Shown here piece by piece: positions 1-64,000 of a stretch of DNA of 64,000 nucleotides; the first letter of the stretch is position 1, and the number at the start of each line of letters is the position of its first letter. The stretch comes from Zancudomyces culisetae HAW-14-8. Its lineage: Eukaryota > Fungi > Kickxellomycota. The notes beneath the pieces are model-generated. The model was not told the DNA's origin. It did no database searches and saw only the letters and a list, made by a program, of their open reading frames with translations. Both the position numbers and the translations under genes were made by a program. The stretch spans positions 992,001 through 1,056,000 of the forward strand of contig JBNJNM010000008.1 of assembly GCA_052426225.1 (NCBI GenBank), given 5' to 3'.

Positions 1-2105
1 AAGGAACTGAATACCGTAGCGCCCGCCAAAGCCATGAATATATCCTCTATGGTAGGTAATGGGTAGGAGTCTTTTCGCGTGATTTGATTAAGCTTCCTGT
101 AGTCGGCACAGATGCGCAACCGACCATCCTTCTTCCATACGGTCACAACAGGAGAGCACCATTCAGAAGTACATGGTGATATCACTCCGTTGTTTTCCAT
201 GACACGCAGTTCTTCTCTTACTTTCTCATACAGGTGAAACGGAATCCTGTAAGGCCGCTGCTTTATTGGCCTTTCTGACGTTAGTTCTATTCTATGCTGG
301 GTTACATCAGTTTGTGTCAACTGGCTGATGTCCTTGATGAATAAATCCTCGTTATCAGCAACCAACTCCTGTATCCTTGGATCCTGACATTGCTCCTCCT
401 CTAGTTTCAATTGGTTTGGTGCCATTACTAAGTAAACCTCTGCTTCCTCCCACTCATCCTCATCTGTAACTGACCTTATATAAAGCGGTGATATCAGCAT
501 GCGGTTGCCTATGGGTAAGCTCAATTGACTCTTCAACAAATCTATAGTTGCTCTATTCCTGTACAACCAATCTGTGCCTAGAATCAAGATGTCCTCTTTT
601 CTGTCCATGATCGTGAGTGTAGCGGCAAATGTATAATTTCCTATCTGTATTGGCACCTCCTTAATCGTGCCCAACGGAGCATGCCGCTTTCCGTCAGCCG
701 TTACTATGACCTGCCCATCAGTGCTTTCGGCTACTAGTCCTCATCTATAAGCCAACCTGGGGGTGGCCACGGAGCATGCAGCTCCAGTGTCAACAATTGC
801 CCAGATCTTTTGACTGAAGACTCTCACCTCAACCTTGCAACTTGTGGTTCTTTCTGATTTTACCTGTAATTCATTAAGCTCAGTCTTGCGTACTTTCTTA
901 ACCATCTGTCCCATATCTTGTGATAAGTGTGGTGCGGCTTGTATAAGCTGGGGTAAGCTGATATGCGGGTAGTAGTTCATAAGATCCGCAGTTAAATTAA
1001 ATGGCTCCACACCCTCTGTTATCTTTGGTATGAGTTTGTTCCTTTGCTTTGACCCCTCTGTGCTTATAGCCACCTTTTCAGTACTAAACTGGTTTCCTGT
1101 TGTAACATTCACGCCCGCCGGCTCCACTTTCATATCCTCTACTTCCTGTCCATGCACAACTGGTACAGGTTTAACTTGCATCGGCTTCCTGCCACTAATG
1201 GTACCATTGTACGCATACGGCTTTGAACTATCTCTACCTTTGCTGCCTCGGTTCACTGCAAATAACTCCGTGTCTTCTATCTCTGGCGTTTTTATCTCCA
1301 TGTAGTTGACACTACTGTCTTTCCTTTTGTCTCTGTTTGGGCATTCTGGTGACTTATGTCCTTCTTGCCCACACGTGAAACACTTGATTGGTCCTCTGGT
1401 AAAGTTCTGAATTCGTGGACGGCGACTCTCTCGTAATCTGTTCTCTACCATCTCATCCACTTTTGTCAACAGATTAACACTCCACTCCTCCATTTTCTTC
1501 AGCATCACCTCATATCCTAAGTTCTCCTGCGTCATGTCACTTATTGGTCTGCCTGAATGAGGTAGCTGAATGCGCGGTTTTGTCTGCTTCTGTATGATAT
1601 CTTTTTCTACCAAAACCGTTTTTTTCTGTCCAGCATGCTGTTGCTCGTCTTTGCTCAGTAACTCCACAATGTTTGACCAACTTTCCATACCTGAATCCCT
1701 AACTCTTACTCTGTTTTCAGCTGTCAGCGTGCTGAGTAACCAGTTAGTTTTCTGGCTCTCCTCTGTAATTTTTGCTTTTTCCAACACCTCCTCCAACTCG
1801 TACTCTAGCTCCTCTATCGACTCAAAATCCTCTTGACGCAATGATTTCAACTTTTCTACGTACTTCAAACTCTGATCTTTTGGCCCAAACTTTGTAACAA
1901 ACAGTTTTGTGAATTCTTCCCAGGTGGTGAAGTTTGCCTTACATTTCTTGTACCATATTGCCTCACGTTTGCCCAAATATAGCTGCACAAAATCGATCCA
2001 GTCATTAGGATCCCACTTATTTAACTTGGCGATGATACGGTATCTTTCAACCCACTCGCTGGGGTCTGTCCCGCTGGACGTCTCAAATATTTCTGGCTTA
2101 TTCAT
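1..2105 (-). pseudogene. gag-pol of element A with in-frame TGA in the protease
   Basis: CCHC knuckle CFTCGQEGHKSPEC and protease VDTGA; after the TGA at 741..743 (W in homologue M) the frame continues through ILGTDWL and RT motifs WCSPVV, RICADYRKLN. Confidence 0.9.
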
Positions 2106-2620
2106 TCCTATTCCTAACTTTCACTTCACTGTTGTGGTGCTAACGCTGTTTAGCCTAACTATTTTTCACTAACCTATACTCTTGCTGGCCTTATGCCTAG
2201 CTGGGAGCGCCAATTGTAATATTATTTTAAATATGTTTGCCTTTTTAGGGGCTTTGTACTCAACTCCGAACTCTATCGCACTTGTATAGTTTTTATCCTA
2301 CACCCTTGCTAATAGTTCGTTTTCTGAAGTTAGTACAGTCGTAATTTTTGTATATCTTATTTTTGTTTTATTCTTATTTTCTTCTTCAAAACTGTGTATA
2401 AATTATATATATCTTTTGTTATCTCTAAAACTAATTATAAAACTTTTCCTGATAACGACTAACCTGTTATCAAGGATAGAAATTGGATAAAACCCTCCAT
2501 AGGGAGAAAAGTCCAATCTCCAATGAAATAAATATGATAAAATAAATATGATAAACTAAATATGATAAATAAACTGCCAATCAAAGCTAGAAGGTATGAA
2601 CTATCATTAATTATATGACA
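1..2620 (-). mobile_element. Ty3/Gypsy element A, cut off by the window's left edge; 5' LTR 2215..2620
   Basis: LTR TGTCA...TTACA on the minus strand, followed by AT and PBS TGGCGCTCCCAGCTAGG (about 2196..2212), then gag-PR-RT. Confidence 0.9.
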
Positions 2621-2623
2621 GTC

Positions 2624-3310
2624 TGTTGTAATTTTAGTTTGCAGAAAATTTCTCAGAAAATTTCCGCAACTAAACCTACAAAAAGTTCTGCTAATTGAGG
2701 GGGATTGTTACTGGAATAAGTTTTACTTTATTTATCCAGTCAACCCTACCTTTTTAGCTTATATTTTATTTAGTTTTATGTATTTATTACTTCAATAAAT
2801 GCGATAAAACTGGGTAAAATTACGCCAAACTCCTAAAATTTGGTGTGCAAAACAATTAATTTTGGTCCAAAAATTAGACTCTGATACCTTTCTGATACCC
2901 TTTGAAAATTGTGTTACGCTTCACTACCTATGTTTTTTTTTGGTTTTAGGTAGGTTTTTGCTCAAATCACAAATTTCAATTTTATAGAGTAAAATCAAGT
3001 ATTTTAGAGCTAATTTGTATTTTATTTAATGAATAACTTTTAAAAATAAAAAGATAAAACCACCAAACTTGTGGTGAGGTTACAGTAATATACTAGTACC
3101 TGACTAGCTATTTTATTAGAACTTTATATAATAGAAACTTAAAATAAAATAATCAAAACTTAATATTGACTCACTTTTTGGGTGATAATTTCACCCTAGT
3201 AATCCCAGATTACTAGCTCGAACACCCGAGATAACGGTGGTTATTCGGTGTTTGAGAAGCTGTATGCTGTTCATCCAATAGTTTAGCTTGGTAGAACTAA
3301 GCATACAACA
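2624..3310. repeat. Solo LTR family B
   Basis: TGTTG...CAACA ends; inverted copies at 19332..20020 and 41756..42859. Confidence 0.85.
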
Positions 3311-3313
3311 TTG

Positions 3314-3740
3314 TGTTATATTTTATTTCTAAAATATATGTATTTACTATAATTGTTCTATAATATTTCTTTAAGTTATTGTTATTAACTATAACAAGGT
3401 AATTATATTTTTAACTGATTATTTTCTGTATATGTTTTCTTTATTTTGTCAAATATTTCCCTTTTTTATACTTTTTTTCTTTCTAAGTATAAATTAATTT
3501 AAACTAAGATACTGAAACTAAACGACATTAATACTATAACAATAAATTACTATTAAAAATTATATGACTAAACAAACGTTTGTATTGCGACACTATGAGT
3601 CATCAGAAAAAACTAGTTGACGTTATTTTCATCGATAGTGAAAAAAACTGATCCTCATTAGTTATCGCAAACTAATAATTTGTTCGTTTGCATGATGACT
3701 AATTAATTAGTCATCATGCTCTCCTGCCCACTATATGACA
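3314..3740. repeat. Solo LTR family N
   Basis: TGTTA...TGACA ends between stacked LTRs; terminal 13 nt match the start of the unit at 20419 in reverse. Confidence 0.7.
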
Positions 3741-3745
3741 GTGTT

Positions 3746-3999
3746 TGTTGTGTGTTGCCATGTTTAAGGTCCCATTTAGTGTTTTTTACACTAAATAACA
3801 CACGGGACGGGTCATTTTACTTACCTTTTACTATATGCTGCGAATTATTATACAGTACTTTGGATTTTGCAAAAGAGGACATTTATTTAGTTAAACAAAA
3901 ATTTCAATTTTATACAATAAAATCAACAATAAATCTAACTAAAAATTACAAAACACAATTAACCAATGGAAATGTTTCACCTATTGTAGGCATACAACA
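3746..3999. repeat. Solo LTR family G (254 bp), TSD TGTT
   Basis: Near-identical copy at 4701..4954 and inverted copy at 48317..48568. Confidence 0.9.
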
Positions 4000-4004
4000 T
4001 GTTG

Positions 4005-4458
4005 TGTTAGCGAGTTGGTTCTTTATCCTCGCTTAATTAAAAACTGTTATTTACTTTGATAACTAAATATGTATTTAACTATATTTATTCAAGTTTTAAA
4101 TATATATAAGTTATAGACTTCTAGTAAATAGATCAAAACTGAATTTATTGATATCTTACGACTTACTGAAAAACTTCAAGTATTTATAACTTAAAAACTA
4201 ACTAATACTTAATAAACTACTATAAAACTATATAATAATTAAAACCTATTTTTTTGTTATTAATTCTAATCTAGAAAAAACCCGAATATCAAAAGAAACT
4301 AAACTAGAACCTTGTAATGTTAAATAAACTAATTATAAACTTTAGCAGATCATATAATTTGACCTACAATATTAATAATATAAATAATATAAATAAACAA
4401 ACCTAATTGGAGTGCCGATTATATCGTGGTTAGAGGTGATCTACGCCACTATATAACA
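4005..4458. repeat. Solo LTR family D, TSD GTTG
   Basis: TGTTA...TAACA; inverted copy at 48573..49014 and diverged relative at 39988..40418. Confidence 0.88.
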
Positions 4459-4462
4459 GTTG

Positions 4463-4696
4463 TGTCGTGTAGTGAAAATGCTTAACGTCCTACTTGGTAA
4501 CTTTCGCTACCAAGTACTACATGGGACGGGTCAATTTCAATAATATATATATTTATTATACTATTATTTATATTTGGAAAAGGACAATTTATTAATTAAT
4601 TCACAATAAACATATTTATACGATTTCTATAAAATACATCTATTAAACTAACCAATAAAATTGGGACAACTCTTCAGTATAGTTTACTATACGACA
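4463..4696. repeat. Solo LTR family O (G-related), TSD GTTG
   Basis: TGTCG...CGACA; shares GGGACGGGTCA and AGGACA motifs with G. Confidence 0.82.
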
Positions 4697-4700
4697 GTTG

Positions 4701-4954
4701 TGTTGTGTGTTGCCATGTTTAACGTCCCATTTAGTGTTTTTTACACCAAATAACACACGGGACGGGTCATTTTACTTATTTTTTACTATATGCTGCGAAT
4801 TATTCTATAGTTATTTTGATTAGGCAAAAGAGGACATTTATTTAGTTAAACAAAAATTTCAATTTTATACAATAAAATCTACAAAAAATCTAACTAAAAA
4901 TTACAAAACACAATTAACCAATGGAAATGATTCGCCTATTGTAGGCATACAACA
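4701..4954. repeat. Solo LTR family G, TSD GTTG
   Basis: Direct copy of 3746..3999. Confidence 0.9.
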
Positions 4955-4958
4955 GTTG

Positions 4959-5332
4959 TGTCGTGAATTTTAATCACCGCAATTTATAATTTTTTCCCAC
5001 TGGGTTTTTAATAAATTGCTAAGATGGTTAGATTAAATTCACGTTACATTCCCGTAAATCCGCATGACAAAGCATTTAAGATGGATCGATAATTGAGAAA
5101 TTCATCCCCAACACGTTTATAAATTTTAATGACTGGATTTACAATTTTAGCTTATGTTTCATTTACTTGTTTCAGATTATTAATATTTCACATGATATCA
5201 TAAAATTTTTATGATTATAGTTTTTTATTAGGATAATAAATTTTACAGAATTTATATTAAGGTTTAGTATTTCTAAAATAAAACATCATCAGTTCTCAAA
5301 TACAGTTTTACTTATACTATATTTATACGACA
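4959..5332. repeat. Solo LTR family K, TSD GTTG
   Basis: TGTCG...CGACA; the right TSD copy overlaps the terminal TG of the next LTR. Confidence 0.8.
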
Positions 5333-5334
5333 GT

Positions 5335-5734
5335 TGTCGTGTAAAATTTAAACCAGATTGATGTGTAGTATGCTACCAACGTGATAATACAATCAATCAC
5401 ATTTTCTTTATTATAGCACTGATTGTTGAGAGTGCTCGTACAATCCTTTTCTTCATTGTGGTTTTGGTTGTATACTAACAATAGTTATTATATATATTAT
5501 ATTACTTATGGTTATTTACACTATACTTTTACTTATACAACTTCATAAATAGCGACTCAAGGAACTTCAGAATTCCTTGTCAGATTTTTCCTCCAACTTT
5601 TCGAATAGTACTTTATTATAAATAAACAACTAAAACATACTATAAAGTTAAAAGATCTTGGGCCAATTTAGTATATTCTGCTTGTCGTACTGATATATAC
5701 TATTAAATATTAAAATACAAAAAATTATACGACA
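5335..5734. repeat. Solo LTR family P, reconstructed TSD GTGT
   Basis: TGTCG...CGACA; removing the five later inserts restores GTGT on both sides. Confidence 0.8.
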
Positions 5735-6091
5735 GTGTTGTGTGATGTAATAATCATAATGCGGGAGATCATGATTATTATGTTCATCACGTGTCATACC
5801 AGTTCGGGTATGACCACTTGATGAGGATGCACCACTACCCCGTAGTGTGATGTGCATATAGGGGTGCTCGGGTGAGCTATTTCCCCTGTACAATGTCGGT
5901 GAGATGCTGCGCACGGACATTGGTTCTGGGCTCCTACGGATTTGGAGTTGACGGACACTTTCTGTCAACTCCCCAAGAGTCCGAGGGCTTAGAACCCCGG
6001 TCTCTTGGTCCATGCTACTAGCCGTACTCAGACTGGAGCTAGTTTCTGAATCCCTCTTGGATTCGCTTTTACTATAAAAGAAATAGTACAT
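5648..6091 (-). CDS. LTR-encoded Ser-rich ORF (copy of the Gag N-terminal extension in the 3' LTR of C)
   Basis: First 116 codons lie inside the LTR; matches 17535..17359 joined to 11257..11086; homologue at 40401..40721. Confidence 0.65.
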   Translation of the reverse strand: MYYFFYSKSESKRDSETSSSLSTASSMDQETGVLSPRTLGELTESVRQLQIRRSPEPMSVRSISPTLYRGNSSPEHPYMHITLRGSGASSSSGHTRTGMTRDEHNNHDLPHYDYYITQHCRIIFCILIFNSIYQYDKQNILNWPKIF

Positions 6092-6571
6092 TTTTGGTTA
6101 TTGGTTATTATAAATAATATTCTGAAGTCTGTTTTATTGTGTTTAAATAAATATACTATTTAATCCGTTGAGTAGAACATGGATGAGGTTTTTCCATTTC
6201 CCTCTTGTTCCTTAAATATAAATTTCTATTAAACTGCTACTATCTTCAAAACGTTTAAATTACTATTACTTATGTACTATAAGAACTATTATGACTTGAT
6301 ACTGACTTCCTCTACATATTTTACTTATGTAGTGAATGTTGAATTAGGTGTTGGGAACACCTAATAATTATTATTTAATTTAGGATTTAGTATGAAGACA
6401 TTTTTCATACTAAATTCTATCATTATTGAGTCGACTCAGCATGTAGAATTAATTTCATACTGTGTCGCTCATTTTCCAAATTGAATTTCATGCAGTTACA
6501 AAAATTTAATTTTCATTCTGCGATGAGTGTACTTCAATTTGTACTACAATTGTACTTAAATGTACAATTGC

Positions 6572-9500
6572 TCACTCATGCGACATTTCCCCACTTAATT
6601 CTTGATCATCCTCGATCATCTTATCTTCTGTAGGCTGTTTCATGGATATTGCGCCAGTTGTTCGAGCACTGCCTGTGTATAGGTCTGGTATGATTTCGTA
6701 TTCGGGGTAATATTTTCTCAATCTGTCCACATGTACTTTATCAACGTTACCCGCTCTGTCTATTATTTCATATATCCCGTTACCTAGGTTTTTAATTACT
6801 TCGAATGGTCCGACGTTCCTGTGCATTGTAAAAGGATTACGGGTTGCCGTGGCTTTAAGTACTTGTTCCCCTATTTCGAATACCCTTGGTCGTACCCCTT
6901 TGTTGTACCTATTCTCTTCATATGCTTTTTGTTTTTTGGCTAACTCAATCGACAACTGTCTGTATGTTGGTATTTCCTTCTCCAGAAACTCTAGTCTAGT
7001 ACGAAGCGCAACTTCCTTTTTAAGGTCCTTTGGTATTTCACTACTCCATATTTCCGGAGTAAGCAGTTTTAAACCATATACTACCTCTGCTGGCGATCTT
7101 CCAAGACTTTTGTGAATTGTTGTCCTCATTGTTAGCAGTGTGCGCCATATGTATGCGTCCCAGTTCTCCGGTCTGCTAATTGTCTGTTTGATTAGTAATT
7201 GTTTTAAAGTTTGAATAGACCGTTCAACTTGTCCGTTTGATGATGGCCTATACGCCGTCACCGGTTTTTGTTCGATCCCCAAAAACTCATTGAATCTTGC
7301 ACAAGCCTCGTTGCTTAAGTGTGTTCCTCGATCTGTGATTAATATTTTCGGTACTCCAAAGTTCGCTATGATCATCTCCGTTATGAAGGTACATATTACT
7401 TCGGCGTTTATTGCTTTTACTGCTAGTGCTACGGGCCACTTTGTGAAATAATCCACTGCTACAATTATGTATTTATTTCCTTCAGGTTTTGTTATGGGAT
7501 TCATAGGACCTGCTACATCCAGCCCCCATACCTTAAACGGTTCATTTGGAATAATTGGGTGTAGTCTTTCAGCTTTTCGTTGGCTATAATTAGTTCGTTG
7601 GCACACTTCGCAGCGTTCACAGATTAGTTTCACCATTGGGTAACTATTAGGAGCGTAATAGTGTTCGCTCAGGTATCGGTACGTTGCAACTGCGTTTCGG
7701 TGTTGTTCGTAGTGGATTCTATATATTGTTTCGTGCAACTCATTTGGGTGTAAGTATTTCCTCTTTACTTTGTCGTTATGTATAATGGTATCTCCTTGTA
7801 AGGCTAACATTGATATCAGTTTGTCGCCTTTTGTTGTGTCATTTATAGCTATATTATATTTTATCTTGTTTTTCAACTCCTCATATCCTTTAACAGAAAT
7901 GTATAACACTTCTTCAATCTGCTCTGGTATATCCTCCCAGGGAAATCTGCTTAAGTAGTCTGCCGGGTTTGTTTTCCCTTCCCGGTGTATAACATCAAAG
8001 TCGTAATGCCTCAGTTTTAACACCCATCTACCGATACGGCCTTTTACTGGTTCCTTTTTGAACAGCTCTACCAGCGCGCTATGGTCAGTAATAACGGTAA
8101 ATTTTCTTCCATATAAATAATAGTGGAAGTGTGTTAGCGCCCAGACGACTGCTAACCCTTCTAGGTGTGTAATGCTGTAATTTGATTCTGCTGGCGAAAG
8201 TGTCCTGCTAGCATAACATATTACACCTTCCTTGCCTTCTGCTCCTTGTGCCAATATGGCACCTAGGCCCGCGGTTGATGCATCCGTTATTACTGTGAAG
8301 TCCTTGTTCCAGTCCGGGTGGTTGAGTATTGGTCGATTTATTAACTGATTCTGGAGGTATTCATATGCCTGTTGTTGCTCGGCGCCCCATGTATAGTTTA
8401 CGTTTTTCTTTGTTAACGTTGTTAGCGGCTTCGCTATAGCTGAAAAATTTTTTATGAATTTTCTGTAGTACCCGACTAGTCCTAAGTAACTTCGAATCCC
8501 ATCTACATCCTTAGGTGGTACTAAGGTTTTCACTTTTTGAATGTTCTCAGTGTCCGGTTTTATTCCTTGTGCACTAATCGTGTGTCTAAATATTTTACTT
8601 CCGTGTACCCTATCCTACACTTTTCTGCATGTAATTTAATGTTATTAGCTTTTAGCAATTCTATTATTCTATACATCTTGTATATGTTCATTAAACAATT
8701 TAGAATAAATTATAATATCGTCAATGTACACCATGACGCATCAGTGTAATTCGCTTTTCAGTACGTCCTCCATCACTCTTTGAAATATGGATGGAGCATT
8801 CGTCAGACCGAATGGGAGTACAGTAAATTGGAATAACCCTAGGCCAGGGCCAGGTGTGAAGGCAGTCATTTCTTGGGTAACACGATCGAGTGGTATTTGC
8901 CAATACCCACTAAGCGCATCAAGTGTAGAAAAGTACTTTGCACCTTGTAGATTACTGAGTATTTCGTCAATATTCGGAATTGGGTACGCATCTTTTCTTG
9001 AAATATCATTCAACTTTCGGTAGTCGACACATATTCTCTTTTTCCCGTCCTTTTTATTAACTACTACCATAGGGAAACAGTATGGACTGTTCGATTTTAT
9101 GATAACACCCTGTGTCTCCATTTCTGCTATTTGGTTCATGACTTCCTCCTGTAATCTTTTCGCTAGTCGGTATGGTTTGCAATGAATCGGTTTTGGGTCG
9201 AGTAATTCAATTATTACCGGTTCAACCTTGGCTCTACGAAATTCTTCTAGATCATGAGCAAACTCATCCTCATTATCCCTTATCACCGCCTTAAGTTGCT
9301 GCTTTTGATGCTCTTCTAACTGTTGGTTAATGATCATGCCTTGGTTATCTATCAGGTTTACTGCCAAAATGGTTTTTGTCGGTTCTGTATTGCCATCCTG
9401 TCTTAAGATTAAAGGTACTTCATGTACTCTCCCTTTTATGTTGCAGTACATTATATTCTTCTCCATATTTATATGTGCTTTTAAACATGCAAATAGGTCT

Positions 9501-11257
9501 ACTCCCAATAGTAGAAGATCCGGTTTTCCCTGCTTGATTGAGTATATTGGTATGCAAACACTAAATGTATCGAATGTTATTTGTACTGATGGATAGTACC
9601 GTGGTTTGGAATGGTGTCCTTCCACTCCAACAATAGTCACAGTTGTTTCTTGCCCTTTGCCTAAATTCAGTCTTCTAGCCATTTCGCTGCTCATCAGATT
9701 GGTGGCTGCTCCACTGTCATATTGAAATCTTGTACTTATGTTATTTACTTTGACACTACCCATTATGGCGGTTATCTTATTACTCATCTCTCTTTGCGAA
9801 ACTACTGGATGCTTAATGCCTTGTTCCTTTATCTCCACTAAGTTTACTTCGTGACGAGGATTATCTGGGGTTCTTTTAATTGGGCTGGCGGTTTTCATTT
9901 CGACATCCTCAATTGATGCCGTACAGTCACTTGCGTAATGGCCATATTGTCGGCACTTGTAGCATCGGATGTTGTTTCTCTCCATTTTATTATACCTATT
10001 ATTCTTTGTTGGAGTCTCGTATTTGCTTCTGTTCTCTGTACGCGGCTTCTCACTTGATTTATATGGTCTATTGTTATTTGAATTATTAAACTTAATTGTA
10101 TTGTTAATGTTTTTGTTGTTATATGTTTTTTGATTTTTAATATTATTATATATTTTTTGTTTATTGCCATGCTGTATACGAATGCCTTGAGATTTTTTAG
10201 TTTCGATAATATCTTCTTCTCTTTGTATCATATATGTTAGCATTGATTTCATAGTAATTCCATCCTTATTATTTCGCATATGTTGTTTATCTGCTGGATT
10301 CAGTTTTTTAAAAACTTTCTCCGCCATCTTCTCAGTATCCTCGATTTTCATGTTTTTGAACAACCTTTTTAGATCCGCAAAGGTTGTTATAGGATTGTTA
10401 TTATAAAGATTATATTTTTCGAACTGTTTCCGAGCTTCCGAAGTGTCCCTATATTTATTACAAGTTGATATAAATAGATCGCAGTATTCTTCCCAGTCAT
10501 CCTGTATTACCATTAGGTCGACTAATGTTTTCTTTATACTGCCTTCTAAAAAGTTTTCCAAATATATGAACGTTTCCTCCAAAGTCATAACGTGTTCCAA
10601 CGCGTTTACATGCTTGCAGAAATAATTTAAAAACTCTTCAGGATCCTGGTCCCATGAATTGCTAAATACTGATGGTGGTACTGGTAACCATCCTGGTGCC
10701 AATTCTTTCTGTCCCATTTTCATTCGTTCTTGAGTTGCTTTAACATTGGATTCTAGTACCTCTTTAGCAGTCTTACTTCCTATTACTTGTGTTCTGATTT
10801 TTGTCTTACTAGTACCTGCTTCTTTGTTTTCATTTTGTTTTCCGGAACTGGTATCGAAGTTGAAAATTTCGATACTTTTTGGAGCAAATTCTTTAAGTTT
10901 ATTTACTCCATTTGTAAATAATCTCTTAGCTACTTGTGCTGTAGAAGGTTTTGGTGTGGAGTCTGTACTGTTACTACTTCGAGGAGAAAAGTATAACTTT
11001 GGTGAATCTGATATCGCTGGGCTACCCCTTGCCTGGTCTTCATCCCTGTGATCATTGTTGAAAAATGATCCTGTCGCTGACGCCATGTCGTAATAATCAT
11101 AATTCGGGAGATCATGATTATTATGTTCATCACGTGACATACCAGTTCGGGTATGACCACTTGATGAGGATGCACCACTACCCCGTAGTGTGATGTGCAT
11201 ATAGGGGTGCTCGGGTGAGCTATTTCCCCTGTACAATGTCGGTGAGATGCTGCTCAC
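6572..11257 (-). pseudogene. gag-pol of element C (Gag CCHC, PR, RT, RNase H, integrase)
   Basis: [36 protein letters not shown], integrase DVAG/TDRG/VER, GPF; TGA at 8741 and frameshifts near 8580..8670. Confidence 0.93.
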
Positions 11258-11536
11258 TGTTAGGAATGGCAATATATTCCAAAAAATGGATCTTTGTTGG
11301 AATCGATCCTAAAATGTTAGGAATGGCAAATTCCCGGAACATAAATTTTAGTTTACATTTTTGTTCTATCAAAAATTAAACTATTTTATTATTTCACTTA
11401 CGACATTCAAATAAGCCATTCCGACATTGGAATCATGTATGCAAAATTCACCATGAAATCACAGTATTTATTATTGGGAAAATTGACAAAGAAAATTAAA
11501 GAAAATTTTCAATAATTAAATTTATAAAATTCATGT

Positions 11537-11725
11537 TAAAATCGATATACAAAATCATAGGCAAAATCGATATACAATATCGTAGGCAAAATCGATATAC
11601 AAAATCATAGGCAAAATCGATATACAATATCGTAGGCAAAATAGATAACCAAAAACCATGATAAAATTGGATAACCAAAAACCATGATAAAATTCGATAA
11701 CCAAAAACCATGATAAAATTCGATA
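11537..11725 (+). repeat. Tandem 25-26 bp repeats in the LTR U3 (also 16857..17045)
   Basis: AAAATCGATATACAAWATCRTAGGC x4, then GATAACCAAAAACCATGATAAAATTS x3. Confidence 0.9.
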
Positions 11726-12202
11726 AAGTAATCTCATGAATAAATCAAACAAGAAGTTTGATAAACTCAATTTTGATAGTTACTTTAAATTAGTTCATTT
11801 TTACATAGTAAAATTTTAAAACTAAAAAATTATTATCACTAAGTTTTTTCATAGCAAATTTCTCTGATGAAAAAATATATAAACCCTTCGAAATTCCGTT
11901 GGGATACATCAGAGAAAAATATATCATTAACTCATCTAATAATATATTTTTCTAAATAACTACTTCTTCCTAATAAATAATAATACTGAATATTAATCAC
12001 AGCATAGTTATAAGCAGCTCATTGATTATAACATAATATTTTTCTCTCTGCCGTCTCCAAAGATCCAGGCCAGACTTCACCAGTAAAATCAAGCTTTCAC
12101 ATAGCTGTCTTTCTGTATTCCGCTGTATAATCCAGTATCCGTCAAAGAGTCCTGTTTCAGCGTACACCGCCTCCCTTAAGTATTGCTACCATCTAGTACA
12201 CC

Positions 12203-13195
12203 ATGTCTGATCAAGAGCAAGTGCCAAACCCGAATGAGGTTATTCAAACCTTAATGGGTCAGATATCAAGACTGTCCGATGAAGTAGACACGCTTCGCCA
12301 GTCGGCAAGCTTCCAAAGGGCCTTCATTCCAGAGCCAAAGGTACCGACGCCAGAAAAGTTTGGTGGAGGAAGAAAGGACAATATAAAAAACTTTCTCTCC
12401 ACAGTTAAAACAGTATTCAAGTTACAGCCAAGCCGTTTCCCAACTGATCACGTTAAGGTCCTGTACATCGGGACGCTCCTCACCGACGGGGCACAAACAT
12501 GGTTTAGAACGTTGCAGGAAGCACGTCATACCATTCTCTTTCAGTATAGAGACTTTATCAATTTGTTAGAAAGAACTTATGGCGAACCCAATTCTGTATG
12601 GGTTGCGCAAAATAAATTAAAAAACCTGCAGCAGGGTCGTTCGCGCTGTCTCGCTTACACTACACATTTCAAAAGTGTAGCGCTTGAGACAGAGTATAAC
12701 GAACCCGCGCTCGTCAAGGCCTTCTACGAAGGACTAAATGACGAAATCAAAGACGCTCTCTCAACTCTGGATCACGTACCCACTACGTTTGAAGAGTTCA
12801 CTTCTCTCTGTATCAGAATTGATAACAGAATCTTTCAGAGAAGAGCAGAAAGGAACAAGGTTAAACCCTGGATTCCTCCCATGCATTATACATCTTCGGA
12901 GATTACCAGAATGGATGTAGATGTAATGGGCACCCGTAGACTAACCGAACCAGAAAGAGATCACAGAAAACATAATAATCTCTGTTTTTATTGTGGTGGT
13001 TTGAACCACACTGTCCAGAATTGCCACAGGAAGAAAAAACACCAAGAATCTTTTATGAATCCGAACTCCGTAAATCTGAAGAAGACCCGTTCCCCAAGCA
13101 GAGACTCAGGGAAATCCATTATTTCCAAGATCAAGAATCAAACTATTATTCAAGCAAAAAACCAGAGAACTCCTCAGAAATCAGAGGGTATCTGA
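12203..13195 (+). CDS. gag: Chromovirus 1 Gag
   Basis: PEKFGG, LQQG, FYEGL, MDVD and CCHC CFYCGGLNHTVQNC. Confidence 0.93.
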   Translation: MSDQEQVPNPNEVIQTLMGQISRLSDEVDTLRQSASFQRAFIPEPKVPTPEKFGGGRKDNIKNFLSTVKTVFKLQPSRFPTDHVKVLYIGTLLTDGAQTWFRTLQEARHTILFQYRDFINLLERTYGEPNSVWVAQNKLKNLQQGRSRCLAYTTHFKSVALETEYNEPALVKAFYEGLNDEIKDALSTLDHVPTTFEEFTSLCIRIDNRIFQRRAERNKVKPWIPPMHYTSSEITRMDVDVMGTRRLTEPERDHRKHNNLCFYCGGLNHTVQNCHRKKKHQESFMNPNSVNLKKTRSPSRDSGKSIISKIKNQTIIQAKNQRTPQKSEGI

Positions 13196-16100
13196 AGGAT
13201 TTTCATGAACCCTCACCATCCATGGAGTTTCAAACTCACTATCTTAACAATACCAAGTTTTCTAATAATATTTTAATTAATATCAAGATCAAGTATAAAA
13301 ATAAAAAGATACATACCAAGGCTCTGGTAGATACCGGAGCATCAGGAAATTTTATAAGCAAAAGACTTATAAATAATCATAGAATCATGATCCAAACATT
13401 GGATAAACCCATAGAAATAATTCTAGCAAACAATAAACCTGCTAGCCATGGATTCATAACTCAGGCCACAGTTCCTCTAGAAATCATGATCAATAAACAC
13501 ATTAGCACGACTACATTCAATGTCGTACCGTCTCTCAGTTATCCCGTTATACTAGGATTGCCATGGTTAAAACAACAACAACCAATCATTGATTGGGTAA
13601 AACTGAAGTTGAACTTCAACCTGCCCGAATCTACTACAGATAATTTAACTCTTAGCCAAATTACCTTGTCTGAGAAATCATTTGATCCATACGATGATTC
13701 AGAAGATGAGGACTCATTTGAAAACCACTCCAAAAAACTACTCATGAAATATCAAGATTACTCAGATGTATTCTCAAAAAAGAAAGCAGACACATTGCCA
13801 GAACTTAGACCCTATGATTGTGAAATCCCGCTCAAAGACCCAGAAGCCAAGATTCCGTTCAAGCCGTTATACAACCTGTCAGGTCCAGAACTCAAGACTC
13901 TAGATGAGTATATCAAAGAAAATCTCAAGAAAGGATTTATCAGGAGAAGTCATTCCACAGCAGGTGCTCCGATATTTTTCATAAAGAAAAAGGACGGAGG
14001 TTTAAGACCTTGTATCGATTACAGGGACTTAAACGAGCTAACTGTGAAAGATCGGTATCCACTACCACTGATTTCTGAACTATTAGATCATCTCAATGAT
14101 GCTAGAATATTTACCAAAATAGATCTGCGAGGTGCATATAATTTAGTTCGTATGAAGCCAAGTGAAGAGTGGAAAACCGCCTTTCGTTCCCGATATGGAC
14201 ACTTTGAATACCTAGTAATGCCATTCGGATTAACCAATGCTCCAGCTGTGTTTCAAGCAATGGTGAATGACATTTTCAGAGACATGTTAGACATTTCTGT
14301 AATAGTATATCTTGATGATATACTAATATTCTCAGAAAATCAGGAATCACACAACATTCATGTAAAAGAAGTCTTAGAAAGACTAAGAACTCACGGTCTC
14401 TACGCAAAATTAGAGAAATGTCAGTTTGACCAAACAAGTGTAGAATTCTTGGGCTACATAATTTCAGATACAGGTATCTCTATGAGCCCAGAAAAAGTTC
14501 AAACTATTCTTAGCTGGCAAACACCAACCCATGTTAAGGGTGTAATGAGTTTCTTAGGATTTGCTAACTTTTACAGAAAATTTATCAAGGACTATTCAAA
14601 GATAGTCAGACCACTCACAAACCTCACCAAGAAGGATATTCCATTTGATTGGACTCCGGAATGCCAGGATGCATTCGAATTCCTCAAGAAAACCGTTACT
14701 TCAGCACCAATTCTCGCACATCCAGATCCCAGTTTACCCTTTCACCTTGAAACTGATGCTTCAGATTATGCCATAGGTGCCGTGTTAAATCAACCAGTGT
14801 CCAAGACAGATTCCACACTCCATCCAGTTGCTTTCTATTCTCGCAAACTACTAGACGCCGAAATTAATTATGACATTCATGACAAAGAATTATTGGCTAT
14901 AGTAAACGCGCTTAAACACTGGAGACACTACCTATGTGGAGCAATCCATCCAATCAATGTATTCTCTGACCACAGAAACTTAACATTCTTTAGAACAAAG
15001 AGAATATTGAAGCAAAGACACGCCAGATGGGCAAATACCTTGTCAGAATTTGACTTCAAGTTGTGTTACAAACCAGGTGCACTTAATCCAGTTGCAGATG
15101 CATTGAGTCGAAGGACCGACTTATTACCTGAAACGGGGGGTGAATACACCAACCCACAAAAGTATGAAGCCACAATCCTCCCAGCTTCCAAATGGATTAA
15201 TGCTGCTAAAACTCAAACCCCTCAGGTTAAACTAATTACATCTGATAAAGAAAAACTTGAAATAATTCAGTCACGCCACGATGCCCTAACCGCCGGACAT
15301 TTAGGTCAACAGAAAACTTTTGCTTTAATCGCCAAGGATTACTATTGGAAAGGAATGAGACAATACATTAATAATTATATCAAAGGATGTGATATTTGTC
15401 AAAGAAATAAAATCCACAGACATAAGCCATATGGATTGTTAAACCCACTTGAAATCCCAGAAAAGCCGTGGTCCAAAATCTCTATGGACTTCATAGTAAA
15501 ACTACCATCCTCAAATGGCTACGATTCTATTCTTGTCATAGTGTGTCGCTTTACAAAGTAAGCACATTTTATACCTTGTAATGAAACCATTGATGCAGCA
15601 GGAACTGCAAAGTTATTCATAAATAATATATTCAAGTTACATGGCCTGCCAATTGATATAACATCAGATAGAGGATCTCAGTTTAGATCAAAATTTTGGA
15701 AAGAAATCATGAATTTATTAAAAGTAAAAGTTAATCTATCTTCGGCTTATCACCCACAGTCAAATGGACAAACAGAAAGAGTCAACCAAACTCTTGAACA
15801 ATACCTCAGAAATTACTCGAACTACAATCAAGATAACTGGAGTACCTTACTACCATTCGCAGAGTTCGCTTACAACAACGCAGTAAGCTCAAGTACCAAG
15901 ATGTCACCGTTTTATGCAAACTATAGATACAACCCCAAGGCTGATTTTCTAAATACTAAAGAAAATATATCAAGTAATCCTGCAGTAACCTCGTATCTCA
16001 AAGTCATTCAAGAATCATGTGAAGAAATTAAGTCAACACTTAATCAATCTCAAGACAACTCAGTAAAACAATCAAATCGTAAAAGGATAAATATCAAGTA

Positions 16101-16527
16101 TAAAGTAAACGATCTAGTATGGTTAGATCGTAAAAACATCAAGACTATGAGACCATCTAATAAATTGGATAATCAAAGAATAGGTCCGTTTCAAATCACG
16201 GAACAAATAAACAAAGTGGCTTACAGATTAAAACTATCAGATGACATGAGAATCCATGATGTATTCCATGTATCACTCCTTGAGCCATATCATGCACCAA
16301 TAATCAATGGACAAATAAAGCCAAGACCTGAACCCATCATCTTAGATAATACTGAAGAATGGGAAGTAGAAGAAATTCTAGATGCCAAGAAAGCAAATAA
16401 CAGAGCTTACTATCTCGTCAAATGGAAAGGATTCTCAGACTGCGAAAACACTTGGGAACCAACAGAAAATCTTGAAAACTGTCAAAGACTAATAAAACAG
16501 TTTAATCAGAAATCCAAGAAACCCTAA
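13156..16527 (+). pseudogene. pol: Chromovirus 1 Pol (PR-RT-RH-IN-chromodomain), -1 frame to gag, one premature TAA at 15559..15561
   Basis: VDTGA, YLDD, ETDAS, MDF, GPF, EWEVEEIL...YLVKWKGF...TWEP; ORFs 12991..15561 and 15709..16527 share a frame. Confidence 0.95.
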
Positions 16528-18028
16528 ACATGATAAGCTATCGATCTCGCGGAGCTTGATCATAAAGATGGGGGTGATGTTAGGAATGGCAATATATTCC
16601 AAAAAATGGATCTTTGTTGGAATCGATCCTAAAATGTTAGGAACGGCAAATTCCCGGAACATAAATTTTAGTTTACATTTTTGTTCTATAAAAAATTAAA
16701 CTATTTTATTATTTCACTTACGACATTCAAATAAGCCATTCCGACATTGGAATCATGTATGCAAAATTCACCATGAAATCACAGTATTTATTATTGGGAA
16801 AATTGACAAAGAAAATTAAAGAAAATTTTCAATAATTAAATTTATAAAATTCATGTTAAAATCGATATACAAAATCATAGGCAAAATCGATATACAATAT
16901 CGTAGGCAAAATCGATATACAAAATCATAGGCAAAATCGATATACAATATCGTAGGCAAAATAGATAACCAAAAACCATGATAAAATTGGATAACCAAAA
17001 ACCATGATAAAATTCGATAACCAAAAACCATGATAAAATTCGATAAAGTAATCTCATGAATAAATCAAACAAGAAGTTTGATAAACTCAATTTTGATAGT
17101 TACTTTAAATTAGTTCATTCTTACATAGTAAAATTTTAAAACTAAAAAATTATTATCACTAAGTTTTTTCATAGCAAATTTCTCTGATGAAAAAATATAT
17201 AAACCCTTCGAAATTCCGTTGGGATACATCAGAGAAAAATATATCATTAACTCATCTAATAATATATTTTTCTAAATAACTACTTCTTCCTAATAAATAA
17301 TAATACTGAATATTAATCACAGCATAGTTATAAGCAGCTCATTGATTATAACACTCACGGACATTGGTTCTGGGCTCCTACGGATTTGTAGTTGACGGAC
17401 ACTTTCTGTCAACTCCCCAAGAGTCCGAGGACTTAAAACCCCAGTCTCTTGGTCCATGCTACTAGCCGTGCTCAGGCTGGAGCTAGTTTCTGAATCCCTC
17501 TTGGATTTACTCTTGGTATAAAAGAAATAGTACATTTTTGGTTATTGGTTTTTATAAATAATATTCTGAAGTCTGTTTTATTGTGTTTAATAACTAACCA
17601 TTTAATCCGTAAAGTAGGACATGGATCCAGTTTCCTAATAAACTACTCTATCAATTATATATATGATTAAAAACTTAAATGCTAACCTAGTTTTTCAATA
17701 TAATATATTAACTATACACTATTATTATGCTGTTAAGTATACTAATAATTTGTTTCATAATTGCAGAATACGTACATTAAGATTATGTGTGGGAACACAT
17801 ATACTTTAAAATTATTTGATGTTCAGTATTAAAAGATATTTCGTACTAGAATCCTCATTATTGAATGGACTCAGCATGTAGAATTTATTTCATGCTGAGT
17901 AGAAATTAATTTAAACAATATTTAAATGACAATAAAAAGTATAAAAATTGGCATTACGCAATGAGTGTACAAAAAAATTTCTCGTACACTATTCGAATAA
18001 ACATTGAAATTCGGCTTATTGCGACACA

Positions 18029-18326
18029 TGTTATTTGTTGTATATATTATTTTTCTAATAAATTCTTGTTTAGTTATATGTGTATTTAAAACTAATTACT
18101 ATATCATATAATAGTATTTTATACTATATACTAACAATATTCTTGTATAGCTAGACACACGTTTTTTTTTGTGAAAAAGTGATAATTTATATAATGTCTG
18201 AGGGGGATGCTTTTAACCCCCAAAATTTACTGTAGGTGTTATATAAATAATCTAAACTAAAATTTCTAACTAATAAATCGTTAGACAAAAACCACGAGGG
18301 ATAAAAAGGTCCAATCTAAATATAAC
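18029..18326. repeat. Partial LTR (A/H/20419-related)
   Basis: Starts TGTTA 2 bp after element C; shares the AAAAACCACGAGG...GGTCCAATCT motif with 20490..20520 in reverse. Confidence 0.6.
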
Positions 18327-18730
18327 TGTCAGGACCTGACACTAAGTACTATAATTATATCATGATACTTGATTTATTAAATAAATTAATATGGAATGAA
18401 AGTATTATATTGCTAAAGATCTCCTTTGCAATAAAATCTTTTTATTTATATAATTTACCTAAACAGAATTATAAAACGTAAAATAAAACTTAATCAAAAT
18501 GAATCTAGAGAATGTTCAAACTAAAACATTGTAAAAATTTTTTCGTAATTTTTTTATGAATTGCAGTTATTGAAACATTCTCCACAATGGGTAAAATGTT
18601 TAATAAAATTTTGCAAGTAAATTCATTTTAGCATAAATTTAATTTGCGGAGAGAATGTTAAATAAATTTTAACAATTACTATTTTTAACTGAAATTAAAA
18701 ATAGCAGTTATGACATGATAAACCATGACA
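18327..18730. repeat. Solo LTR family J
   Basis: TGTCAGGACCTGAC...CATGACA, same ends as 30447..30864; no TSD match. Confidence 0.75.
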
Positions 18731-18869
18731 GATTCCCAGAAGTAACATTCTCAGATTTTCCAGAAGTATCTTTCTCAGATTTCTTCAATGTTACGTGAAT
18801 TTAATATTACCAATTTAGAAATTACAGTCATTAACTCAAATATAATTACCAGTAATTAAATTCACGACA
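18731..18869. repeat. Partial K-like LTR, inverted
   Basis: Ends AATTCACGACA, the reverse complement of the K start, and has the same terminal hairpin. Confidence 0.6.
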
Positions 18870-18872
18870 TAA

Positions 18873-19329
18873 TGTAGTATTATAAAATTTTTAATACTAG
18901 TGAATATTTATTAAAATAAGTTTTATATATATATAAATAATAAGATATTTTATAAATAGTTCGATACTTTATAATAATACAATGAAGTTGGGGTTTATAT
19001 AGTATTTCTGTATGTCAACATTGTTTTGAAATCACTAACGTGTTCTTCTGTTGTTCAAACATGTTTTATTAATTGATGCGTTGTTTATCTTTTCTACCCC
19101 TACATTTCTTATCATGTTAACAGTACACTCAAAACAGCATCGTTACCCCGTGTTAACACACGTGGTTTGGTGTAATTTATCCGCATGATAAACTACACTG
19201 ATTTATTTTGAAACATATAAATGTGTTAATAAAATTAAACAATATTAATACTAAGAATTAAACAAATGTATGAGGAAAAACCCAGTGGGATAAAGTGCCC
19301 ATACATATACTAAAAAAACTAATACGACA
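18873..19329 (-). repeat. Solo LTR family F
   Basis: Matches the LTRs of element F (42862..43324, 47852..48312). Confidence 0.92.
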
Positions 19330-19331
19330 AC

Positions 19332-20020
19332 TGTTGTATGCTTAGTTCTACCCAAGCTAAACTATTGGATAAACAGCATACAGCTTCTCAAACACCGAAT
19401 AACCACCGTTATCTCGGGTGTTCGAGCTAGTAATCTGGGATTACTAGGGTGAAATTATCACCCAAAAAGTGAGTCAATATTAAGTTTTAATTGTTTTATT
19501 TTAAGTTTCTATTATATAAAGTTCTAATAAAATAGCTAGTCAGGTACTAGTATATTACTAGTAACCCCACCACAAGTTTGGTGGTTTTATCTTTTTATTT
19601 TTAAAAGTTATTCATTAAATAAAATACAAATTAGCTCTAAAATACCTGATTTTACTCTATAAAATTGAAATTTGTAATTTAAGCAAAAACCTACCTAAAA
19701 CCAAAAAAAAACATAGGTAGTGAAGCGTAACACAATTTATAAAGGGTATCAGAAAGGTATCAGAGTCTAACTTTTGGACCAAAATTAATTGTTTTGCACA
19801 CCAAATTTTAGGAGTTTGGCGTAATTTTACCCAGTTTTATCGCATTTATTGAAGTAATAAATACATAAAACTAAATTAAATAAAAGCTATAAGGTAGAAA
19901 CGACTGGTTAAAATAAAGTATTACTTTCTCCAGTAACAATCCCCCGCTATTAGCAGAACTTTTTGTAGGTTTAGTTGCGGAAATTTCCTGAGTAATTTTG
20001 TGGAATCTAAAATAAATAAT
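19332..20020. repeat. Solo LTR family B
   Basis: Reverse complement of 2624..3310; right end decayed. Confidence 0.88.
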
Positions 20021-20021
20021 A

Positions 20022-20770
20022 TGACGCATCAAAGATCGACAGATGGGCGTCTCACTCGGGTTATAGCGAGTGAGATGTGATGATTTACCTAGTGCTATTC
20101 ATCTTTGAGGTTTTGCACTATCGTAAATCTTCATTTTCAATTATTAATTAATTTCGGATGGTTTTTATATTATCATAGTATTTTAATATTTTAGTAATAC
20201 GAGGAAAATGCATTTAAGCACTGCATTTTCACTTCTAAGTTTTTAGCATCTTATTTTCGGATTAGTATTTAATCTACACTTTATTTTTATAAATACTATA
20301 ATAATATAAAAAACTAAGGTCCTACCGCTTACTGGTAGTAAATTAACCATTTCAAAATACAAGTGAAAGCAGTAAAGTTGGATAACTCATACAAACGGAA
20401 AATAAATCCGACACATACTGTCATATAGTGGAACTAATGGAATTAATTTTTATAGGTATTTATTAGGAAATATAATTATAAATATTTTTAGATTGGACCT
20501 TTTTCTCCTCGTGGTTTTTGTTCAACGATTTCATAATTCGGATAGTTTAAATTAGTAATTAGTTAGCATACAATTATAGGGAAATTATAGGGGTTAATAA
20601 TATCGCCTACAACTTATTTAATAAAAATTTCTCTTAACCAAAATTAACAATAAAGTAGATATACAGATTTTATAAAATATCAAATATTATAGTATATAAC
20701 TAGAAAATAATATGTTTAAAGTATTAAATACCAATATATACACAATAATATTGATATTAACTAATTAACA
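20022..20770. repeat. Two further stacked LTR-like units (about 20022..20413 and 20419..20770)
   Basis: CGACA-catac-TGTCA junction; second unit shares motifs with 18029..18326. Confidence 0.55.
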
Positions 20771-21699
20771 CACAGTTAATATATACAAGCTATTAATAAT
20801 TATACTAGTTAAAACACACAGAAATAAAATAATATTAGTTAATATTATCATAATATTGTTAAAATAGATTGACGAACTTAATTGATCATGATAAGATATT
20901 GTACCCTCTTTTATAATATTAAGTTTGTTATAATTATTTATAAAAACTTAAAGTAATAAAACAACTAATTACATTATAATAATAGCGAACATCATTAATA
21001 AGCACAATGTTATGATGATACATTAAATTTGATCATGTGTATCAATATTAATGTTTTAATCTCATTATTAAGTAATAATTAAATAATATAAACTAATAAT
21101 TAATTAATATTATTATACTCATTTAATATCATTATATTAATTAATTAATATTGTATTTTAATATACAATATAGTTATGATACATGTGTATTCATAACATC
21201 AGGTCCTGACAAATACACACATCAATCGTAATATTCTACTCATACAAATATTATAGTTATTTATTATATACACACAAACCATAAATTGATTTGAATATAT
21301 TTTGGTAATTAAAAAGCAAATGCTAAAATTTGGGTTATAATTAAGTTCCATGACATGATTTGATTATCAGTAGTTATTCAGTCATAAATATGTCATATTT
21401 ATAATACTAGATAACTGTTATTTCCTATTACTTTAGTATATACTCATTGAAATCTAGGTTTTCAATATATTCTATTGTGTCCATAGTATCGTTATAGTTT
21501 ATTATTTTTTATTTATTTACTTTTATGACTATTGCAGATTTTATTTTACTATCGTTTTATATATATTCAAATATATATATTTTAGAATAAAATCATTATC
21601 AACTATTTAAAACTATATATACAAGTTATATAATATATCTATAATATAAAATAATTATTATATCAAATTAACCAGATCTAAAATATATTATTTAGTCTT

Positions 21700-24520
21700 A
21701 ATAAGCAAACCTGGCTCATATATCAAAACATTCATACATTTTATTTGATATCGTGTTGTGGTCATGTAAAATTTACTCAAGAACCTTGCGAGAAGGAACT
21801 GTGTCTCAAATACCGGTATCACTACGATAATGTCGGTATAAATTGTAAACTAGTCGTATTAATTAACACTATAGTGGATATTGACTATTTATGACTTGAC
21901 ATTTGCGTTCATAGCCAACAAAAACATTAACTTCAATGGGCAATTAGAATATATATTATATGGTATACATATTTGATATTATATAATGTCTTAACACCGC
22001 ACTGTCTGCATATCCGGAAGTTAAAGTTAACAGTATATAGTGGAGTTAGTGGTAAACTTGTTTTGTTAGCCAAAGGAACAAATTGTTTGTTTTACTTTTT
22101 TAAAAGATTTTCTACAATTAAGATCCCAAATAATATATGAATTTTTCTTTGTCAGGTTTTGGATAGGATACATCATTTCAGAATAGTTGGGAATAAATTT
22201 CCGAAAATATGATGTTAAAACTAAAAAAGAACAAACTCCGCTTACATTAGGAGGTGGTTCTAAATTTTCTAAAACCTCTGTCTACTTTGGGTCTGGTTGT
22301 ACCCCATTACTTGATAACAAGTAACCCAAATAAGTAAAAGTTGGTTGTAAAAAACTACAATTGCTTAATTTTAGTCTCACATTGTTTACCTTTAATACCT
22401 CGAATACCGTATTCAAACTATTTATTTGTTCTTGGTAGGTGTCTGAGTATACTGCTATATCTTCCAGATTTACCGTTACAAAATTTAGAGGTAAGGTGCA
22501 AAAATTCGGTTTAATAACCGAGCAAAATGAACTGGCGCGTTTGATAGGCCAAACGGCATTTCCAGAAATTCGTAAATTCCGAATGGGCATATAAAACTCG
22601 TATATTTTCTTGAATCTGAAGCTAATGGACACTGCCAATAACCTGAAGCACAGTCAAGCGTAGAAAAATATTTTTTTTTAGCCAACGAATCAATGCAATC
22701 GTCAATTCGTGGGATTGGAAATTTATCTTTGGTGATTATGTAATTATATTTTTTATAATTTATACAGAACCTTACTTTATTTACTCCATGTACTAATCGA
22801 ATAGAGAAAGCTCAAAGTGAGTTGCTTATTTTCATCACTCTGTTCAAAAGCATTTTTTTGACTTCTTGTATTATTATAGATTTTTCCTGCTCAGGATATT
22901 TTCTTAAGCGATACGAGAAAGGAGATGAGTTTTCAGGAATCGGAATTCGAAATTCGGAATTCGAGATTCCACCGGATCTGCAATCTACCTCTTCAAATAT
23001 TTTCTCGCACTACCAAGTTACTGGTCGACTGCCTGGATGTCAGCTTAATTTAAACTTCGATTTACATTTGTATTTTTATTCTCGGTCGGAGTTGTTTATT
23101 CTGATTTTATTACACCATACAATTTAGGTGCAAACTCCCCATCTGAATCTTCCAAATCGAAATCTGGTTCTGACTCTGATTCAAGCTCCGACTCATCTAA
23201 CATTTTTTTACTGTGCAGTGGTAAGTTGTATCTTTGGTCTTACCATATTAAACTTATTGATTCATTATAATTGTCCAATTTAACTACTAATATTTGCGAA
23301 CATAATATTCCTAGTAGGACAGGAACAGCGCGGTTCTCCAGTACAAAAAATTCAATGGGTATACAAATATCTTCCTCAAATATCAATGGTATGTATACAC
23401 TTTCTCTTATCCCTACTGTCACTCCTTTCACCTAAGTAATTACTATTGGTTTCTGGAGTTTGTTTCTCTTTAACTTTAATTTATTCGCAAAGTTCGTTTC
23501 AAAATAGACTATGTTGTGCCTGAGTCAATAAATAAAAGGTCATCCTGGTCTTGATAGGAAGTCAACACATATGTTAGATTTTCATTTGAATTTCCTGATT
23601 TTACTGTTTACATGGCTTATTTATGTTTATCCTATTTATTTTTTTTACATGATTAAATTGAGCAACAAAATCAGGTAACATTTATATCTGTGTTTGTATG
23701 AACTCTCTTATCGACATAAGGATATGGGAATCGAGTTATCGGACTAGTAAGTACGAATGTAAGATTATTTTTTTTCTCGGCTTTTGATGAAATGTGGTCA
23801 GTCTATTTCTTCTTAATTTCTCCACTAGATGTTTATGTGGTACTGGAAGATCTGTCCACATTTTCCAATCTTTTAGGATTTTTTTGTTTATTTCTAAACT
23901 TCCGGGAGCCTGAATAGGGTTCACTGATGTTGCTGTGGTTAAAGGGTAACCATAGGTATCTGTATTGGAATCTTATGTATTTGTACTGTGATAACTTAAA
24001 AAATGGTCTAATTCCATTCGATTATCCTATTTATGACCCGGACTATTTCTTTTTGTGTGATGACCACGGCTATTACTGGGTTAACTGGTAGTATCTCTTC
24101 CAACGCTTCTTCTTGTCTACTGATAGCCGATAAATTAGGTTTCTAATTTTTTGTCAACTGCTTGAAATGTGTTTATCCATTAGAATTACATTGTTTAAAA
24201 CGATGGTGTCAAAATCTGGAAACAATGGAGTTTATTTATTAATATTATAATTATTGTATAGAAACGTATACAAGATACTATTTTCTGAATCCTTAACAGT
24301 ATTAATCGTACCCTTTTTATTTTTTTTGACTTGATTTTCTACAATGCAAAGATAACGTGTCTATTATATAAAGAATTCGAATATAAATATGAACATATTA
24401 AAATCAAAGGTTAATAAAAATTAACAATGAAAAATTAATATTTAATGAAAATTCAAAAATCAATGGGGATTGTTGAAAGCTTTTAATATGTTACCCATCA
24501 ATTAATTATTGCTCCAGATG
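21700..24520 (-). pseudogene. Highly decayed Gypsy gag-pol remnant
   Basis: FSTLDCASGYWQ, MPFGLSNAP, FTYLGY and VPVLLG fragments in several frames; boundaries approximate. Confidence 0.8.
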
Positions 24521-25399
24521 TTAATCAGATGACCTAAATAGGTTCTAAACCATACAAGCATTGGATCATGACAGATGGCCTTAAATCCCACAAGTGATAC
24601 AAGTAAGAACTCATATATTCAGAATTTATGCTATATTTTGTCAACAACACCAGTGATTTTATAATTTCAGTATATTCCACACACGAATTTCAATTAGATT
24701 ATTTTTATTCTTTTATACGGAGTAGATTTTAATATATAAATAGCGTTAATAATAATTAATTTCATATTTTCAATTTTCTTTTGGCAATCATGAACGTAAT
24801 ATCAGTGCTCTAAAGTTATAATTAAATATCTAATTGTGATATATAGCCAGTACTATACAATGCTGTAAACAATTTTTATATAAAAGTATATATATAAATA
24901 TATTATTAAGTGAAACTAGTTTAAATAAATCAGAAGTAAAATATGATTCTAAAATTTTAGTTTTCAAAAATTATTTCCACCTAACTATAAATATTATAAT
25001 GGTATTTTTTGATTCCTAATATTAAATAAAATATTAATGCAAATACTCATAAGCATCTTAATTTTATAAAAATTATAATTGTGAAAATTATTAGTACGTC
25101 AACATAGATTATTGGTCTAAATTTTATTTATTGATTGGTTAAAAGATGAATTTTACAAGTCACCATTATTATTATGATTTATATATCATTGTAAATTTTT
25201 AATTCTATAAACATGTTTACTAAACTATTAATAACTAAAAATAAGATATTTGAATATATTATTTAGTAGTCCAGATAAACGTAATATTGAGATATACTAA
25301 TTTAATATGTGTAACACAAACTAATAACTATTATATGTATAGTAACATGGAAATAATTGAGTTATTCTGGGTGGATAGAAAATTCGTTTCAAGGATCTG

Positions 25400-28300
25400 A
25401 AGTTATTATTATTATTTTTTTTTGTGTTTGAGATGTTGATGGACAATTGTTGAAAAAATTGTAAATTGATAGGAGATTTATAAAATGTTGGAGTGTCATT
25501 TTTTTTTTGGTCAATCAGGTTCAAATTCAAACAGGTTTTTCTCCTCATCATTGTTTTTGTTGTATACTTTGTTATACATCCGCATGTATTCTTTCCATCT
25601 CAAGAATAGTTGAAATGCGTTGTAGTTTTTTTCTGATAGTGCAGCCTCAGTTCTCGCTCTGAAAATATTCCAGATGGCTGATGCTAAAATAATTTTTATG
25701 TCTTTAATACGGTGCCTAATTTTGTTGCATCCAGACATAATTTCTTCCCAATTGAAGTCGATTTTTTCAATTTTCCTAATTTTTTTCAAGGTGTGATTGT
25801 CCAGTAAATGTTTTTTTTAAAGATTGGAAATTAAAAAGGAAAAAACATTATTCCAAAAACACTTGATTCTACTACAGTCAAAGTAGCTGTGTTTGATAGT
25901 TTCGGTTTCGTTTCTTTTACAGATTTTACAAAGCGAATTTTCTACGATCCAGTCCAACTCGATACTGTTTTCCCGGTTACAATTGCCCCATGTAAGATTA
26001 AATAAAGGTGAGATTTAATTTTTTCTTCAACCTTTAACCTATTAATACTATTCCAACTATACATTTTACTTTTATCTGATACAATATCTAGTTTGTAATA
26101 ATTTGGGGGGATTTTCCTAGTGTTGTTATAATTAAAATTAAAAAACCTTTTTAATTCTCTGTTCATTACATACTCTTCTGAGATTCCGTTTCCAAGATTT
26201 ATTAGCGATGCCGGCAAAAAGTAATTCGGGTTCGGCTGAGGTAACTGTTGGAAATTTTTTTCAAGACAGTATAAACAATGCTGAATTGAGTCTCTTTTCC
26301 AAAGGCAGTACTAGTGTATACTGGTTCATCAGTTGTATTTGCCTCGTTGTTTACTTGTGATAATGACATTAAAAAGTCATACACAGTATTATATCCTTTC
26401 TTTTTTAGTCTCTTATTTCTTTGATAGTTAATTCTTTTCCAAAAAACAATCGATGAATAAAGAATATACTCCAATTAATAATTTCACTAAGAGGTACTGT
26501 ATTAATGTCCCTACCATCCACATTAAATAGAATATTCCATACTTCAATAAACTTTTTTACTGAAGGGCGAATATCTCTTTTATTTTTAATGCTATTATGG
26601 AGTTCCATCAGTTCAGTAGCTAAAAGTGGACCATAATTTGTTGTAGTATTTTTAAATTGGTGGTATCAGTAGCTTCTAGATAGTGAAATCCAGTCGCTAT
26701 TGTGATCACCGGTTATAGTTGATGCTATCGCTTTTCCATAGATTAAATCTACTTGAGTTTTAACATCAATTAGTCCAAGACCACAAAGTTTTTTTGGTAG
26801 TTCAAGGGTGGTAAGAAAAATCTTGGCCTTTTTATTTGCCCAGATAAACTTTAATGCAAGTTTCTTCACCTTTGACAAGAAAATTGTGTCGAAAGGGACA
26901 ATATGTGCTGCAAAATATATTTTTGAGTATAAAAATACATTTGTCAGCAATACTCTTCCTCTCAGTGATAGAGATCTAAGCCTCATAGATTTAATTTTAT
27001 TTTCCAATTTAGCTAGAAGAGTTCATGGGTATAGTTGGTGTTAACACCTTAGATTAAACCATATTCCCAGTAATTAAAGTTTTCATTATCGGCGACTAAT
27101 GGAAACTTAGTGAAAATCTCTTGAGGATTCCCTACCTTTATAGCAATTGATTTTTCGATATTCACTCGAGCATTAGATGCTTTGCAATGAATATCAAGCC
27201 ATATTATTACTATGTTAATGTCATCACTATCTTTAATACCAATCGCAATGTCATCCGCATATGTATTGTGTTAAAGTTAGCTCCAGGTAGTTGAATACCT
27301 GTTAGGTCTTTTTTCAAACCTAGTAATAAAGGCTCAATTACTAGGTTATACAACAGGGGTGATAGTGGATCACCCTGTCTAAGACCATTGTTGATTTGAA
27401 TTTTATCCGTAAATACGGAGTTGACATTTTCTCTAGTCGTAGCACTAGTGTAAATTGATTTAAGATATTGAATAAACTTGGGGCCAAGGCCAAAAGCATT
27501 TAAGCACTTAATGATATAATCCCAGTCTACTCTATCATAGGCTTTTTCTTGATATAAAAGAATCAAGTGCCCATTATATTTATCTGGGTCCAGTTGACTA
27601 AAACCCAAATGGTTATTAGTCATATGGATATTATCAAAGATGCTACGATTTTTGATAAACCCAGTTTGAGACTGGTTAATTAACTTACCTAATATATTCT
27701 GCAACCTAGAGGCTATAATTCTATTGAAGATTTTCTCGTCACAATTAGATTTACTAATATGACGATAGTTATTATTCTGCCTCAGATCACCGGTTTTGGG
27801 AATCAAAAAGATTATCGAACCTCCCAGATGCTCTTTAAAGTCCTGGAGAGGTGAATTGTATAATACATGAAGAATTATTGTAATATCTTTTTCAAAGTGC
27901 TTGTAAAATTCAAAGGTCAATCCATCAGGTCCAGGTGCTTTATTCCTGGGACATTTTTGGATTGTTTTTAAATTTCCTCAATAGTTATTGAGCTATCTAG
28001 CACAATGCCTCCAGACTAGTTAGCCTATTTGATGAAATGTAAATTTAAGTGATTTACACTGTCAATTCAAGATAACTAAAAACCTAACAATAATGGACGC
28101 CAAATTTTAGTGTCAAAACTAGTGTATTGATGTCTTTTTTCCATTTTATTGATTTTATACATTTCCAAGCTTATTAATGTTTTTTATGGGCTATGGAAAA
28201 CTACTCATATATAATAGGGTAGAAGACAATCAGAAAGGAGGAGTCGCAAAAAAAAAGAGATTTCGTTTGTATCAAAAAAAAAATAAAGCTATTTTCAAAA

Positions 28301-31300
28301 GATCTAAGTACACAAAACCAAAACTGAAAATATACACAGGATTTGGAACACGCTAATACATACCCAAAAAGAGGATTGCTAGCGGGGCTTACCATATTAC
28401 CTAGTCGTTAAAACAGTCATTAATATATTAGTTTTTCTTACAAGTTTTAAAAACACTTTAGGATAATTTTTCAAAATAAACAAATTTTTACTAAACTCTT
28501 ACTCCAATTTTTAAAAAGAAAGAACAAAAGAACGAACCCTATCATTGGTAAAGCCGGGATGAATAAGAATAATCCAGCCAAAGGAAAACCAACAAAGCAA
28601 CATATTTGTTATGTTATTTAGTTATTTAAATTGACAATCCACCACTGTTGTTCTTTTATTAAATAGTATACTAAAAATTTATAAATATGACTAGAAATTT
28701 TATTATGATTATTAGAAGTAGAGTTATCTCAAATAAAAGTTCTTCAATTGACATATTTTTTCACTAGACTTTAACAAATTGAAAAAGTATTTGTTGGTTT
28801 GCTCACCATTTTCAAAGTAATTGGCTCTACTTCTAATAGCCATACCTCGACACTTGTTTAATAGTTATTTATTTCGTTTAAATTCCAGTGTTCGGAATTT
28901 ATAAGTGTTATTAATATCGTTACTATTTATACAATTAATTTTGACTTTAGCAAATTTGCTTTGATTTTATACTCTTTTTTGCCAAAATCAATAAAATAGC
29001 CTTTATTCAATGATTTCGCTTTAGCGCATTCAAGTAAAGGATCTAAAGAAGGATTAATACTGTCCAAAATACCTTTGATAGTTTCACAAGGTTTGTCATT
29101 TTTTAAGTGACTTGAGTTAAGTTTCCAATTGTCGTGGTTCTTTTTAGGAGAATCACAACTTATTGGATCCTTCCTGTAACAGACTTCAATATATCAGTGG
29201 TCCGAAAATGGCCCTACCTCAATCCTGAAGTTGTGATAGAATTGTAAACTATAACTACCCACACGGATGTGGTCAATTATTGACTTACTTTTTCCATCAC
29301 CGCTTACAAAGGTATACTCCCTCCCATTATCTTTATTATTAAATATATTATGTAGATTTATAAGAGTAAAATGTGATATGATATTATTAAGACTGTCCCA
29401 CTCAGTAGGCTTATTATTTGATGGATTCGGTCCAAAACATTGCTTTGTACCATATTAAAGTCCCCCATCATTATAATATTCATATTGAGTAGAATGTCAT
29501 ATTTTTTTTAATATTATCTCAAGACAGTTAATAAAATTTTGTCGATTTTTGGAGTCTGATGTGAAGTATTAATTAAAGTTAAAAAACTCCACATCGGTTT
29601 TGAGATGTTGCAATTTGACGAATATAACACGGCCGTCAATGAAAACATCTCTCTCCAGTATTTTAAATTCATTATTATTTATTAAGATAGCAGTTTGTAG
29701 TGCCCAAATGCAATCACCTCCCCATTTAGATGACCAAAACTGCTCATATCAGGAACAAAATGTACTTCCTGAAGACAAATTATGTCCGAGTTAGACATAA
29801 ATTTTAAAAACTTAAATGCTTCGGACCGTTTTTGAGGGCTCCGTATACTCTTAATATTAAAAGTTAAAAATTTAATCATATATTATTAAATGAAATAATA
29901 CCTTAACAATCCAAATTCATATTTGATGAATTAGATTGTTTTTTCTTACCTGTTGCTGTAGGAGTTGGTGATCCCACTGTACCTGGCACCGTCCTACTTC
30001 TCAACACCCTATCAGTAATAATTGGGTGTCCTGGAAAAGCAATTTTTTGAGTATTATTACTCTTTGTCGCTTTTCCAGGTTTCTATGAAGCCTGACTGGC
30101 TGGAGCTTGATTGCCTGAAATATTTTCAGGTATATCAACCTGATCCTGAGTCAATTGGGGAGTGGACTCTTGGGTTTCAGTAGGATCTGCGGTCCCAATT
30201 TCATCGACCACCATCCCGTTTCCTTCTGACTGTTTCTCCTCGATATGAGGTTGCTCAACTGTAGGTTGATCAGAAGCAGTTGGGATCTCAGGACCCTTCT
30301 CCAGTTGCTTAATTCTTTCTTGCTCTTCCAGCTCTCGAGCAATAGCAAGCTCCGCTTCAATTGTTTTTTCAATCTCGGCGTCCTTTGCTTTCTGAGACTG
30401 CTCTATCTCCCTGTTTATTTTTTCTGAGCTTTGGAAGGGTTGTTATTGTCAGGACCTGACAACTAAGTATTTTTTTATTTTATTATATTTAATTTTATTT
30501 AGTTATTTAAAGTACTATATATCTTGTGAAGATATTAATTGCTGAAGCTTCTTTTTCAATAAAATCAATGGCTATATGTACTTTTCCAAAACTACTAAAA
30601 AACTATGAAAAACCTTGTTATAACTAAATAGAAAATTCTAGAATGTTAGAATTCTAGAATGATTACTAATCAATTGATTAGTAATGTAAAACGTGTAATT
30701 GCGCAGCAAAATGTCGTAATATTAACTCGTTTCTAAATTTCCTTATCTACTGCGCAATCAACAAAATTAAATTGCCCAATATGATTTTTGATAAAATTTC
30801 GCAGCAATTTAGTAATAAAATACAACACGTGTATTTAATTACAAATGATTGATAAATCATGACAGTTATTATATTTATTGCCTGTAATAGTTTTACTTTT
30901 TTAATTAGTTATTTTAGTAACTATTTTTATAATTTTTTTTAGATTTATTTAGCTTTAACTCTGCGCAATCTGACTTCCAGTGTTCCAAGCTTGAGCAGAA
31001 GGTACAGATTTTTGAGCACCCTAGAAAAACCATAGGGATTTTTCGCTCTTCGATTACCAAGCAGTTTGGGATCTCGATATCTGCACTCTTCTTTACAAAC
31101 AGGATCCTCATGTCGAATGGCGCCACTCCAAAACAGTCAGTTGATTTCCAAGCACCAATATCTATAATCTCACCTAGCGGTGCAAGAACTCTATTGGCTT
31201 CCTCAACGACCGCTTTAATGTGGGCCACCCTAAAGTCAGGGATGTGAAGGAACGTAAGCTTCTCTCCATAGCTTATTGTCTGAAAAAAGCTGAGCTTTTT

Positions 31301-31760
31301 CCCGGCATGTTCAATCTCATTTTTCAGCAAAAGATTTGCATCTTCAATGCTGTGAAAGGTGAAGTACGCAATTCCTGCGCCGTTATCAATATACAGATTG
31401 AATAAGGTGTCACCTAGAGAGTTGGTGATGGTTCGGATTCCAGCTTCCTGGTCCTCACCAAGGGAGTGAAGGTGAATCCCGATTTTTAAGTCGGAGCCCC
31501 CCTTGCATATCCTTTTACTGGCTTCTCATTTACCTTTGTCAAGTAAGTACTTGAAGGAGTAAAAGATGAAAATTTCATAATTATTGAATGAAAAACTTCC
31601 AACTCCCTTTTCATCTTTAAGGTATTTGCCTTATAGCGTTCCTTTCTTTTTCTTTTTGCTTCCATATTGGGTTTTAGGCCATTTTTGGCCGCACCACCTT
31701 AAAGATATTGGTTGTCACTTACATTTTGGGAACTCATTTTATCAAATCTAAATTTTATAA
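25400..31760 (-). mobile_element. Decayed non-LTR retrotransposon (L1/Tx1-like LINE)
   Basis: ORF1 CCHC CTFCSSLEHWKSDC (30914..31330); APE start TFNIKSI...ICLQEVH (29879); RT KAPGPDG, QTGF, EKAYDRVDW, GLRQGDPLSPLLY; C-terminal CxxC...H...C near 25870..25935; ends approximate. Confidence 0.9.
30447..30864. repeat. Solo LTR family J inside LINE ORF1, 5-bp TSD GTTAT
   Basis: TGTCA...TGACA with an exact TSD. Confidence 0.92.
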
Positions 31761-32124
31761 TCATTTTTTTTTATATGTTTAATATTATTACAAGATGTGA
31801 ATTTATGTATTTTGTTAGTGTTATTAGTCATTATTTATATTTTAACCATTTATTCATACACTAGCGAGCTTGATTAAAGAAATCAAATAAAACTTATTTG
31901 ATTGCAAAGCTCAAGATGAGATTTGGTAAATTTATTTTTAATTTTTTGAATATTTTTTAATAATTATAAATATATAATATATAAGTATGTATCTAAGCGG
32001 ATAATAGTAGTATAGGTGGTTCTTATCGAGATTCTTGTTGATTTTTGTCAGTTATTATTTCTCATCTGTTTCTTTATTACACTATTTCATCTGTTTTATC
32101 CAATTTTAATGTATTTAAGACCGA

Positions 32125-32910
32125 GTTGAGAATTTATTTTTGAAAAAATTGTTTCCTACTGTCATGAACTGAAACCATAATTCTAGATTTCTACCTTATT
32201 AGTATTATTACATAACATAGTTAATTATTACGCAATTTTCGGGTACAATTAGTACTTAACGAGTCACTCCAGAAAATCCAAGTATCTTCTATTACAATAG
32301 TTTGTAACTATTGATTAGTAAGCAAAGGTTAATAGTTTAGGTTATTTTATGTTTATTCATTTTAGCTATTTTAAAGGTATAAAAACCCTAGTTTTTTCTC
32401 TAAAACTTAACATTATCTGACAACAAATGTCTATAGTAAAACTTAAGTAGTACTTAAACAAATAAATAAATCATTAAAAAATGATACTGACACCTGCGCA
32501 AAATAATTTAAAGTACAAAAATTATGACCATGTCATAAATTTTTGTCAATTTTACAGCCAATTTAATAGTACAAATTGATTTATTTTTTAGTCGAATCGA
32601 TTTTATAATTTATTAGTAAATATAGTATTAATCATAATATTTGTAAATTATTAGTATAAAACGTAAAAATTGTAAATCCGACCACAACCACACTAAAACT
32701 AAAAATAATCATATATAGTGAGGCGTAAAACAATATTTATAGTGTAAGGAAAGAGCCATTTTGGCTACATTTTACAGGTTTAGGGCGGAATTCTTTTAAA
32801 TAAAATTATTTATACCAAAATTTGTAAAAAATTATCCAGTTGTGTTCTTTCCGAATGGGTATTAAGATTAGTGGTTAACTGGCTAGAATGGAAATTCTGT
32901 GTCAGTAATA
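32125..32910 (+). repeat. Old truncated E-family LTR
   Basis: Aligns to about 49070..49520; interrupted by the insert at 32160..32492. Confidence 0.85.
32160..32492. repeat. Solo LTR (J-like), TSD CCTAC/CCTGC
   Basis: TGTCATGAAC...TGACA, same start as 42253; interrupts the E LTR at CCTGC. Confidence 0.85.
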
Positions 32911-32914
32911 ACTA

Positions 32915-35900
32915 CATAAAGATAATAACCAATAGGAATCATTTTCCATTTAATTTGGTAGTATACAAACCTTTACCAAAGCATATTAGTAAACTTTAAG
33001 TCTTTTAATCTCTTTTATATAGTATCTATACTATTACAATAAAGACAATCATAACATATTAAAAGACTTATAAAGGTTCCTGTAATTCTCCTAGTTAAAC
33101 CTACACTTGTCATATCTTAGCAAACCCTAGTATAACTCTGTCACAACCATAGCAAGAACCATGTCAGAGAACAAATTCGCTGAAATAAAAGCTGTAGAAA
33201 CGAATCCGTTTCGCATGGCTGAACTAAAAAGACCAGAACTAGAAAAATTCGATGGATCAGCAGCTAATTATGACATATTCATGTCACGCCTGAGATTCCA
33301 CTACTGGTCGTATCCAGAACACTTTGAACTAGATAAACAAAAAATCAGATTCATAGGAAGTCACCTAACCTGAGCAGCATCACTATGGTTTTTGAATCTG
33401 GTGGGTTCAAAACCAACATTACTAGAAGATTATGATATTTTTTTGGCTACATTCAAGAGCAGATTTTCAGACCCCACAGCCCAAGCCACCGCCATTAACA
33501 AAATGACTAATCTTAAGCAAGGTAAACGCCCATTGGCTGAGCACGCAACAGACTTCATTACATATGCTAACCTATCAGAATTCAATGACGTTGCAAAAAT
33601 TCATACTTTTGTAAACAGCCTGAATAAGGATATTTTGTTGTATCTCTTCGCTACAGAACTGCCTAGCACCTTGGACGAAGTCATAAACGTAGCCGCCAGA
33701 GTAGAAAACAGAGTCAAAGCCAGAAACCAGTGCCTCCAGTTGGCAGCAGAAGAGCCACTCAGTCTTAACCCGTTTAGACCAATCCCAAGCAGCCTACCAC
33801 CAACGGAGCCAATGGATGTGGATGCCACTACCCTCCGCCCCCGCTACCCCCGCAGACCCCGCGAACACCGGGAACCCCTCACCCCAGAAGAACTCCAGCG
33901 CAGAAGAGACTTAAACCTGTGTCTTTACTGCGGAAAACCGGGCCATTTTGTAGCAAATTGCCGAGCCAAAAGGCTTTAAAAGGCCGTACCCAACAGTAGC
34001 CGGGAATTTAATATTGGGTAATTCCTATAGCAGATACACAAATAGTAGTGATGTTCCAAAGAAATTTTTAAAATTAATAAAGTTAACCAATAAAACATCG
34101 ACTACCCAGTATTGGCACTGATCGACTCCGGAGCATCAGCCAATTTTATCTGCGAAAAATACCTCAAGGAATTAAATTTTCTCACAAAACGCCAAGACAG
34201 ACCAGTAGCCGTATTGAAAATAGACGGAAAACCATTGAGCGAAACAAACATCGGTTACAAAGCTCACAGAATCAAACTAACCATTGGCCAGCACCAGGAA
34301 TACACAGATCTGTACCCCATAAGACCACAGCATGCCAAGATCATACTAGGTTTATCTTGGTTAAAAAAACACAATCCGAGCATTGATTGGCCGTCGTTAT
34401 CCATAAAGATAGACTCCAACTTCTGCAAGTACAGATGCTTACCCAAGACAGAGACACTGAACATGGTATACCGATGCCCAGACCCAAGCGACGACGAATC
34501 AGAAACTAGAAAATCTAAACTAGCCGCAAACTCGTACATCAGAACCAGAGAACTTAAGCCAAGGTACACTAAAGTCGGGTTACCCAATGTCGACAAGACC
34601 CCATTTTTCGGTAAAAAATGGGCCGAAAAGATTCGAAGCAGCTATTTTTCCGACCTCATGGAACTACAAGAATGCGTGAACCAGGCTACCAACAAAGCTA
34701 CCAACAAACAGGAACAGAATACCGATCCAATGCCAATCCCACCAGTAATCCAGGAACCCGGTTCAGCAAGCGACTATTTCTCAGCCGACGAACCAGAGAC
34801 AGCCAAGCAAACTGAAGCCAATCAAGCCGACCATGCCGAATTCGAGGAACCGGATCAGCCTGCAGAGACCAAACAAGAAAAACCGCCACAGATCACCGAA
34901 ATCCCACCACCGACACCAGAACCAGAAAACGCCCCGCCAGATACTGCCACGCCCCCAGTAGTGCTCATAAGTCCACCCCCAACAATAACTCAATTACCCC
35001 GCCAAGACCAACAGAAACACACACACCAGGAGGAGCCCAGCACTGAAGAACAAGAGATGCCGGAGGTCTACAGCCAATTTATGAAGGTATTCAGCAAGGA
35101 GAAAGCCAATACACTTCCAATGCACAGAAGATACGACTGCCCAATAGACCTAAAACCCGGATCCGAGCCAACATTTGGCCCCATTTACAATTTAACGGAA
35201 CCAATAAGACGAGAACTGGCAAAATACACAAAGGAAAACTTAGCCAATGGGTTCATCAGGAAATCCAAAACATCAGCAGGAGCTCCAATCATGTTTATCA
35301 AGAAGAAAGATGGTTCGCTCAGACTTTGCGTGGACTACAGGAAGCTTAACGAAGCTACAATAAAGAACCGCTACCCGCTACCCAGAATAGATGATTTGCT
35401 GGACAGACTTAGAACAGCCAAGATTTTCACCAAGCTGGATCTACGGAACGCCTACCATTTAGTCAGAATCAGAGAAGGCGACGAATGGAAAACCGCGTTC
35501 AGATGTAGGGAAGGCCACTTCGAGTACCAAGTAATGCCATTCGGGCTTACAAACGCTCCAGCCACGTTCCAACACTTCATCAACGACGTACTGAGGGATG
35601 TCCTGGACCATTACGCAGTCGCATAATTCGATGATATCTTAGTCTTTTCTAACTCTATGAACGAACACATTGATTATGTGAAATCCGTACTGGGTAAACT
35701 TTTGTGACATAATCTTTATGTCAAAGGGGGAAAAATGCGTTTTTCATGTGAACAAGGTTCAACGTTTGGGGCAGGTTATTCAGACAAAAGAGTAGAAGCC
35801 GAGTCAGAAAGCTAAAAAATGTGATGAAATGGGAAACACCCAAGAACAACAAAGACATCCAAACATTTTTAGGCTTCGCTAACTATTACAGTAAATTTAT

Positions 35901-38556
35901 ACCAGACTTCGCCAAGATGGCAGCCCCACTGTCAAGACTGCTAAAGAAAGTTCAAGGATTTACCTGGACTCAAGAAACGGAAATGGCCTTTAACGAACTC
36001 AAATGGAATCTGACATCTACCGCAGTGCTCAAATTTCCAGACCCAGACAGACCATTCATAGTAGAAACAGACGCATCGGACTTTGCAATAGGAGCAGTGC
36101 TATCGCAGGAAGACTCGGTTGGATTACTAGCACCATGCGCATTCTACTTGAGAAAACTCCAGCAGGCAGAGATCAATTATAACATTTTCGACATGGAATT
36201 ATTAGCCATAGTCGAAGCCCTAAAGGAATGGAGACACTACCTCGAGGGAGCCAATCACAAGGTGACAATACTTTCGGACCATAAAAATCTGGAATACTTC
36301 AAGACAGCTAAATCACTCAACCGTAGGCACGCTAGGTGGACCATATACCTCAGCAGATACGACTTCACAATTAAGTTCAGACCAGGGAAAAACAGCGGGA
36401 AACCAGATGCGTTGTCTCGAAGAGCAGAATTCAAGGCCAAAGAAGAGCAGAACACGCCGATCATTCCAGCTAAACACTTCCTGAACATGATCAGTAGTCC
36501 AATCAACTCAATCAGAGAATCCATAGTTCAAATGATAGCAGCAGAGCCAGAAAAGTTAAATGATGAGCTCAACAGCATCAGAAAAAAATCTCCAACATCA
36601 GTCCCGGAGTTCAATGAACAGGCAGGAGTATACTTTATTGACAAAAAGGTATGGGTACCAGAAAGATTAATATTAGATGTGGTCCGCTCCCGTCACGATT
36701 CACTCGTAGCAGGCCATTTCGGAATAGCAAAGACTTTAGACCTTATCAACTGCGATTTTTGGTTTTCAAAGATAAACAAATACGTCAAAGAATACATTAA
36801 ATCCTGCAAAATTTGTATCAGATCCAAGCCCAGCCGCCACAAAAAGTACGGATTACTGCAGCCCCTATCAGTCACATCCGCTCCCTGGAAATCAATCACC
36901 ATGGATTTTGTAACAGACCTACCAAAATCGAAAGGGTGCACAGTTCTAATGGTAGTGGTGGATAGGTTCTCGAAAATGGCGCATTTCATCCCGTTGAAAA
37001 AACTACCGTCCGCATTAGAAACGGCTGACGCGTTCATAAGAGATATTTTCAGAATACATGGCATGCCAGACGAAATCATTTCTGACAGAGGCGCGTAATT
37101 CACATCCAGATTCTAGCGCAGTCTGTTCAAACAGCTCGGAGTATCGATAAAACTCTCATCCGCTTTCCACCCAGAAACAGACGGGCAGACAAAGGACTAA
37201 TCAAACCGTAGAGGAATATCTCAGAATGTACAGCAATTATAAACAAGACAACTGGACAGAACTCCTCCCGTTAGCCGAATTTGCATATAACAACGCGAAT
37301 CAAGCTTCCACACTTAAGTCGCCGTTATTTGCTGTATATGGCTACAACCCAAGAATGGACCCACATATGCTAATTCAGACGACACCCCACAGGCTCGCAA
37401 CAAGGTCAAAACAATGGAACAGATCCACAAACAGCTAAAAAAGAACCTATCCAACGCCATTAAAAACCAAAAAAAGTTTGCAGACAACAAGCGTTCTAAT
37501 CCCCCAATATTCAAAAGCGGTGACATGGTATGGCTAAATTCAAAAATCATCAAGACCGAAAGACCCTCTCAGAAACTCGATTGGAAAAAGCTGGGACCGT
37601 TCAACGTACTAAAGAAAATTAACCAGGTAACTTCAAACTGGCTCTCCCAGCTAGCATGAAGATCCATTTTAGTTTTCACGTTTCACTGTTAGAACCATAC
37701 CACGCTAACAAAATCCCCAAGAGAATCCGGCCTCCTCCCCCGCCAATAATCGTAAATAACCGGGAAGAATTGGAAGTAGACGAGATTTTGGATAGTAAGA
37801 TTTCGAGAAAAAGAATTTACTATAAGATCAGATGGAAAGGTCAAGGACCTGAAGAGGACACATGGGAACCAGTGAAACACTTAAACTGTCCCGAGAAGGT
37901 AGCAAAATTCAACCAAAATACAACAGAAGCAACTTAAGCAATATCGCAACTAAACATTATTTCCCAACAAAACTCACTAGCAATAGGCACCGTACATGGC
38001 TATTGGATAAAGGTCTAGAGATTTTAACTGAGTGGGGCGCCGGGAATTGTCACCATATTCTACTTCCCATTGGAACCTAATACCACCCACAGTTCGGACT
38101 CTCCTTTATCACTAAACCATTCCGACACAGCAAAAGCTGTTCTTACGCCGAGCTTGAGTTTAAGTGGTAAAATAATATTTAAACAGCGAAATGATTAATC
38201 CGGCCGAAGAAATAATTATTAGAATCGATTTCATTTCGATTTTTGTCTGAAGAAAACCAAACTCAACAGGAAAATCGATTGTTTTTATACACGAACCAAA
38301 AAAATTTCCAAATATGAGACATTTGTAGATTAATTTTACAAAATTTACTTATCTTTTACACTAAATCCTCAAAATAATAATTTAAATAATTATTTAAAAT
38401 GTTGGAGAGTGGATAATATAAGGAACTAACAAATAGGAATCATTGTCCATTTAATTAGTTAGTATATAAACCTTTACCAAAGCTTATTAGTAAACTTTAG
38501 ACTTTTAATCTAGTTTTTTTAGTATATATACTGTTACAATAAAGTCAATCATAACA
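32915..38556 (+). mobile_element. Chromovirus 2, decayed; 5' LTR remnant about 32915..33056; 3' LTR about 38048..38556
   Basis: Gag from 33161 with CCHC CLYCGKPGHFVANC; [22 protein letters not shown], chromodomain YKIRWKG...DTWEP; several stops and frameshifts. Confidence 0.92.
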
Positions 38557-38848
38557 ACTACTGATGATTGGAGGCAAGTAATTTGGTCCGACGAAACTAA
38601 AATCAACCGATTTGGATCTGATGGAAATGAATGGACTTGGGTTCGTGATGGTGTGAGTCTACAGCCCCACAATATTAACCAGACCGTTAAACACGGTGGA
38701 GGATCATTAATAATATATGGATGCATCACAGCATTTGGAACTGGCTACATGTGCCGAATAGAAGGAATGTTAAACAAATAAAAATATTTAAACATTTTAA
38801 AAGACGAGCTTAGCAATACAATATAGTATTACAAGTTGGATCTCAAGT
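38557..38848 (+). pseudogene. Tc1-family transposase fragment
   Basis: Translates DDWRQVIWSDETKINRFGSDG...TVKHGGGSLIIYGCIT...G...C.IEG.L, typical of the Tc1 DDE domain; missed by the ORF track. Confidence 0.9.
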
Positions 38849-39550
38849 TGTTAGGAATGGACAATTCCTGGAACATAATTTTTAGTTACATTTTGGCCTA
38901 CTAAAAATCTAACCTATTTTATTATTTCATTTCCGGTTTTTTAATATGCCATTCCGACATTAGTATCATGTTTGCAAAATTCACCATGAATTTTCTGATT
39001 TTATTATTTGGAAAATTTACTAAGCGAAATCACGAAATTTTCCAATAATTAAATTTAACAAAAATCCTTGAAAAAATTGGATAAACAAAATCAATGCTAA
39101 AATCGATAAATAAAATCAATGATAAAATCGATAAACAAAAACAATGCTAAAATCGATAAACAAAAACTATGATAAAATCAATAAACAAAATCATTGTTAA
39201 AATTGATATACTAAATCAATGTTAAAATTGATAAACCATATCTATGTTAAAATCAACAAATGAAAACTACAAGTTTCACGATAAGTAGATACCTAAAACT
39301 AGTTCAATTTTACATAGACAAATTTTATAGCTAAGATTTATTGACTTTAAGTTTTTCTTCACAGTAAAATTCTCTGATGAAAAATTATATAAACCCTTCG
39401 AAATTCCGTTGGGATACATCAGAGAAAAATATATATTGATGAACACATCTAATATTATATTTTTCTAAATACTTACTACTCCCTAAATAAATATTAATCA
39501 AGCATAACAAATCTCTACGCCAAGTTATAAGCAGCACATTGTTTATAACA
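38849..39550 (+). repeat. Solo LTR related to chromovirus 1
   Basis: TGTTAGGAATGG...TATAACA, 25-bp tandem array, near-identical TATA/hairpin block; no TSD match. Confidence 0.9.
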
Positions 39551-39626
39551 TTTGGTTATTTATTTAATAGTTTTTGTGGTTGATTTAGTAGTATTTTAAT
39601 CATTATATTTTTTATATAATTTAATT

Positions 39627-40418
39627 TGTCGTCTCGTATATAAAATAGTAAATTTAATTATATACAAATTGTAACTATTAGCGGCCCGTCTCGTGTAGTG
39701 ATTAGAAGCCAATAACTTTCAATAGGAAGTAAATCATTTTTCTACACGACAAAATAATGTAGTGCGGATTTTATATGAGTCGACAATGTAGTTGATTTCT
39801 ACTTAATAGCATTACAAATTAGTACAACATCAGATTAATACATTTATTCCATATTTAGTTTTTTGTCAAATTATAATTATTTTTTTTACATCGTATTCAA
39901 TTCTTTATTAACTAGAAAAACCTAATGCAAAAAATCTAATACCTAAAAGGTTAATATTAAATGATAATATAAGTCGTTCGAATACACTGTTATATAGTGG
40001 CCAGATCTACCACTAGCCGTTATAAATTAACCTCTAACAACATAATTTACATAAATTTTATTTATTTTTATGTCTATCAATTAATACAGTTTAAAATATA
40101 TTTTAGGTTTATAAATATTTTCAAGTTTGCCTAGTTATTTTTATCCTTCTGGATTTTTTCTACAGCAAATAATTTATTAAAATTATCATTATTTAGCACA
40201 TTATATATTATAAATTGAGTTTATAACAAAATATAAAATAGTATCAAAATAGCTTGAAATAATATGAAATACTATATCAATAAATTTTAGGTCAAAGATA
40301 CAATAGTATCGAGCAATATCATATATAACGTATTGATATTAAGTTAGTTAACAATATACTTGTTATCATTAGAATTAAATATACCAATTATATAGAAAAA
40401 CTAATTTATTCTATAACA
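39627..40418. repeat. Three stacked decayed LTRs (39627..39751 O-like; 39758..39986; 39988..40418 D-like)
   Basis: TG...CA ends, 1-6 bp spacers, motif similarity to O and D in reverse. Confidence 0.65.
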
Positions 40419-40427
40419 CGAAAACTG

Positions 40428-41319
40428 TGTCGCAATATGGGTACTGGGGGTTACACAATTGCTCTGTAACTTTATCCCCATTTGCGCAGAATGGGGTGAC
40501 ACACACCCCTTTGGAGCTGTAGGGGAAAGTCTGATCTCCGACGGACTCCCTAGGCTGCTACTGATCTGTATCTGACGCACTCTAGTGGTCAGATCTTTCA
40601 AGGTCTGGGGACTTAATACCCCAGCATCCTGATCCATGCTGCTGCCAGTACTTCTTCCGGAAGATGATGAAGTGGTACTTATTACCATCACCTCATCTTC
40701 ATACCCAATTGAGTAGTACATTTTCGTAGTTTTGTTATATTTTTTTATTATTAACTAGATGTTTATTTAAAACGTCCGTAATTAAGACATGAATCACGTT
40801 TATAAATTCATCCTATGTCTTTTATTTATATAAACTAACTCATTACATATAATCACTAAACTAACATACATAAAAAAATAATATTACTATATTAATGTTT
40901 GCGTTGAAACGTTGGTGTATGAATGTGTTGTTAACAATCAATCATACATATCCCAACGTTTCTTGGATCAACAATGGAATTGTTCAGCAACGTGTAATCT
41001 GATACAATACACGTAGCTATGCCGTCATACCCGGATCTAGTATCTCGAGACTTTTGTGGCTCTGTTTAAGGGTTTTAGTTTTAATCTCCGTTATTTAATA
41101 TATATAATGTTATCATAGTATGCTTCCCTAAAAATGAGTGTGTAAAAATATATCTCTTGTATTAATTATAAATGAAATAAAAAAGATAAGTAAAGACTTC
41201 ATAAAAACTACGAGTTACCTCGTACAAAAACTTCGATAAATAATTAATCAAAATGGTACATATACTAAATTTTAATAATAATTTAGATGAAACAGAGGCA
41301 AATTTGGCTTAGTGCAATA
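40428..41319 (-). repeat. Solo LTR related to family C, carrying the homologous ORF (40401..40721)
   Basis: MYY...SSMDQDAGVLSPQTLKDLTTRVRQIQI versus MYY...SSMDQETGVLSPRTLGELTESVRQLQI. Confidence 0.8.
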
Positions 41320-41335
41320 ATATCCACTTCTCAAC

Positions 41336-41751
41336 TGTCATATCTAAAATGATGTGTACACCTACCGGCTGGTGATTGGATTGCACCTTGTTACATTTAT
41401 CTATTTATAATTAGTTTTATTATATTAATATGGGTGGAGATTTGAACTTTTTTCCAATGGGGGATTAGATCCAATTTCTAATAGTTGATATCAGTTCGGG
41501 ATATTTAATGGGTGGAGTAGATGATAGTTTTTTAGATAGTCAGATTTTTATAGTTATATATATATAGTTTTAAGAAGAAAAGAAAATACCGTCAGAAATT
41601 ATAATATAGTTTCATAAGTTTCTACATTTAAAGTTATTATATTCTTAGACTGTGTAGCTTAATACTAATTCAGCATCGAGTGTTGTAGGGTGTAGTGACA
41701 CTAATCGCTTAAAGCGATGATAAGTATTTAATTTTAAAATTAAATATTACA
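41336..41751 (+). repeat. Solo LTR family H (A-related)
   Basis: TGTCATAT...AATATTACA ends as in the A LTR; similar length. Confidence 0.75.
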
Positions 41752-41755
41752 ACGA

Positions 41756-42859
41756 TGTTGTATGCTTAGTTCTACCCAAGATAAACTATTGGGTGAACAG
41801 CATACAGCTTCTCAAACACCGATTAACCACCGTTATCTCAGGTGTTCGAGCAAGAAATCTGGGATTTCTTGGGTAATAAATTACCCAAATGTTGGAGAAA
41901 TATTCAGTTTTAATTGTTTTAATTTAAGTTTCTATTATATAAAGTTTTAATATAATAGTTAGTCAGGTACTAGTATAAATCTAGTAACCCCACCACAAGT
42001 TTGGTGGTTAAATCTTTTTATTTTTAAAAGTTATTCATTAAATAAAATACAAATTAGCACTAAAATACTTGATTTTACTCTATAAAATTGAAATTTGTGA
42101 TTTGAGCAAAAACCTATCTATAACAATAAAAAACATAGGTAGTGAAGCGTAACACAATTTCAAAAGGGTATCAGAAAGGTATCAGAGTCTAATTTTTGGA
42201 CCAAAATTAATTGTTTTGCACACCAAATTTTAGGAGTTGGGCGTAATTTTACTGTCATGAACTGATTCTAGCATGTTCGAAAACGTTCTAGTATCATCTG
42301 ATTTTATTCCGCAGTAATGTTTAGAATGTTGGGGAACATTCTAGAACATTACCGAAAATTCACATTATTTATTAATTTTTCTTACGTAATAATTTTCACA
42401 TGTTTAATTTTATTAGCATTCGAGTTTGATTTTTGTTTGATTACTAATCCAATTTGATTAGTAATCAAACACGTTTTTCTTTACATTTCATTTTTAGCTA
42501 TTCCGCAGTTTTCATAGTGATTTTGTTCAAAAACCAAGGCTGGAAAAAAGTATAAAAAGGGTACAATTTTCCTGTCTTGGATTCAGTATCTAGTATCTTG
42601 TATACATTCATACAATAAACTTTAATAATAATAAATATAACTCTCCTGACTCCAGATCTTGACATTTACCCAGTTATATCGCATTTATTGAAATAATAAA
42701 TACATAAAACTATATTTAATATAAGCTAAAAAGGTAGGGTTGACTGGTTAAATAAAGTAAAACTTATTCCAGTAACAATCCCCCTCTATTAGCAGAACTT
42801 TTTGTAGGTTTAGTTGCGGTAATTTCATGAGAAATAATGTGTAATCTAAAATTACAACA
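41756..42859. repeat. Solo LTR family B with nested J-like solo LTR (42253..42664, TSD TTTAC)
   Basis: B alignment resumes after an exact 5-bp TSD. Confidence 0.92.
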
Positions 42860-42861
42860 AG

Positions 42862-45800
42862 TGTAGTATTTTTATTATTTGTATACTAGTGAATATTTAT
42901 TTATTAAGTTTTATTATATATATATAGTAATAAGATATTTAAATAATAGTTCGAAACTTCTTTTGTTAAAAGTAAAGAAAAGTTGAGGTTTATATAGATT
43001 TTCTGTATGTCAACATTGTTTTGAAATCACTAACATGTTCTTCTGTTGTTCAAACATGTTTTATTAATTGATGCGTTGTTTATCTTTTCTACCCCTACAT
43101 TTCTTATCATGTTAACAGTTCACTCAAAACAGCATCGTTACCCCGTGTTAACACACGTGGTTTGGTGTAATTTTTCCGCATGATAAATTACACTGATTTA
43201 TTTTGAAACATATAAATGCGTTAATAAAATTAAATGATATTAATACTAAGAATTAAACAAATGTATGGGGAAAAACCCAGTGGGAAAAAGTGCTCATACA
43301 TTTACTATAAAAACTAATACCACAGACCCCCTCCTAAACTTCGATCGTCCCGATTCGAATAAGGATGGTCTTTATATCTTCTTAATACTGGCTTTAATGT
43401 ACTTGGTGCCACATCTGGAATCATATTTTCTGATTCTCTGTATTTTTTTAGTCTGTCACCATTCACTTGATCCAGGTTATTATCCTCATCTCTAATAATG
43501 TAAGTACCTTTGTCTAGTACTCTAACTATAGTATATGGACCTTCCCATATTGCTGAAAACTTTGAAGTGGGCATTTCCACTTTCTTAAGTACTTTATCTA
43601 GTAACTTGAACTTGAAAACTGTTACTTTCTTATTGTATCTTTGGACTTCATATTCCTTGTTTTTGATTATCTTTTGTGATGCTAGATCTCTTAAACTGGG
43701 AGGTTGACTTCTACAAACTTAAGCCTTTCCTTAAATGCTTCTGTTTCATTTTCATTAGTAACTTCAGAAGTCCACGTAACTGGGGTTCTTATATTGCTCC
43801 CGTAAAGCATTTTGGACGGGGATACACCTAAAATTCGGTGTTTCATTGTGCGAGCAATCAACATTGCTCTCCATAGATATCTGTCCCAATTCTCTTTATC
43901 TTTCCAGCACAACTTAGATAGGACATTTTTTAACGTTTGGTTAAATCTTTCAACTTGGCCGTTGGACTGTGGGCGATAGGACGTAGTAGGATGATGTTCT
44001 ATACCTACAAACTTATAGAACTCATCTGCAATTTCACTTATGAACCCGGACCCTCTATCAGATATCAACTTCCTAGGGACACCGTGATTCATAATAACAT
44101 CATAGACTAAGAAGTGGACTATTGTTTCAGTTTGGATATTTTCTACTGCCTTTGAAATTGGCCATTTAGTATAGTAATCCATGGCTGTTATGATGTAACG
44201 GTTTCCATCCCTCGAAACTGGGGAAATGGGACCGATTGCATCTATACCTAAAATTTCGAATGGCTCTGAGGCTGTAATTGGAACCATTTCGTTTCTTCTC
44301 TTAGGTCCTCCTTTAAATCTTTGGCATACCTCGCAAAAGTTAACTACTTTTTTTACTACCTCAAACGTATTTGGACCGGTGAACATTAACTTGACCTTCT
44401 CCCATGTATTGGAGATACCAGTATGATCATGATTATGCAAATCCTTGATCTTCAGATAAGCATTTTCTTCAGATAATACTTCTCTTAGCCCAAACTTTTT
44501 GCTATGCGCAAATAGTACTCCGTCTTTTAAAATGTACCTTGTGGCGTGTAAACGAATTTTTCTTTTTGCTTCTTCATCGGCTAAATCTGAATATGTGCGA
44601 TCATTCAAGTATTGTTTTAGGGCATTTTGTTTGTTAATTTCCATGCTGAATAATGTTATGCATTCTTCTTCAACCTCTTCCTGCTTGAATTCTTGTTTAT
44701 CATTAGGTGTTGCCCTGGACAGATAGTCAGCAGGATTTAACGTGCCCTTTCTGTGACTTATTTCAAAATCATATTCTTTCAAAATGAGAGCCCATCTAGC
44801 TAGTCTCCCTGTAGCTTGCTTTGAGTGAAATAAATTAATTAAGGCTGAATGATCTGTGACTATTTTAAATCTTTTTCCCCAGACGTAATTCCTGAAGTGA
44901 TTAACAGCCCAGATAACTCCAAGTCCTTCTAGATGTGTTGCAGAGTAGTTTTTTTCTGGTTTGGTAAGTGACCTACTTGCGTACGCTATTGGATGCTCTT
45001 TGCCGCTTTCTGTTTGGCTAAGAATGGCGCCTAGTCCATTTGCAGAGGCATCAGTTGTTATTGTGAAGGTCTTGTCCCATGATGGGTGTCTCAGAATAGG
45101 GGCTTCTTTCAGTAGTGTCTTGAGTTTGTCTACTGCTTGTGTACATTCTTCACTCCAATACCAAGTTACATCTTTTCTCAATAGTTGCGTTAAAGGTCTA
45201 GTAATTGATGCATAATTCTTGACAAACTTTCTGTAATATCCTGTCATACCCAGAAAACTTTGTACTTCCTTAACTGTAGTAGGATAGGAGAGTTTTGCTA
45301 CTGCCTCAGTTTTTTTTGGATTTGTTTCTATCCCTTCACCACTTATGATGTGGCCTAAATACTCAATGCGTTTCTGGGCGAAAACGCATTTAGCATAATT
45401 AAGCTTTATTCTTGCCTTTCTCAATAATTCAAAAACATTATCAAGGTCTTTTAAATGTATATCTAAATTTTCTGAAAAAACAACTATATCGTCATTAAAA
45501 ACAACAACAGATTTCCATAAAACTGAGTCCAATACTTTTTCCATTAGCCTTTGGAATGTTGCGGGGCTATTAGAAAGGCCAAACGGCATTACGTTATAGC
45601 AATAAAGACCTTCTCCTGGAAAAGAGAACGCTGTTTTTAACTTGTTCTTCTCACTGATTCGAACTTGCCAGAATCCTGACATTGCATCTAGTACGCTATA
45701 AACTGATGCACCTGCCAGAGCCTCAAATATATCCTCTATTACCGGAAGGGGATAGTGATCTTTGCGTGTAACTGAATTTAAGCGTCTGTAATCTGAACAG

Positions 45801-48312
45801 ATTCTTATTCCACCGTTTTTTTTCCATACAGTCACGACTGGAGAACACCAGTCTGACTGACAAGGCTCGATTATTCCAGCTTCCTTCATGCGATAGATCT
45901 CCTGTCTGACCATTTCTTTCATTGCATGCGGAACTCGGTATGGCCATGACTTTACGGGTTTGTTGTCATCTGTTACAATTTCGTGCTCTATGACATTAGT
46001 GCTTGTTACTCTGACAGATCTTTTGCTAGGATGTCCTTGTTCTTTGATACTAATTCTCTGATTCTCTGATCCAAAATTTCCTCTTGATTATTGTTTTCCA
46101 CTCTGCATACTTCTTTTGCAATTCCAATAAGCATTTCATTACTAGATTTGCATGCATCTTTATGCATTTCCAACGGTACCACCAGTTGCTCATGATTATA
46201 TGGTAATAACAACTCCAGCGTATTCATATCTATTATAGCTCCATGCTTCTTGAGCCAATCTGTTCCCAGCACTAACGATTCATCCTTTCCTTCCATCAAT
46301 AGCAGATTACAGTTAAACCTTTTGCCCATAATTTTAATAGATACATTGGCGATCATTTTTGATATATGATGATGCTGTCCGTCTGCAGTAAGTATCACCT
46401 CGTTAACTTGTACGTCCGCTTCCAACTTAAGTTTATTTGCCATTTGTCTTGTTACTACGCAGCAGGCGGCTCCAGTGTCAATTACCGCTGTACAGCTGAT
46501 TGTTCCTACTGTTACTAATGCTTTGCAATTTGATGTTTCCTTGTTTTTTACTGTGCTTATATCCCTACTTGTACCAGCATTTTTGAATATTCTGCTAAGC
46601 TCATTTCTTACTATAGGTGCAGCTTTTATCAATTGTGATACTGATATGTTTGCTTTCATGTTATCCAACTCTCTTTGTATAGAATAATCTTGGTTTGGCT
46701 GGTTGGATTTCATTTCCATCATTGATTGTTTAGGTGCTTGTTTTTTTGGTAGTATATTCTTATTATCTACTACTTCTGTCAGTGGTTGGTCAACATTACT
46801 GCTTTTAGGTATGGTCTCTGCATTTAAGTCATCTGTCAGTTTGATGGATTTTAGTTTTTCGGTGCGATCCTGTTCTAATAATCTGCGTTTTTCCACTATG
46901 TTTAATTCCTGCCACATTTTATCCAACACATAAACATCTGATATCTTAACTCCGGTCTCTGATGATGCTGAAGGTGATATCTGCCTGTCTATGAATTGCA
47001 AAGTGTGTGGTTTAATACTTTGCCTTTCGTCATTATTCCTTAAGTTCCAAGGTCCTTTTGGGCACTTAGAACTGTAGTGAGCCTCTTCCTTACAGAAAAA
47101 GCATGCATTTTTCCTTTGTAACTCTGCTTTTTCTTGTTCCGAAAGTCTCATTCTGCTCGGTTTCTTCACCGAATCCGTTTGGTCTAAATGTTCTTTGGTT
47201 GTTTTCATTATGTACTTTTTCATTTCTTTAATTTCATTCATCATTTTCTTCATTTCTTTACCATTTTCTTCATTTTCATTGTCATTAGTAATATTAATTT
47301 TGCATAGTTTGTCCATGTTTTCCTTTTCAGTTGCGACCCTAACTGCTTCATTGTATGTAGTTGCTCTTGATTTATTATTTCTTCTTGAAATTCAGGTCTT
47401 AAGGAACTGATCAGGCATTTGAATTTTATTTCATTGTTGGTTGTATTTGATTTCTCAAATAGTAATTCTATCTTGAACAAGAAATCTTCTAGCTCCACAG
47501 TACTGTTCTGTCTTAATAGCTGAAGCTCTCTCCATGATCTTATGTCTGATTCTACGCTGCTAAACTTCCTTATGAATTCATTCCTTAACTCAGGCCAAGT
47601 ACCTACTCTAAGTCTTTCCCTTTCATACCATTTTAATGCCTTGCCATCCAAAAATAATTCCATATAGTCAATTTGATCTTCTTCAGACCACTGTTCGCTT
47701 CTTCCATACAGTTCATATCTTCTGGTCCATGTGGCAACGTTAATTCTGCTTTCTCCTGTGAATAGTACTGGCTCCATAAGCTTTTTTGCTGCGGTAGAAT
47801 TTCCAATCATTTTCTGCTTTATGTCAGCCTGGTCCTGGCTGGATCACCAAATGTAGTATTATTATTATTTGTATACTAGTGAATATTTATTTATTAAGTT
47901 TTATTATATATATATAGTAATAAGATATTTAAATAATAGTTCGATGCTTCTTTCAAAAAGTGAAGAAAAGTTGGGGTTTATATAGTTTTTCTGTATGTCA
48001 ACATTGTTTTGAAATCACTAACATGTTCTTCTGTTGTTCAAACATGTTTTATTAATTGATGCGTTGTTTATCTTTTCTACCCCTACATTTCTTATCATGT
48101 TAACAGTTCACTCAAAACAGCATCGTTACCCCGTGTTAACACACGTGGTTTGGTGTAATTTATCCGCATGATAAACTACACTGATTTATTTTGAAACTTA
48201 TAAATGCGTTAATAAAATTAAATGATATTAATACTAAGAATTAAACAAATGTATGGGGAAAAACCCAGTGGGAAAAAGTGCCCATACATATACTATAAAA
48301 ACTAATACGACA
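42862..48312 (-). mobile_element. Ty3/Gypsy element F; LTRs 42862..43324 and 47852..48312
   Basis: LTRs of about 460 bp; PBS TGGTGATCCAGCCAGGA (47833..47849, probably tRNA-Arg); polypurine tract AGGAGGGGG. Confidence 0.95.
43314..47810 (-). pseudogene. gag-pol of element F with a frameshift and stops
   Basis: CCHC, IDTGA, RT, RNase H TDAS, integrase, GPY; split over four ORFs. Confidence 0.93.
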
Positions 48313-48316
48313 ATTA

Positions 48317-48568
48317 TGTTGTATGCCTACAATAGGTGAAACATTTCCATTGGTTAATTGAGTTTTGTAATTTTTAGTTAGATTTTTTGGATTAAATTGT
48401 ATAAAATTGAAATTTTTGTTTAACTAAATAAATGTCCTCTTTTGCAAAATCCAAAGTACTGTATAATAATTCGCAGCATATAGTAAAAGGTAAGTAAAAT
48501 GACCCGTCCCGTGTGTTATTTGGTGTAAAAAACACTAAATGGGACGTTAAACATGGTAACACACAACA
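48317..48568. repeat. Solo LTR family G, inverted
   Basis: Reverse complement of 3746..3999. Confidence 0.9.
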
Positions 48569-48572
48569 CGAC

Positions 48573-49014
48573 TGTTATATAGTGGCGTAGATCACCTCTA
48601 ACCACGATATAATCGGCACTCCAATTAGGTTTGTTTATTTTATTATTTATATTATTAATATTGTAGGTCAAAATATATGATCTGAAAGGTTTATAATTAG
48701 TTTATTAAACATTACAAGCTCTAGTTTAATTATTTGATCTTCGGGTTTTTTCTAGATTAGAATAAATATTAAATAGGTTAGAATCGTTATATAGTTTTAT
48801 AGTAGTTTATTAAGTATAGTTAGTATTAAAGTTATAAATACTTGAAATTTTTCAGTAAGTCAATAGATATCAATAAATTCAGTTTTGATCTATTTACTAG
48901 AAGTCTATAACTTATATAATTTTAAACTTGAATAAACATAGTTAAATACATATTTAGTTATCAAAGTAAATAACAGTTTTTAATTAAGCGAAGATAAAGT
49001 ACCAACTCGCTAGA
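48573..49014. repeat. Solo LTR family D, inverted; reconstructed TSD CGAC
   Basis: Reverse complement of 4005..4458; CGAC flanks both sides once E is removed; right terminus imperfect (TAGA). Confidence 0.85.
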
Positions 49015-49634
49015 CGATGTTGTATGCAAAAGCATCAACTTAAATTTACCGCTTTCATTGCAGCAAAATAGCAGAGAAATCAATTTTGAAAAAATTGTTT
49101 CCTGCGCAACTCAATTTAGAGTACAAAAATTATGACCATGTCATAAATTTTTGTCAATTTTACAGCCAATTTAATAGTACAAATCGATTTATTTTTTAAT
49201 CGAATCGATTTTATACTTTATTAGTGGATTTATTTTTAATCAATTTTATTAGTAAATTATTAGTATAAATTGAAAAATTTGTAAATCCGACCAAAACCAC
49301 ACTAAAAGTAAAAATAAACATATATAGAGAGGCGTAATACTATTTTTTAGTGTAAGGAAAGGGCCATTTTGGCTATATTTTCCAGGTTTTGGGAGGAATT
49401 CTTTTAAATAAAATTATTTTTACCAAAAATTGTGGAAATTGTCCAGTTGTGTTCTTTCCGAGGGGGTTTTATAGATAGTGGTTAACTGGCTAGAAATGGT
49501 AAATCCTGTGTCAGTAATAACCACCCTTCTAGGGAATCGTGATTGATATTAGTGGAAGTTTTTTTGGGAAAATCCTATTGGACTAGTACTAAAAAATGAA
49601 AACGAATTCAACAAATGGGGGCTCTGCCGGGAAT

Positions 49635-52090
49635 GGTATGAGGAGAAATTGGAAGAAAAGTTAAATTTTTGGTCAGAAAGATTTTCTTTCTAATGACCAA
49701 AAATTTGCCGTAAAAGCTTCGGCTATGTCGCCTAGAAGCCATTTATGAGACGAGTTGGACCTTACACCATCTGGGGCCAATGTGGGCTAGTAGGAGGTTT
49801 GTTCCTTTTAAATAGGGAATAAATTCTCTGAACCACCGGACCAGGTAAGGTAACCACGAAAGCCCTTTTAGGGACTCGCGCTGGTAAATGCGAAACACTT
49901 TCAGTGGGGCTAGGAACATTGGCTTTAAATACATTTTTCCCTTTAAGATTTTTCTCGATACTTTTTCGGGTTTCATTTACATTTTAGCCTAAATGTAATT
50001 GAATTTCCCACATTACCCGACCTTTTCTTTTTAGGCTTTTGGGGAATTTAACAAATTGGGACTTGGGATATTAATTAAGTTTAATAGAACATTTCCAAAC
50101 AGATAAATTCAACAAATGTCTTTGGGAACTTTTCCCAGAACAGCTTAAAATGCTGTGTTACCTCGGGAGTTGAAGCAAAATGTGCGTTATGTCGCATACT
50201 TTTGGATACTTCCCAGGTGTTGGTGGTAAATGTTTATGGGTTTTTAGGCCGATAAGCATATTTTTGGTTGGAAGCGGAAACGAGACGGGTTCGTCTGGAT
50301 TCCCCAAATATTGAAATCTCCTAGATACGGTGATAGCTAAAGAAAGTTAATTTTCGTTAATGCTAGCTGTACGGAGACCTTCCAATACTTGGGAGAAGAA
50401 AGATGGATACTGGGGGTTTACTGCTGAAAAGCAAAATTATGTGTAAGTAACCTAAAAATACATGTACACAAGTCACCAAAGGTGGGCTCAAAACAGAAAT
50501 GAGACGGACTTCTTTGAGAAGTACTGGGGATTTCTGCGGCGGGTTTTACACCATATCACCGGCGTCTAGGGACTAAATGCAATGCCATTTAGTCTTAGTA
50601 GAAGCCACTAGTAGTAATGAGGATAATGGGATGTAAAAATCCTAATTTTTTCTTACTACACCGAGTCTAGGAGCCCGACCATAGGTTACTAGACCGGCAA
50701 CTTTGTAGCTAACTTTAAGAATAACATCCTTAAAGTGGAGAAAAGCTACCAGTGACAGTGGGAAGGTAAGAGTTAACCAACCTACTAAAGTCACTTGGTA
50801 AGTTTAAGCGAGCTATATGCAAGCTTATTCTAGGCCACAGTTTTGCTGGGAAACTACCTGGAGTTGAACTCCAGTAGTAAAAGTGTAAGAAGTTTAAAGG
50901 TAGAAATAAACTTCACACTTTAAATAGGGAGATCCTGTATCTATCTCCAGATACACTCCCAAGTTTTGAGAAGTTGAAGTTAGTTATCCAAATCCTTTTT
51001 CAAGATTTAGGGAAACTGAATCAGACTTCCTGGGTGGTTTTAAAGGAATAATTTTTTCTTTAATTGGTTTTAAGTAAGGAAATAACTGGGGAAATAATTT
51101 CTACCCTACCAGTTAACCCAGAAACTATACGAGTAATAAAATACTCGATTCCAAAACCGAATGAATGAAACAGGTGGAGGAATTTTGTGGTAAAGTTCCG
51201 TAAAATATGGAACTAAATTGGTATTAGGTTTGGTAGTAGTATTTAAACAAGATCAGCCTAATATTATCGGGAAACTAAAAAGTTTACCCAGTAAGTCAGT
51301 AAATGGTAGTACCCAAAAAAGGGACACCTTGGGTTCGGTAGAACAAACGGAAGTATTCCAAACCCTCCAACCTACGTGGTAAGAGTACTTTCAGTTCTGG
51401 GGACCTTTCTACACCTTAAGTAGCTAACAAGGTGAGATAAATATTTACGAGGTGATAACCCTGCAGGAATCAACCTACGTCATTAATGGGACAGGAGCAG
51501 AACTGGTTTACTCTCTTTGTCCGGCCTAACCATTCTACCAAATTAAGGATAGATAAGTTAGATGGGGGTCTTAGTATAACCAATTACGGAGTAGCCAAAG
51601 CACTCCAAAAGTGAAGGATACCATGGAGGTCAATTCCTAGGTATTCTACAGTCAATTGGGTGATGTAAGTTCAACATTCCCAAGGGGCTAGGGAGAGGTA
51701 GAAATTAAAATTTATTTCAACCAAACCCAATAGTGGTAACAAAGTAAGATGCACAATATTGTCGTCTTATGAGTTCTGTTAGAGCGGCGCGTCTTCAGAA
51801 CGGTAAATATCATTTAACTAGTTTCTACTTTCTAGTTGATATTATTCGGAACCGAAACATACTGAAAAGATTAAATTCAATAATCTTTTATTACACTAGA
51901 TTAAATCCCTCCAACGTTCGAAAGATCTAGTGTGGAAATATGAAATGGGGGTAAAACAAATCCGATGTCCAATCTTTTGGGCGGGGAGGTCCTCCCTTCC
52001 AAACCGTTCGGGAGTTGGGTAAAACATCAAACCCAAACTGTTCATCACTTCAAAACTGACTGAACTTTTGGTAACTTAAATTGGGAATTA
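49635..52090 (+). ncRNA. Putative large structured RNA region in the leader of element E
   Basis: No long ORF; near-continuous inverted repeats with G-U-compatible pairs; family not recognised. Confidence 0.5.
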
Positions 52091-52511
52091 AATTTATGAA
52101 TACAAGTCAGAATAACATAGCAGATAAAAAGCAGGGACACAGTCCAAATTAAAACAAAGTAAAACTAATCAAAACCAGCAAAGAGATACAAAAATTTAAA
52201 TTAATTGAGTCGAAATACTAAAAATCAAATCAGACTCCAAATCAAACAAAATCGAAATTTAATCCTATAAATCTAAAAGTTTATCCAACTTTCAACGGAT
52301 TAACAAGTTTTCTAAACAATACTAAACTACAACAATAAATAATACAAAAAAAAAAAAAAAAAAAATTATTATAATAAAATAATATATAATAAAAATATTG
52401 TTAAAAAATTAAACATAAAAACATAAAAATATAAAAATATAAAATTTATAAAATTACAAAATAAAAAAAAAAAAAATTATCAATTATTTAAAGTTTAACA
52501 ACAAAATCAAA

Positions 52512-55500
52512 ATGTTTAGTAAAAGAGCAGAAAAGTTGAGAGAGGATACTACTGATGATGAATCAGAGGAGGTCGAAGTACAGGAGACGAGCGTTCCTGA
52601 ACCAACAACTGACCGAATACCTCTAAATATGAACTTTACGTTCAACAGAGGAATTCCAGATGTAGCAATGTTCGATAGCAACACTACTACAAACGTGGAA
52701 GAATGGCTCGATAGGTATGAGCTAATGGCTAGGATCAACAGCTGGATGGAAAAAGACAAGATTGATTTCTTAGAATTGTTTTTAACGGGGAAAGACCTTC
52801 GATGGTACAAGATCAATAAGTCTAAACTAGAAAAATGGAAAAAGGTTCGTGAGGAATTCCTGGAAAAGTTTGAAGGTAAAGACAGAGAGGCACGAGCGTG
52901 GAATCAACTGCAAAGCCTTAAACAAAGTGACTACCTCGACTTTGAAGATTTTGAGACGGAGTTCAGCAAACTGGTCTCAACAGTCGATATTAAAGACGAA
53001 CGGATCAGACTTAAGTTTTTTGTAGACGCTCTTAACCCCAAGTATCAAAGGCAAATTTTAAAAGCCAAAGTTAAGGATGTCAAATCTGCCATAGCAATAA
53101 TCCAGGCAGAAGAGGATGTCGAGAAAATATTACCTACTGTCAGGGAAACATCAGAAAAACCAAAAAGCACTAGTAGGAAGGTGATGAAGGTACATAAATC
53201 TAATGAGGGACCAGATATGTACGAGGCGTTGATTAAAAAGTTTGACGAGCTTTCACTTAATCTTCTAGCTAGATTAGAAAAGAGACCCAATTACTCTGAA
53301 AAGTCTGCTCCACAACCAAGAAGACCGTTCAAGAAAGTGGAATGTACATACTGCAAAAGGCCAGGGCATGAGGCCGCAGCGTGCTACAAGAGGCAGAAGG
53401 ACCAAAAACAAGAAATTAACTGCATAGAGATAGAAAGAAAAACAGATGGAAACAAAGATACGGAACTCTATGCAGTGGACAAACGGAAGAGAGACGAAAA
53501 CAATGGCATGGATTTTCAGCCAGCTCATGCAAAAATCCGTGTGGCACAAAAAGAACCTAACAAAACGGGGCCAGTAATCAAACCAGCTACCCTAAGAGTT
53601 AGGAAGAAAATGGATATTAGACTATCGGAGAACATTCAAAAGTTTTCGATAGGTTCAGAGTTGGATAAATTAAAACCAGATATTTCACTTGGTCAACTGT
53701 TACAGTCTTCACCCGAAATCAGGAAAGAGTTGGTCGATCTCTTTAAGAAGATAGAAGCCAAGGAGCTGAACACCATTGTAGAAGATAGGACAACCACCAC
53801 AAACTGCAAAGCTTACATTGAAGTATTTGGAAAGCACCAGCTCACAGTTATTGATACAGGTGCAGCATGTTCAGTAATCTCAGAGCAATTTATGGACATG
53901 TTAGGTTTAAAAATTGAGCAAAAAGATCACTCAATGCTCATAACCGCTGATGGCACCAAGCATGAGACACTGGGAATAATCAGAGATGTTCCATTTGTTA
54001 TAGCAGGGTTCATTTTCCCAGGAGATTTAGTAGTTATGGAAGGAGGATTAAACCGGATGGTGTTGGGAGCAGATTGGTTACTGAAACACCAGGCCAACAT
54101 CGATTTGAGCAACATGGAGCTGCTCTTACCAACGGTAGAAGGGGACGTTGTAGTTTCACTGATGATAACTGAAACAGATGGTCCAAAACAGACAAACGAG
54201 TATGAATACTACTCGATGATCAAGGAAGTCGATAACCGCGAACAGAAAGAAAAACTACCAGAAAATATTGCAGAAGTGCTCAAAGAGTATGCAGAGATAT
54301 TCGTGGATGACTTGCTAGAACTCCAGCAAACAAATGTGTTGGAACACAGTATTGATACTGGAGATTCAAACCCAGTAAGAGTGCGACCATACAGAATAGC
54401 TCACCACCTAAGGGAACAGGTGAGGGAAGAACTAAAAATTATGGAACAAAGAGGGATCATAGAGCCATGTCAATCAGACTGGTGTGCACCGGTAGTTGTA
54501 GTCAAAAAGAAAAACGGAAAACTTCGGATCTGTTCTGACTACCGCAAACTCAACATGATTACCAGAAAAGATCTTTATCCTCTACCCATAATTGACGACA
54601 TACTGGCAGCATTCGGAGAAGCAGGAGTATTCAGTGTAGTCGATGCCATGAGTGGATTCTGGCAGGTACGTATGAACAGCGCGGATAAACACAAGACCTC
54701 GTTTGCATTACCAGGTGATGGTATGTATTGCTATAATGTAATGCCGTTTGGATTATGCAATAGTCCGGCAACATTCCAAAAGATGATGGAACGAGTACTG
54801 CAAAAGTACTCTGGAAGTTTGCTATTGTGTTTGTAGATGACATAATCATCTATTCAAAGAACACAGAAGACCACACTCAACATCTTAGAGAAGTGTTTGA
54901 GTTATTGAAGCAACACAAGGTGCAACTCCACAAAGAAAAATGTGAGTTTGCAAAGACCGAAATCAAGTATCTGGGATATACGGTCTCTAAACATGGCATT
55001 TCTACCAACAAGGATAAAATAGAGGCCATGGAAAAAGTAACCGCACCAAGGAACGTCAAAGAGATTCAATCGTTCTTGGGGCTCACAGGTTACTACAGAA
55101 AATTTATAGAGGGATACGCATTGATAGTAAAGCCGCTTACAGAGCTATTAAAGAAGGACGTACCCTGGACTTGGAGCGCAAGTTGTGAAGAGTCGGTTAA
55201 AACACTAATTAAAAAACTAACAGAAGCACCGACTCTGGCACACCCAAATTGGGAACAGGCATTTATACTCACAACGGATGCATCTGGAATTGGATTGGGG
55301 GCAATTCTATCTCAAGTACAAAATGGGGAAGAAAGACCCATAGCATATGCCAGTAGAACAAACAACAGGCATGAACAGAACTACTCAATCACACACTTGG
55401 AAGGATTGGCAGTAGTTTGGGGAGTCAAAAAGTTTAAGCACTACCTGTATGGAAAGAGGTTCAAGATTCGAACCGACCATATGGCATTGTTAAAAGTTTT

Positions 55501-56953
55501 TGATTCTCAAGAGTTAAATGGAAGAGTCGCTAGATGGGCCATGTTCCTAAGAGAGTACGACTTTGAATTGGAGCATTGCCGCGGTCCAAATAATCCTACT
55601 GATTATTTATCCAGGAACGTAGAGACCGGAGAAAAGGAAAACAAGATAACAAAGTATGAGGAACTAATGGTAATCGATGTCTTACATCATAAAGCCATTG
55701 AGAACTACCTCAGAGATTTCAGCTACCCGCTACGAGCTGATGAGGAGTTCAGAGCCAAGCTAAGAAAAAGAGCAAAGCCGTATAAACTAGTAAACGGTAA
55801 AGTATGCAAGTACTCTAGGGAATCAGGAATCCGAGAAGTGTTACACAGCGACAATGCTAAGTTAATGATAAGAGAAATTCATGAAGAAGGACACGAAGGG
55901 ATTCTAAACACTCTCAATAGAGTGAAAAATAAATATGTAGGAAGAGGCTTGCGTAAAATTGTAGAAGAAGTGGTACAAGAATGCGAACGGTGCCAAAAAT
56001 ATGAAGAAGGCGAATTTAGAAGAACGGAAATGCATCCGATAATTGCGCCTGCACCATTCCAAATCATGGGTATAGATGTAGTAGGACCCATTAACCCTAT
56101 ATCAAAATCTGGGAATAGATTTATCATCACAGCGATAGACTATTTTACTAGGTGGCCCATTGCGGTACCAGTAACAAATTTCCAGTCAGAAACCATCGTA
56201 GAATTTCTATTAAGTAAGGTAGTACAGGAGTTTGGAGTACCAACTCAGTTAATTTCAGACAGAGGCAGTTCATTTGTATCAGAAATAACTACGGAGTTAT
56301 ACAAGCAGTTGGGAATAAAACACACACCAACTACTGCTTTCAGGCCTCAGACTAACGGACAAGTCGAGAGATTTCATAGAACATTTAAGAATGTCTTAGC
56401 AAAAATATGCGTAATGGACAGAGACAACTGGGATAGTTATATTTGGAAAGCCCTACTGGTTGTTAGATCAATGAAAAACAGATCTACTGGGTTCAGTCCA
56501 TCAGAGATGTTATATGGTGTAAAAATGCAAACACCATCAACTTGGATGCCGCCGGCTGAAATTGATAACTTAGAGGAAGAAATATTGCAGAGAATGAGAG
56601 TCGTGCAGATCAGTATTCCAAAGATGAGAGAAAAAGCTATGGAAAATAACGCAAATTCAAAGTCAGTAATGAAGCAGAGATACGACAAAGTGGTAAAGCG
56701 TTATCAGTTCAAAGAAGGAGACCTAGTATTAAAAAGAATAAGTGGACCTGGAGGCAAGTTTGACCCAATCTGGGAAGGTCCTTACGAAATCATCAAGTGT
56801 TACACAAAAGGCGTGTATTTGATCAAAGACCCAGACGGAAACATGGATACAGTGAACGGCGATAGATTAAAGGCCTACAAGTATTCAGAAAGAATGGTCC
56901 CCGAAGTAGTTCCAAGTTCTTTAAGAACTAAAATCAGAAGATACAGGAATTAA
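52512..56953 (+). CDS. gag-pol polyprotein of element E with one frameshift near 54800
   Basis: CTYCKRPGHEAAAC, IDTGA, MPFGL, FVDD, TDAS, integrase, GPY; adding one A in CAAAAG joins the two ORFs. Confidence 0.93.
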
Positions 56954-57586
56954 TCACGGAGCGAAAGCTGGAGGGGGGACATTGTTGTATGCAAAAGCAT
57001 CAACTTAAATTTACCGCTTTCATTGCAGCAAAATAGCAGAGAAATCAATTTTGAAAAAATTGTTTCCTGCGCAACTCAATTTAGAGTACAAAAATTATGA
57101 CCATGTCATAAATTTTTGTCAATTTTACAGCCAATTTAATAGTACTAATCGATTTATTTTTTAATCGAATCGATTTTATACTTTATTAGTGGATTTATTT
57201 TTAATCAATTTTATTAGTAAATTATTAGTATAAATTGAAAAATTTGTAAATCCGACCAAAACCACACTAAAAGTAAAAATAAACATATATAGAGAGGCGT
57301 AATACTATTTTTTAGTGTAAGGAAAGGGCCATTTTGGCTATATTTTCCAGGTTTTGGGAGGAATTCTATTAAATAAAATTATTTTTACCAAAAATTGTGG
57401 AAATTGTCCAGTTGTGTTCTTTCCGAGGGGGTTTTATAGATAGTGGTTAACTGGCTAGAAATGGTAAATCCTGTGTCAGTAATAACCACCCTTCTAGGGA
57501 ACCGTGATTGATATTAGTGGAAGTTTTTTTGGGAAAATCCTATTGGACTAGTACTAAAAAATGAAAACGAACTCAACAACGACACA

Positions 57587-57668
57587 GTCACTTTGGCGGA
57601 GTGGTTAACGCGGTGGCCTGCTAAGCCATTTCCCTCTGGGAGCGCAGGTTCGAATCCTGCAGGTGACG
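57587..57668 (+). tRNA. tRNA-Ser (GCT)
   Basis: Acceptor GTCACTT/AGGTGAC+G, anticodon loop CTGCTAA, long variable arm, T loop TTCGAAT. Confidence 0.96.
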
Positions 57669-57670
57669 TT

Positions 57671-57743
57671 AGAGCTATGGTGTAGTGGCTATCACGTCTG
57701 CTTTACACGCAGAAGGTCTTGGGTTCGATCCCCAATAGCTCTA
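57671..57743 (+). tRNA. tRNA-Val (TAC)
   Basis: Acceptor AGAGCTA/TAGCTCT+A, anticodon arm TCTGC-TTTACAC-GCAGA, T arm TTGGG-TTCGATC-CCCAA. Confidence 0.96.
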
Positions 57744-57758
57744 TTTTGACAATCTTTT
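57744..57758 (+). terminator. Probable Pol III terminator (two T4 runs)
   Basis: TTTT directly after tRNA-Val and a second TTTT just downstream. Confidence 0.55.
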
Positions 57759-58323
57759 ATCCTGTTTAGTATAACGGCTACATATTTTTTGCTAGCGAAT
57801 CAACTGCGATACCTTAGCATAATATAACTACCAATTAACTTGTAGTTATTTTATATCTAAATATTTATAACAGTAAAGTTGATTATCTGAACGATCAGGG
57901 AATAAAAGCGAAGCGGACAAGGAAAATAAACATCTTTAGCATTTCTTAGCGGAATATACTTTACATATACGTTTTTATATACTTAATAATTGAAATTAAC
58001 ACTACATTGAGATAGTTTACTTAGTGTTTTATTATTATTACAACAATAATAAAAGTTATTAAAAACATTCATATTACGGCAAACAGAACTAGTTAAGTGA
58101 TCCGAGACCTGAGTATAACTGACACAATCAGTGCTATACCAAACTCAGCCATCACATTAGCTGAAAAATATATCAGATAACTTATAACATCTACAATATA
58201 TTACAATTGGGGGCTCTGCCGGGAATTTAATCTCCATATATCTCAGTTGAGGGAGAATTGAATGTTTATTTACAAAAAGATTCAATTACAGTAGTACAAC
58301 AACGTCAAAGTATACAGATTCAA

Positions 58324-61300
58324 ATGATGGAAAAGCCTGTCATATTTGAGGCTCAAGGTTCATTAGATCCAAAAGAGTGGATTTACAGGTACAAATTAAT
58401 AGCTAAAGTAAACAAATGGACTGATACTGATGCTATCGAATTGATACAACTTTATTTGGGAAAAAAGGAATTACAATGGTATAAGAAAAACATAAAAGAG
58501 TTTAAAGACTGGGATACTCTAGTTACCAAGTTTACAGAGAAATATTCAAGCAAAGAGATGAACTTTGTTTACTGGAAGAAAATCCAGATGATCAAACAGG
58601 AAGATTTTGCCTCAATTGAAGACTTCGAGTTGGAGCTTGAGGAATTGTTTGAGAAGGCAGAAGTAACAGATGAAGGTGTCAAATGGAACTGTTTGATGAA
58701 CGCGCTAAGTGAGAAAAACAAGCGCAAAGTTTTAGAATCAGACCATAAGAAGTGGGCAGATACGATCAAGCTCATTAAGAAGTCTGAACAGATCAAAGCC
58801 GTAGTAAAACCAAAGCCGCTTAGCTCCAAAGACAGATTAAATGAAGCCAGAAAAAGATTTCAGGATAGCAGAGAAAAGTTCGAGCAGCGAAACAAGATGA
58901 GAGAAAAGGCGAAGCAGGACAATGACTATAACGACATGATGAAGCAGTTTGAGAAGCTAAGTGTTAATGTTATGAATAAAGTAGATGAAGTGGTGGATAG
59001 GAGATTTAATAATACAAGAGGGAGAACTTACCATGATCGTTTTATACCCACATGCTACCACTGTGGAAGGAAAGGACACCGAAGGTATGAATGCAGACAT
59101 CTAGTTCAAAGAGATACAGAGGAGGACACAAGCAGTGAAGACTCGGATGATTTAAACTGTATCGAGGTCGAAGATGTTAGCTGTGATGAAGTTTTTGGAG
59201 CAGACCGCGTGGATAAAAATAAACCTGCCATCGGACCCTATAAAAAAAAGGAATATTTAAATAATAATATTAAAAAATTTGAAGTTAAATTAAAAGAAAA
59301 TAAAATAAAAAATACAAAAGTTATAAAACCAAATAAAGCAATTAAAGAGATCGAAATGAAGAAAGCACCTACTTTAAGAAGTCGAGAATCGGACCCGAAA
59401 GCAAAAGCGTATACAAAGAAGAAATACACGATTAAAGCGGCAGAAAACACAGACATTTACTCACTCAAGGAAGATTTAGGAGCGGTATACCCTAAAATTA
59501 GTATGATACAATTACTAGAAGCTTCACCAAAACTTGCAAAGGAAATGGTTAACTTGTGCAAACGGGTAGAGGATAAAGAGGTAAATGAAATAAAATATAA
59601 AGAGACAAAAAATAGTAATGACAAGGTTACCGTGGAAGTATTTGGACAGGAAGTAAAAACAATTCTGGATACCGGTGCAGCTTGCTCGGTTGCTACGCCA
59701 GAGTTAGTCGAAAATTGGGGTCTCGAGGTAGAACGAGATACTACCAAATGATCATTACTGCAGACGGAAGTAAACATGCATCATTGGGAAAAGTACTGGA
59801 CGTCCCTATAAGGATAGGAAAACAGGTATTCAATGCCGATCTTACAGTAATGGATAGATACGATCAATCGTTAATATTGGGTACCGACTGGTTAGTCAGA
59901 CACAAAGCAACAATAGATCTTGAACTATCACAACTAATTATTTCAAATGGAGGGTTTTCTGTTCACTTACCGTTAAAAACTTCAAAGGCAACAGTACTGA
60001 CAAGCTACGACGAATCCGAACTTTATGCTATAGTTAAAGAGAAATACATTGAAGTTGATAATAGTTTAGTAGATACAGATGAGAGAATAATAAAGTTAGT
60101 TCAACAGTATAAAGGGATGTTTGTAAACGAATTGGAATAATTAAAACAGTCTAACACAGCCGAACACAAAATCATACTTACGGAAGATACTCCAATAAAA
60201 CAGAGGCCATACAGGATACCTCAGGCAAAGCAACAACTAGTAAGAAAGGAACTGGAGCTTATGGAACAGCATGGAATTATCTCGCCAGCTTCTTCACCAT
60301 GGTGTTCACCTGTGGTAGTAGTAACAAAAAAAAATGGTAAGCTTAGAGTGTGTGCAGATTACAGGAAATTAAATAGTATTACAAAGAAGGATACTTACCC
60401 GTTACCTGTCATCGACGACATTTTCATGGCCTTGTCCGGAGCGACGGTTTTCAGCAGCCTGGACGCTATGTCAGGCTTCTGGCAGATCCCTATGTTTAAA
60501 GAAGACAGAGATAAGACAGCGTTTGCCATTCCCGGAGGAGGAAGTTATGTATATAATGTAATGCCGTTTGGTTTAACCAACAGTCCGGCTACATTTCAAA
60601 GAGTAATGGAAGAGGTCTTACATGATGTTCTGTGGTCCTGTGCAATTGTTTTTGTCGACGATATTATTATCTGTTCGAAGGATATGGAACAGCATTTAGA
60701 AGATTTAGAAAAAGTATTTAAGTTATTACAGGCAAGAAATATTCAGCTACATAAAGACAAATGTGATATAGGAAAGGAGGAAATAACTTACTTAGGGCAT
60801 ACAGTATCAAAGGATGGAATTGGTACCTGCAAAGATAAACTAGTGTCAGTAAAGAAATTAGCACCACCTAAAAACGTTAAAGAAGTACAATCAATATTAG
60901 GACTAACTGGTTATTATAGGAAGTTTATATATAATTATAGTAAAATATGTTTACCATTGACAAATTTACTGAAGAAAGACAAGGAGTGGAAATGGACAGA
61001 AACAGAGGATGAAGCATTAAGAAGCCTCAAGAATGCGTTGCTAGACGCACCAGTGCTAGCTCATCCAGATTGGGAACGAACGTTCATCGTCACGACCGAT
61101 GCGTCAATTGACGGGATCGGTGCAATAATCTCACAGAAATATGAATCGGGTGAAAGACCTATTGCATACATAAGTAGAAAAACAACCAAACACGAGAGAA
61201 ACTACTCCATAAGCCACCTGGAAGGCTTAGCTGTCGTTTGGGCGGTTGTTAAGTTTAAATATTATATTTGGGGAAGAAAATTTATTATAAAAACAGATCA

Positions 61301-62720
61301 TAAGAGTTTATTAAACCTGTTTAATGGAAAAGAACTTACTGGGAGAGTAGCCAGATGGGCCATGCTACTCAGAAACTATGATTACGAGATACAGCACTTG
61401 CCGAGCAAAAAGAACCCAGCAGACAGCTTGTCAAGACTCTCAATGGAAACGGCGACAGACGAGGAGGAAGATGATGCAGAATATGTCGATCTAAATTGCT
61501 TAGAGATAGGTGAATATAATAGAATAATAGATAATTTAATGACTTCAGATAATTTACTTGAAAACCAGGACGAATCTAGATCAGCCAGCGATGCTCACAG
61601 CGGGAAAAGATACATTCTCAAAGACGGTGAATTATATATAAAAATCGGAAATACTGAAAAGCAGGTATTAAATACTGATAACGCAAGCGAAGAGATATGT
61701 AAAGTGCATTTTGAGACGCACGAAGGCGTAGAAAACACTTTCAAACGAATCAAGCAAAGGTTTTATGGGAAGAATTTATTTAAAATTTCACAAGGAGTAG
61801 TACGAAGCTGCGAAGTTTGCCAACTATTTAAAGGGAACAAGAGTAGAAAAAATTACCTTAATACGGTAGAGGGAAACCGCCCATTCGAGATATGGGGAAT
61901 CGACGCCATGGGTCCAATTAACCCAGTATCGAAGAGCGGAAATCGATATATTCTGACTGCCATCGACTACTGCACCAAATGGCCAGTAGCTTTACCGGTT
62001 CCTAACCTACTTAGTAGTACAATAATTAATTTCATTATATACAAAATAGTTATGGACTATGGAGTCCCGACCCAATTAATTACAGATCAAGGTTCAAGTT
62101 TCATGTCCGAAGCAACCAAGGCAGTATACAAGTGGTTGGGCATAAAACATGCACCCACCTCAGGCTACCGACCCCAGAGCAACGGACAGGTCGAACGCTT
62201 GAATAGATCTATAAAGTCAATAATGGCTAAACAAATAGATGAGGACTACCTTAACTGGGATACCTACCTTTGGAAGACACTGCTAATACTGAGGACCCTT
62301 AGCAGTAAGACGACTGGATTTACACCGGCGGAACTACTATACGGAAAGGATCTAACTATGGCACACAACTGGACTCCCACGAACCTAATCGACAGAAGAA
62401 ACGAGTTAGTGCACCACAGAATAGAGTTCCTTAGCACCGGGCTTAAGCAAATTCGAGAACTAGGTTTGGATAATTCGAAAGTTAAAAAATTGAAACAAAA
62501 TGGATACTACGATATAAAAGTTAAAGAAAAATTATTTAGGAAAAACGACATCGTTTTGAAATTCATCGAAGGCGAAAAAACGAAATTTCAAAGAATTTGG
62601 AAAGGACCGTACAAAGTCGAAAAATTTTTGATAAACGGAACATACGTAATTGTCAGTAGCGAAGGAAATAGCGAACTAGTCAATGGCGACACTTTAAAAT
62701 TATTTCACGAATCAAACTAA
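58324..62720 (+). pseudogene. gag-pol of element M (frameshift near 59745, TAA at 60138..60140)
   Basis: CYHCGRKGHRRYEC, LDTGA, FVDD, TDAS, integrase, GPY. Confidence 0.93.
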
Positions 62721-62779
62721 CCAATTAATTAATTATTTACTTGAAATGTTCCTAAATTGATAAGAAAAAAATTAATAAT

Positions 62780-62910
62780 AATAATCGAATTGATAAAAAT
62801 CAGAAAACACGAAACGACATGATAAAAATCAGAAAAGACAATAAATCGAATTGAAAAAAAAAAAAATCAGAAAAGACAAAAAATCGAATTGATAAAAATC
62901 AGAAAATTTA
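62780..62910 (+). repeat. Imperfect tandem repeat in the 3' UTR of M
   Basis: AATCGAATTGATAAAAATCAGAAAA-like units about 4 times. Confidence 0.75.
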
Positions 62911-64000
62911 ACAAAGCTACAACATAAAAATCATAAAATATAATAATCCAAAAACATTAATATATACTTTATTTTAACAGAATTTAGGGCGAGATTAACG
63001 ATATGGAAAACATATAAGAAAAGAAAAAAAGTAACATTTAGAACGAAATTGGAACAACGAGAGTCGAGATTATCGAAATGAGATTTGAAAAGCGGAGTAT
63101 AGGAGATTAGGAATCGAAATTGAAGTTTCGAGATTCGAGATGAGGACACTTCGAAATAAAGCGGGGGGTATTGTAGTATAACGGCTACATACTTTTTGCT
63201 AGCGAATCAACTGCGATACCTTAGCATAATATAACTACCAATTAACTTGTAGTTATTTTATATTTAAATATTTATAATAGTAAAGCTGAATATCTGAACG
63301 ATCAGTAAAATAAAAGCGAAGCGGACAACGAAAAAACATCTTTAGTCTTTCTTAACAGAATATACTTTACATATACGTTTTTTACATACTTAGTAATTGA
63401 AATTAACACTACGTTGAGATAGTTTACTTAGTATTTTATTATTATTACAACAATAATAAAAGTTTTTAAAACAGTCTTATTACGGCAAACAGAACTAGTT
63501 AAGTGATCCGAGACCTGAGTATAACTGACACAATCAGTGCTATACCAAACTCAGCCATCACATTAGCTGAAAAATATATCAGATAACTTATTACATCTAC
63601 TATATTTTACAATATCAAATGTAATTGCTGATTAGTTATACAACTATTTTTCAGTTTTATCAGTTCTTGTAGCAACCAATTGTTCTGATTGCTTATTAGA
63701 ATGTTATAATAAACAATTTTGTTTATTAACTAACGTATGTATTCTAAAATGTATTTATGCCTACTGTAATTATTATATATATTTGTCTTTGTAAATTAAA
63801 TCTGTTCAGAAAAGGCTTATATTGTTATTTTAAATGCCCCCACTTGTTAAAATTCGTTTTATACACATTACCTATATATTATGTTTATACTATAGATTAT
63901 GTTTGCTATCATTTTGTCATTATTTATGTGCCATTTGATATTTCATACACGTGTTGTATTTATTACTAAATTGCTGCGCAATTTCTCAAATATCATATTA

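What the first reader, a model, noticed from the sequence alone, without database searches (positions are those of the whole stretch)
39627..57668. Multi-family retrotransposon stack ending 8 bp upstream of a tRNA gene: a time-ordered insertion archive
Seen: ten LTR units sit end to end, mostly 1-9 bp apart (one gap is 16 bp). The last, E, has near-identical LTRs and TSD ACGA at -8..-5 from the mature tRNA-Ser 5' end. Removing E shows D with TSD CGAC at -7..-4. Deeper junctions reuse the same words (ACGA 41752, CAAC 41332, ACAC 39984), and decay increases away from the tRNA. Known: yeast Ty3 and Dictyostelium DGLT-A integrate just upstream of Pol III genes. Inference: many distinct families with different PBSs share one Pol III-defined site, and each insertion pushes older ones outward, giving a polarised record loosely like CRISPR spacer acquisition. 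Some TSDs (F, G, B) no longer match, implying later recombination.
Basis: partly seen in the sequence, partly recalled or inferred. Interest (0 to 1): 0.92.

Follow-up and report, generated by a model that had tools for sequence, protein, structure and literature searches.

The report
tRNA-targeted retrotransposon pile-up in fungus
In this gut fungus of mosquito larvae (Zancudomyces culisetae), a dozen or more related Ty3/gypsy retrotransposon families all insert about 8 bases in front of tRNA genes. Repeated hits build layered stacks with the newest element next to the tRNA; the mechanism is known from yeasts, but it is new for this fungal group and unusually pervasive.

Summary
Window 39.6-57.6 kb is a head-to-tail pile of about 11 LTR units, plus one nested unit, with 2-9 nt junctions. 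It ends in a full-length Ty3/gypsy element, E (LTRs 99.3 % identical, TSD ACGA), 8 nt before a tRNA-Ser/tRNA-Val tandem.

The genome is Zancudomyces culisetae (Harpellales). In 19 of 20 sampled tRNA loci a repeat ends 3-16 nt (mode 8) upstream of the mature tRNA. There are 11 tRNA-adjacent full-length elements with LTRs 98.5-100 % identical, 10 with intact 4-bp TSDs, and 15 of 16 orientable proximal units point the same way as the tRNA. At least 12 LTR families with at least 6 primer-binding sites form one Harpellales clade.

This is Ty3/Tj1-type Pol III-directed integration. That kind is known; this is a new member in a new phylum.

The "time-ordered archive" reading is only partly supported. 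Proximal elements are younger (p = 0.02), and best-copy identity falls with depth (rho = -0.7). However, deeper units mostly lack TSDs, one is reversed, one is a nested insertion from a non-targeting lineage, and a four-unit block recurs elsewhere with different flanks.

5S and U6 genes show no insertions. A sub-lineage nested in the clade (H) sits downstream of tRNAs instead. Another first-reader note (s1-647214) reported a similar stack elsewhere in this genome.

The parts
57587..57668 (+). tRNA-Ser(GCT), the target gene; first member of a tandem pair with a 1-nt spacer
   Evidence: ARAGORN. Eight copies in the genome.
57670..57744 (+). tRNA-Val(TAC), second member of the tandem pair
   Evidence: ARAGORN.
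49018..57578 (+). Element E: full-length Ty3/gypsy, 8.56 kb, the youngest layer. It has a 2.8-kb ORF-free leader, and the reading frame is split within RT in this copy.
   Evidence: LTRs 99.33 % identical. TSD ACGA, PBS and PPT. gag-PR-RT / RT-RH-IN by Pfam. At least 40 LTR copies in the genome.
57579..57586 (+). 8-nt interval ACGACACA between the E LTR and the tRNA; the first 4 nt are E's right-hand TSD
48573..49014 (+). D2: solo LTR of a Ser-like-PBS family, probable TSD CGAC
   Evidence: Best other copies are 93 % identical. Full-length relatives on C10 and C21 have TSDs.
48317..48568 (+). D1: 252-bp solo LTR (TGTTGTATGCC...ACACAACA), abundant family, no matching TSD here
   Evidence: Up to 98 % identical to other copies. 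It is also the tRNA-proximal unit in L017.
42862..48312 (-). Element C: full-length Ty3/gypsy in reverse orientation, PBS complementary to the tRNA-Arg(ACG) 3' end, flanks AG / ATTA (no TSD)
   Evidence: LTRs 96.2 % identical. Pfam. PBS match. 98.8 % identical internal copy in L020.
41756..42859 (+). F11: solo LTR (about 690 bp, sister family of E) split by the F4 insertion; left flank ACGA
   Evidence: 94-96 % identical to other copies.
42253..42664 (+). F4: solo LTR nested inside F11, TSD TTTAC, from a distant gypsy lineage that is not tRNA-site specific
   Evidence: 96.8 % identical to the L004 LTR; 28 % RH-IN identity to E. Absent from the C6 copy of the block.
41336..41751 (+). G: solo LTR (TGTCATATC...ATATTACA), flanks CAAC / ACGA
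   Evidence: An independent copy is 77 % identical.
41055..41333 (+). A ~280-bp TG...CA unit; part of the block shared with C6
40428..41050 (+). 620-bp solo LTR, many copies at 93-94 %; its tip is mutated (..TCTCGAGA versus ..TCTCGACA)
39627..40418 (+). The three oldest recognisable units: 39627-39751, 39758-39983, and an F10-like LTR at 39988-40418
   Evidence: Only 78-85 % identical to any other copy.
57766..63611 (+). Element H: full-length Ty3/gypsy starting 22 nt downstream of tRNA-Val, same PBS as E. It belongs to a lineage found downstream of tRNAs, not to the upstream stack.
   Evidence: LTRs 93.9 % identical. Pfam. H-like LTRs lie 14-250 bp downstream of tRNAs in 16 of 20 loci and never upstream.

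Best explanation
The stack is the product of repeated, site-directed integration by a diversified clade of Ty3/gypsy (Metaviridae) LTR retrotransposons of Zancudomyces culisetae.

Their integrase makes a 4-bp staggered cut about 5-8 nt upstream of the mature 5' end of tRNA genes. This is about where Pol III starts. Integration is almost always in the orientation that puts the 3' LTR next to the tRNA.

Because the tRNA and its internal promoter survive each hit, the site is reused. Every new element lands between the previous LTR and the tRNA and pushes older layers outward. LTR-LTR recombination then reduces most older elements to solo LTRs.

Shown here: the site, the TSDs, the orientation bias, the multi-family use of the site, and the youth of the proximal layer.

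Inferred by analogy with Ty3 and Tj1: that the integrase is tethered by the Pol III pre-initiation complex (TFIIIB and/or TFIIIC).

The stack is a coarse stratigraphy rather than an exact archive. Ectopic exchange of blocks, occasional reverse insertions and nested hits from non-targeting lineages blur the deeper layers.
For: Position of the insertion site:
- In 19 of 20 tRNA loci taken in contig order, a repeat ends at -3..-16, mode -8/-9. This is 18 of 19 if the 99.6 % duplicate pair L006/L012 is counted once. Only L015 is TE-free.
- Eleven tRNA-adjacent full-length elements leave 3-9 nt (mode 8) between the LTR tip and the tRNA. Their LTRs are 98.5-100 % identical, and 10 of the 11 have perfect 4-bp TSDs. 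Two second-layer elements also have perfect TSDs.
- Exact-pattern hits for the E LTR tip followed by a tRNA A box occur at 5 places, with gaps of 7-8 nt and 0 hits in the reversed-pattern control.

Orientation:
- 15 of 16 proximal units that can be oriented point the same way as the tRNA (binomial p = 5e-4).

Family diversity and relatedness:
- There are at least 12 LTR families that do not align with each other. Their PBSs match tRNA-Arg(ACG), tRNA-Thr(AGT) and Pro- and Ser-like tRNAs.
- The families share 48-65 % RH-IN identity and form one clade with Smittium culicis sequences.

The site is measured from the tRNA body:
- In L005 an element with identical LTRs sits inside the 6-nt spacer of a tRNA-Thr/tRNA-Thr dimer, at -9..-6 of the second tRNA, with TSD CACT.

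Polarity:
- LTR identity of full-length elements is higher in the proximal layer than in deeper layers (Mann-Whitney p = 0.02).
- 14 of 19 proximal units are full length, whereas deeper layers hold at least 25 solo LTRs against about 6 full-length elements.
- In this stack, best-copy identity falls with depth (Spearman rho = -0.7, p = 0.036).

Coding content and nearest solved relative:
- The domain order is gag-PR-RT-RH-IN.
- The best PDB match is the Ty3 Gag-Pol of the Ty3-TFIIIB intasome, 7Q5B (E = 1e-66).
Against: - No TE lies within 1.5 kb of the six 5S genes found or the single U6 gene, so generality across Pol III genes is untested.
- The transcription start sites of these tRNAs are unknown.
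- No binding or mobilisation data exist.
- The polyproteins end at about Ty3 residue 1468, so they lack the beta-barrel of the Ty3 chromodomain that contacts Brf1 (PMC8632968). The tether may differ.
- Only 5 of at least 40 E LTR copies abut a tRNA directly. This fits displacement by later insertions, but I could not check it.
- Deeper layers lack TSDs, and a block is shared with C6.
Confidence: 0.85

Rival explanations
1. Integration is not targeted. Insertions land anywhere, and only those just upstream of tRNA genes survive purifying selection in a fairly compact 27-Mb genome.
For: tRNA-upstream DNA is a classic 'safe haven'. The whole window is TE-derived with no host gene, so tolerance of TEs here is evident.
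Against: - Selection cannot give a 4-bp site precise to a few nucleotides at 19 of 20 loci.
- Nor can it give a 15:1 orientation bias in elements whose LTRs are 100 % identical, i.e. too young for much filtering.
- Lineages in the same TE islands that are not tRNA-specific (F4, N776) insert inside other LTRs.
Confidence: 0.05
2. The elements target each other: LTR ends, TE islands or heterochromatin. The tRNA is incidental, so the stack is ordinary TE nesting.
For: - Junctions are LTR tip to LTR tip.
- The same families recur as neighbours in many loci.
- LTR-LTR adjacency also occurs at 18.8-20.4 kb, far from any tRNA.
Against: - The proximal element always abuts a tRNA, not another LTR, on its 3' side.
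- In L001 and L005 a young element has no older LTR beside it: L005's left neighbour is a tRNA.
- No chromodomain is detected.
- LTR-LTR adjacency far from a tRNA is what an old displaced stack looks like.
Confidence: 0.05
3. The stack was largely assembled by segmental duplication and ectopic recombination between stacks. Its order therefore does not record local insertion times.
For: - C6:963494-965495 carries 40428-42859 (minus F4) at 95 %, with different flanks on both sides and no tRNA-Ser nearby.
- G+F11 also recurs on C23 at 89 %.
- Beyond E and D2, no unit in the stack except the nested F4 has matching TSDs.
- L006/L012 and two C11 sites are large duplicates.
Against: - The two proximal layers have TSDs.
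- The LTR divergences 0.7 % (E) and 3.8 % (C), and the 5 % divergence of the shared block, are in the order that sequential insertion predicts.
- Across loci, proximal elements are the youngest.
- This rival modifies the main explanation for the deep layers rather than replacing it.
Confidence: 0.3
4. Targeting is real but is not Ty3-like TFIIIB tethering. The integrase may read TFIIIC on the A/B boxes, Pol III itself (as Ty1 does through AC40), or a nucleosome-free gap.
For: - There is no Ty3-type chromodomain barrel.
- The fixed orientation resembles Tj1 and the Ty3 TFIIIC-mutant phenotype (PMC4600332).
- 5S and U6 genes are unoccupied, which would fit dependence on a tRNA-type (A/B box, TFIIIC) promoter.
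- One insertion lies upstream of the second tRNA of a dimer.
Against: - Single-nucleotide-scale precision next to the presumed start site is the hallmark of TFIIIB-positioned Ty3 and Tj1. Ty1-type Pol III tethering gives a ~1-kb periodic window (PMC5911963).
- 5S genes sit in tandem arrays with a 13.2-kb period that are probably homogenised (established knowledge, not tested here), and there is only one U6 gene.
Confidence: 0.3

Closest known systems
Tj1 of Schizosaccharomyces japonicus (Ty3/gypsy; PMC4600332)
   Same: - Inserts within about 12 bp upstream of tRNA genes.
- Inserts in one orientation, the same as Pol III transcription. That paper calls this unique; here the ratio is 15:1.
- The host carries about 10 gypsy families clustered with tRNA genes.
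   Different: - Tj1 is self-primed, whereas these elements have tRNA-type PBSs (Arg, Thr, Pro-like, Ser-like).
- In S. japonicus the tRNA genes and TEs are centromeric. Here occupied tRNA genes are spread along the contigs.
- Only Tj1 was shown to target. Here at least 12 families show the footprint.
- Different phylum (Ascomycota versus Zoopagomycota).
- Tj1 also hit a 5S gene. No such case was seen here.
Ty3 of Saccharomyces cerevisiae (PMC8632968, PMC5911963)
   Same: - Metaviridae with gag-PR-RT-RH-IN.
- Integrates within a few bp of the tRNA start site and leaves the gene intact.
- Best PDB match of E's Pol (E = 1e-66). The alignment runs through the integrase SH3-like CTD that contacts TBP.
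   Different: - Ty3 inserts in both orientations and makes 5-bp TSDs (my recollection, not checked here). Here the TSD is 4 bp.
- The Ty3 integrase carries a vestigial chromodomain (IN residues 446-511) that binds Brf1. These polyproteins stop at about its first residues and end in a short conserved basic tail.
- RH-IN identity to Ty3 was not computed.
Beta/Tca8 (Candida albicans), Tyl3/Ylt1 (Yarrowia lipolytica), Ty3p (PMC5911963, Table 1)
   Same: Ty3/gypsy elements found 5-30 bp upstream of tRNA genes in fungi.
   Different: All are in Ascomycota. They have one or two families per genome and no reported saturation of tRNA genes or fixed orientation. They were not compared by sequence here.
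DGLT-A and Skipper-2 of dictyostelid amoebae (PMC5006619)
   Same: - DGLT-A is a gypsy element 10-34 bp upstream of tRNAs, with several sub-families per genome.
- Skipper-2 is a gypsy element 7-136 bp downstream of tRNAs. This matches lineage H here (14-250 bp downstream, either orientation).
   Different: - DGLT-A inserts in either orientation and further from the gene.
- Skipper-2 carries a (group II) chromodomain and belongs to a different clade from DGLT-A. Here H has no detectable chromodomain and is nested inside the upstream-targeting clade.

Membership tests
Ty3/gypsy LTR retrotransposons (Metaviridae) | LTRs with TG...CA termini, PBS after the 5' LTR, polypurine tract before the 3' LTR, short TSD | tested here: met
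   18 full-length elements examined. 12 of the 13 proximal or second-layer elements have a 4-bp TSD.
Ty3/gypsy LTR retrotransposons (Metaviridae) | Domain order gag-PR-RT-RNase H-IN (integrase after RT) | tested here: met
   Pfam: RVP_2, RVT_1, RT_RNaseH, Integrase_H2C2 and rve in that order. Several proximal copies have one uninterrupted ORF of 1432-1513 aa.
Pol III-gene-targeting retrotransposons (Ty3/Tj1 type) | Insertions concentrated within ~15 bp upstream of tRNA genes | tested here: met
   19 of 20 loci, mode -8. Gaps of 3-9 nt for 11 young elements.
Pol III-gene-targeting retrotransposons (Ty3/Tj1 type) | Insertions also at other Pol III genes (5S, U6) | tested here: not met
   Six 5S genes (five in arrays with a 13.2-kb period) and one U6 gene have no similarity to any TE-bearing locus within 1.5 kb. 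This is a weak test: the arrays may be homogenised and there is only one U6 gene.
Pol III-gene-targeting retrotransposons (Ty3/Tj1 type) | Integrase tethered by TFIIIB (Brf1/TBP) | not testable with these tools
No complex job was run.
Ty3 proper | Vestigial chromodomain C-terminal to the integrase CTD (IN residues 446-511; PMC8632968) | tested here: not met
   The alignment to 7Q5B ends at Ty3 polyprotein residue 1465, 3 residues before E's stop. Nine families end 25-45 residues after the SH3-like barrel. The AF2 model shows one barrel plus a low-confidence short helix.
Tj1-like | Fixed orientation, same as the Pol III gene | tested here: met
   15 of 16 proximal units; L004 is reversed.
Tj1-like | Self-priming instead of a tRNA primer | tested here: not met
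   The PBSs begin with TGG. Two are exact complements of the tRNA-Arg(ACG) and tRNA-Thr(AGT) 3' ends plus CCA.
Chromoviruses | Chromodomain (PF00385) at the integrase C-terminus | tested here: not met
   No chromo hit in any of the 10 proteins scanned.

The most novel reading that the evidence does not exclude
Within a single fungal clade of integrases, the target moved from a fixed-orientation site 8 nt upstream of tRNAs to a loose window 14-250 nt downstream (lineage H, nested inside the upstream clade).

The upstream families share a short basic C-terminal tail (consensus ..MIPEVt..L+sKL+RFK) that the one H copy seen lacks. This tail could be a small, swappable tether to the Pol III machinery.

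In addition, almost every tRNA gene now has an LTR tip at -9. The LTR ends may therefore have become the working upstream context (TFIIIB seat and start site) of the host's tRNA genes.
Probability: 0.2. Interest if true: 0.75.

Novelty: new member of a known kind. Interest (0 to 1): 0.55.

Why it matters
Pol III-directed integration is the textbook case of a retroelement choosing a safe site. It has been studied almost only in ascomycete yeasts and Dictyostelium.

Here it appears in an early-diverging fungus (Harpellales, Zoopagomycota), and several features stand out:
- nearly all sampled tRNA genes are occupied;
- a dozen or more co-resident families compete for one 4-bp site;
- there is a Tj1-like fixed orientation;
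- many elements have identical LTRs and uninterrupted ORFs, so activity is likely ongoing;
- a sister lineage sits on the other side of the gene.

This offers natural replicates for asking what part of an integrase sets position and orientation, and how tRNA genes tolerate having their whole upstream region replaced.

The stacks give a usable but imperfect relative chronology of family activity. They are also evident substrates for ectopic recombination.

Tried and rejected
1. Fetching all 55 tRNA loci. The survey therefore rests on 20 tRNA loci plus 12 D-family loci. I did not use pattern searches to read further flanks.

2. Read evidence for empty or polymorphic alleles.
- No run held more than 21 % of the words.
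The tRNA-Val was left out of the PBS script and the later genome query stopped at 57668.

3. L023 as a duplicate of C-LTR|D1|D2. Rejected: the middle unit is a different 225-bp LTR and the junctions differ.

4. The C6 block as a duplicated tRNA-Ser locus. Rejected: no tRNA-Ser is near it, and the flanks differ on both sides.

5. The 32.5-38.6 kb element as an old member of the stack lineage. Rejected: its Pol is only 30 % identical and groups with F4.

6. A conserved TATA-like box at a fixed distance in LTR 3' ends. None is convincing in this AT-rich DNA.

7. The junction words ACGA/CAAC/ACAC as leader relics. This is ambiguous, because LTR tips themselves end in ..CGACA or ..CAACA.

8. Structure of the integrase C-terminus. 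The mean pLDDT was 60. Only the SH3-like barrel is confident, so no fold search was run.

9. Complex prediction was not used because no host partner sequence was available.
Full report
**What is there**

The window is G000:C8:992001-1056000 of a 27.1-Mb, 25-contig assembly. A polyprotein from one of its elements is 100 % identical to an NCBI protein of Zancudomyces culisetae, and the next relatives are from Smittium culicis. The organism is therefore this Harpellales gut fungus of mosquito larvae.

ARAGORN finds two tRNA genes 1 nt apart: tRNA-Ser(GCT) at 57587-57668 and tRNA-Val(TAC) at 57670-57744.

A third pair lies downstream of the tRNAs, 57766-58206 / 63170-63611 (93.9 %). The ORFs between the LTRs carry gag, aspartic protease, RT, RNase H and integrase in the Ty3/gypsy order.

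**Check of the observation**

E ends 8 nt before the tRNA, and ACGA flanks both ends, as stated.

CGAC lies left of D2. After E is removed, CGAC lies right of D2 at -7..-4. This needs a D2 tip of ..GCTAGA, whereas other copies end in ..GCTAACA.

Reading the sequence together with genome-wide copy boundaries gives 11 units with junctions of 2-9 nt, plus one solo LTR (F4, 42253-42664, TSD TTTAC) nested inside another (F11).

Apart from the nested F4, only E and D2 have TSDs. D1, C, F11, G, the 280-bp unit, the 620-bp LTR and the older units do not. C lies on the minus strand.

LTR units and degraded RT fragments continue upstream. The left end of the window holds a second stack facing the other way. 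The start at 39627 is therefore arbitrary.

**Genome-wide test**

Infernal scored 63 tRNA genes in 55 loci.

- In 19 of the 20, repeated DNA ends 3-16 nt before the first tRNA, mostly at -8/-9. L006 and L012 are a 99.6 % duplicate pair, so the count is 18 of 19 independent loci. L015 (tRNA-Met) is TE-free.
- Eleven loci, counting the window, carry a full-length element whose 3' LTR abuts the tRNA. LTR identity is 98.5-100 %, the gap is 3-9 nt (mode 8), and 10 of the 11 have a perfect 4-bp TSD. Two second-layer elements also have TSDs.
- Several of these copies have a single uninterrupted 1432-1513-aa ORF.
- Of 16 proximal units that can be oriented from a PBS or PPT, 15 point the same way as the tRNA. 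L004 is reversed.
- The LTRs fall into at least 12 families that do not align with each other.
- Their PBSs are complementary to tRNA-Arg(ACG) (exact), tRNA-Thr(AGT) (exact), Pro-like, Ser-like and at least two unidentified tRNAs.
- An exact pattern of the E LTR tip, a spacer and a tRNA A box matches 5 places (gaps 7-8 nt) and 0 in the control.

The six 5S genes found (five in arrays with a 13.2-kb period, presumably rDNA units) and the one U6 gene have no TE within 1.5 kb.

**Relationships**

In RH-IN, the upstream families are 48-65 % identical to E. They form one clade with S. culicis sequences (support 93/95).

F4, the 32.5-38.6-kb element and the 776-bp-LTR element are distant (28-33 %). 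Where their insertion sites can be read, they lie inside other LTRs rather than at tRNAs.

Lineage H (the downstream element of the window) is nested within the upstream clade (100/99). H-like LTRs lie 14-250 bp after the tRNA 3' end, in either orientation, in 16 of 20 loci. None was seen in the 166 kb of sampled upstream DNA. Several have 4-bp TSDs.

**Mechanism**

The position, the 4-bp TSD and the survival of the tRNA match Ty3 and Tj1. Ty3's integrase is positioned by TFIIIB through its CTD and a vestigial chromodomain (PMC8632968). Tj1 inserts within 12 bp of tRNAs in a single orientation (PMC4600332).

E's Pol matches the Ty3 polyprotein of 7Q5B best (E = 1e-66), through the SH3-like CTD. 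However, the polyproteins here stop at the start of the Ty3 chromodomain. They end in a conserved basic tail that the H copy lacks. An AF2 model is confident only for the barrel.

Tethering to the Pol III pre-initiation complex is therefore inferred, and the partner is open.

A natural experiment supports measurement from the tRNA body. In L005 an element with identical LTRs sits inside the 6-nt spacer of a tRNA-Thr(AGT)/tRNA-Thr(TGT) dimer, at -9..-6 of the second gene.

**Is it a time-ordered archive?**

In favour:
- Proximal full-length elements are younger than deeper ones (medians 100 % versus 99.0 % LTR identity, Mann-Whitney p = 0.02).
- 14 of 19 proximal units are full length, while deeper layers hold at least 25 solo LTRs and about 6 full-length elements (Fisher p = 1e-5 on approximate counts). 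The 8.3-kb fetch window biases this comparison.
- In this stack, E (0.7 % LTR divergence) lies before C (3.8 %). Best-copy identity falls outward (rho = -0.7, p = 0.036).

Against exactness:
- TSDs are missing in the deep layers.
- C is reversed.
- F4 is nested.
- The four-unit block 40428-42859 also sits at C6:963494-965495 (95 %, without F4), with different neighbours on both sides and no tRNA-Ser nearby. G+F11 also sits on C23 (89 %).
- The order of families differs between loci.

Ectopic exchange between stacks is the likely cause. Such exchange is known for Ty/tRNA regions in yeast (PMC5911963).

**Novelty**

tRNA-upstream gypsy elements are listed for Saccharomyces, Candida, Yarrowia, S. 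japonicus and dictyostelids (PMC5911963, PMC5006619). Full-text searches found nothing on this subject for Zancudomyces or Harpellales.

This is a new member of a known kind. It stands out for the near-saturation of tRNA genes, the number of families, the fixed orientation and the nested downstream-targeting lineage.

Another first-reader note in this genome (s1-647214) describes a similar three-element stack at a tRNA-Pro gene. It agrees with this report, but I did not examine that locus.

**Limits**

- The sample is 20 tRNA loci.
- No read or expression data were obtained.
The tree used only uninterrupted ORF segments.

Noticed in passing
window 57766-63611; L002-L020 downstream flanks: A Ty3/gypsy lineage (H; LTR TGTAGTATAAC...ATTACA, same PBS as E) lies 14-250 bp downstream of tRNA genes, in either orientation, in 16 of 20 loci and never upstream. 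Some loci hold small downstream stacks (L014 has three). It is nested within the upstream-targeting clade. This is the behaviour described for Skipper-2 of dictyostelids.
   Followed up: partly
window 57587-57744; L002, L008, L010, L013, L014, L016, L020: Many tRNA genes are head-to-tail pairs 1-7 nt apart (Ser-Val, Ala-Lys, Thr-Thr). They are presumably dimeric transcription units.
   Followed up: no
L005 (oriented) 2901-8373 = G000:C6:844981-854852: An element with 100 % identical LTRs is inserted in the 6-nt spacer of a tRNA-Thr(AGT)/tRNA-Thr(TGT) pair (TSD CACT, which includes the last 2 nt of the first tRNA). It splits the dimer.
   Followed up: yes
window 49614-52511 and 54827-54836: E carries a 2.8-kb leader without any ORF of 70 aa or more on its own strand. 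The leader ends in an A-rich low-complexity tract (52335-52477). It is shared by the E copy in L017. In the window copy the reading frame is split inside the RT domain.
   Followed up: partly
window 5747-17626: A full-length element of a distant lineage (776-bp LTRs, 99.6 % identical, 5-bp TSD CTCAC, no TGG-type PBS) is nested in the right LTR of element X. X-like elements are themselves tRNA-proximal in L006/L012.
   Followed up: partly
window 1-4954: A second stack faces leftwards (F11-family element running off the window, then D1, D2, D1, all reversed). This implies a minus-strand tRNA just beyond the window start.
   Followed up: no
L009 (oriented) 1736-8297: Three identical 762-bp LTRs are separated by two 2.1-kb internal regions (LTR-int-LTR-int-LTR). 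This is a tandem of a short, probably non-autonomous element abutting tRNA-Thr at -3. Its TSD ACTG includes tRNA position +1.
   Followed up: no
G000:C11:1960868-1960908(-) and C11:2033480-2033520(+): Identical E-LTR/tRNA junctions, and matching D2 copies, lie 72 kb apart in inverted orientation. This indicates a large inverted duplication.
   Followed up: no
window 39049-39294: A 25-bp tandem repeat (7 or more copies) lies inside a decayed 776-like LTR (38849-39551).
   Followed up: no
G000:C1 and C4 (L033-L037), C22 (L038), C21 (L039): 5S rRNA genes recur every ~13.2 kb (probably rDNA-linked). There is a single U6 gene. Neither type has a TE within 1.5 kb.
   Followed up: yes

Follow-up and report, generated by a model that had tools for sequence, protein, structure and literature searches.

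The internal region of element E, a young and apparently active LTR retrotransposon, opens with a 2,456-nt leader that is a genuine non-coding part of the element's genomic RNA, folds more strongly than shuffled controls, moves with the element, belongs to this family alone, and is followed by an unstructured tract that runs up to gag. Tentatively, we take it for a structured cis leader that blocks ribosomal scanning, gag being reached through internal entry or an internal promoter. The window, that is, the whole stretch of DNA analyzed (64 kb), comes from the 27-Mb genome of a mosquito-gut fungus of the Harpellales.

Element E is a Ty3/Gypsy (Metaviridae) LTR retrotransposon, as evidenced by its LTRs, target-site duplication, primer-binding site, purine tract, and domain order. 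Its parts and surroundings are as follows:

49014..49017, + strand: target-site duplication ACGA, 5' copy, read directly in front of the TGTTG of the 5' LTR
49018..49613, + strand: 5' LTR, TGTTG...CAACA, from comparison of the LTR pair
49616..49634, + strand: tRNA primer-binding site (PBS) TGGGGGCTCTGCCGGGAA(T), overlapped by an 8-codon upstream ORF (uORF) at 49615-49641
49635..52090, + strand: ORF-free, hairpin-dense leader of 2,456 nt (local MFE −745 kcal/mol, 63% of bases paired, 37 AUGs)
52091..52511, + strand: A-rich, G-poor, essentially unstructured tract ending at the gag AUG, from composition, AUG count, and folding
52512..56953, + strand: gag-PR-RT-RNaseH-IN, from the ORF list and Pfam domains
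56983..57578, + strand: 3' LTR, with the purine tract GGAGGGGGGACA just before it
57579-57582: target-site duplication ACGA, 3' copy, read directly after the CAACA of the 3' LTR
57587..57744, + strand: pair of tRNA genes, tRNA-Ser(gct) and tRNA-Val(tac), found with ARAGORN; the end of E lies 8 bp upstream

Pairwise comparison of the two LTRs, both with TGTTG...CAACA ends, revealed ~99.3% identity. Over its positions 84-507, the 5' LTR matches a different family's LTR (32493-32915) at 89% identity; the E LTR is thus a mosaic with 424 nt in common with another family, and inter-family recombination does occur in this genome. Pfam domains succeed one another in the order Retrotrans_gag, RVP_2, RVT_1, RT_RNaseH, Integrase_H2C2, and rve, and the element's own genes use the standard genetic code. 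In the window copy, gag-pol is broken into ORFs of 774 and 708 aa near 54827-54836, whereas other copies carry an unbroken, ATG-started gag-pol ORF of 1480 aa, with open frames of up to ~1,494-1,498 aa. The PBS of E is also present in related families and in relatives from Smittium and Furculomyces. The family targets tRNA genes, inserting ~8 bp upstream of them: besides the window copy, three further copies lie ~6-10 bp from tRNA-Lys, tRNA-Thr, and tRNA-Ser(tga), respectively.

A preliminary description of this DNA had reported about 2.4 kb of ORF-free sequence between PBS and gag, richer in GC than its non-coding neighborhood, and its coordinates and content proved right. GC content of the leader is 37-40%, as compared to 21-29% in flanking non-coding DNA, and is the same as in the coding sequence of the window's transposons. 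Both the longest ORF and the longest stop-to-stop frame measure 77 aa, and period-3 power is 1.4, far below the 8-12 scored in gag-pol. Comparison of the leader with all elements in the window evidenced no similarity, either of DNA or of protein in six frames, and a Pfam search with its 10 longest stop-to-stop pieces yielded no match. Translation under alternative genetic codes, which the preliminary description had also contemplated, led nowhere: codes 4, 6, 10, and 15 gave no meaningful frame, the long frames under code 6 only reflecting TGA as the sole stop. The leader contains no tandem, internal, terminal, or long inverted repeats, k-mer enrichment uncovered no recurrent loop or Gag-binding motif in it, and ARAGORN found no tRNA-like unit.

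Folding against dinucleotide shuffles on both strands confirmed that the self-complementarity of the leader is non-random. The z-scores of 31 windows of 150 nt averaged −2.28 on the RNA-sense (+) strand, which folds better than the − strand (−1.65); the corresponding values for gag-pol were −0.85 (+) and −0.91 (−). No other 2.4 kb of the 64-kb window folds as strongly on the + strand (mean z −2.3 versus −0.6 elsewhere). Perfect stems of at least 7 bp number 19 in the leader against 7.2 ± 3.3 in dinucleotide shuffles, and those of at least 9 bp number 4 against 0.5. All five hairpins pointed out in the preliminary description (49663-49706, 50571-50594, ~50853-50878, ~50881-50920, and 51893-51933) are indeed present. 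Folding concentrates in six 150-nt islands with z-scores of −3.0 to −5.5, each matched by 0 of 200 shuffles. The folded stretches are the following:

49651..49940, + strand: first folded domain, holding a 13+6-bp hairpin at 49662-49707 (z −2.98 for 49635-49784)
50085..50234, + strand: folding island (z −4.3)
50535..50759, + strand: strongest folding island, four hairpins in a run (overlapping windows, z −4.6 and −5.5)
50835..50984, + strand: folding island (z −3.75), holding the hairpins at ~50853-50878 and ~50881-50920
51585..51734, + strand: folding island (z −5.4)

Modeled globally, the leader RNA would be a chain of many local hairpin domains and not one long hairpin: the global MFE structure contains few and weak long-range helices (5-20 pairs), and a single elongated hairpin of the shunt type was not found in it. 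Stems are nearly all 6-14 bp long, one hairpin alone reaching ~19 bp.

Whole-genome searches recovered the leader in 9 of 9 full and 2 of 2 truncated E copies at 96-99% identity, copies with an intact gag-pol frame among them, and nowhere else in the 27-Mb genome. Since the four copies next to tRNA genes sit beside four different ones, and the window copy is flanked by a 4-bp target-site duplication, leader-bearing RNA gets reverse-transcribed and integrated. Nine copies have kept their lengthened RNA genome without a single internal deletion. At the nucleotide level, however, the leader drifts at the synonymous rate, with no sign of selection among copies: diversity is 0.0143 in the leader, 0.0119 at third codon positions, and 0.0037 at first and second positions, and shared variants per site amount to 0.0118 in the leader, 0.0136 at third positions, and 0.002-0.003 in the LTRs. 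For polarizing variants, and solely for that, the majority allele per site was used, no consensus element being built. The 104 leader substitutions destabilize local folds by +0.68 kcal/mol, as compared to +0.69 kcal/mol for random changes of the same type (P 0.47), and the 25 shared variants show a weak trend toward milder effects (+0.18 versus +0.60 kcal/mol; P 0.10). Covariation, to which the preliminary description had looked for support, did not materialize, as the nine copies show 0 compensatory pairs at a divergence of ~1.4% that confers low power. Pair-preserving changes were 20 of 60 (18.3 expected), and variable sites are paired in 55% of cases versus 63% of all sites, figures that likewise come from 1.4% divergence and no cross-species homologue. 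Evidence for a function of the leader is therefore weak.

The distance from PBS to gag AUG is 2,877 nt in E versus 86, 160, 176, and 420 nt in related families of the same genome, which upholds the contrast in leader length noted in the preliminary description; Smittium and Furculomyces relatives have leaders of ~30-125 nt. The 420-nt leader belongs to a second family of 12 copies with E's PBS; it is unrelated in sequence and folds strongly (z −4.1 and −5.5), whereas the short leaders of the other families display no notable folding. Since the leaders of relatives, both here and in other Harpellales, are short (~30-420 nt), the long leader of E is a single, lineage-specific gain that followed the split from them. 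A word-based protein search across species returned no match with full gag-pol and one Furculomyces protein with gag alone; an exhaustive protein search uncovered Harpellales relatives at 31-44% identity, in whose contigs the leader is short or the upstream region absent. A metagenome scan for gag relatives gave none. On C6 and C10, two seemingly "88-94%" gag copies were considered as short-leader ancestors and rejected, being older copies truncated from the 5' side at different points by other insertions.

Searches for the identity of the leader were negative. Rfam 15, whose curated families include rRNAs, introns, ribozymes, ENE, and large non-coding RNAs, was queried with 49000-52600 at permissive E-values and yielded best scores of 15-20 bits (E 1.6-4.1), far under the gathering scores; the leader is thus no rRNA, intron core, or small ribozyme, in keeping with the preliminary description. 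The assembly comprises the nuclear genome, the rDNA units with their spacer, and the mitochondrial contig, none of which yielded a donor, and one exact 24-mer of the leader had no match in metagenome or viral contigs. Telomerase RNA was dropped as a candidate, its 7-nt TAACCCT match being at chance level. A captured host transcript was also rejected, since the whole-genome search yields E copies only, with no donor locus, and there is no coding signal. Neither a decayed protein gene nor a nested transposon came to light; the latter is at odds with the lack of terminal or internal repeats of the leader's own and of any copy outside E.

Between the leader and gag, the tract at 52091-52511 is 58% A and 5.9% G, with 1.4% G in its last 212 nt. 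Its folding energy is −3.4 kcal/mol per 150 nt (z +0.7), and its one AUG lies at the 5' edge (52096), leaving the last 415 nt AUG-free. It holds an AATAAA and an A-run of copy-dependent length, and ~115 nt of it are duplicated in one copy; this A/T-rich, fungal-type tract also has a TATATA. There are 38 upstream AUGs within 49635-52511, or 42 if the count up to gag begins at a guessed transcription start. The uORF at 49615-49641 stops ~10 nt before the first folded domain (49651), an arrangement to be read with the transcription start only guessed and earlier AUGs present. With ~40 upstream AUGs and structure worth roughly −745 kcal/mol, the leader should block scanning ribosomes. Were it impassable to them, Gag-Pol would have to be expressed by another route, most likely through ribosomes that enter on the 420-nt tract before the gag AUG or transcripts that start inside it; this tract could just as well be an internal promoter or serve in polyadenylation.

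We favor, with reservations, the structured cis leader as the explanation of these features. Copied through each retrotransposition cycle as part of E genomic RNA, the folded block would act as a bulky cis leader like those of pararetroviruses and retroviruses and would keep the translated state of the RNA apart from the packaged one; it may also offer Gag a binding surface or conceal the RNA from RNAi. In these terms, the large structured RNA in a young Gypsy element put forward in the preliminary description holds as to its non-coding nature and non-random self-complementarity, while its candidate identities (giant IRES, packaging scaffold, captured non-coding RNA, silencing decoy, or virus-derived cargo) gained no positive evidence, and any role in translation bypass, packaging, or RNAi is put forward here as a conjecture.

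Known systems provide partial parallels. The Caulimoviridae are reverse-transcribing relatives of Ty3/Gypsy elements. Ribosomes bypass their structured, uORF-rich leaders, within which a packaging signal lies, and in badnaviruses the PBS stands in front of the leader structure, as in E (PMC5902531). Like CaMV, RTBV, and badnaviruses, E combines a long, folded, uORF-rich 5' leader next to a tRNA PBS with a first long ORF beyond the reach of linear scanning. Unlike it, the pararetroviral leader is ~0.6 kb long and forms one elongated hairpin with take-off and landing sites, whereas that of E is four times longer and made of many local domains; of the hallmarks of a shunt leader, E thus has the many uORFs before the first long ORF but not the one elongated hairpin. 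Moreover, shunting, packaging, and decoy roles have been demonstrated for those viruses, whose hosts are plants, whereas in E, from a fungus, they are putative. The 5' leaders of retroviruses and of the insect elements Gypsy and Idefix contain packaging, dimerization, and IRES elements, typically within 0.1-1 kb and in defined stem-loops conserved between species. In these too, structured non-coding RNA lies between PBS and gag, where it governs translation versus packaging, but the leader of E has no homologue or detectable constraint. As for the tract before gag, unstructured A-rich, G-poor translational leaders include the TMV omega leader, polypurine A-rich IRES-like sequences, and poly(A) leaders. 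The tract of E resembles them in being nearly structure-free at 58% A and 6% G and in ending exactly at the gag AUG, yet it is far longer (420 nt) and very variable in length among copies, and its activity is putative.

Nearly as likely as the structured cis leader is that the block is a neutral passenger, a foreign or lost structured RNA that was co-packaged and joined to the leader by template switching of the reverse transcriptase shortly before the family expanded. Candidate donors would be viral, insect-host, or other non-coding RNAs, perhaps polyadenylated, and the dense hairpins would be a donor legacy that the element merely tolerates. The synonymous-like substitution rate, with changes not biased to spare structure, is what such ballast predicts, and in so young a family the structure of the donor would not yet have decayed. 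The mosaic LTR, the AATAAA and A-run near the 3' side of the insert, and the single gain, all relatives having short leaders, point the same way. However, no donor emerged from the nuclear, rDNA, mitochondrial, Rfam, or 24-mer searches, and the A-run, hypervariable and of low complexity, is no clean poly(A) scar. An RNA genome lengthened by 40% without internal deletion in nine copies is somewhat unexpected for ballast in a compact 27-Mb genome, and a folded leader arose independently in the second family. Capture itself has precedents in retroviral oncogenes and maize Bs1, where the captured blocks are normally recognizable gene fragments with a donor locus. On this reading E would share with these a foreign block in the internal region, propagated with the element, but its leader shows neither ORF trace nor donor.

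A stronger version of the cis-leader reading, which we consider unlikely, would make the leader a selected, autonomous RNA machine, with a multi-domain scaffold and an A-rich platform serving cap-independent Gag-Pol synthesis, packaging selection, or shielding from Argonaute and Dicer. Less probable still is an RNAi-related module, whereby the leader, alone or as a short transcript from LTR to A-tract, would feed Dicer, serving as a small-RNA decoy or regulating itself in the manner of the 8S leader RNA known from CaMV and RTBV. The genome does encode two proteins with a Piwi domain, a pair of RNase III matches lies in each of two 2562-aa open frames, the TATATA and AATAAA of the tract could terminate a leader-only transcript, and pararetroviruses set a precedent (PMC5902531); against this, nearly all stems are too short for Dicer at 6-14 bp, the ~19-bp hairpin being the exception, and a weak search found no RdRP domain. 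Finally, a protein-coding cargo now decayed (extra ORF, env-like gene, or captured host gene) or a nested non-autonomous transposon travelling with E is largely refuted and very improbable: plant LTR retrotransposons often carry additional internal ORFs and pieces of captured genes, and the leader has the GC content of transposon coding sequence, but 3-periodicity, six-frame similarity to window elements, Pfam matches, help from alternative codes, repeats, and non-E copies are all lacking, and folding at z −2.3 is not what a decayed gene would show.

Retroviruses and pararetroviruses use structured leaders to control translation, packaging, and their evasion of silencing; to our knowledge, nothing of comparable size has been described in fungal LTR retrotransposons. 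E offers a clean natural case, a young and apparently active family in which every copy has a 2.5-kb folded block followed by an unstructured tract, with the short leaders of sister families and sister species as natural controls. If a passenger, the block records the capture of a structured RNA, possibly from the insect-gut environment, and shows that a tRNA-targeting element in a compact genome tolerates a 40% longer genome of its own. If functional, it shows how a retroelement builds or adopts a very large RNA module. Should it even be a selected RNA machine, no larger structured cis-RNA would be known from any LTR retroelement, and the neighboring family, with its 420-nt leader, would supply a second, independently evolved example in the same genome.

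Element E is an LTR retrotransposon with a complete set of parts, all on the forward strand and listed here in window coordinates:

49014-49017 and 57579-57582, + strand: 4-bp target-site duplication, ACGA
49018-49613 and 56983-57578, + strand: LTR pair, ~99.3% identity, termini TGTTG...CAACA
49616-49634, + strand: tRNA primer-binding site (PBS), TGGGGGCTCTGCCGGGAA(T)
49635-52090, + strand: the leader flagged in the preliminary description
52091-52511, + strand: A-rich tract
52512-56953, + strand: gag-PR-RT-RNaseH-IN

The coding region of this copy is broken into two near position 54830; other copies of E contain an uninterrupted 1480-aa ORF started by ATG, with open frames extending up to ~1,494-1,498 aa. 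A tRNA-Ser/tRNA-Val pair begins 8 bp past the end of the 3' LTR. ARAGORN placed these genes, tRNA-Ser(gct) and tRNA-Val(tac), at 57587-57744 with a 1-nt gap between them, and they are probably co-transcribed. Next to another E copy lies a comparable pair, Ser(tga) and Gly(gcc), with 3 nt between its members (L019:8982-9137).

The leader had been described from its sequence as more GC-rich than nearby non-coding DNA, devoid of long ORFs and dense in hairpins. Its GC content is indeed 37-40% versus 21-29% in the non-coding surroundings, its ORFs and stop-to-stop frames are all ≤77 aa, and the hairpins listed at that time are all present. Perfect local stems of at least 7 bp numbered 19 in the leader versus 7.2 ± 3.3 in shuffles preserving dinucleotides, and those of at least 9 bp numbered 4 versus 0.5. 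The folding comparison proposed earlier, run in 150-nt windows, yielded a mean z of −2.28 on the + strand and −1.65 on the − strand, whereas E gag-pol scored −0.85 and −0.91, respectively. When the full 64 kb was scanned, the leader ranked first by folding of all 2.4-kb stretches, the mean z of the remaining window, with the leader region left out, being −0.62. An independent folding run identified six leader islands with z from −3.0 to −5.5, in which none of 200 shuffles matched the native energy. With pairing limited to a 300-nt span, the leader reached a minimum free energy of −745 kcal/mol and formed a chain of ~25 local domains, 63% of leader bases being paired. The flagged observation is confirmed and lies beyond chance.

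Several identities for this stretch were discarded. Protein coding is contradicted by a period-3 power of 1.4 versus 8-12 in gag-pol; other genetic codes opened no meaningful frame, the ten longest leader frames had no match in Pfam, and six-frame translation of the leader matched no protein of the other window elements. Rfam returned only chance matches of 15-20 bits, in line with the earlier failure to recognize a known RNA, and ARAGORN found no tRNA-like unit in the leader. A repetitive or nested element was rejected, tandem, internal and terminal repeats being all absent. Capture from the present genome was also dismissed, as genome-wide searches with each leader half matched E copies only; because both rDNA units and the mitochondrial contig are present in the assembly, rDNA spacers and mtDNA are ruled out as sources at BLAST sensitivity.

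Of the eleven E copies in the genome, nine are full-length and two are older and 5'-truncated. The leader is present in every one of them (96-99% identity) and was later interrupted by other DNA in three. About 20 additional matches cover just the LTR end and probably represent solo LTRs. Four copies each lie ~6-10 bp from a different tRNA gene (Ser-gct, Lys, Thr or Ser-tga), so RNA that includes the leader has repeatedly gone through reverse transcription and integration. E inserts upstream of tRNA genes, at a distance of ~6-10 bp, in both orientations (loci L018, L019 and L023, and the window); the LTR facing the tRNA is the 5' one in L019 and the 3' one in L018, L023 and the window. The LTR of E is itself a mosaic, since its positions 84-507 (window 49101-49524, ~424 nt) are 89% identical to window 32493-32915. 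That segment lies in an LTR from an unrelated Gypsy family whose gag-pol is different and whose leader is short, which indicates exchange of LTR parts between families.

A 98%-identical Gag fragment was found on a public contig of accession series LSSK (Zancudomyces culisetae, 28.7 Mb; PMC5954228). The next-nearest Gag relatives, from Furculomyces and Smittium (38-43% identity), share the PBS and have leaders of only ~30-125 nt where upstream DNA is available, and in related families of this genome the leader measures 86, 160, 176 or 420 nt. These short leaders in relatives identify the 2.9-kb leader of E as derived, gained specifically in its lineage. The 420-nt leader (one copy at L027:7204-7623 = C23:332703-333122, − strand) is that of a Gypsy family with 12 copies, a 1512-aa ORF and the same PBS as E. 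This leader folds strongly (z −4.1 sense, −5.5 antisense), which the short leaders of related families do not, and has no sequence in common with the E leader; its copies, at 98-100% identity, are too alike for a covariation test. On the Furculomyces boomerangus contig with the closest foreign relative of E (MBFT01000814.1), a 1,765-bp direct repeat including gag (1-1765 and 4887-6651, 99.4% identity) suggests tandem or nested copies sharing an LTR.

Selection was assessed site by site across nine E copies, with no consensus built.

Variation among nine E copies (region: pi; shared variants per site)
Structured leader: 0.0143; 0.0118
gag-pol third codon positions: 0.0119; 0.0136
gag-pol first and second codon positions: ~0.0037; 0.0014-0.0020
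LTRs: 0.0073-0.0113; 0.002-0.003

Leader pi is close to that of third codon positions, so its primary sequence is drifting at a roughly neutral rate. We also compared the effect of observed biallelic changes on local fold energy with that of random changes of the same type. At 1.4% divergence, the 104 leader substitutions were as destabilizing as random ones (+0.68 versus +0.69 kcal/mol, P 0.47), and the 25 older, shared variants revealed a weak, non-significant sparing (+0.18 versus +0.60 kcal/mol, P 0.10). Paired positions made up 55% of variable sites versus 63% of all leader sites, 20 of 60 changes preserved pairing versus 18.3 expected, and no compensatory double change occurred among the nine copies, which diverge by only 1.4%. 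A-to-T and T-to-A transversions account for 35 of the 104 substitutions, an unusual spectrum compared with a transition-dominated one. A nearly equal alternative to a functional leader is that of a neutral passenger, captured from some structured RNA by template switching; it agrees with the drift data and would account for the folding without selection inside E. The genome searches, rDNA units and mitochondrial contig included, turned up no donor.

Downstream of the leader, the tract at 52091-52511 is 58% A and 5.9% G (1.4% G in its final 212 nt) and nearly unfolded (−3.4 kcal/mol per 150 nt, z +0.7); its single AUG lies at the 5' edge, leaving the final 415 nt free of AUGs. Its length is clearly not fixed: A-runs before gag vary from 18 to >40 A among copies (window 52335-52480), and one copy bears a ~115-nt tandem duplication. 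Upstream of this tract there are 37 AUGs, or 41 if the count begins at a guessed transcription start. Ribosomes scanning through the leader would probably not arrive at the gag AUG, so Gag-Pol must come by one of three other routes. Ribosomes might enter internally, or jump in a shunt-like manner, onto the A-rich tract, or a sub-genomic transcript might start within this AT-rich stretch; a spliced RNA would be an unlikely source, because a 2.5-kb intron is atypical for such a fungus.

If the leader is functional, its closest working analogue would be the pararetrovirus pregenomic leader, which is folded, uORF-rich and PBS-adjacent, is bypassed by ribosomes and has packaging and siRNA-decoy roles (PMC5902531); the corresponding functions in E are putative. 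The E leader departs from that single-hairpin class, as its global fold gained just a few long-range helices and formed no single elongated hairpin. The host genome has Argonaute and Dicer-like genes, and most of the leader stems fall short of the length that Dicer needs. Piwi domains occur in two genes, and a weak search for an RdRP domain detected none in the genome. Two 2562-aa Dicer-like open frames on separate contigs (C12:677623-679677 and C6:2172780-2174834), each with two RNase III matches, score nearly alike and may represent a recent duplication. Functional readings of the leader are thus far unproven. The E leader represents an unusual form of a known type of sequence, the LTR-retroelement leader, and stands out for being large and densely folded and for contrasting so sharply with sister elements.
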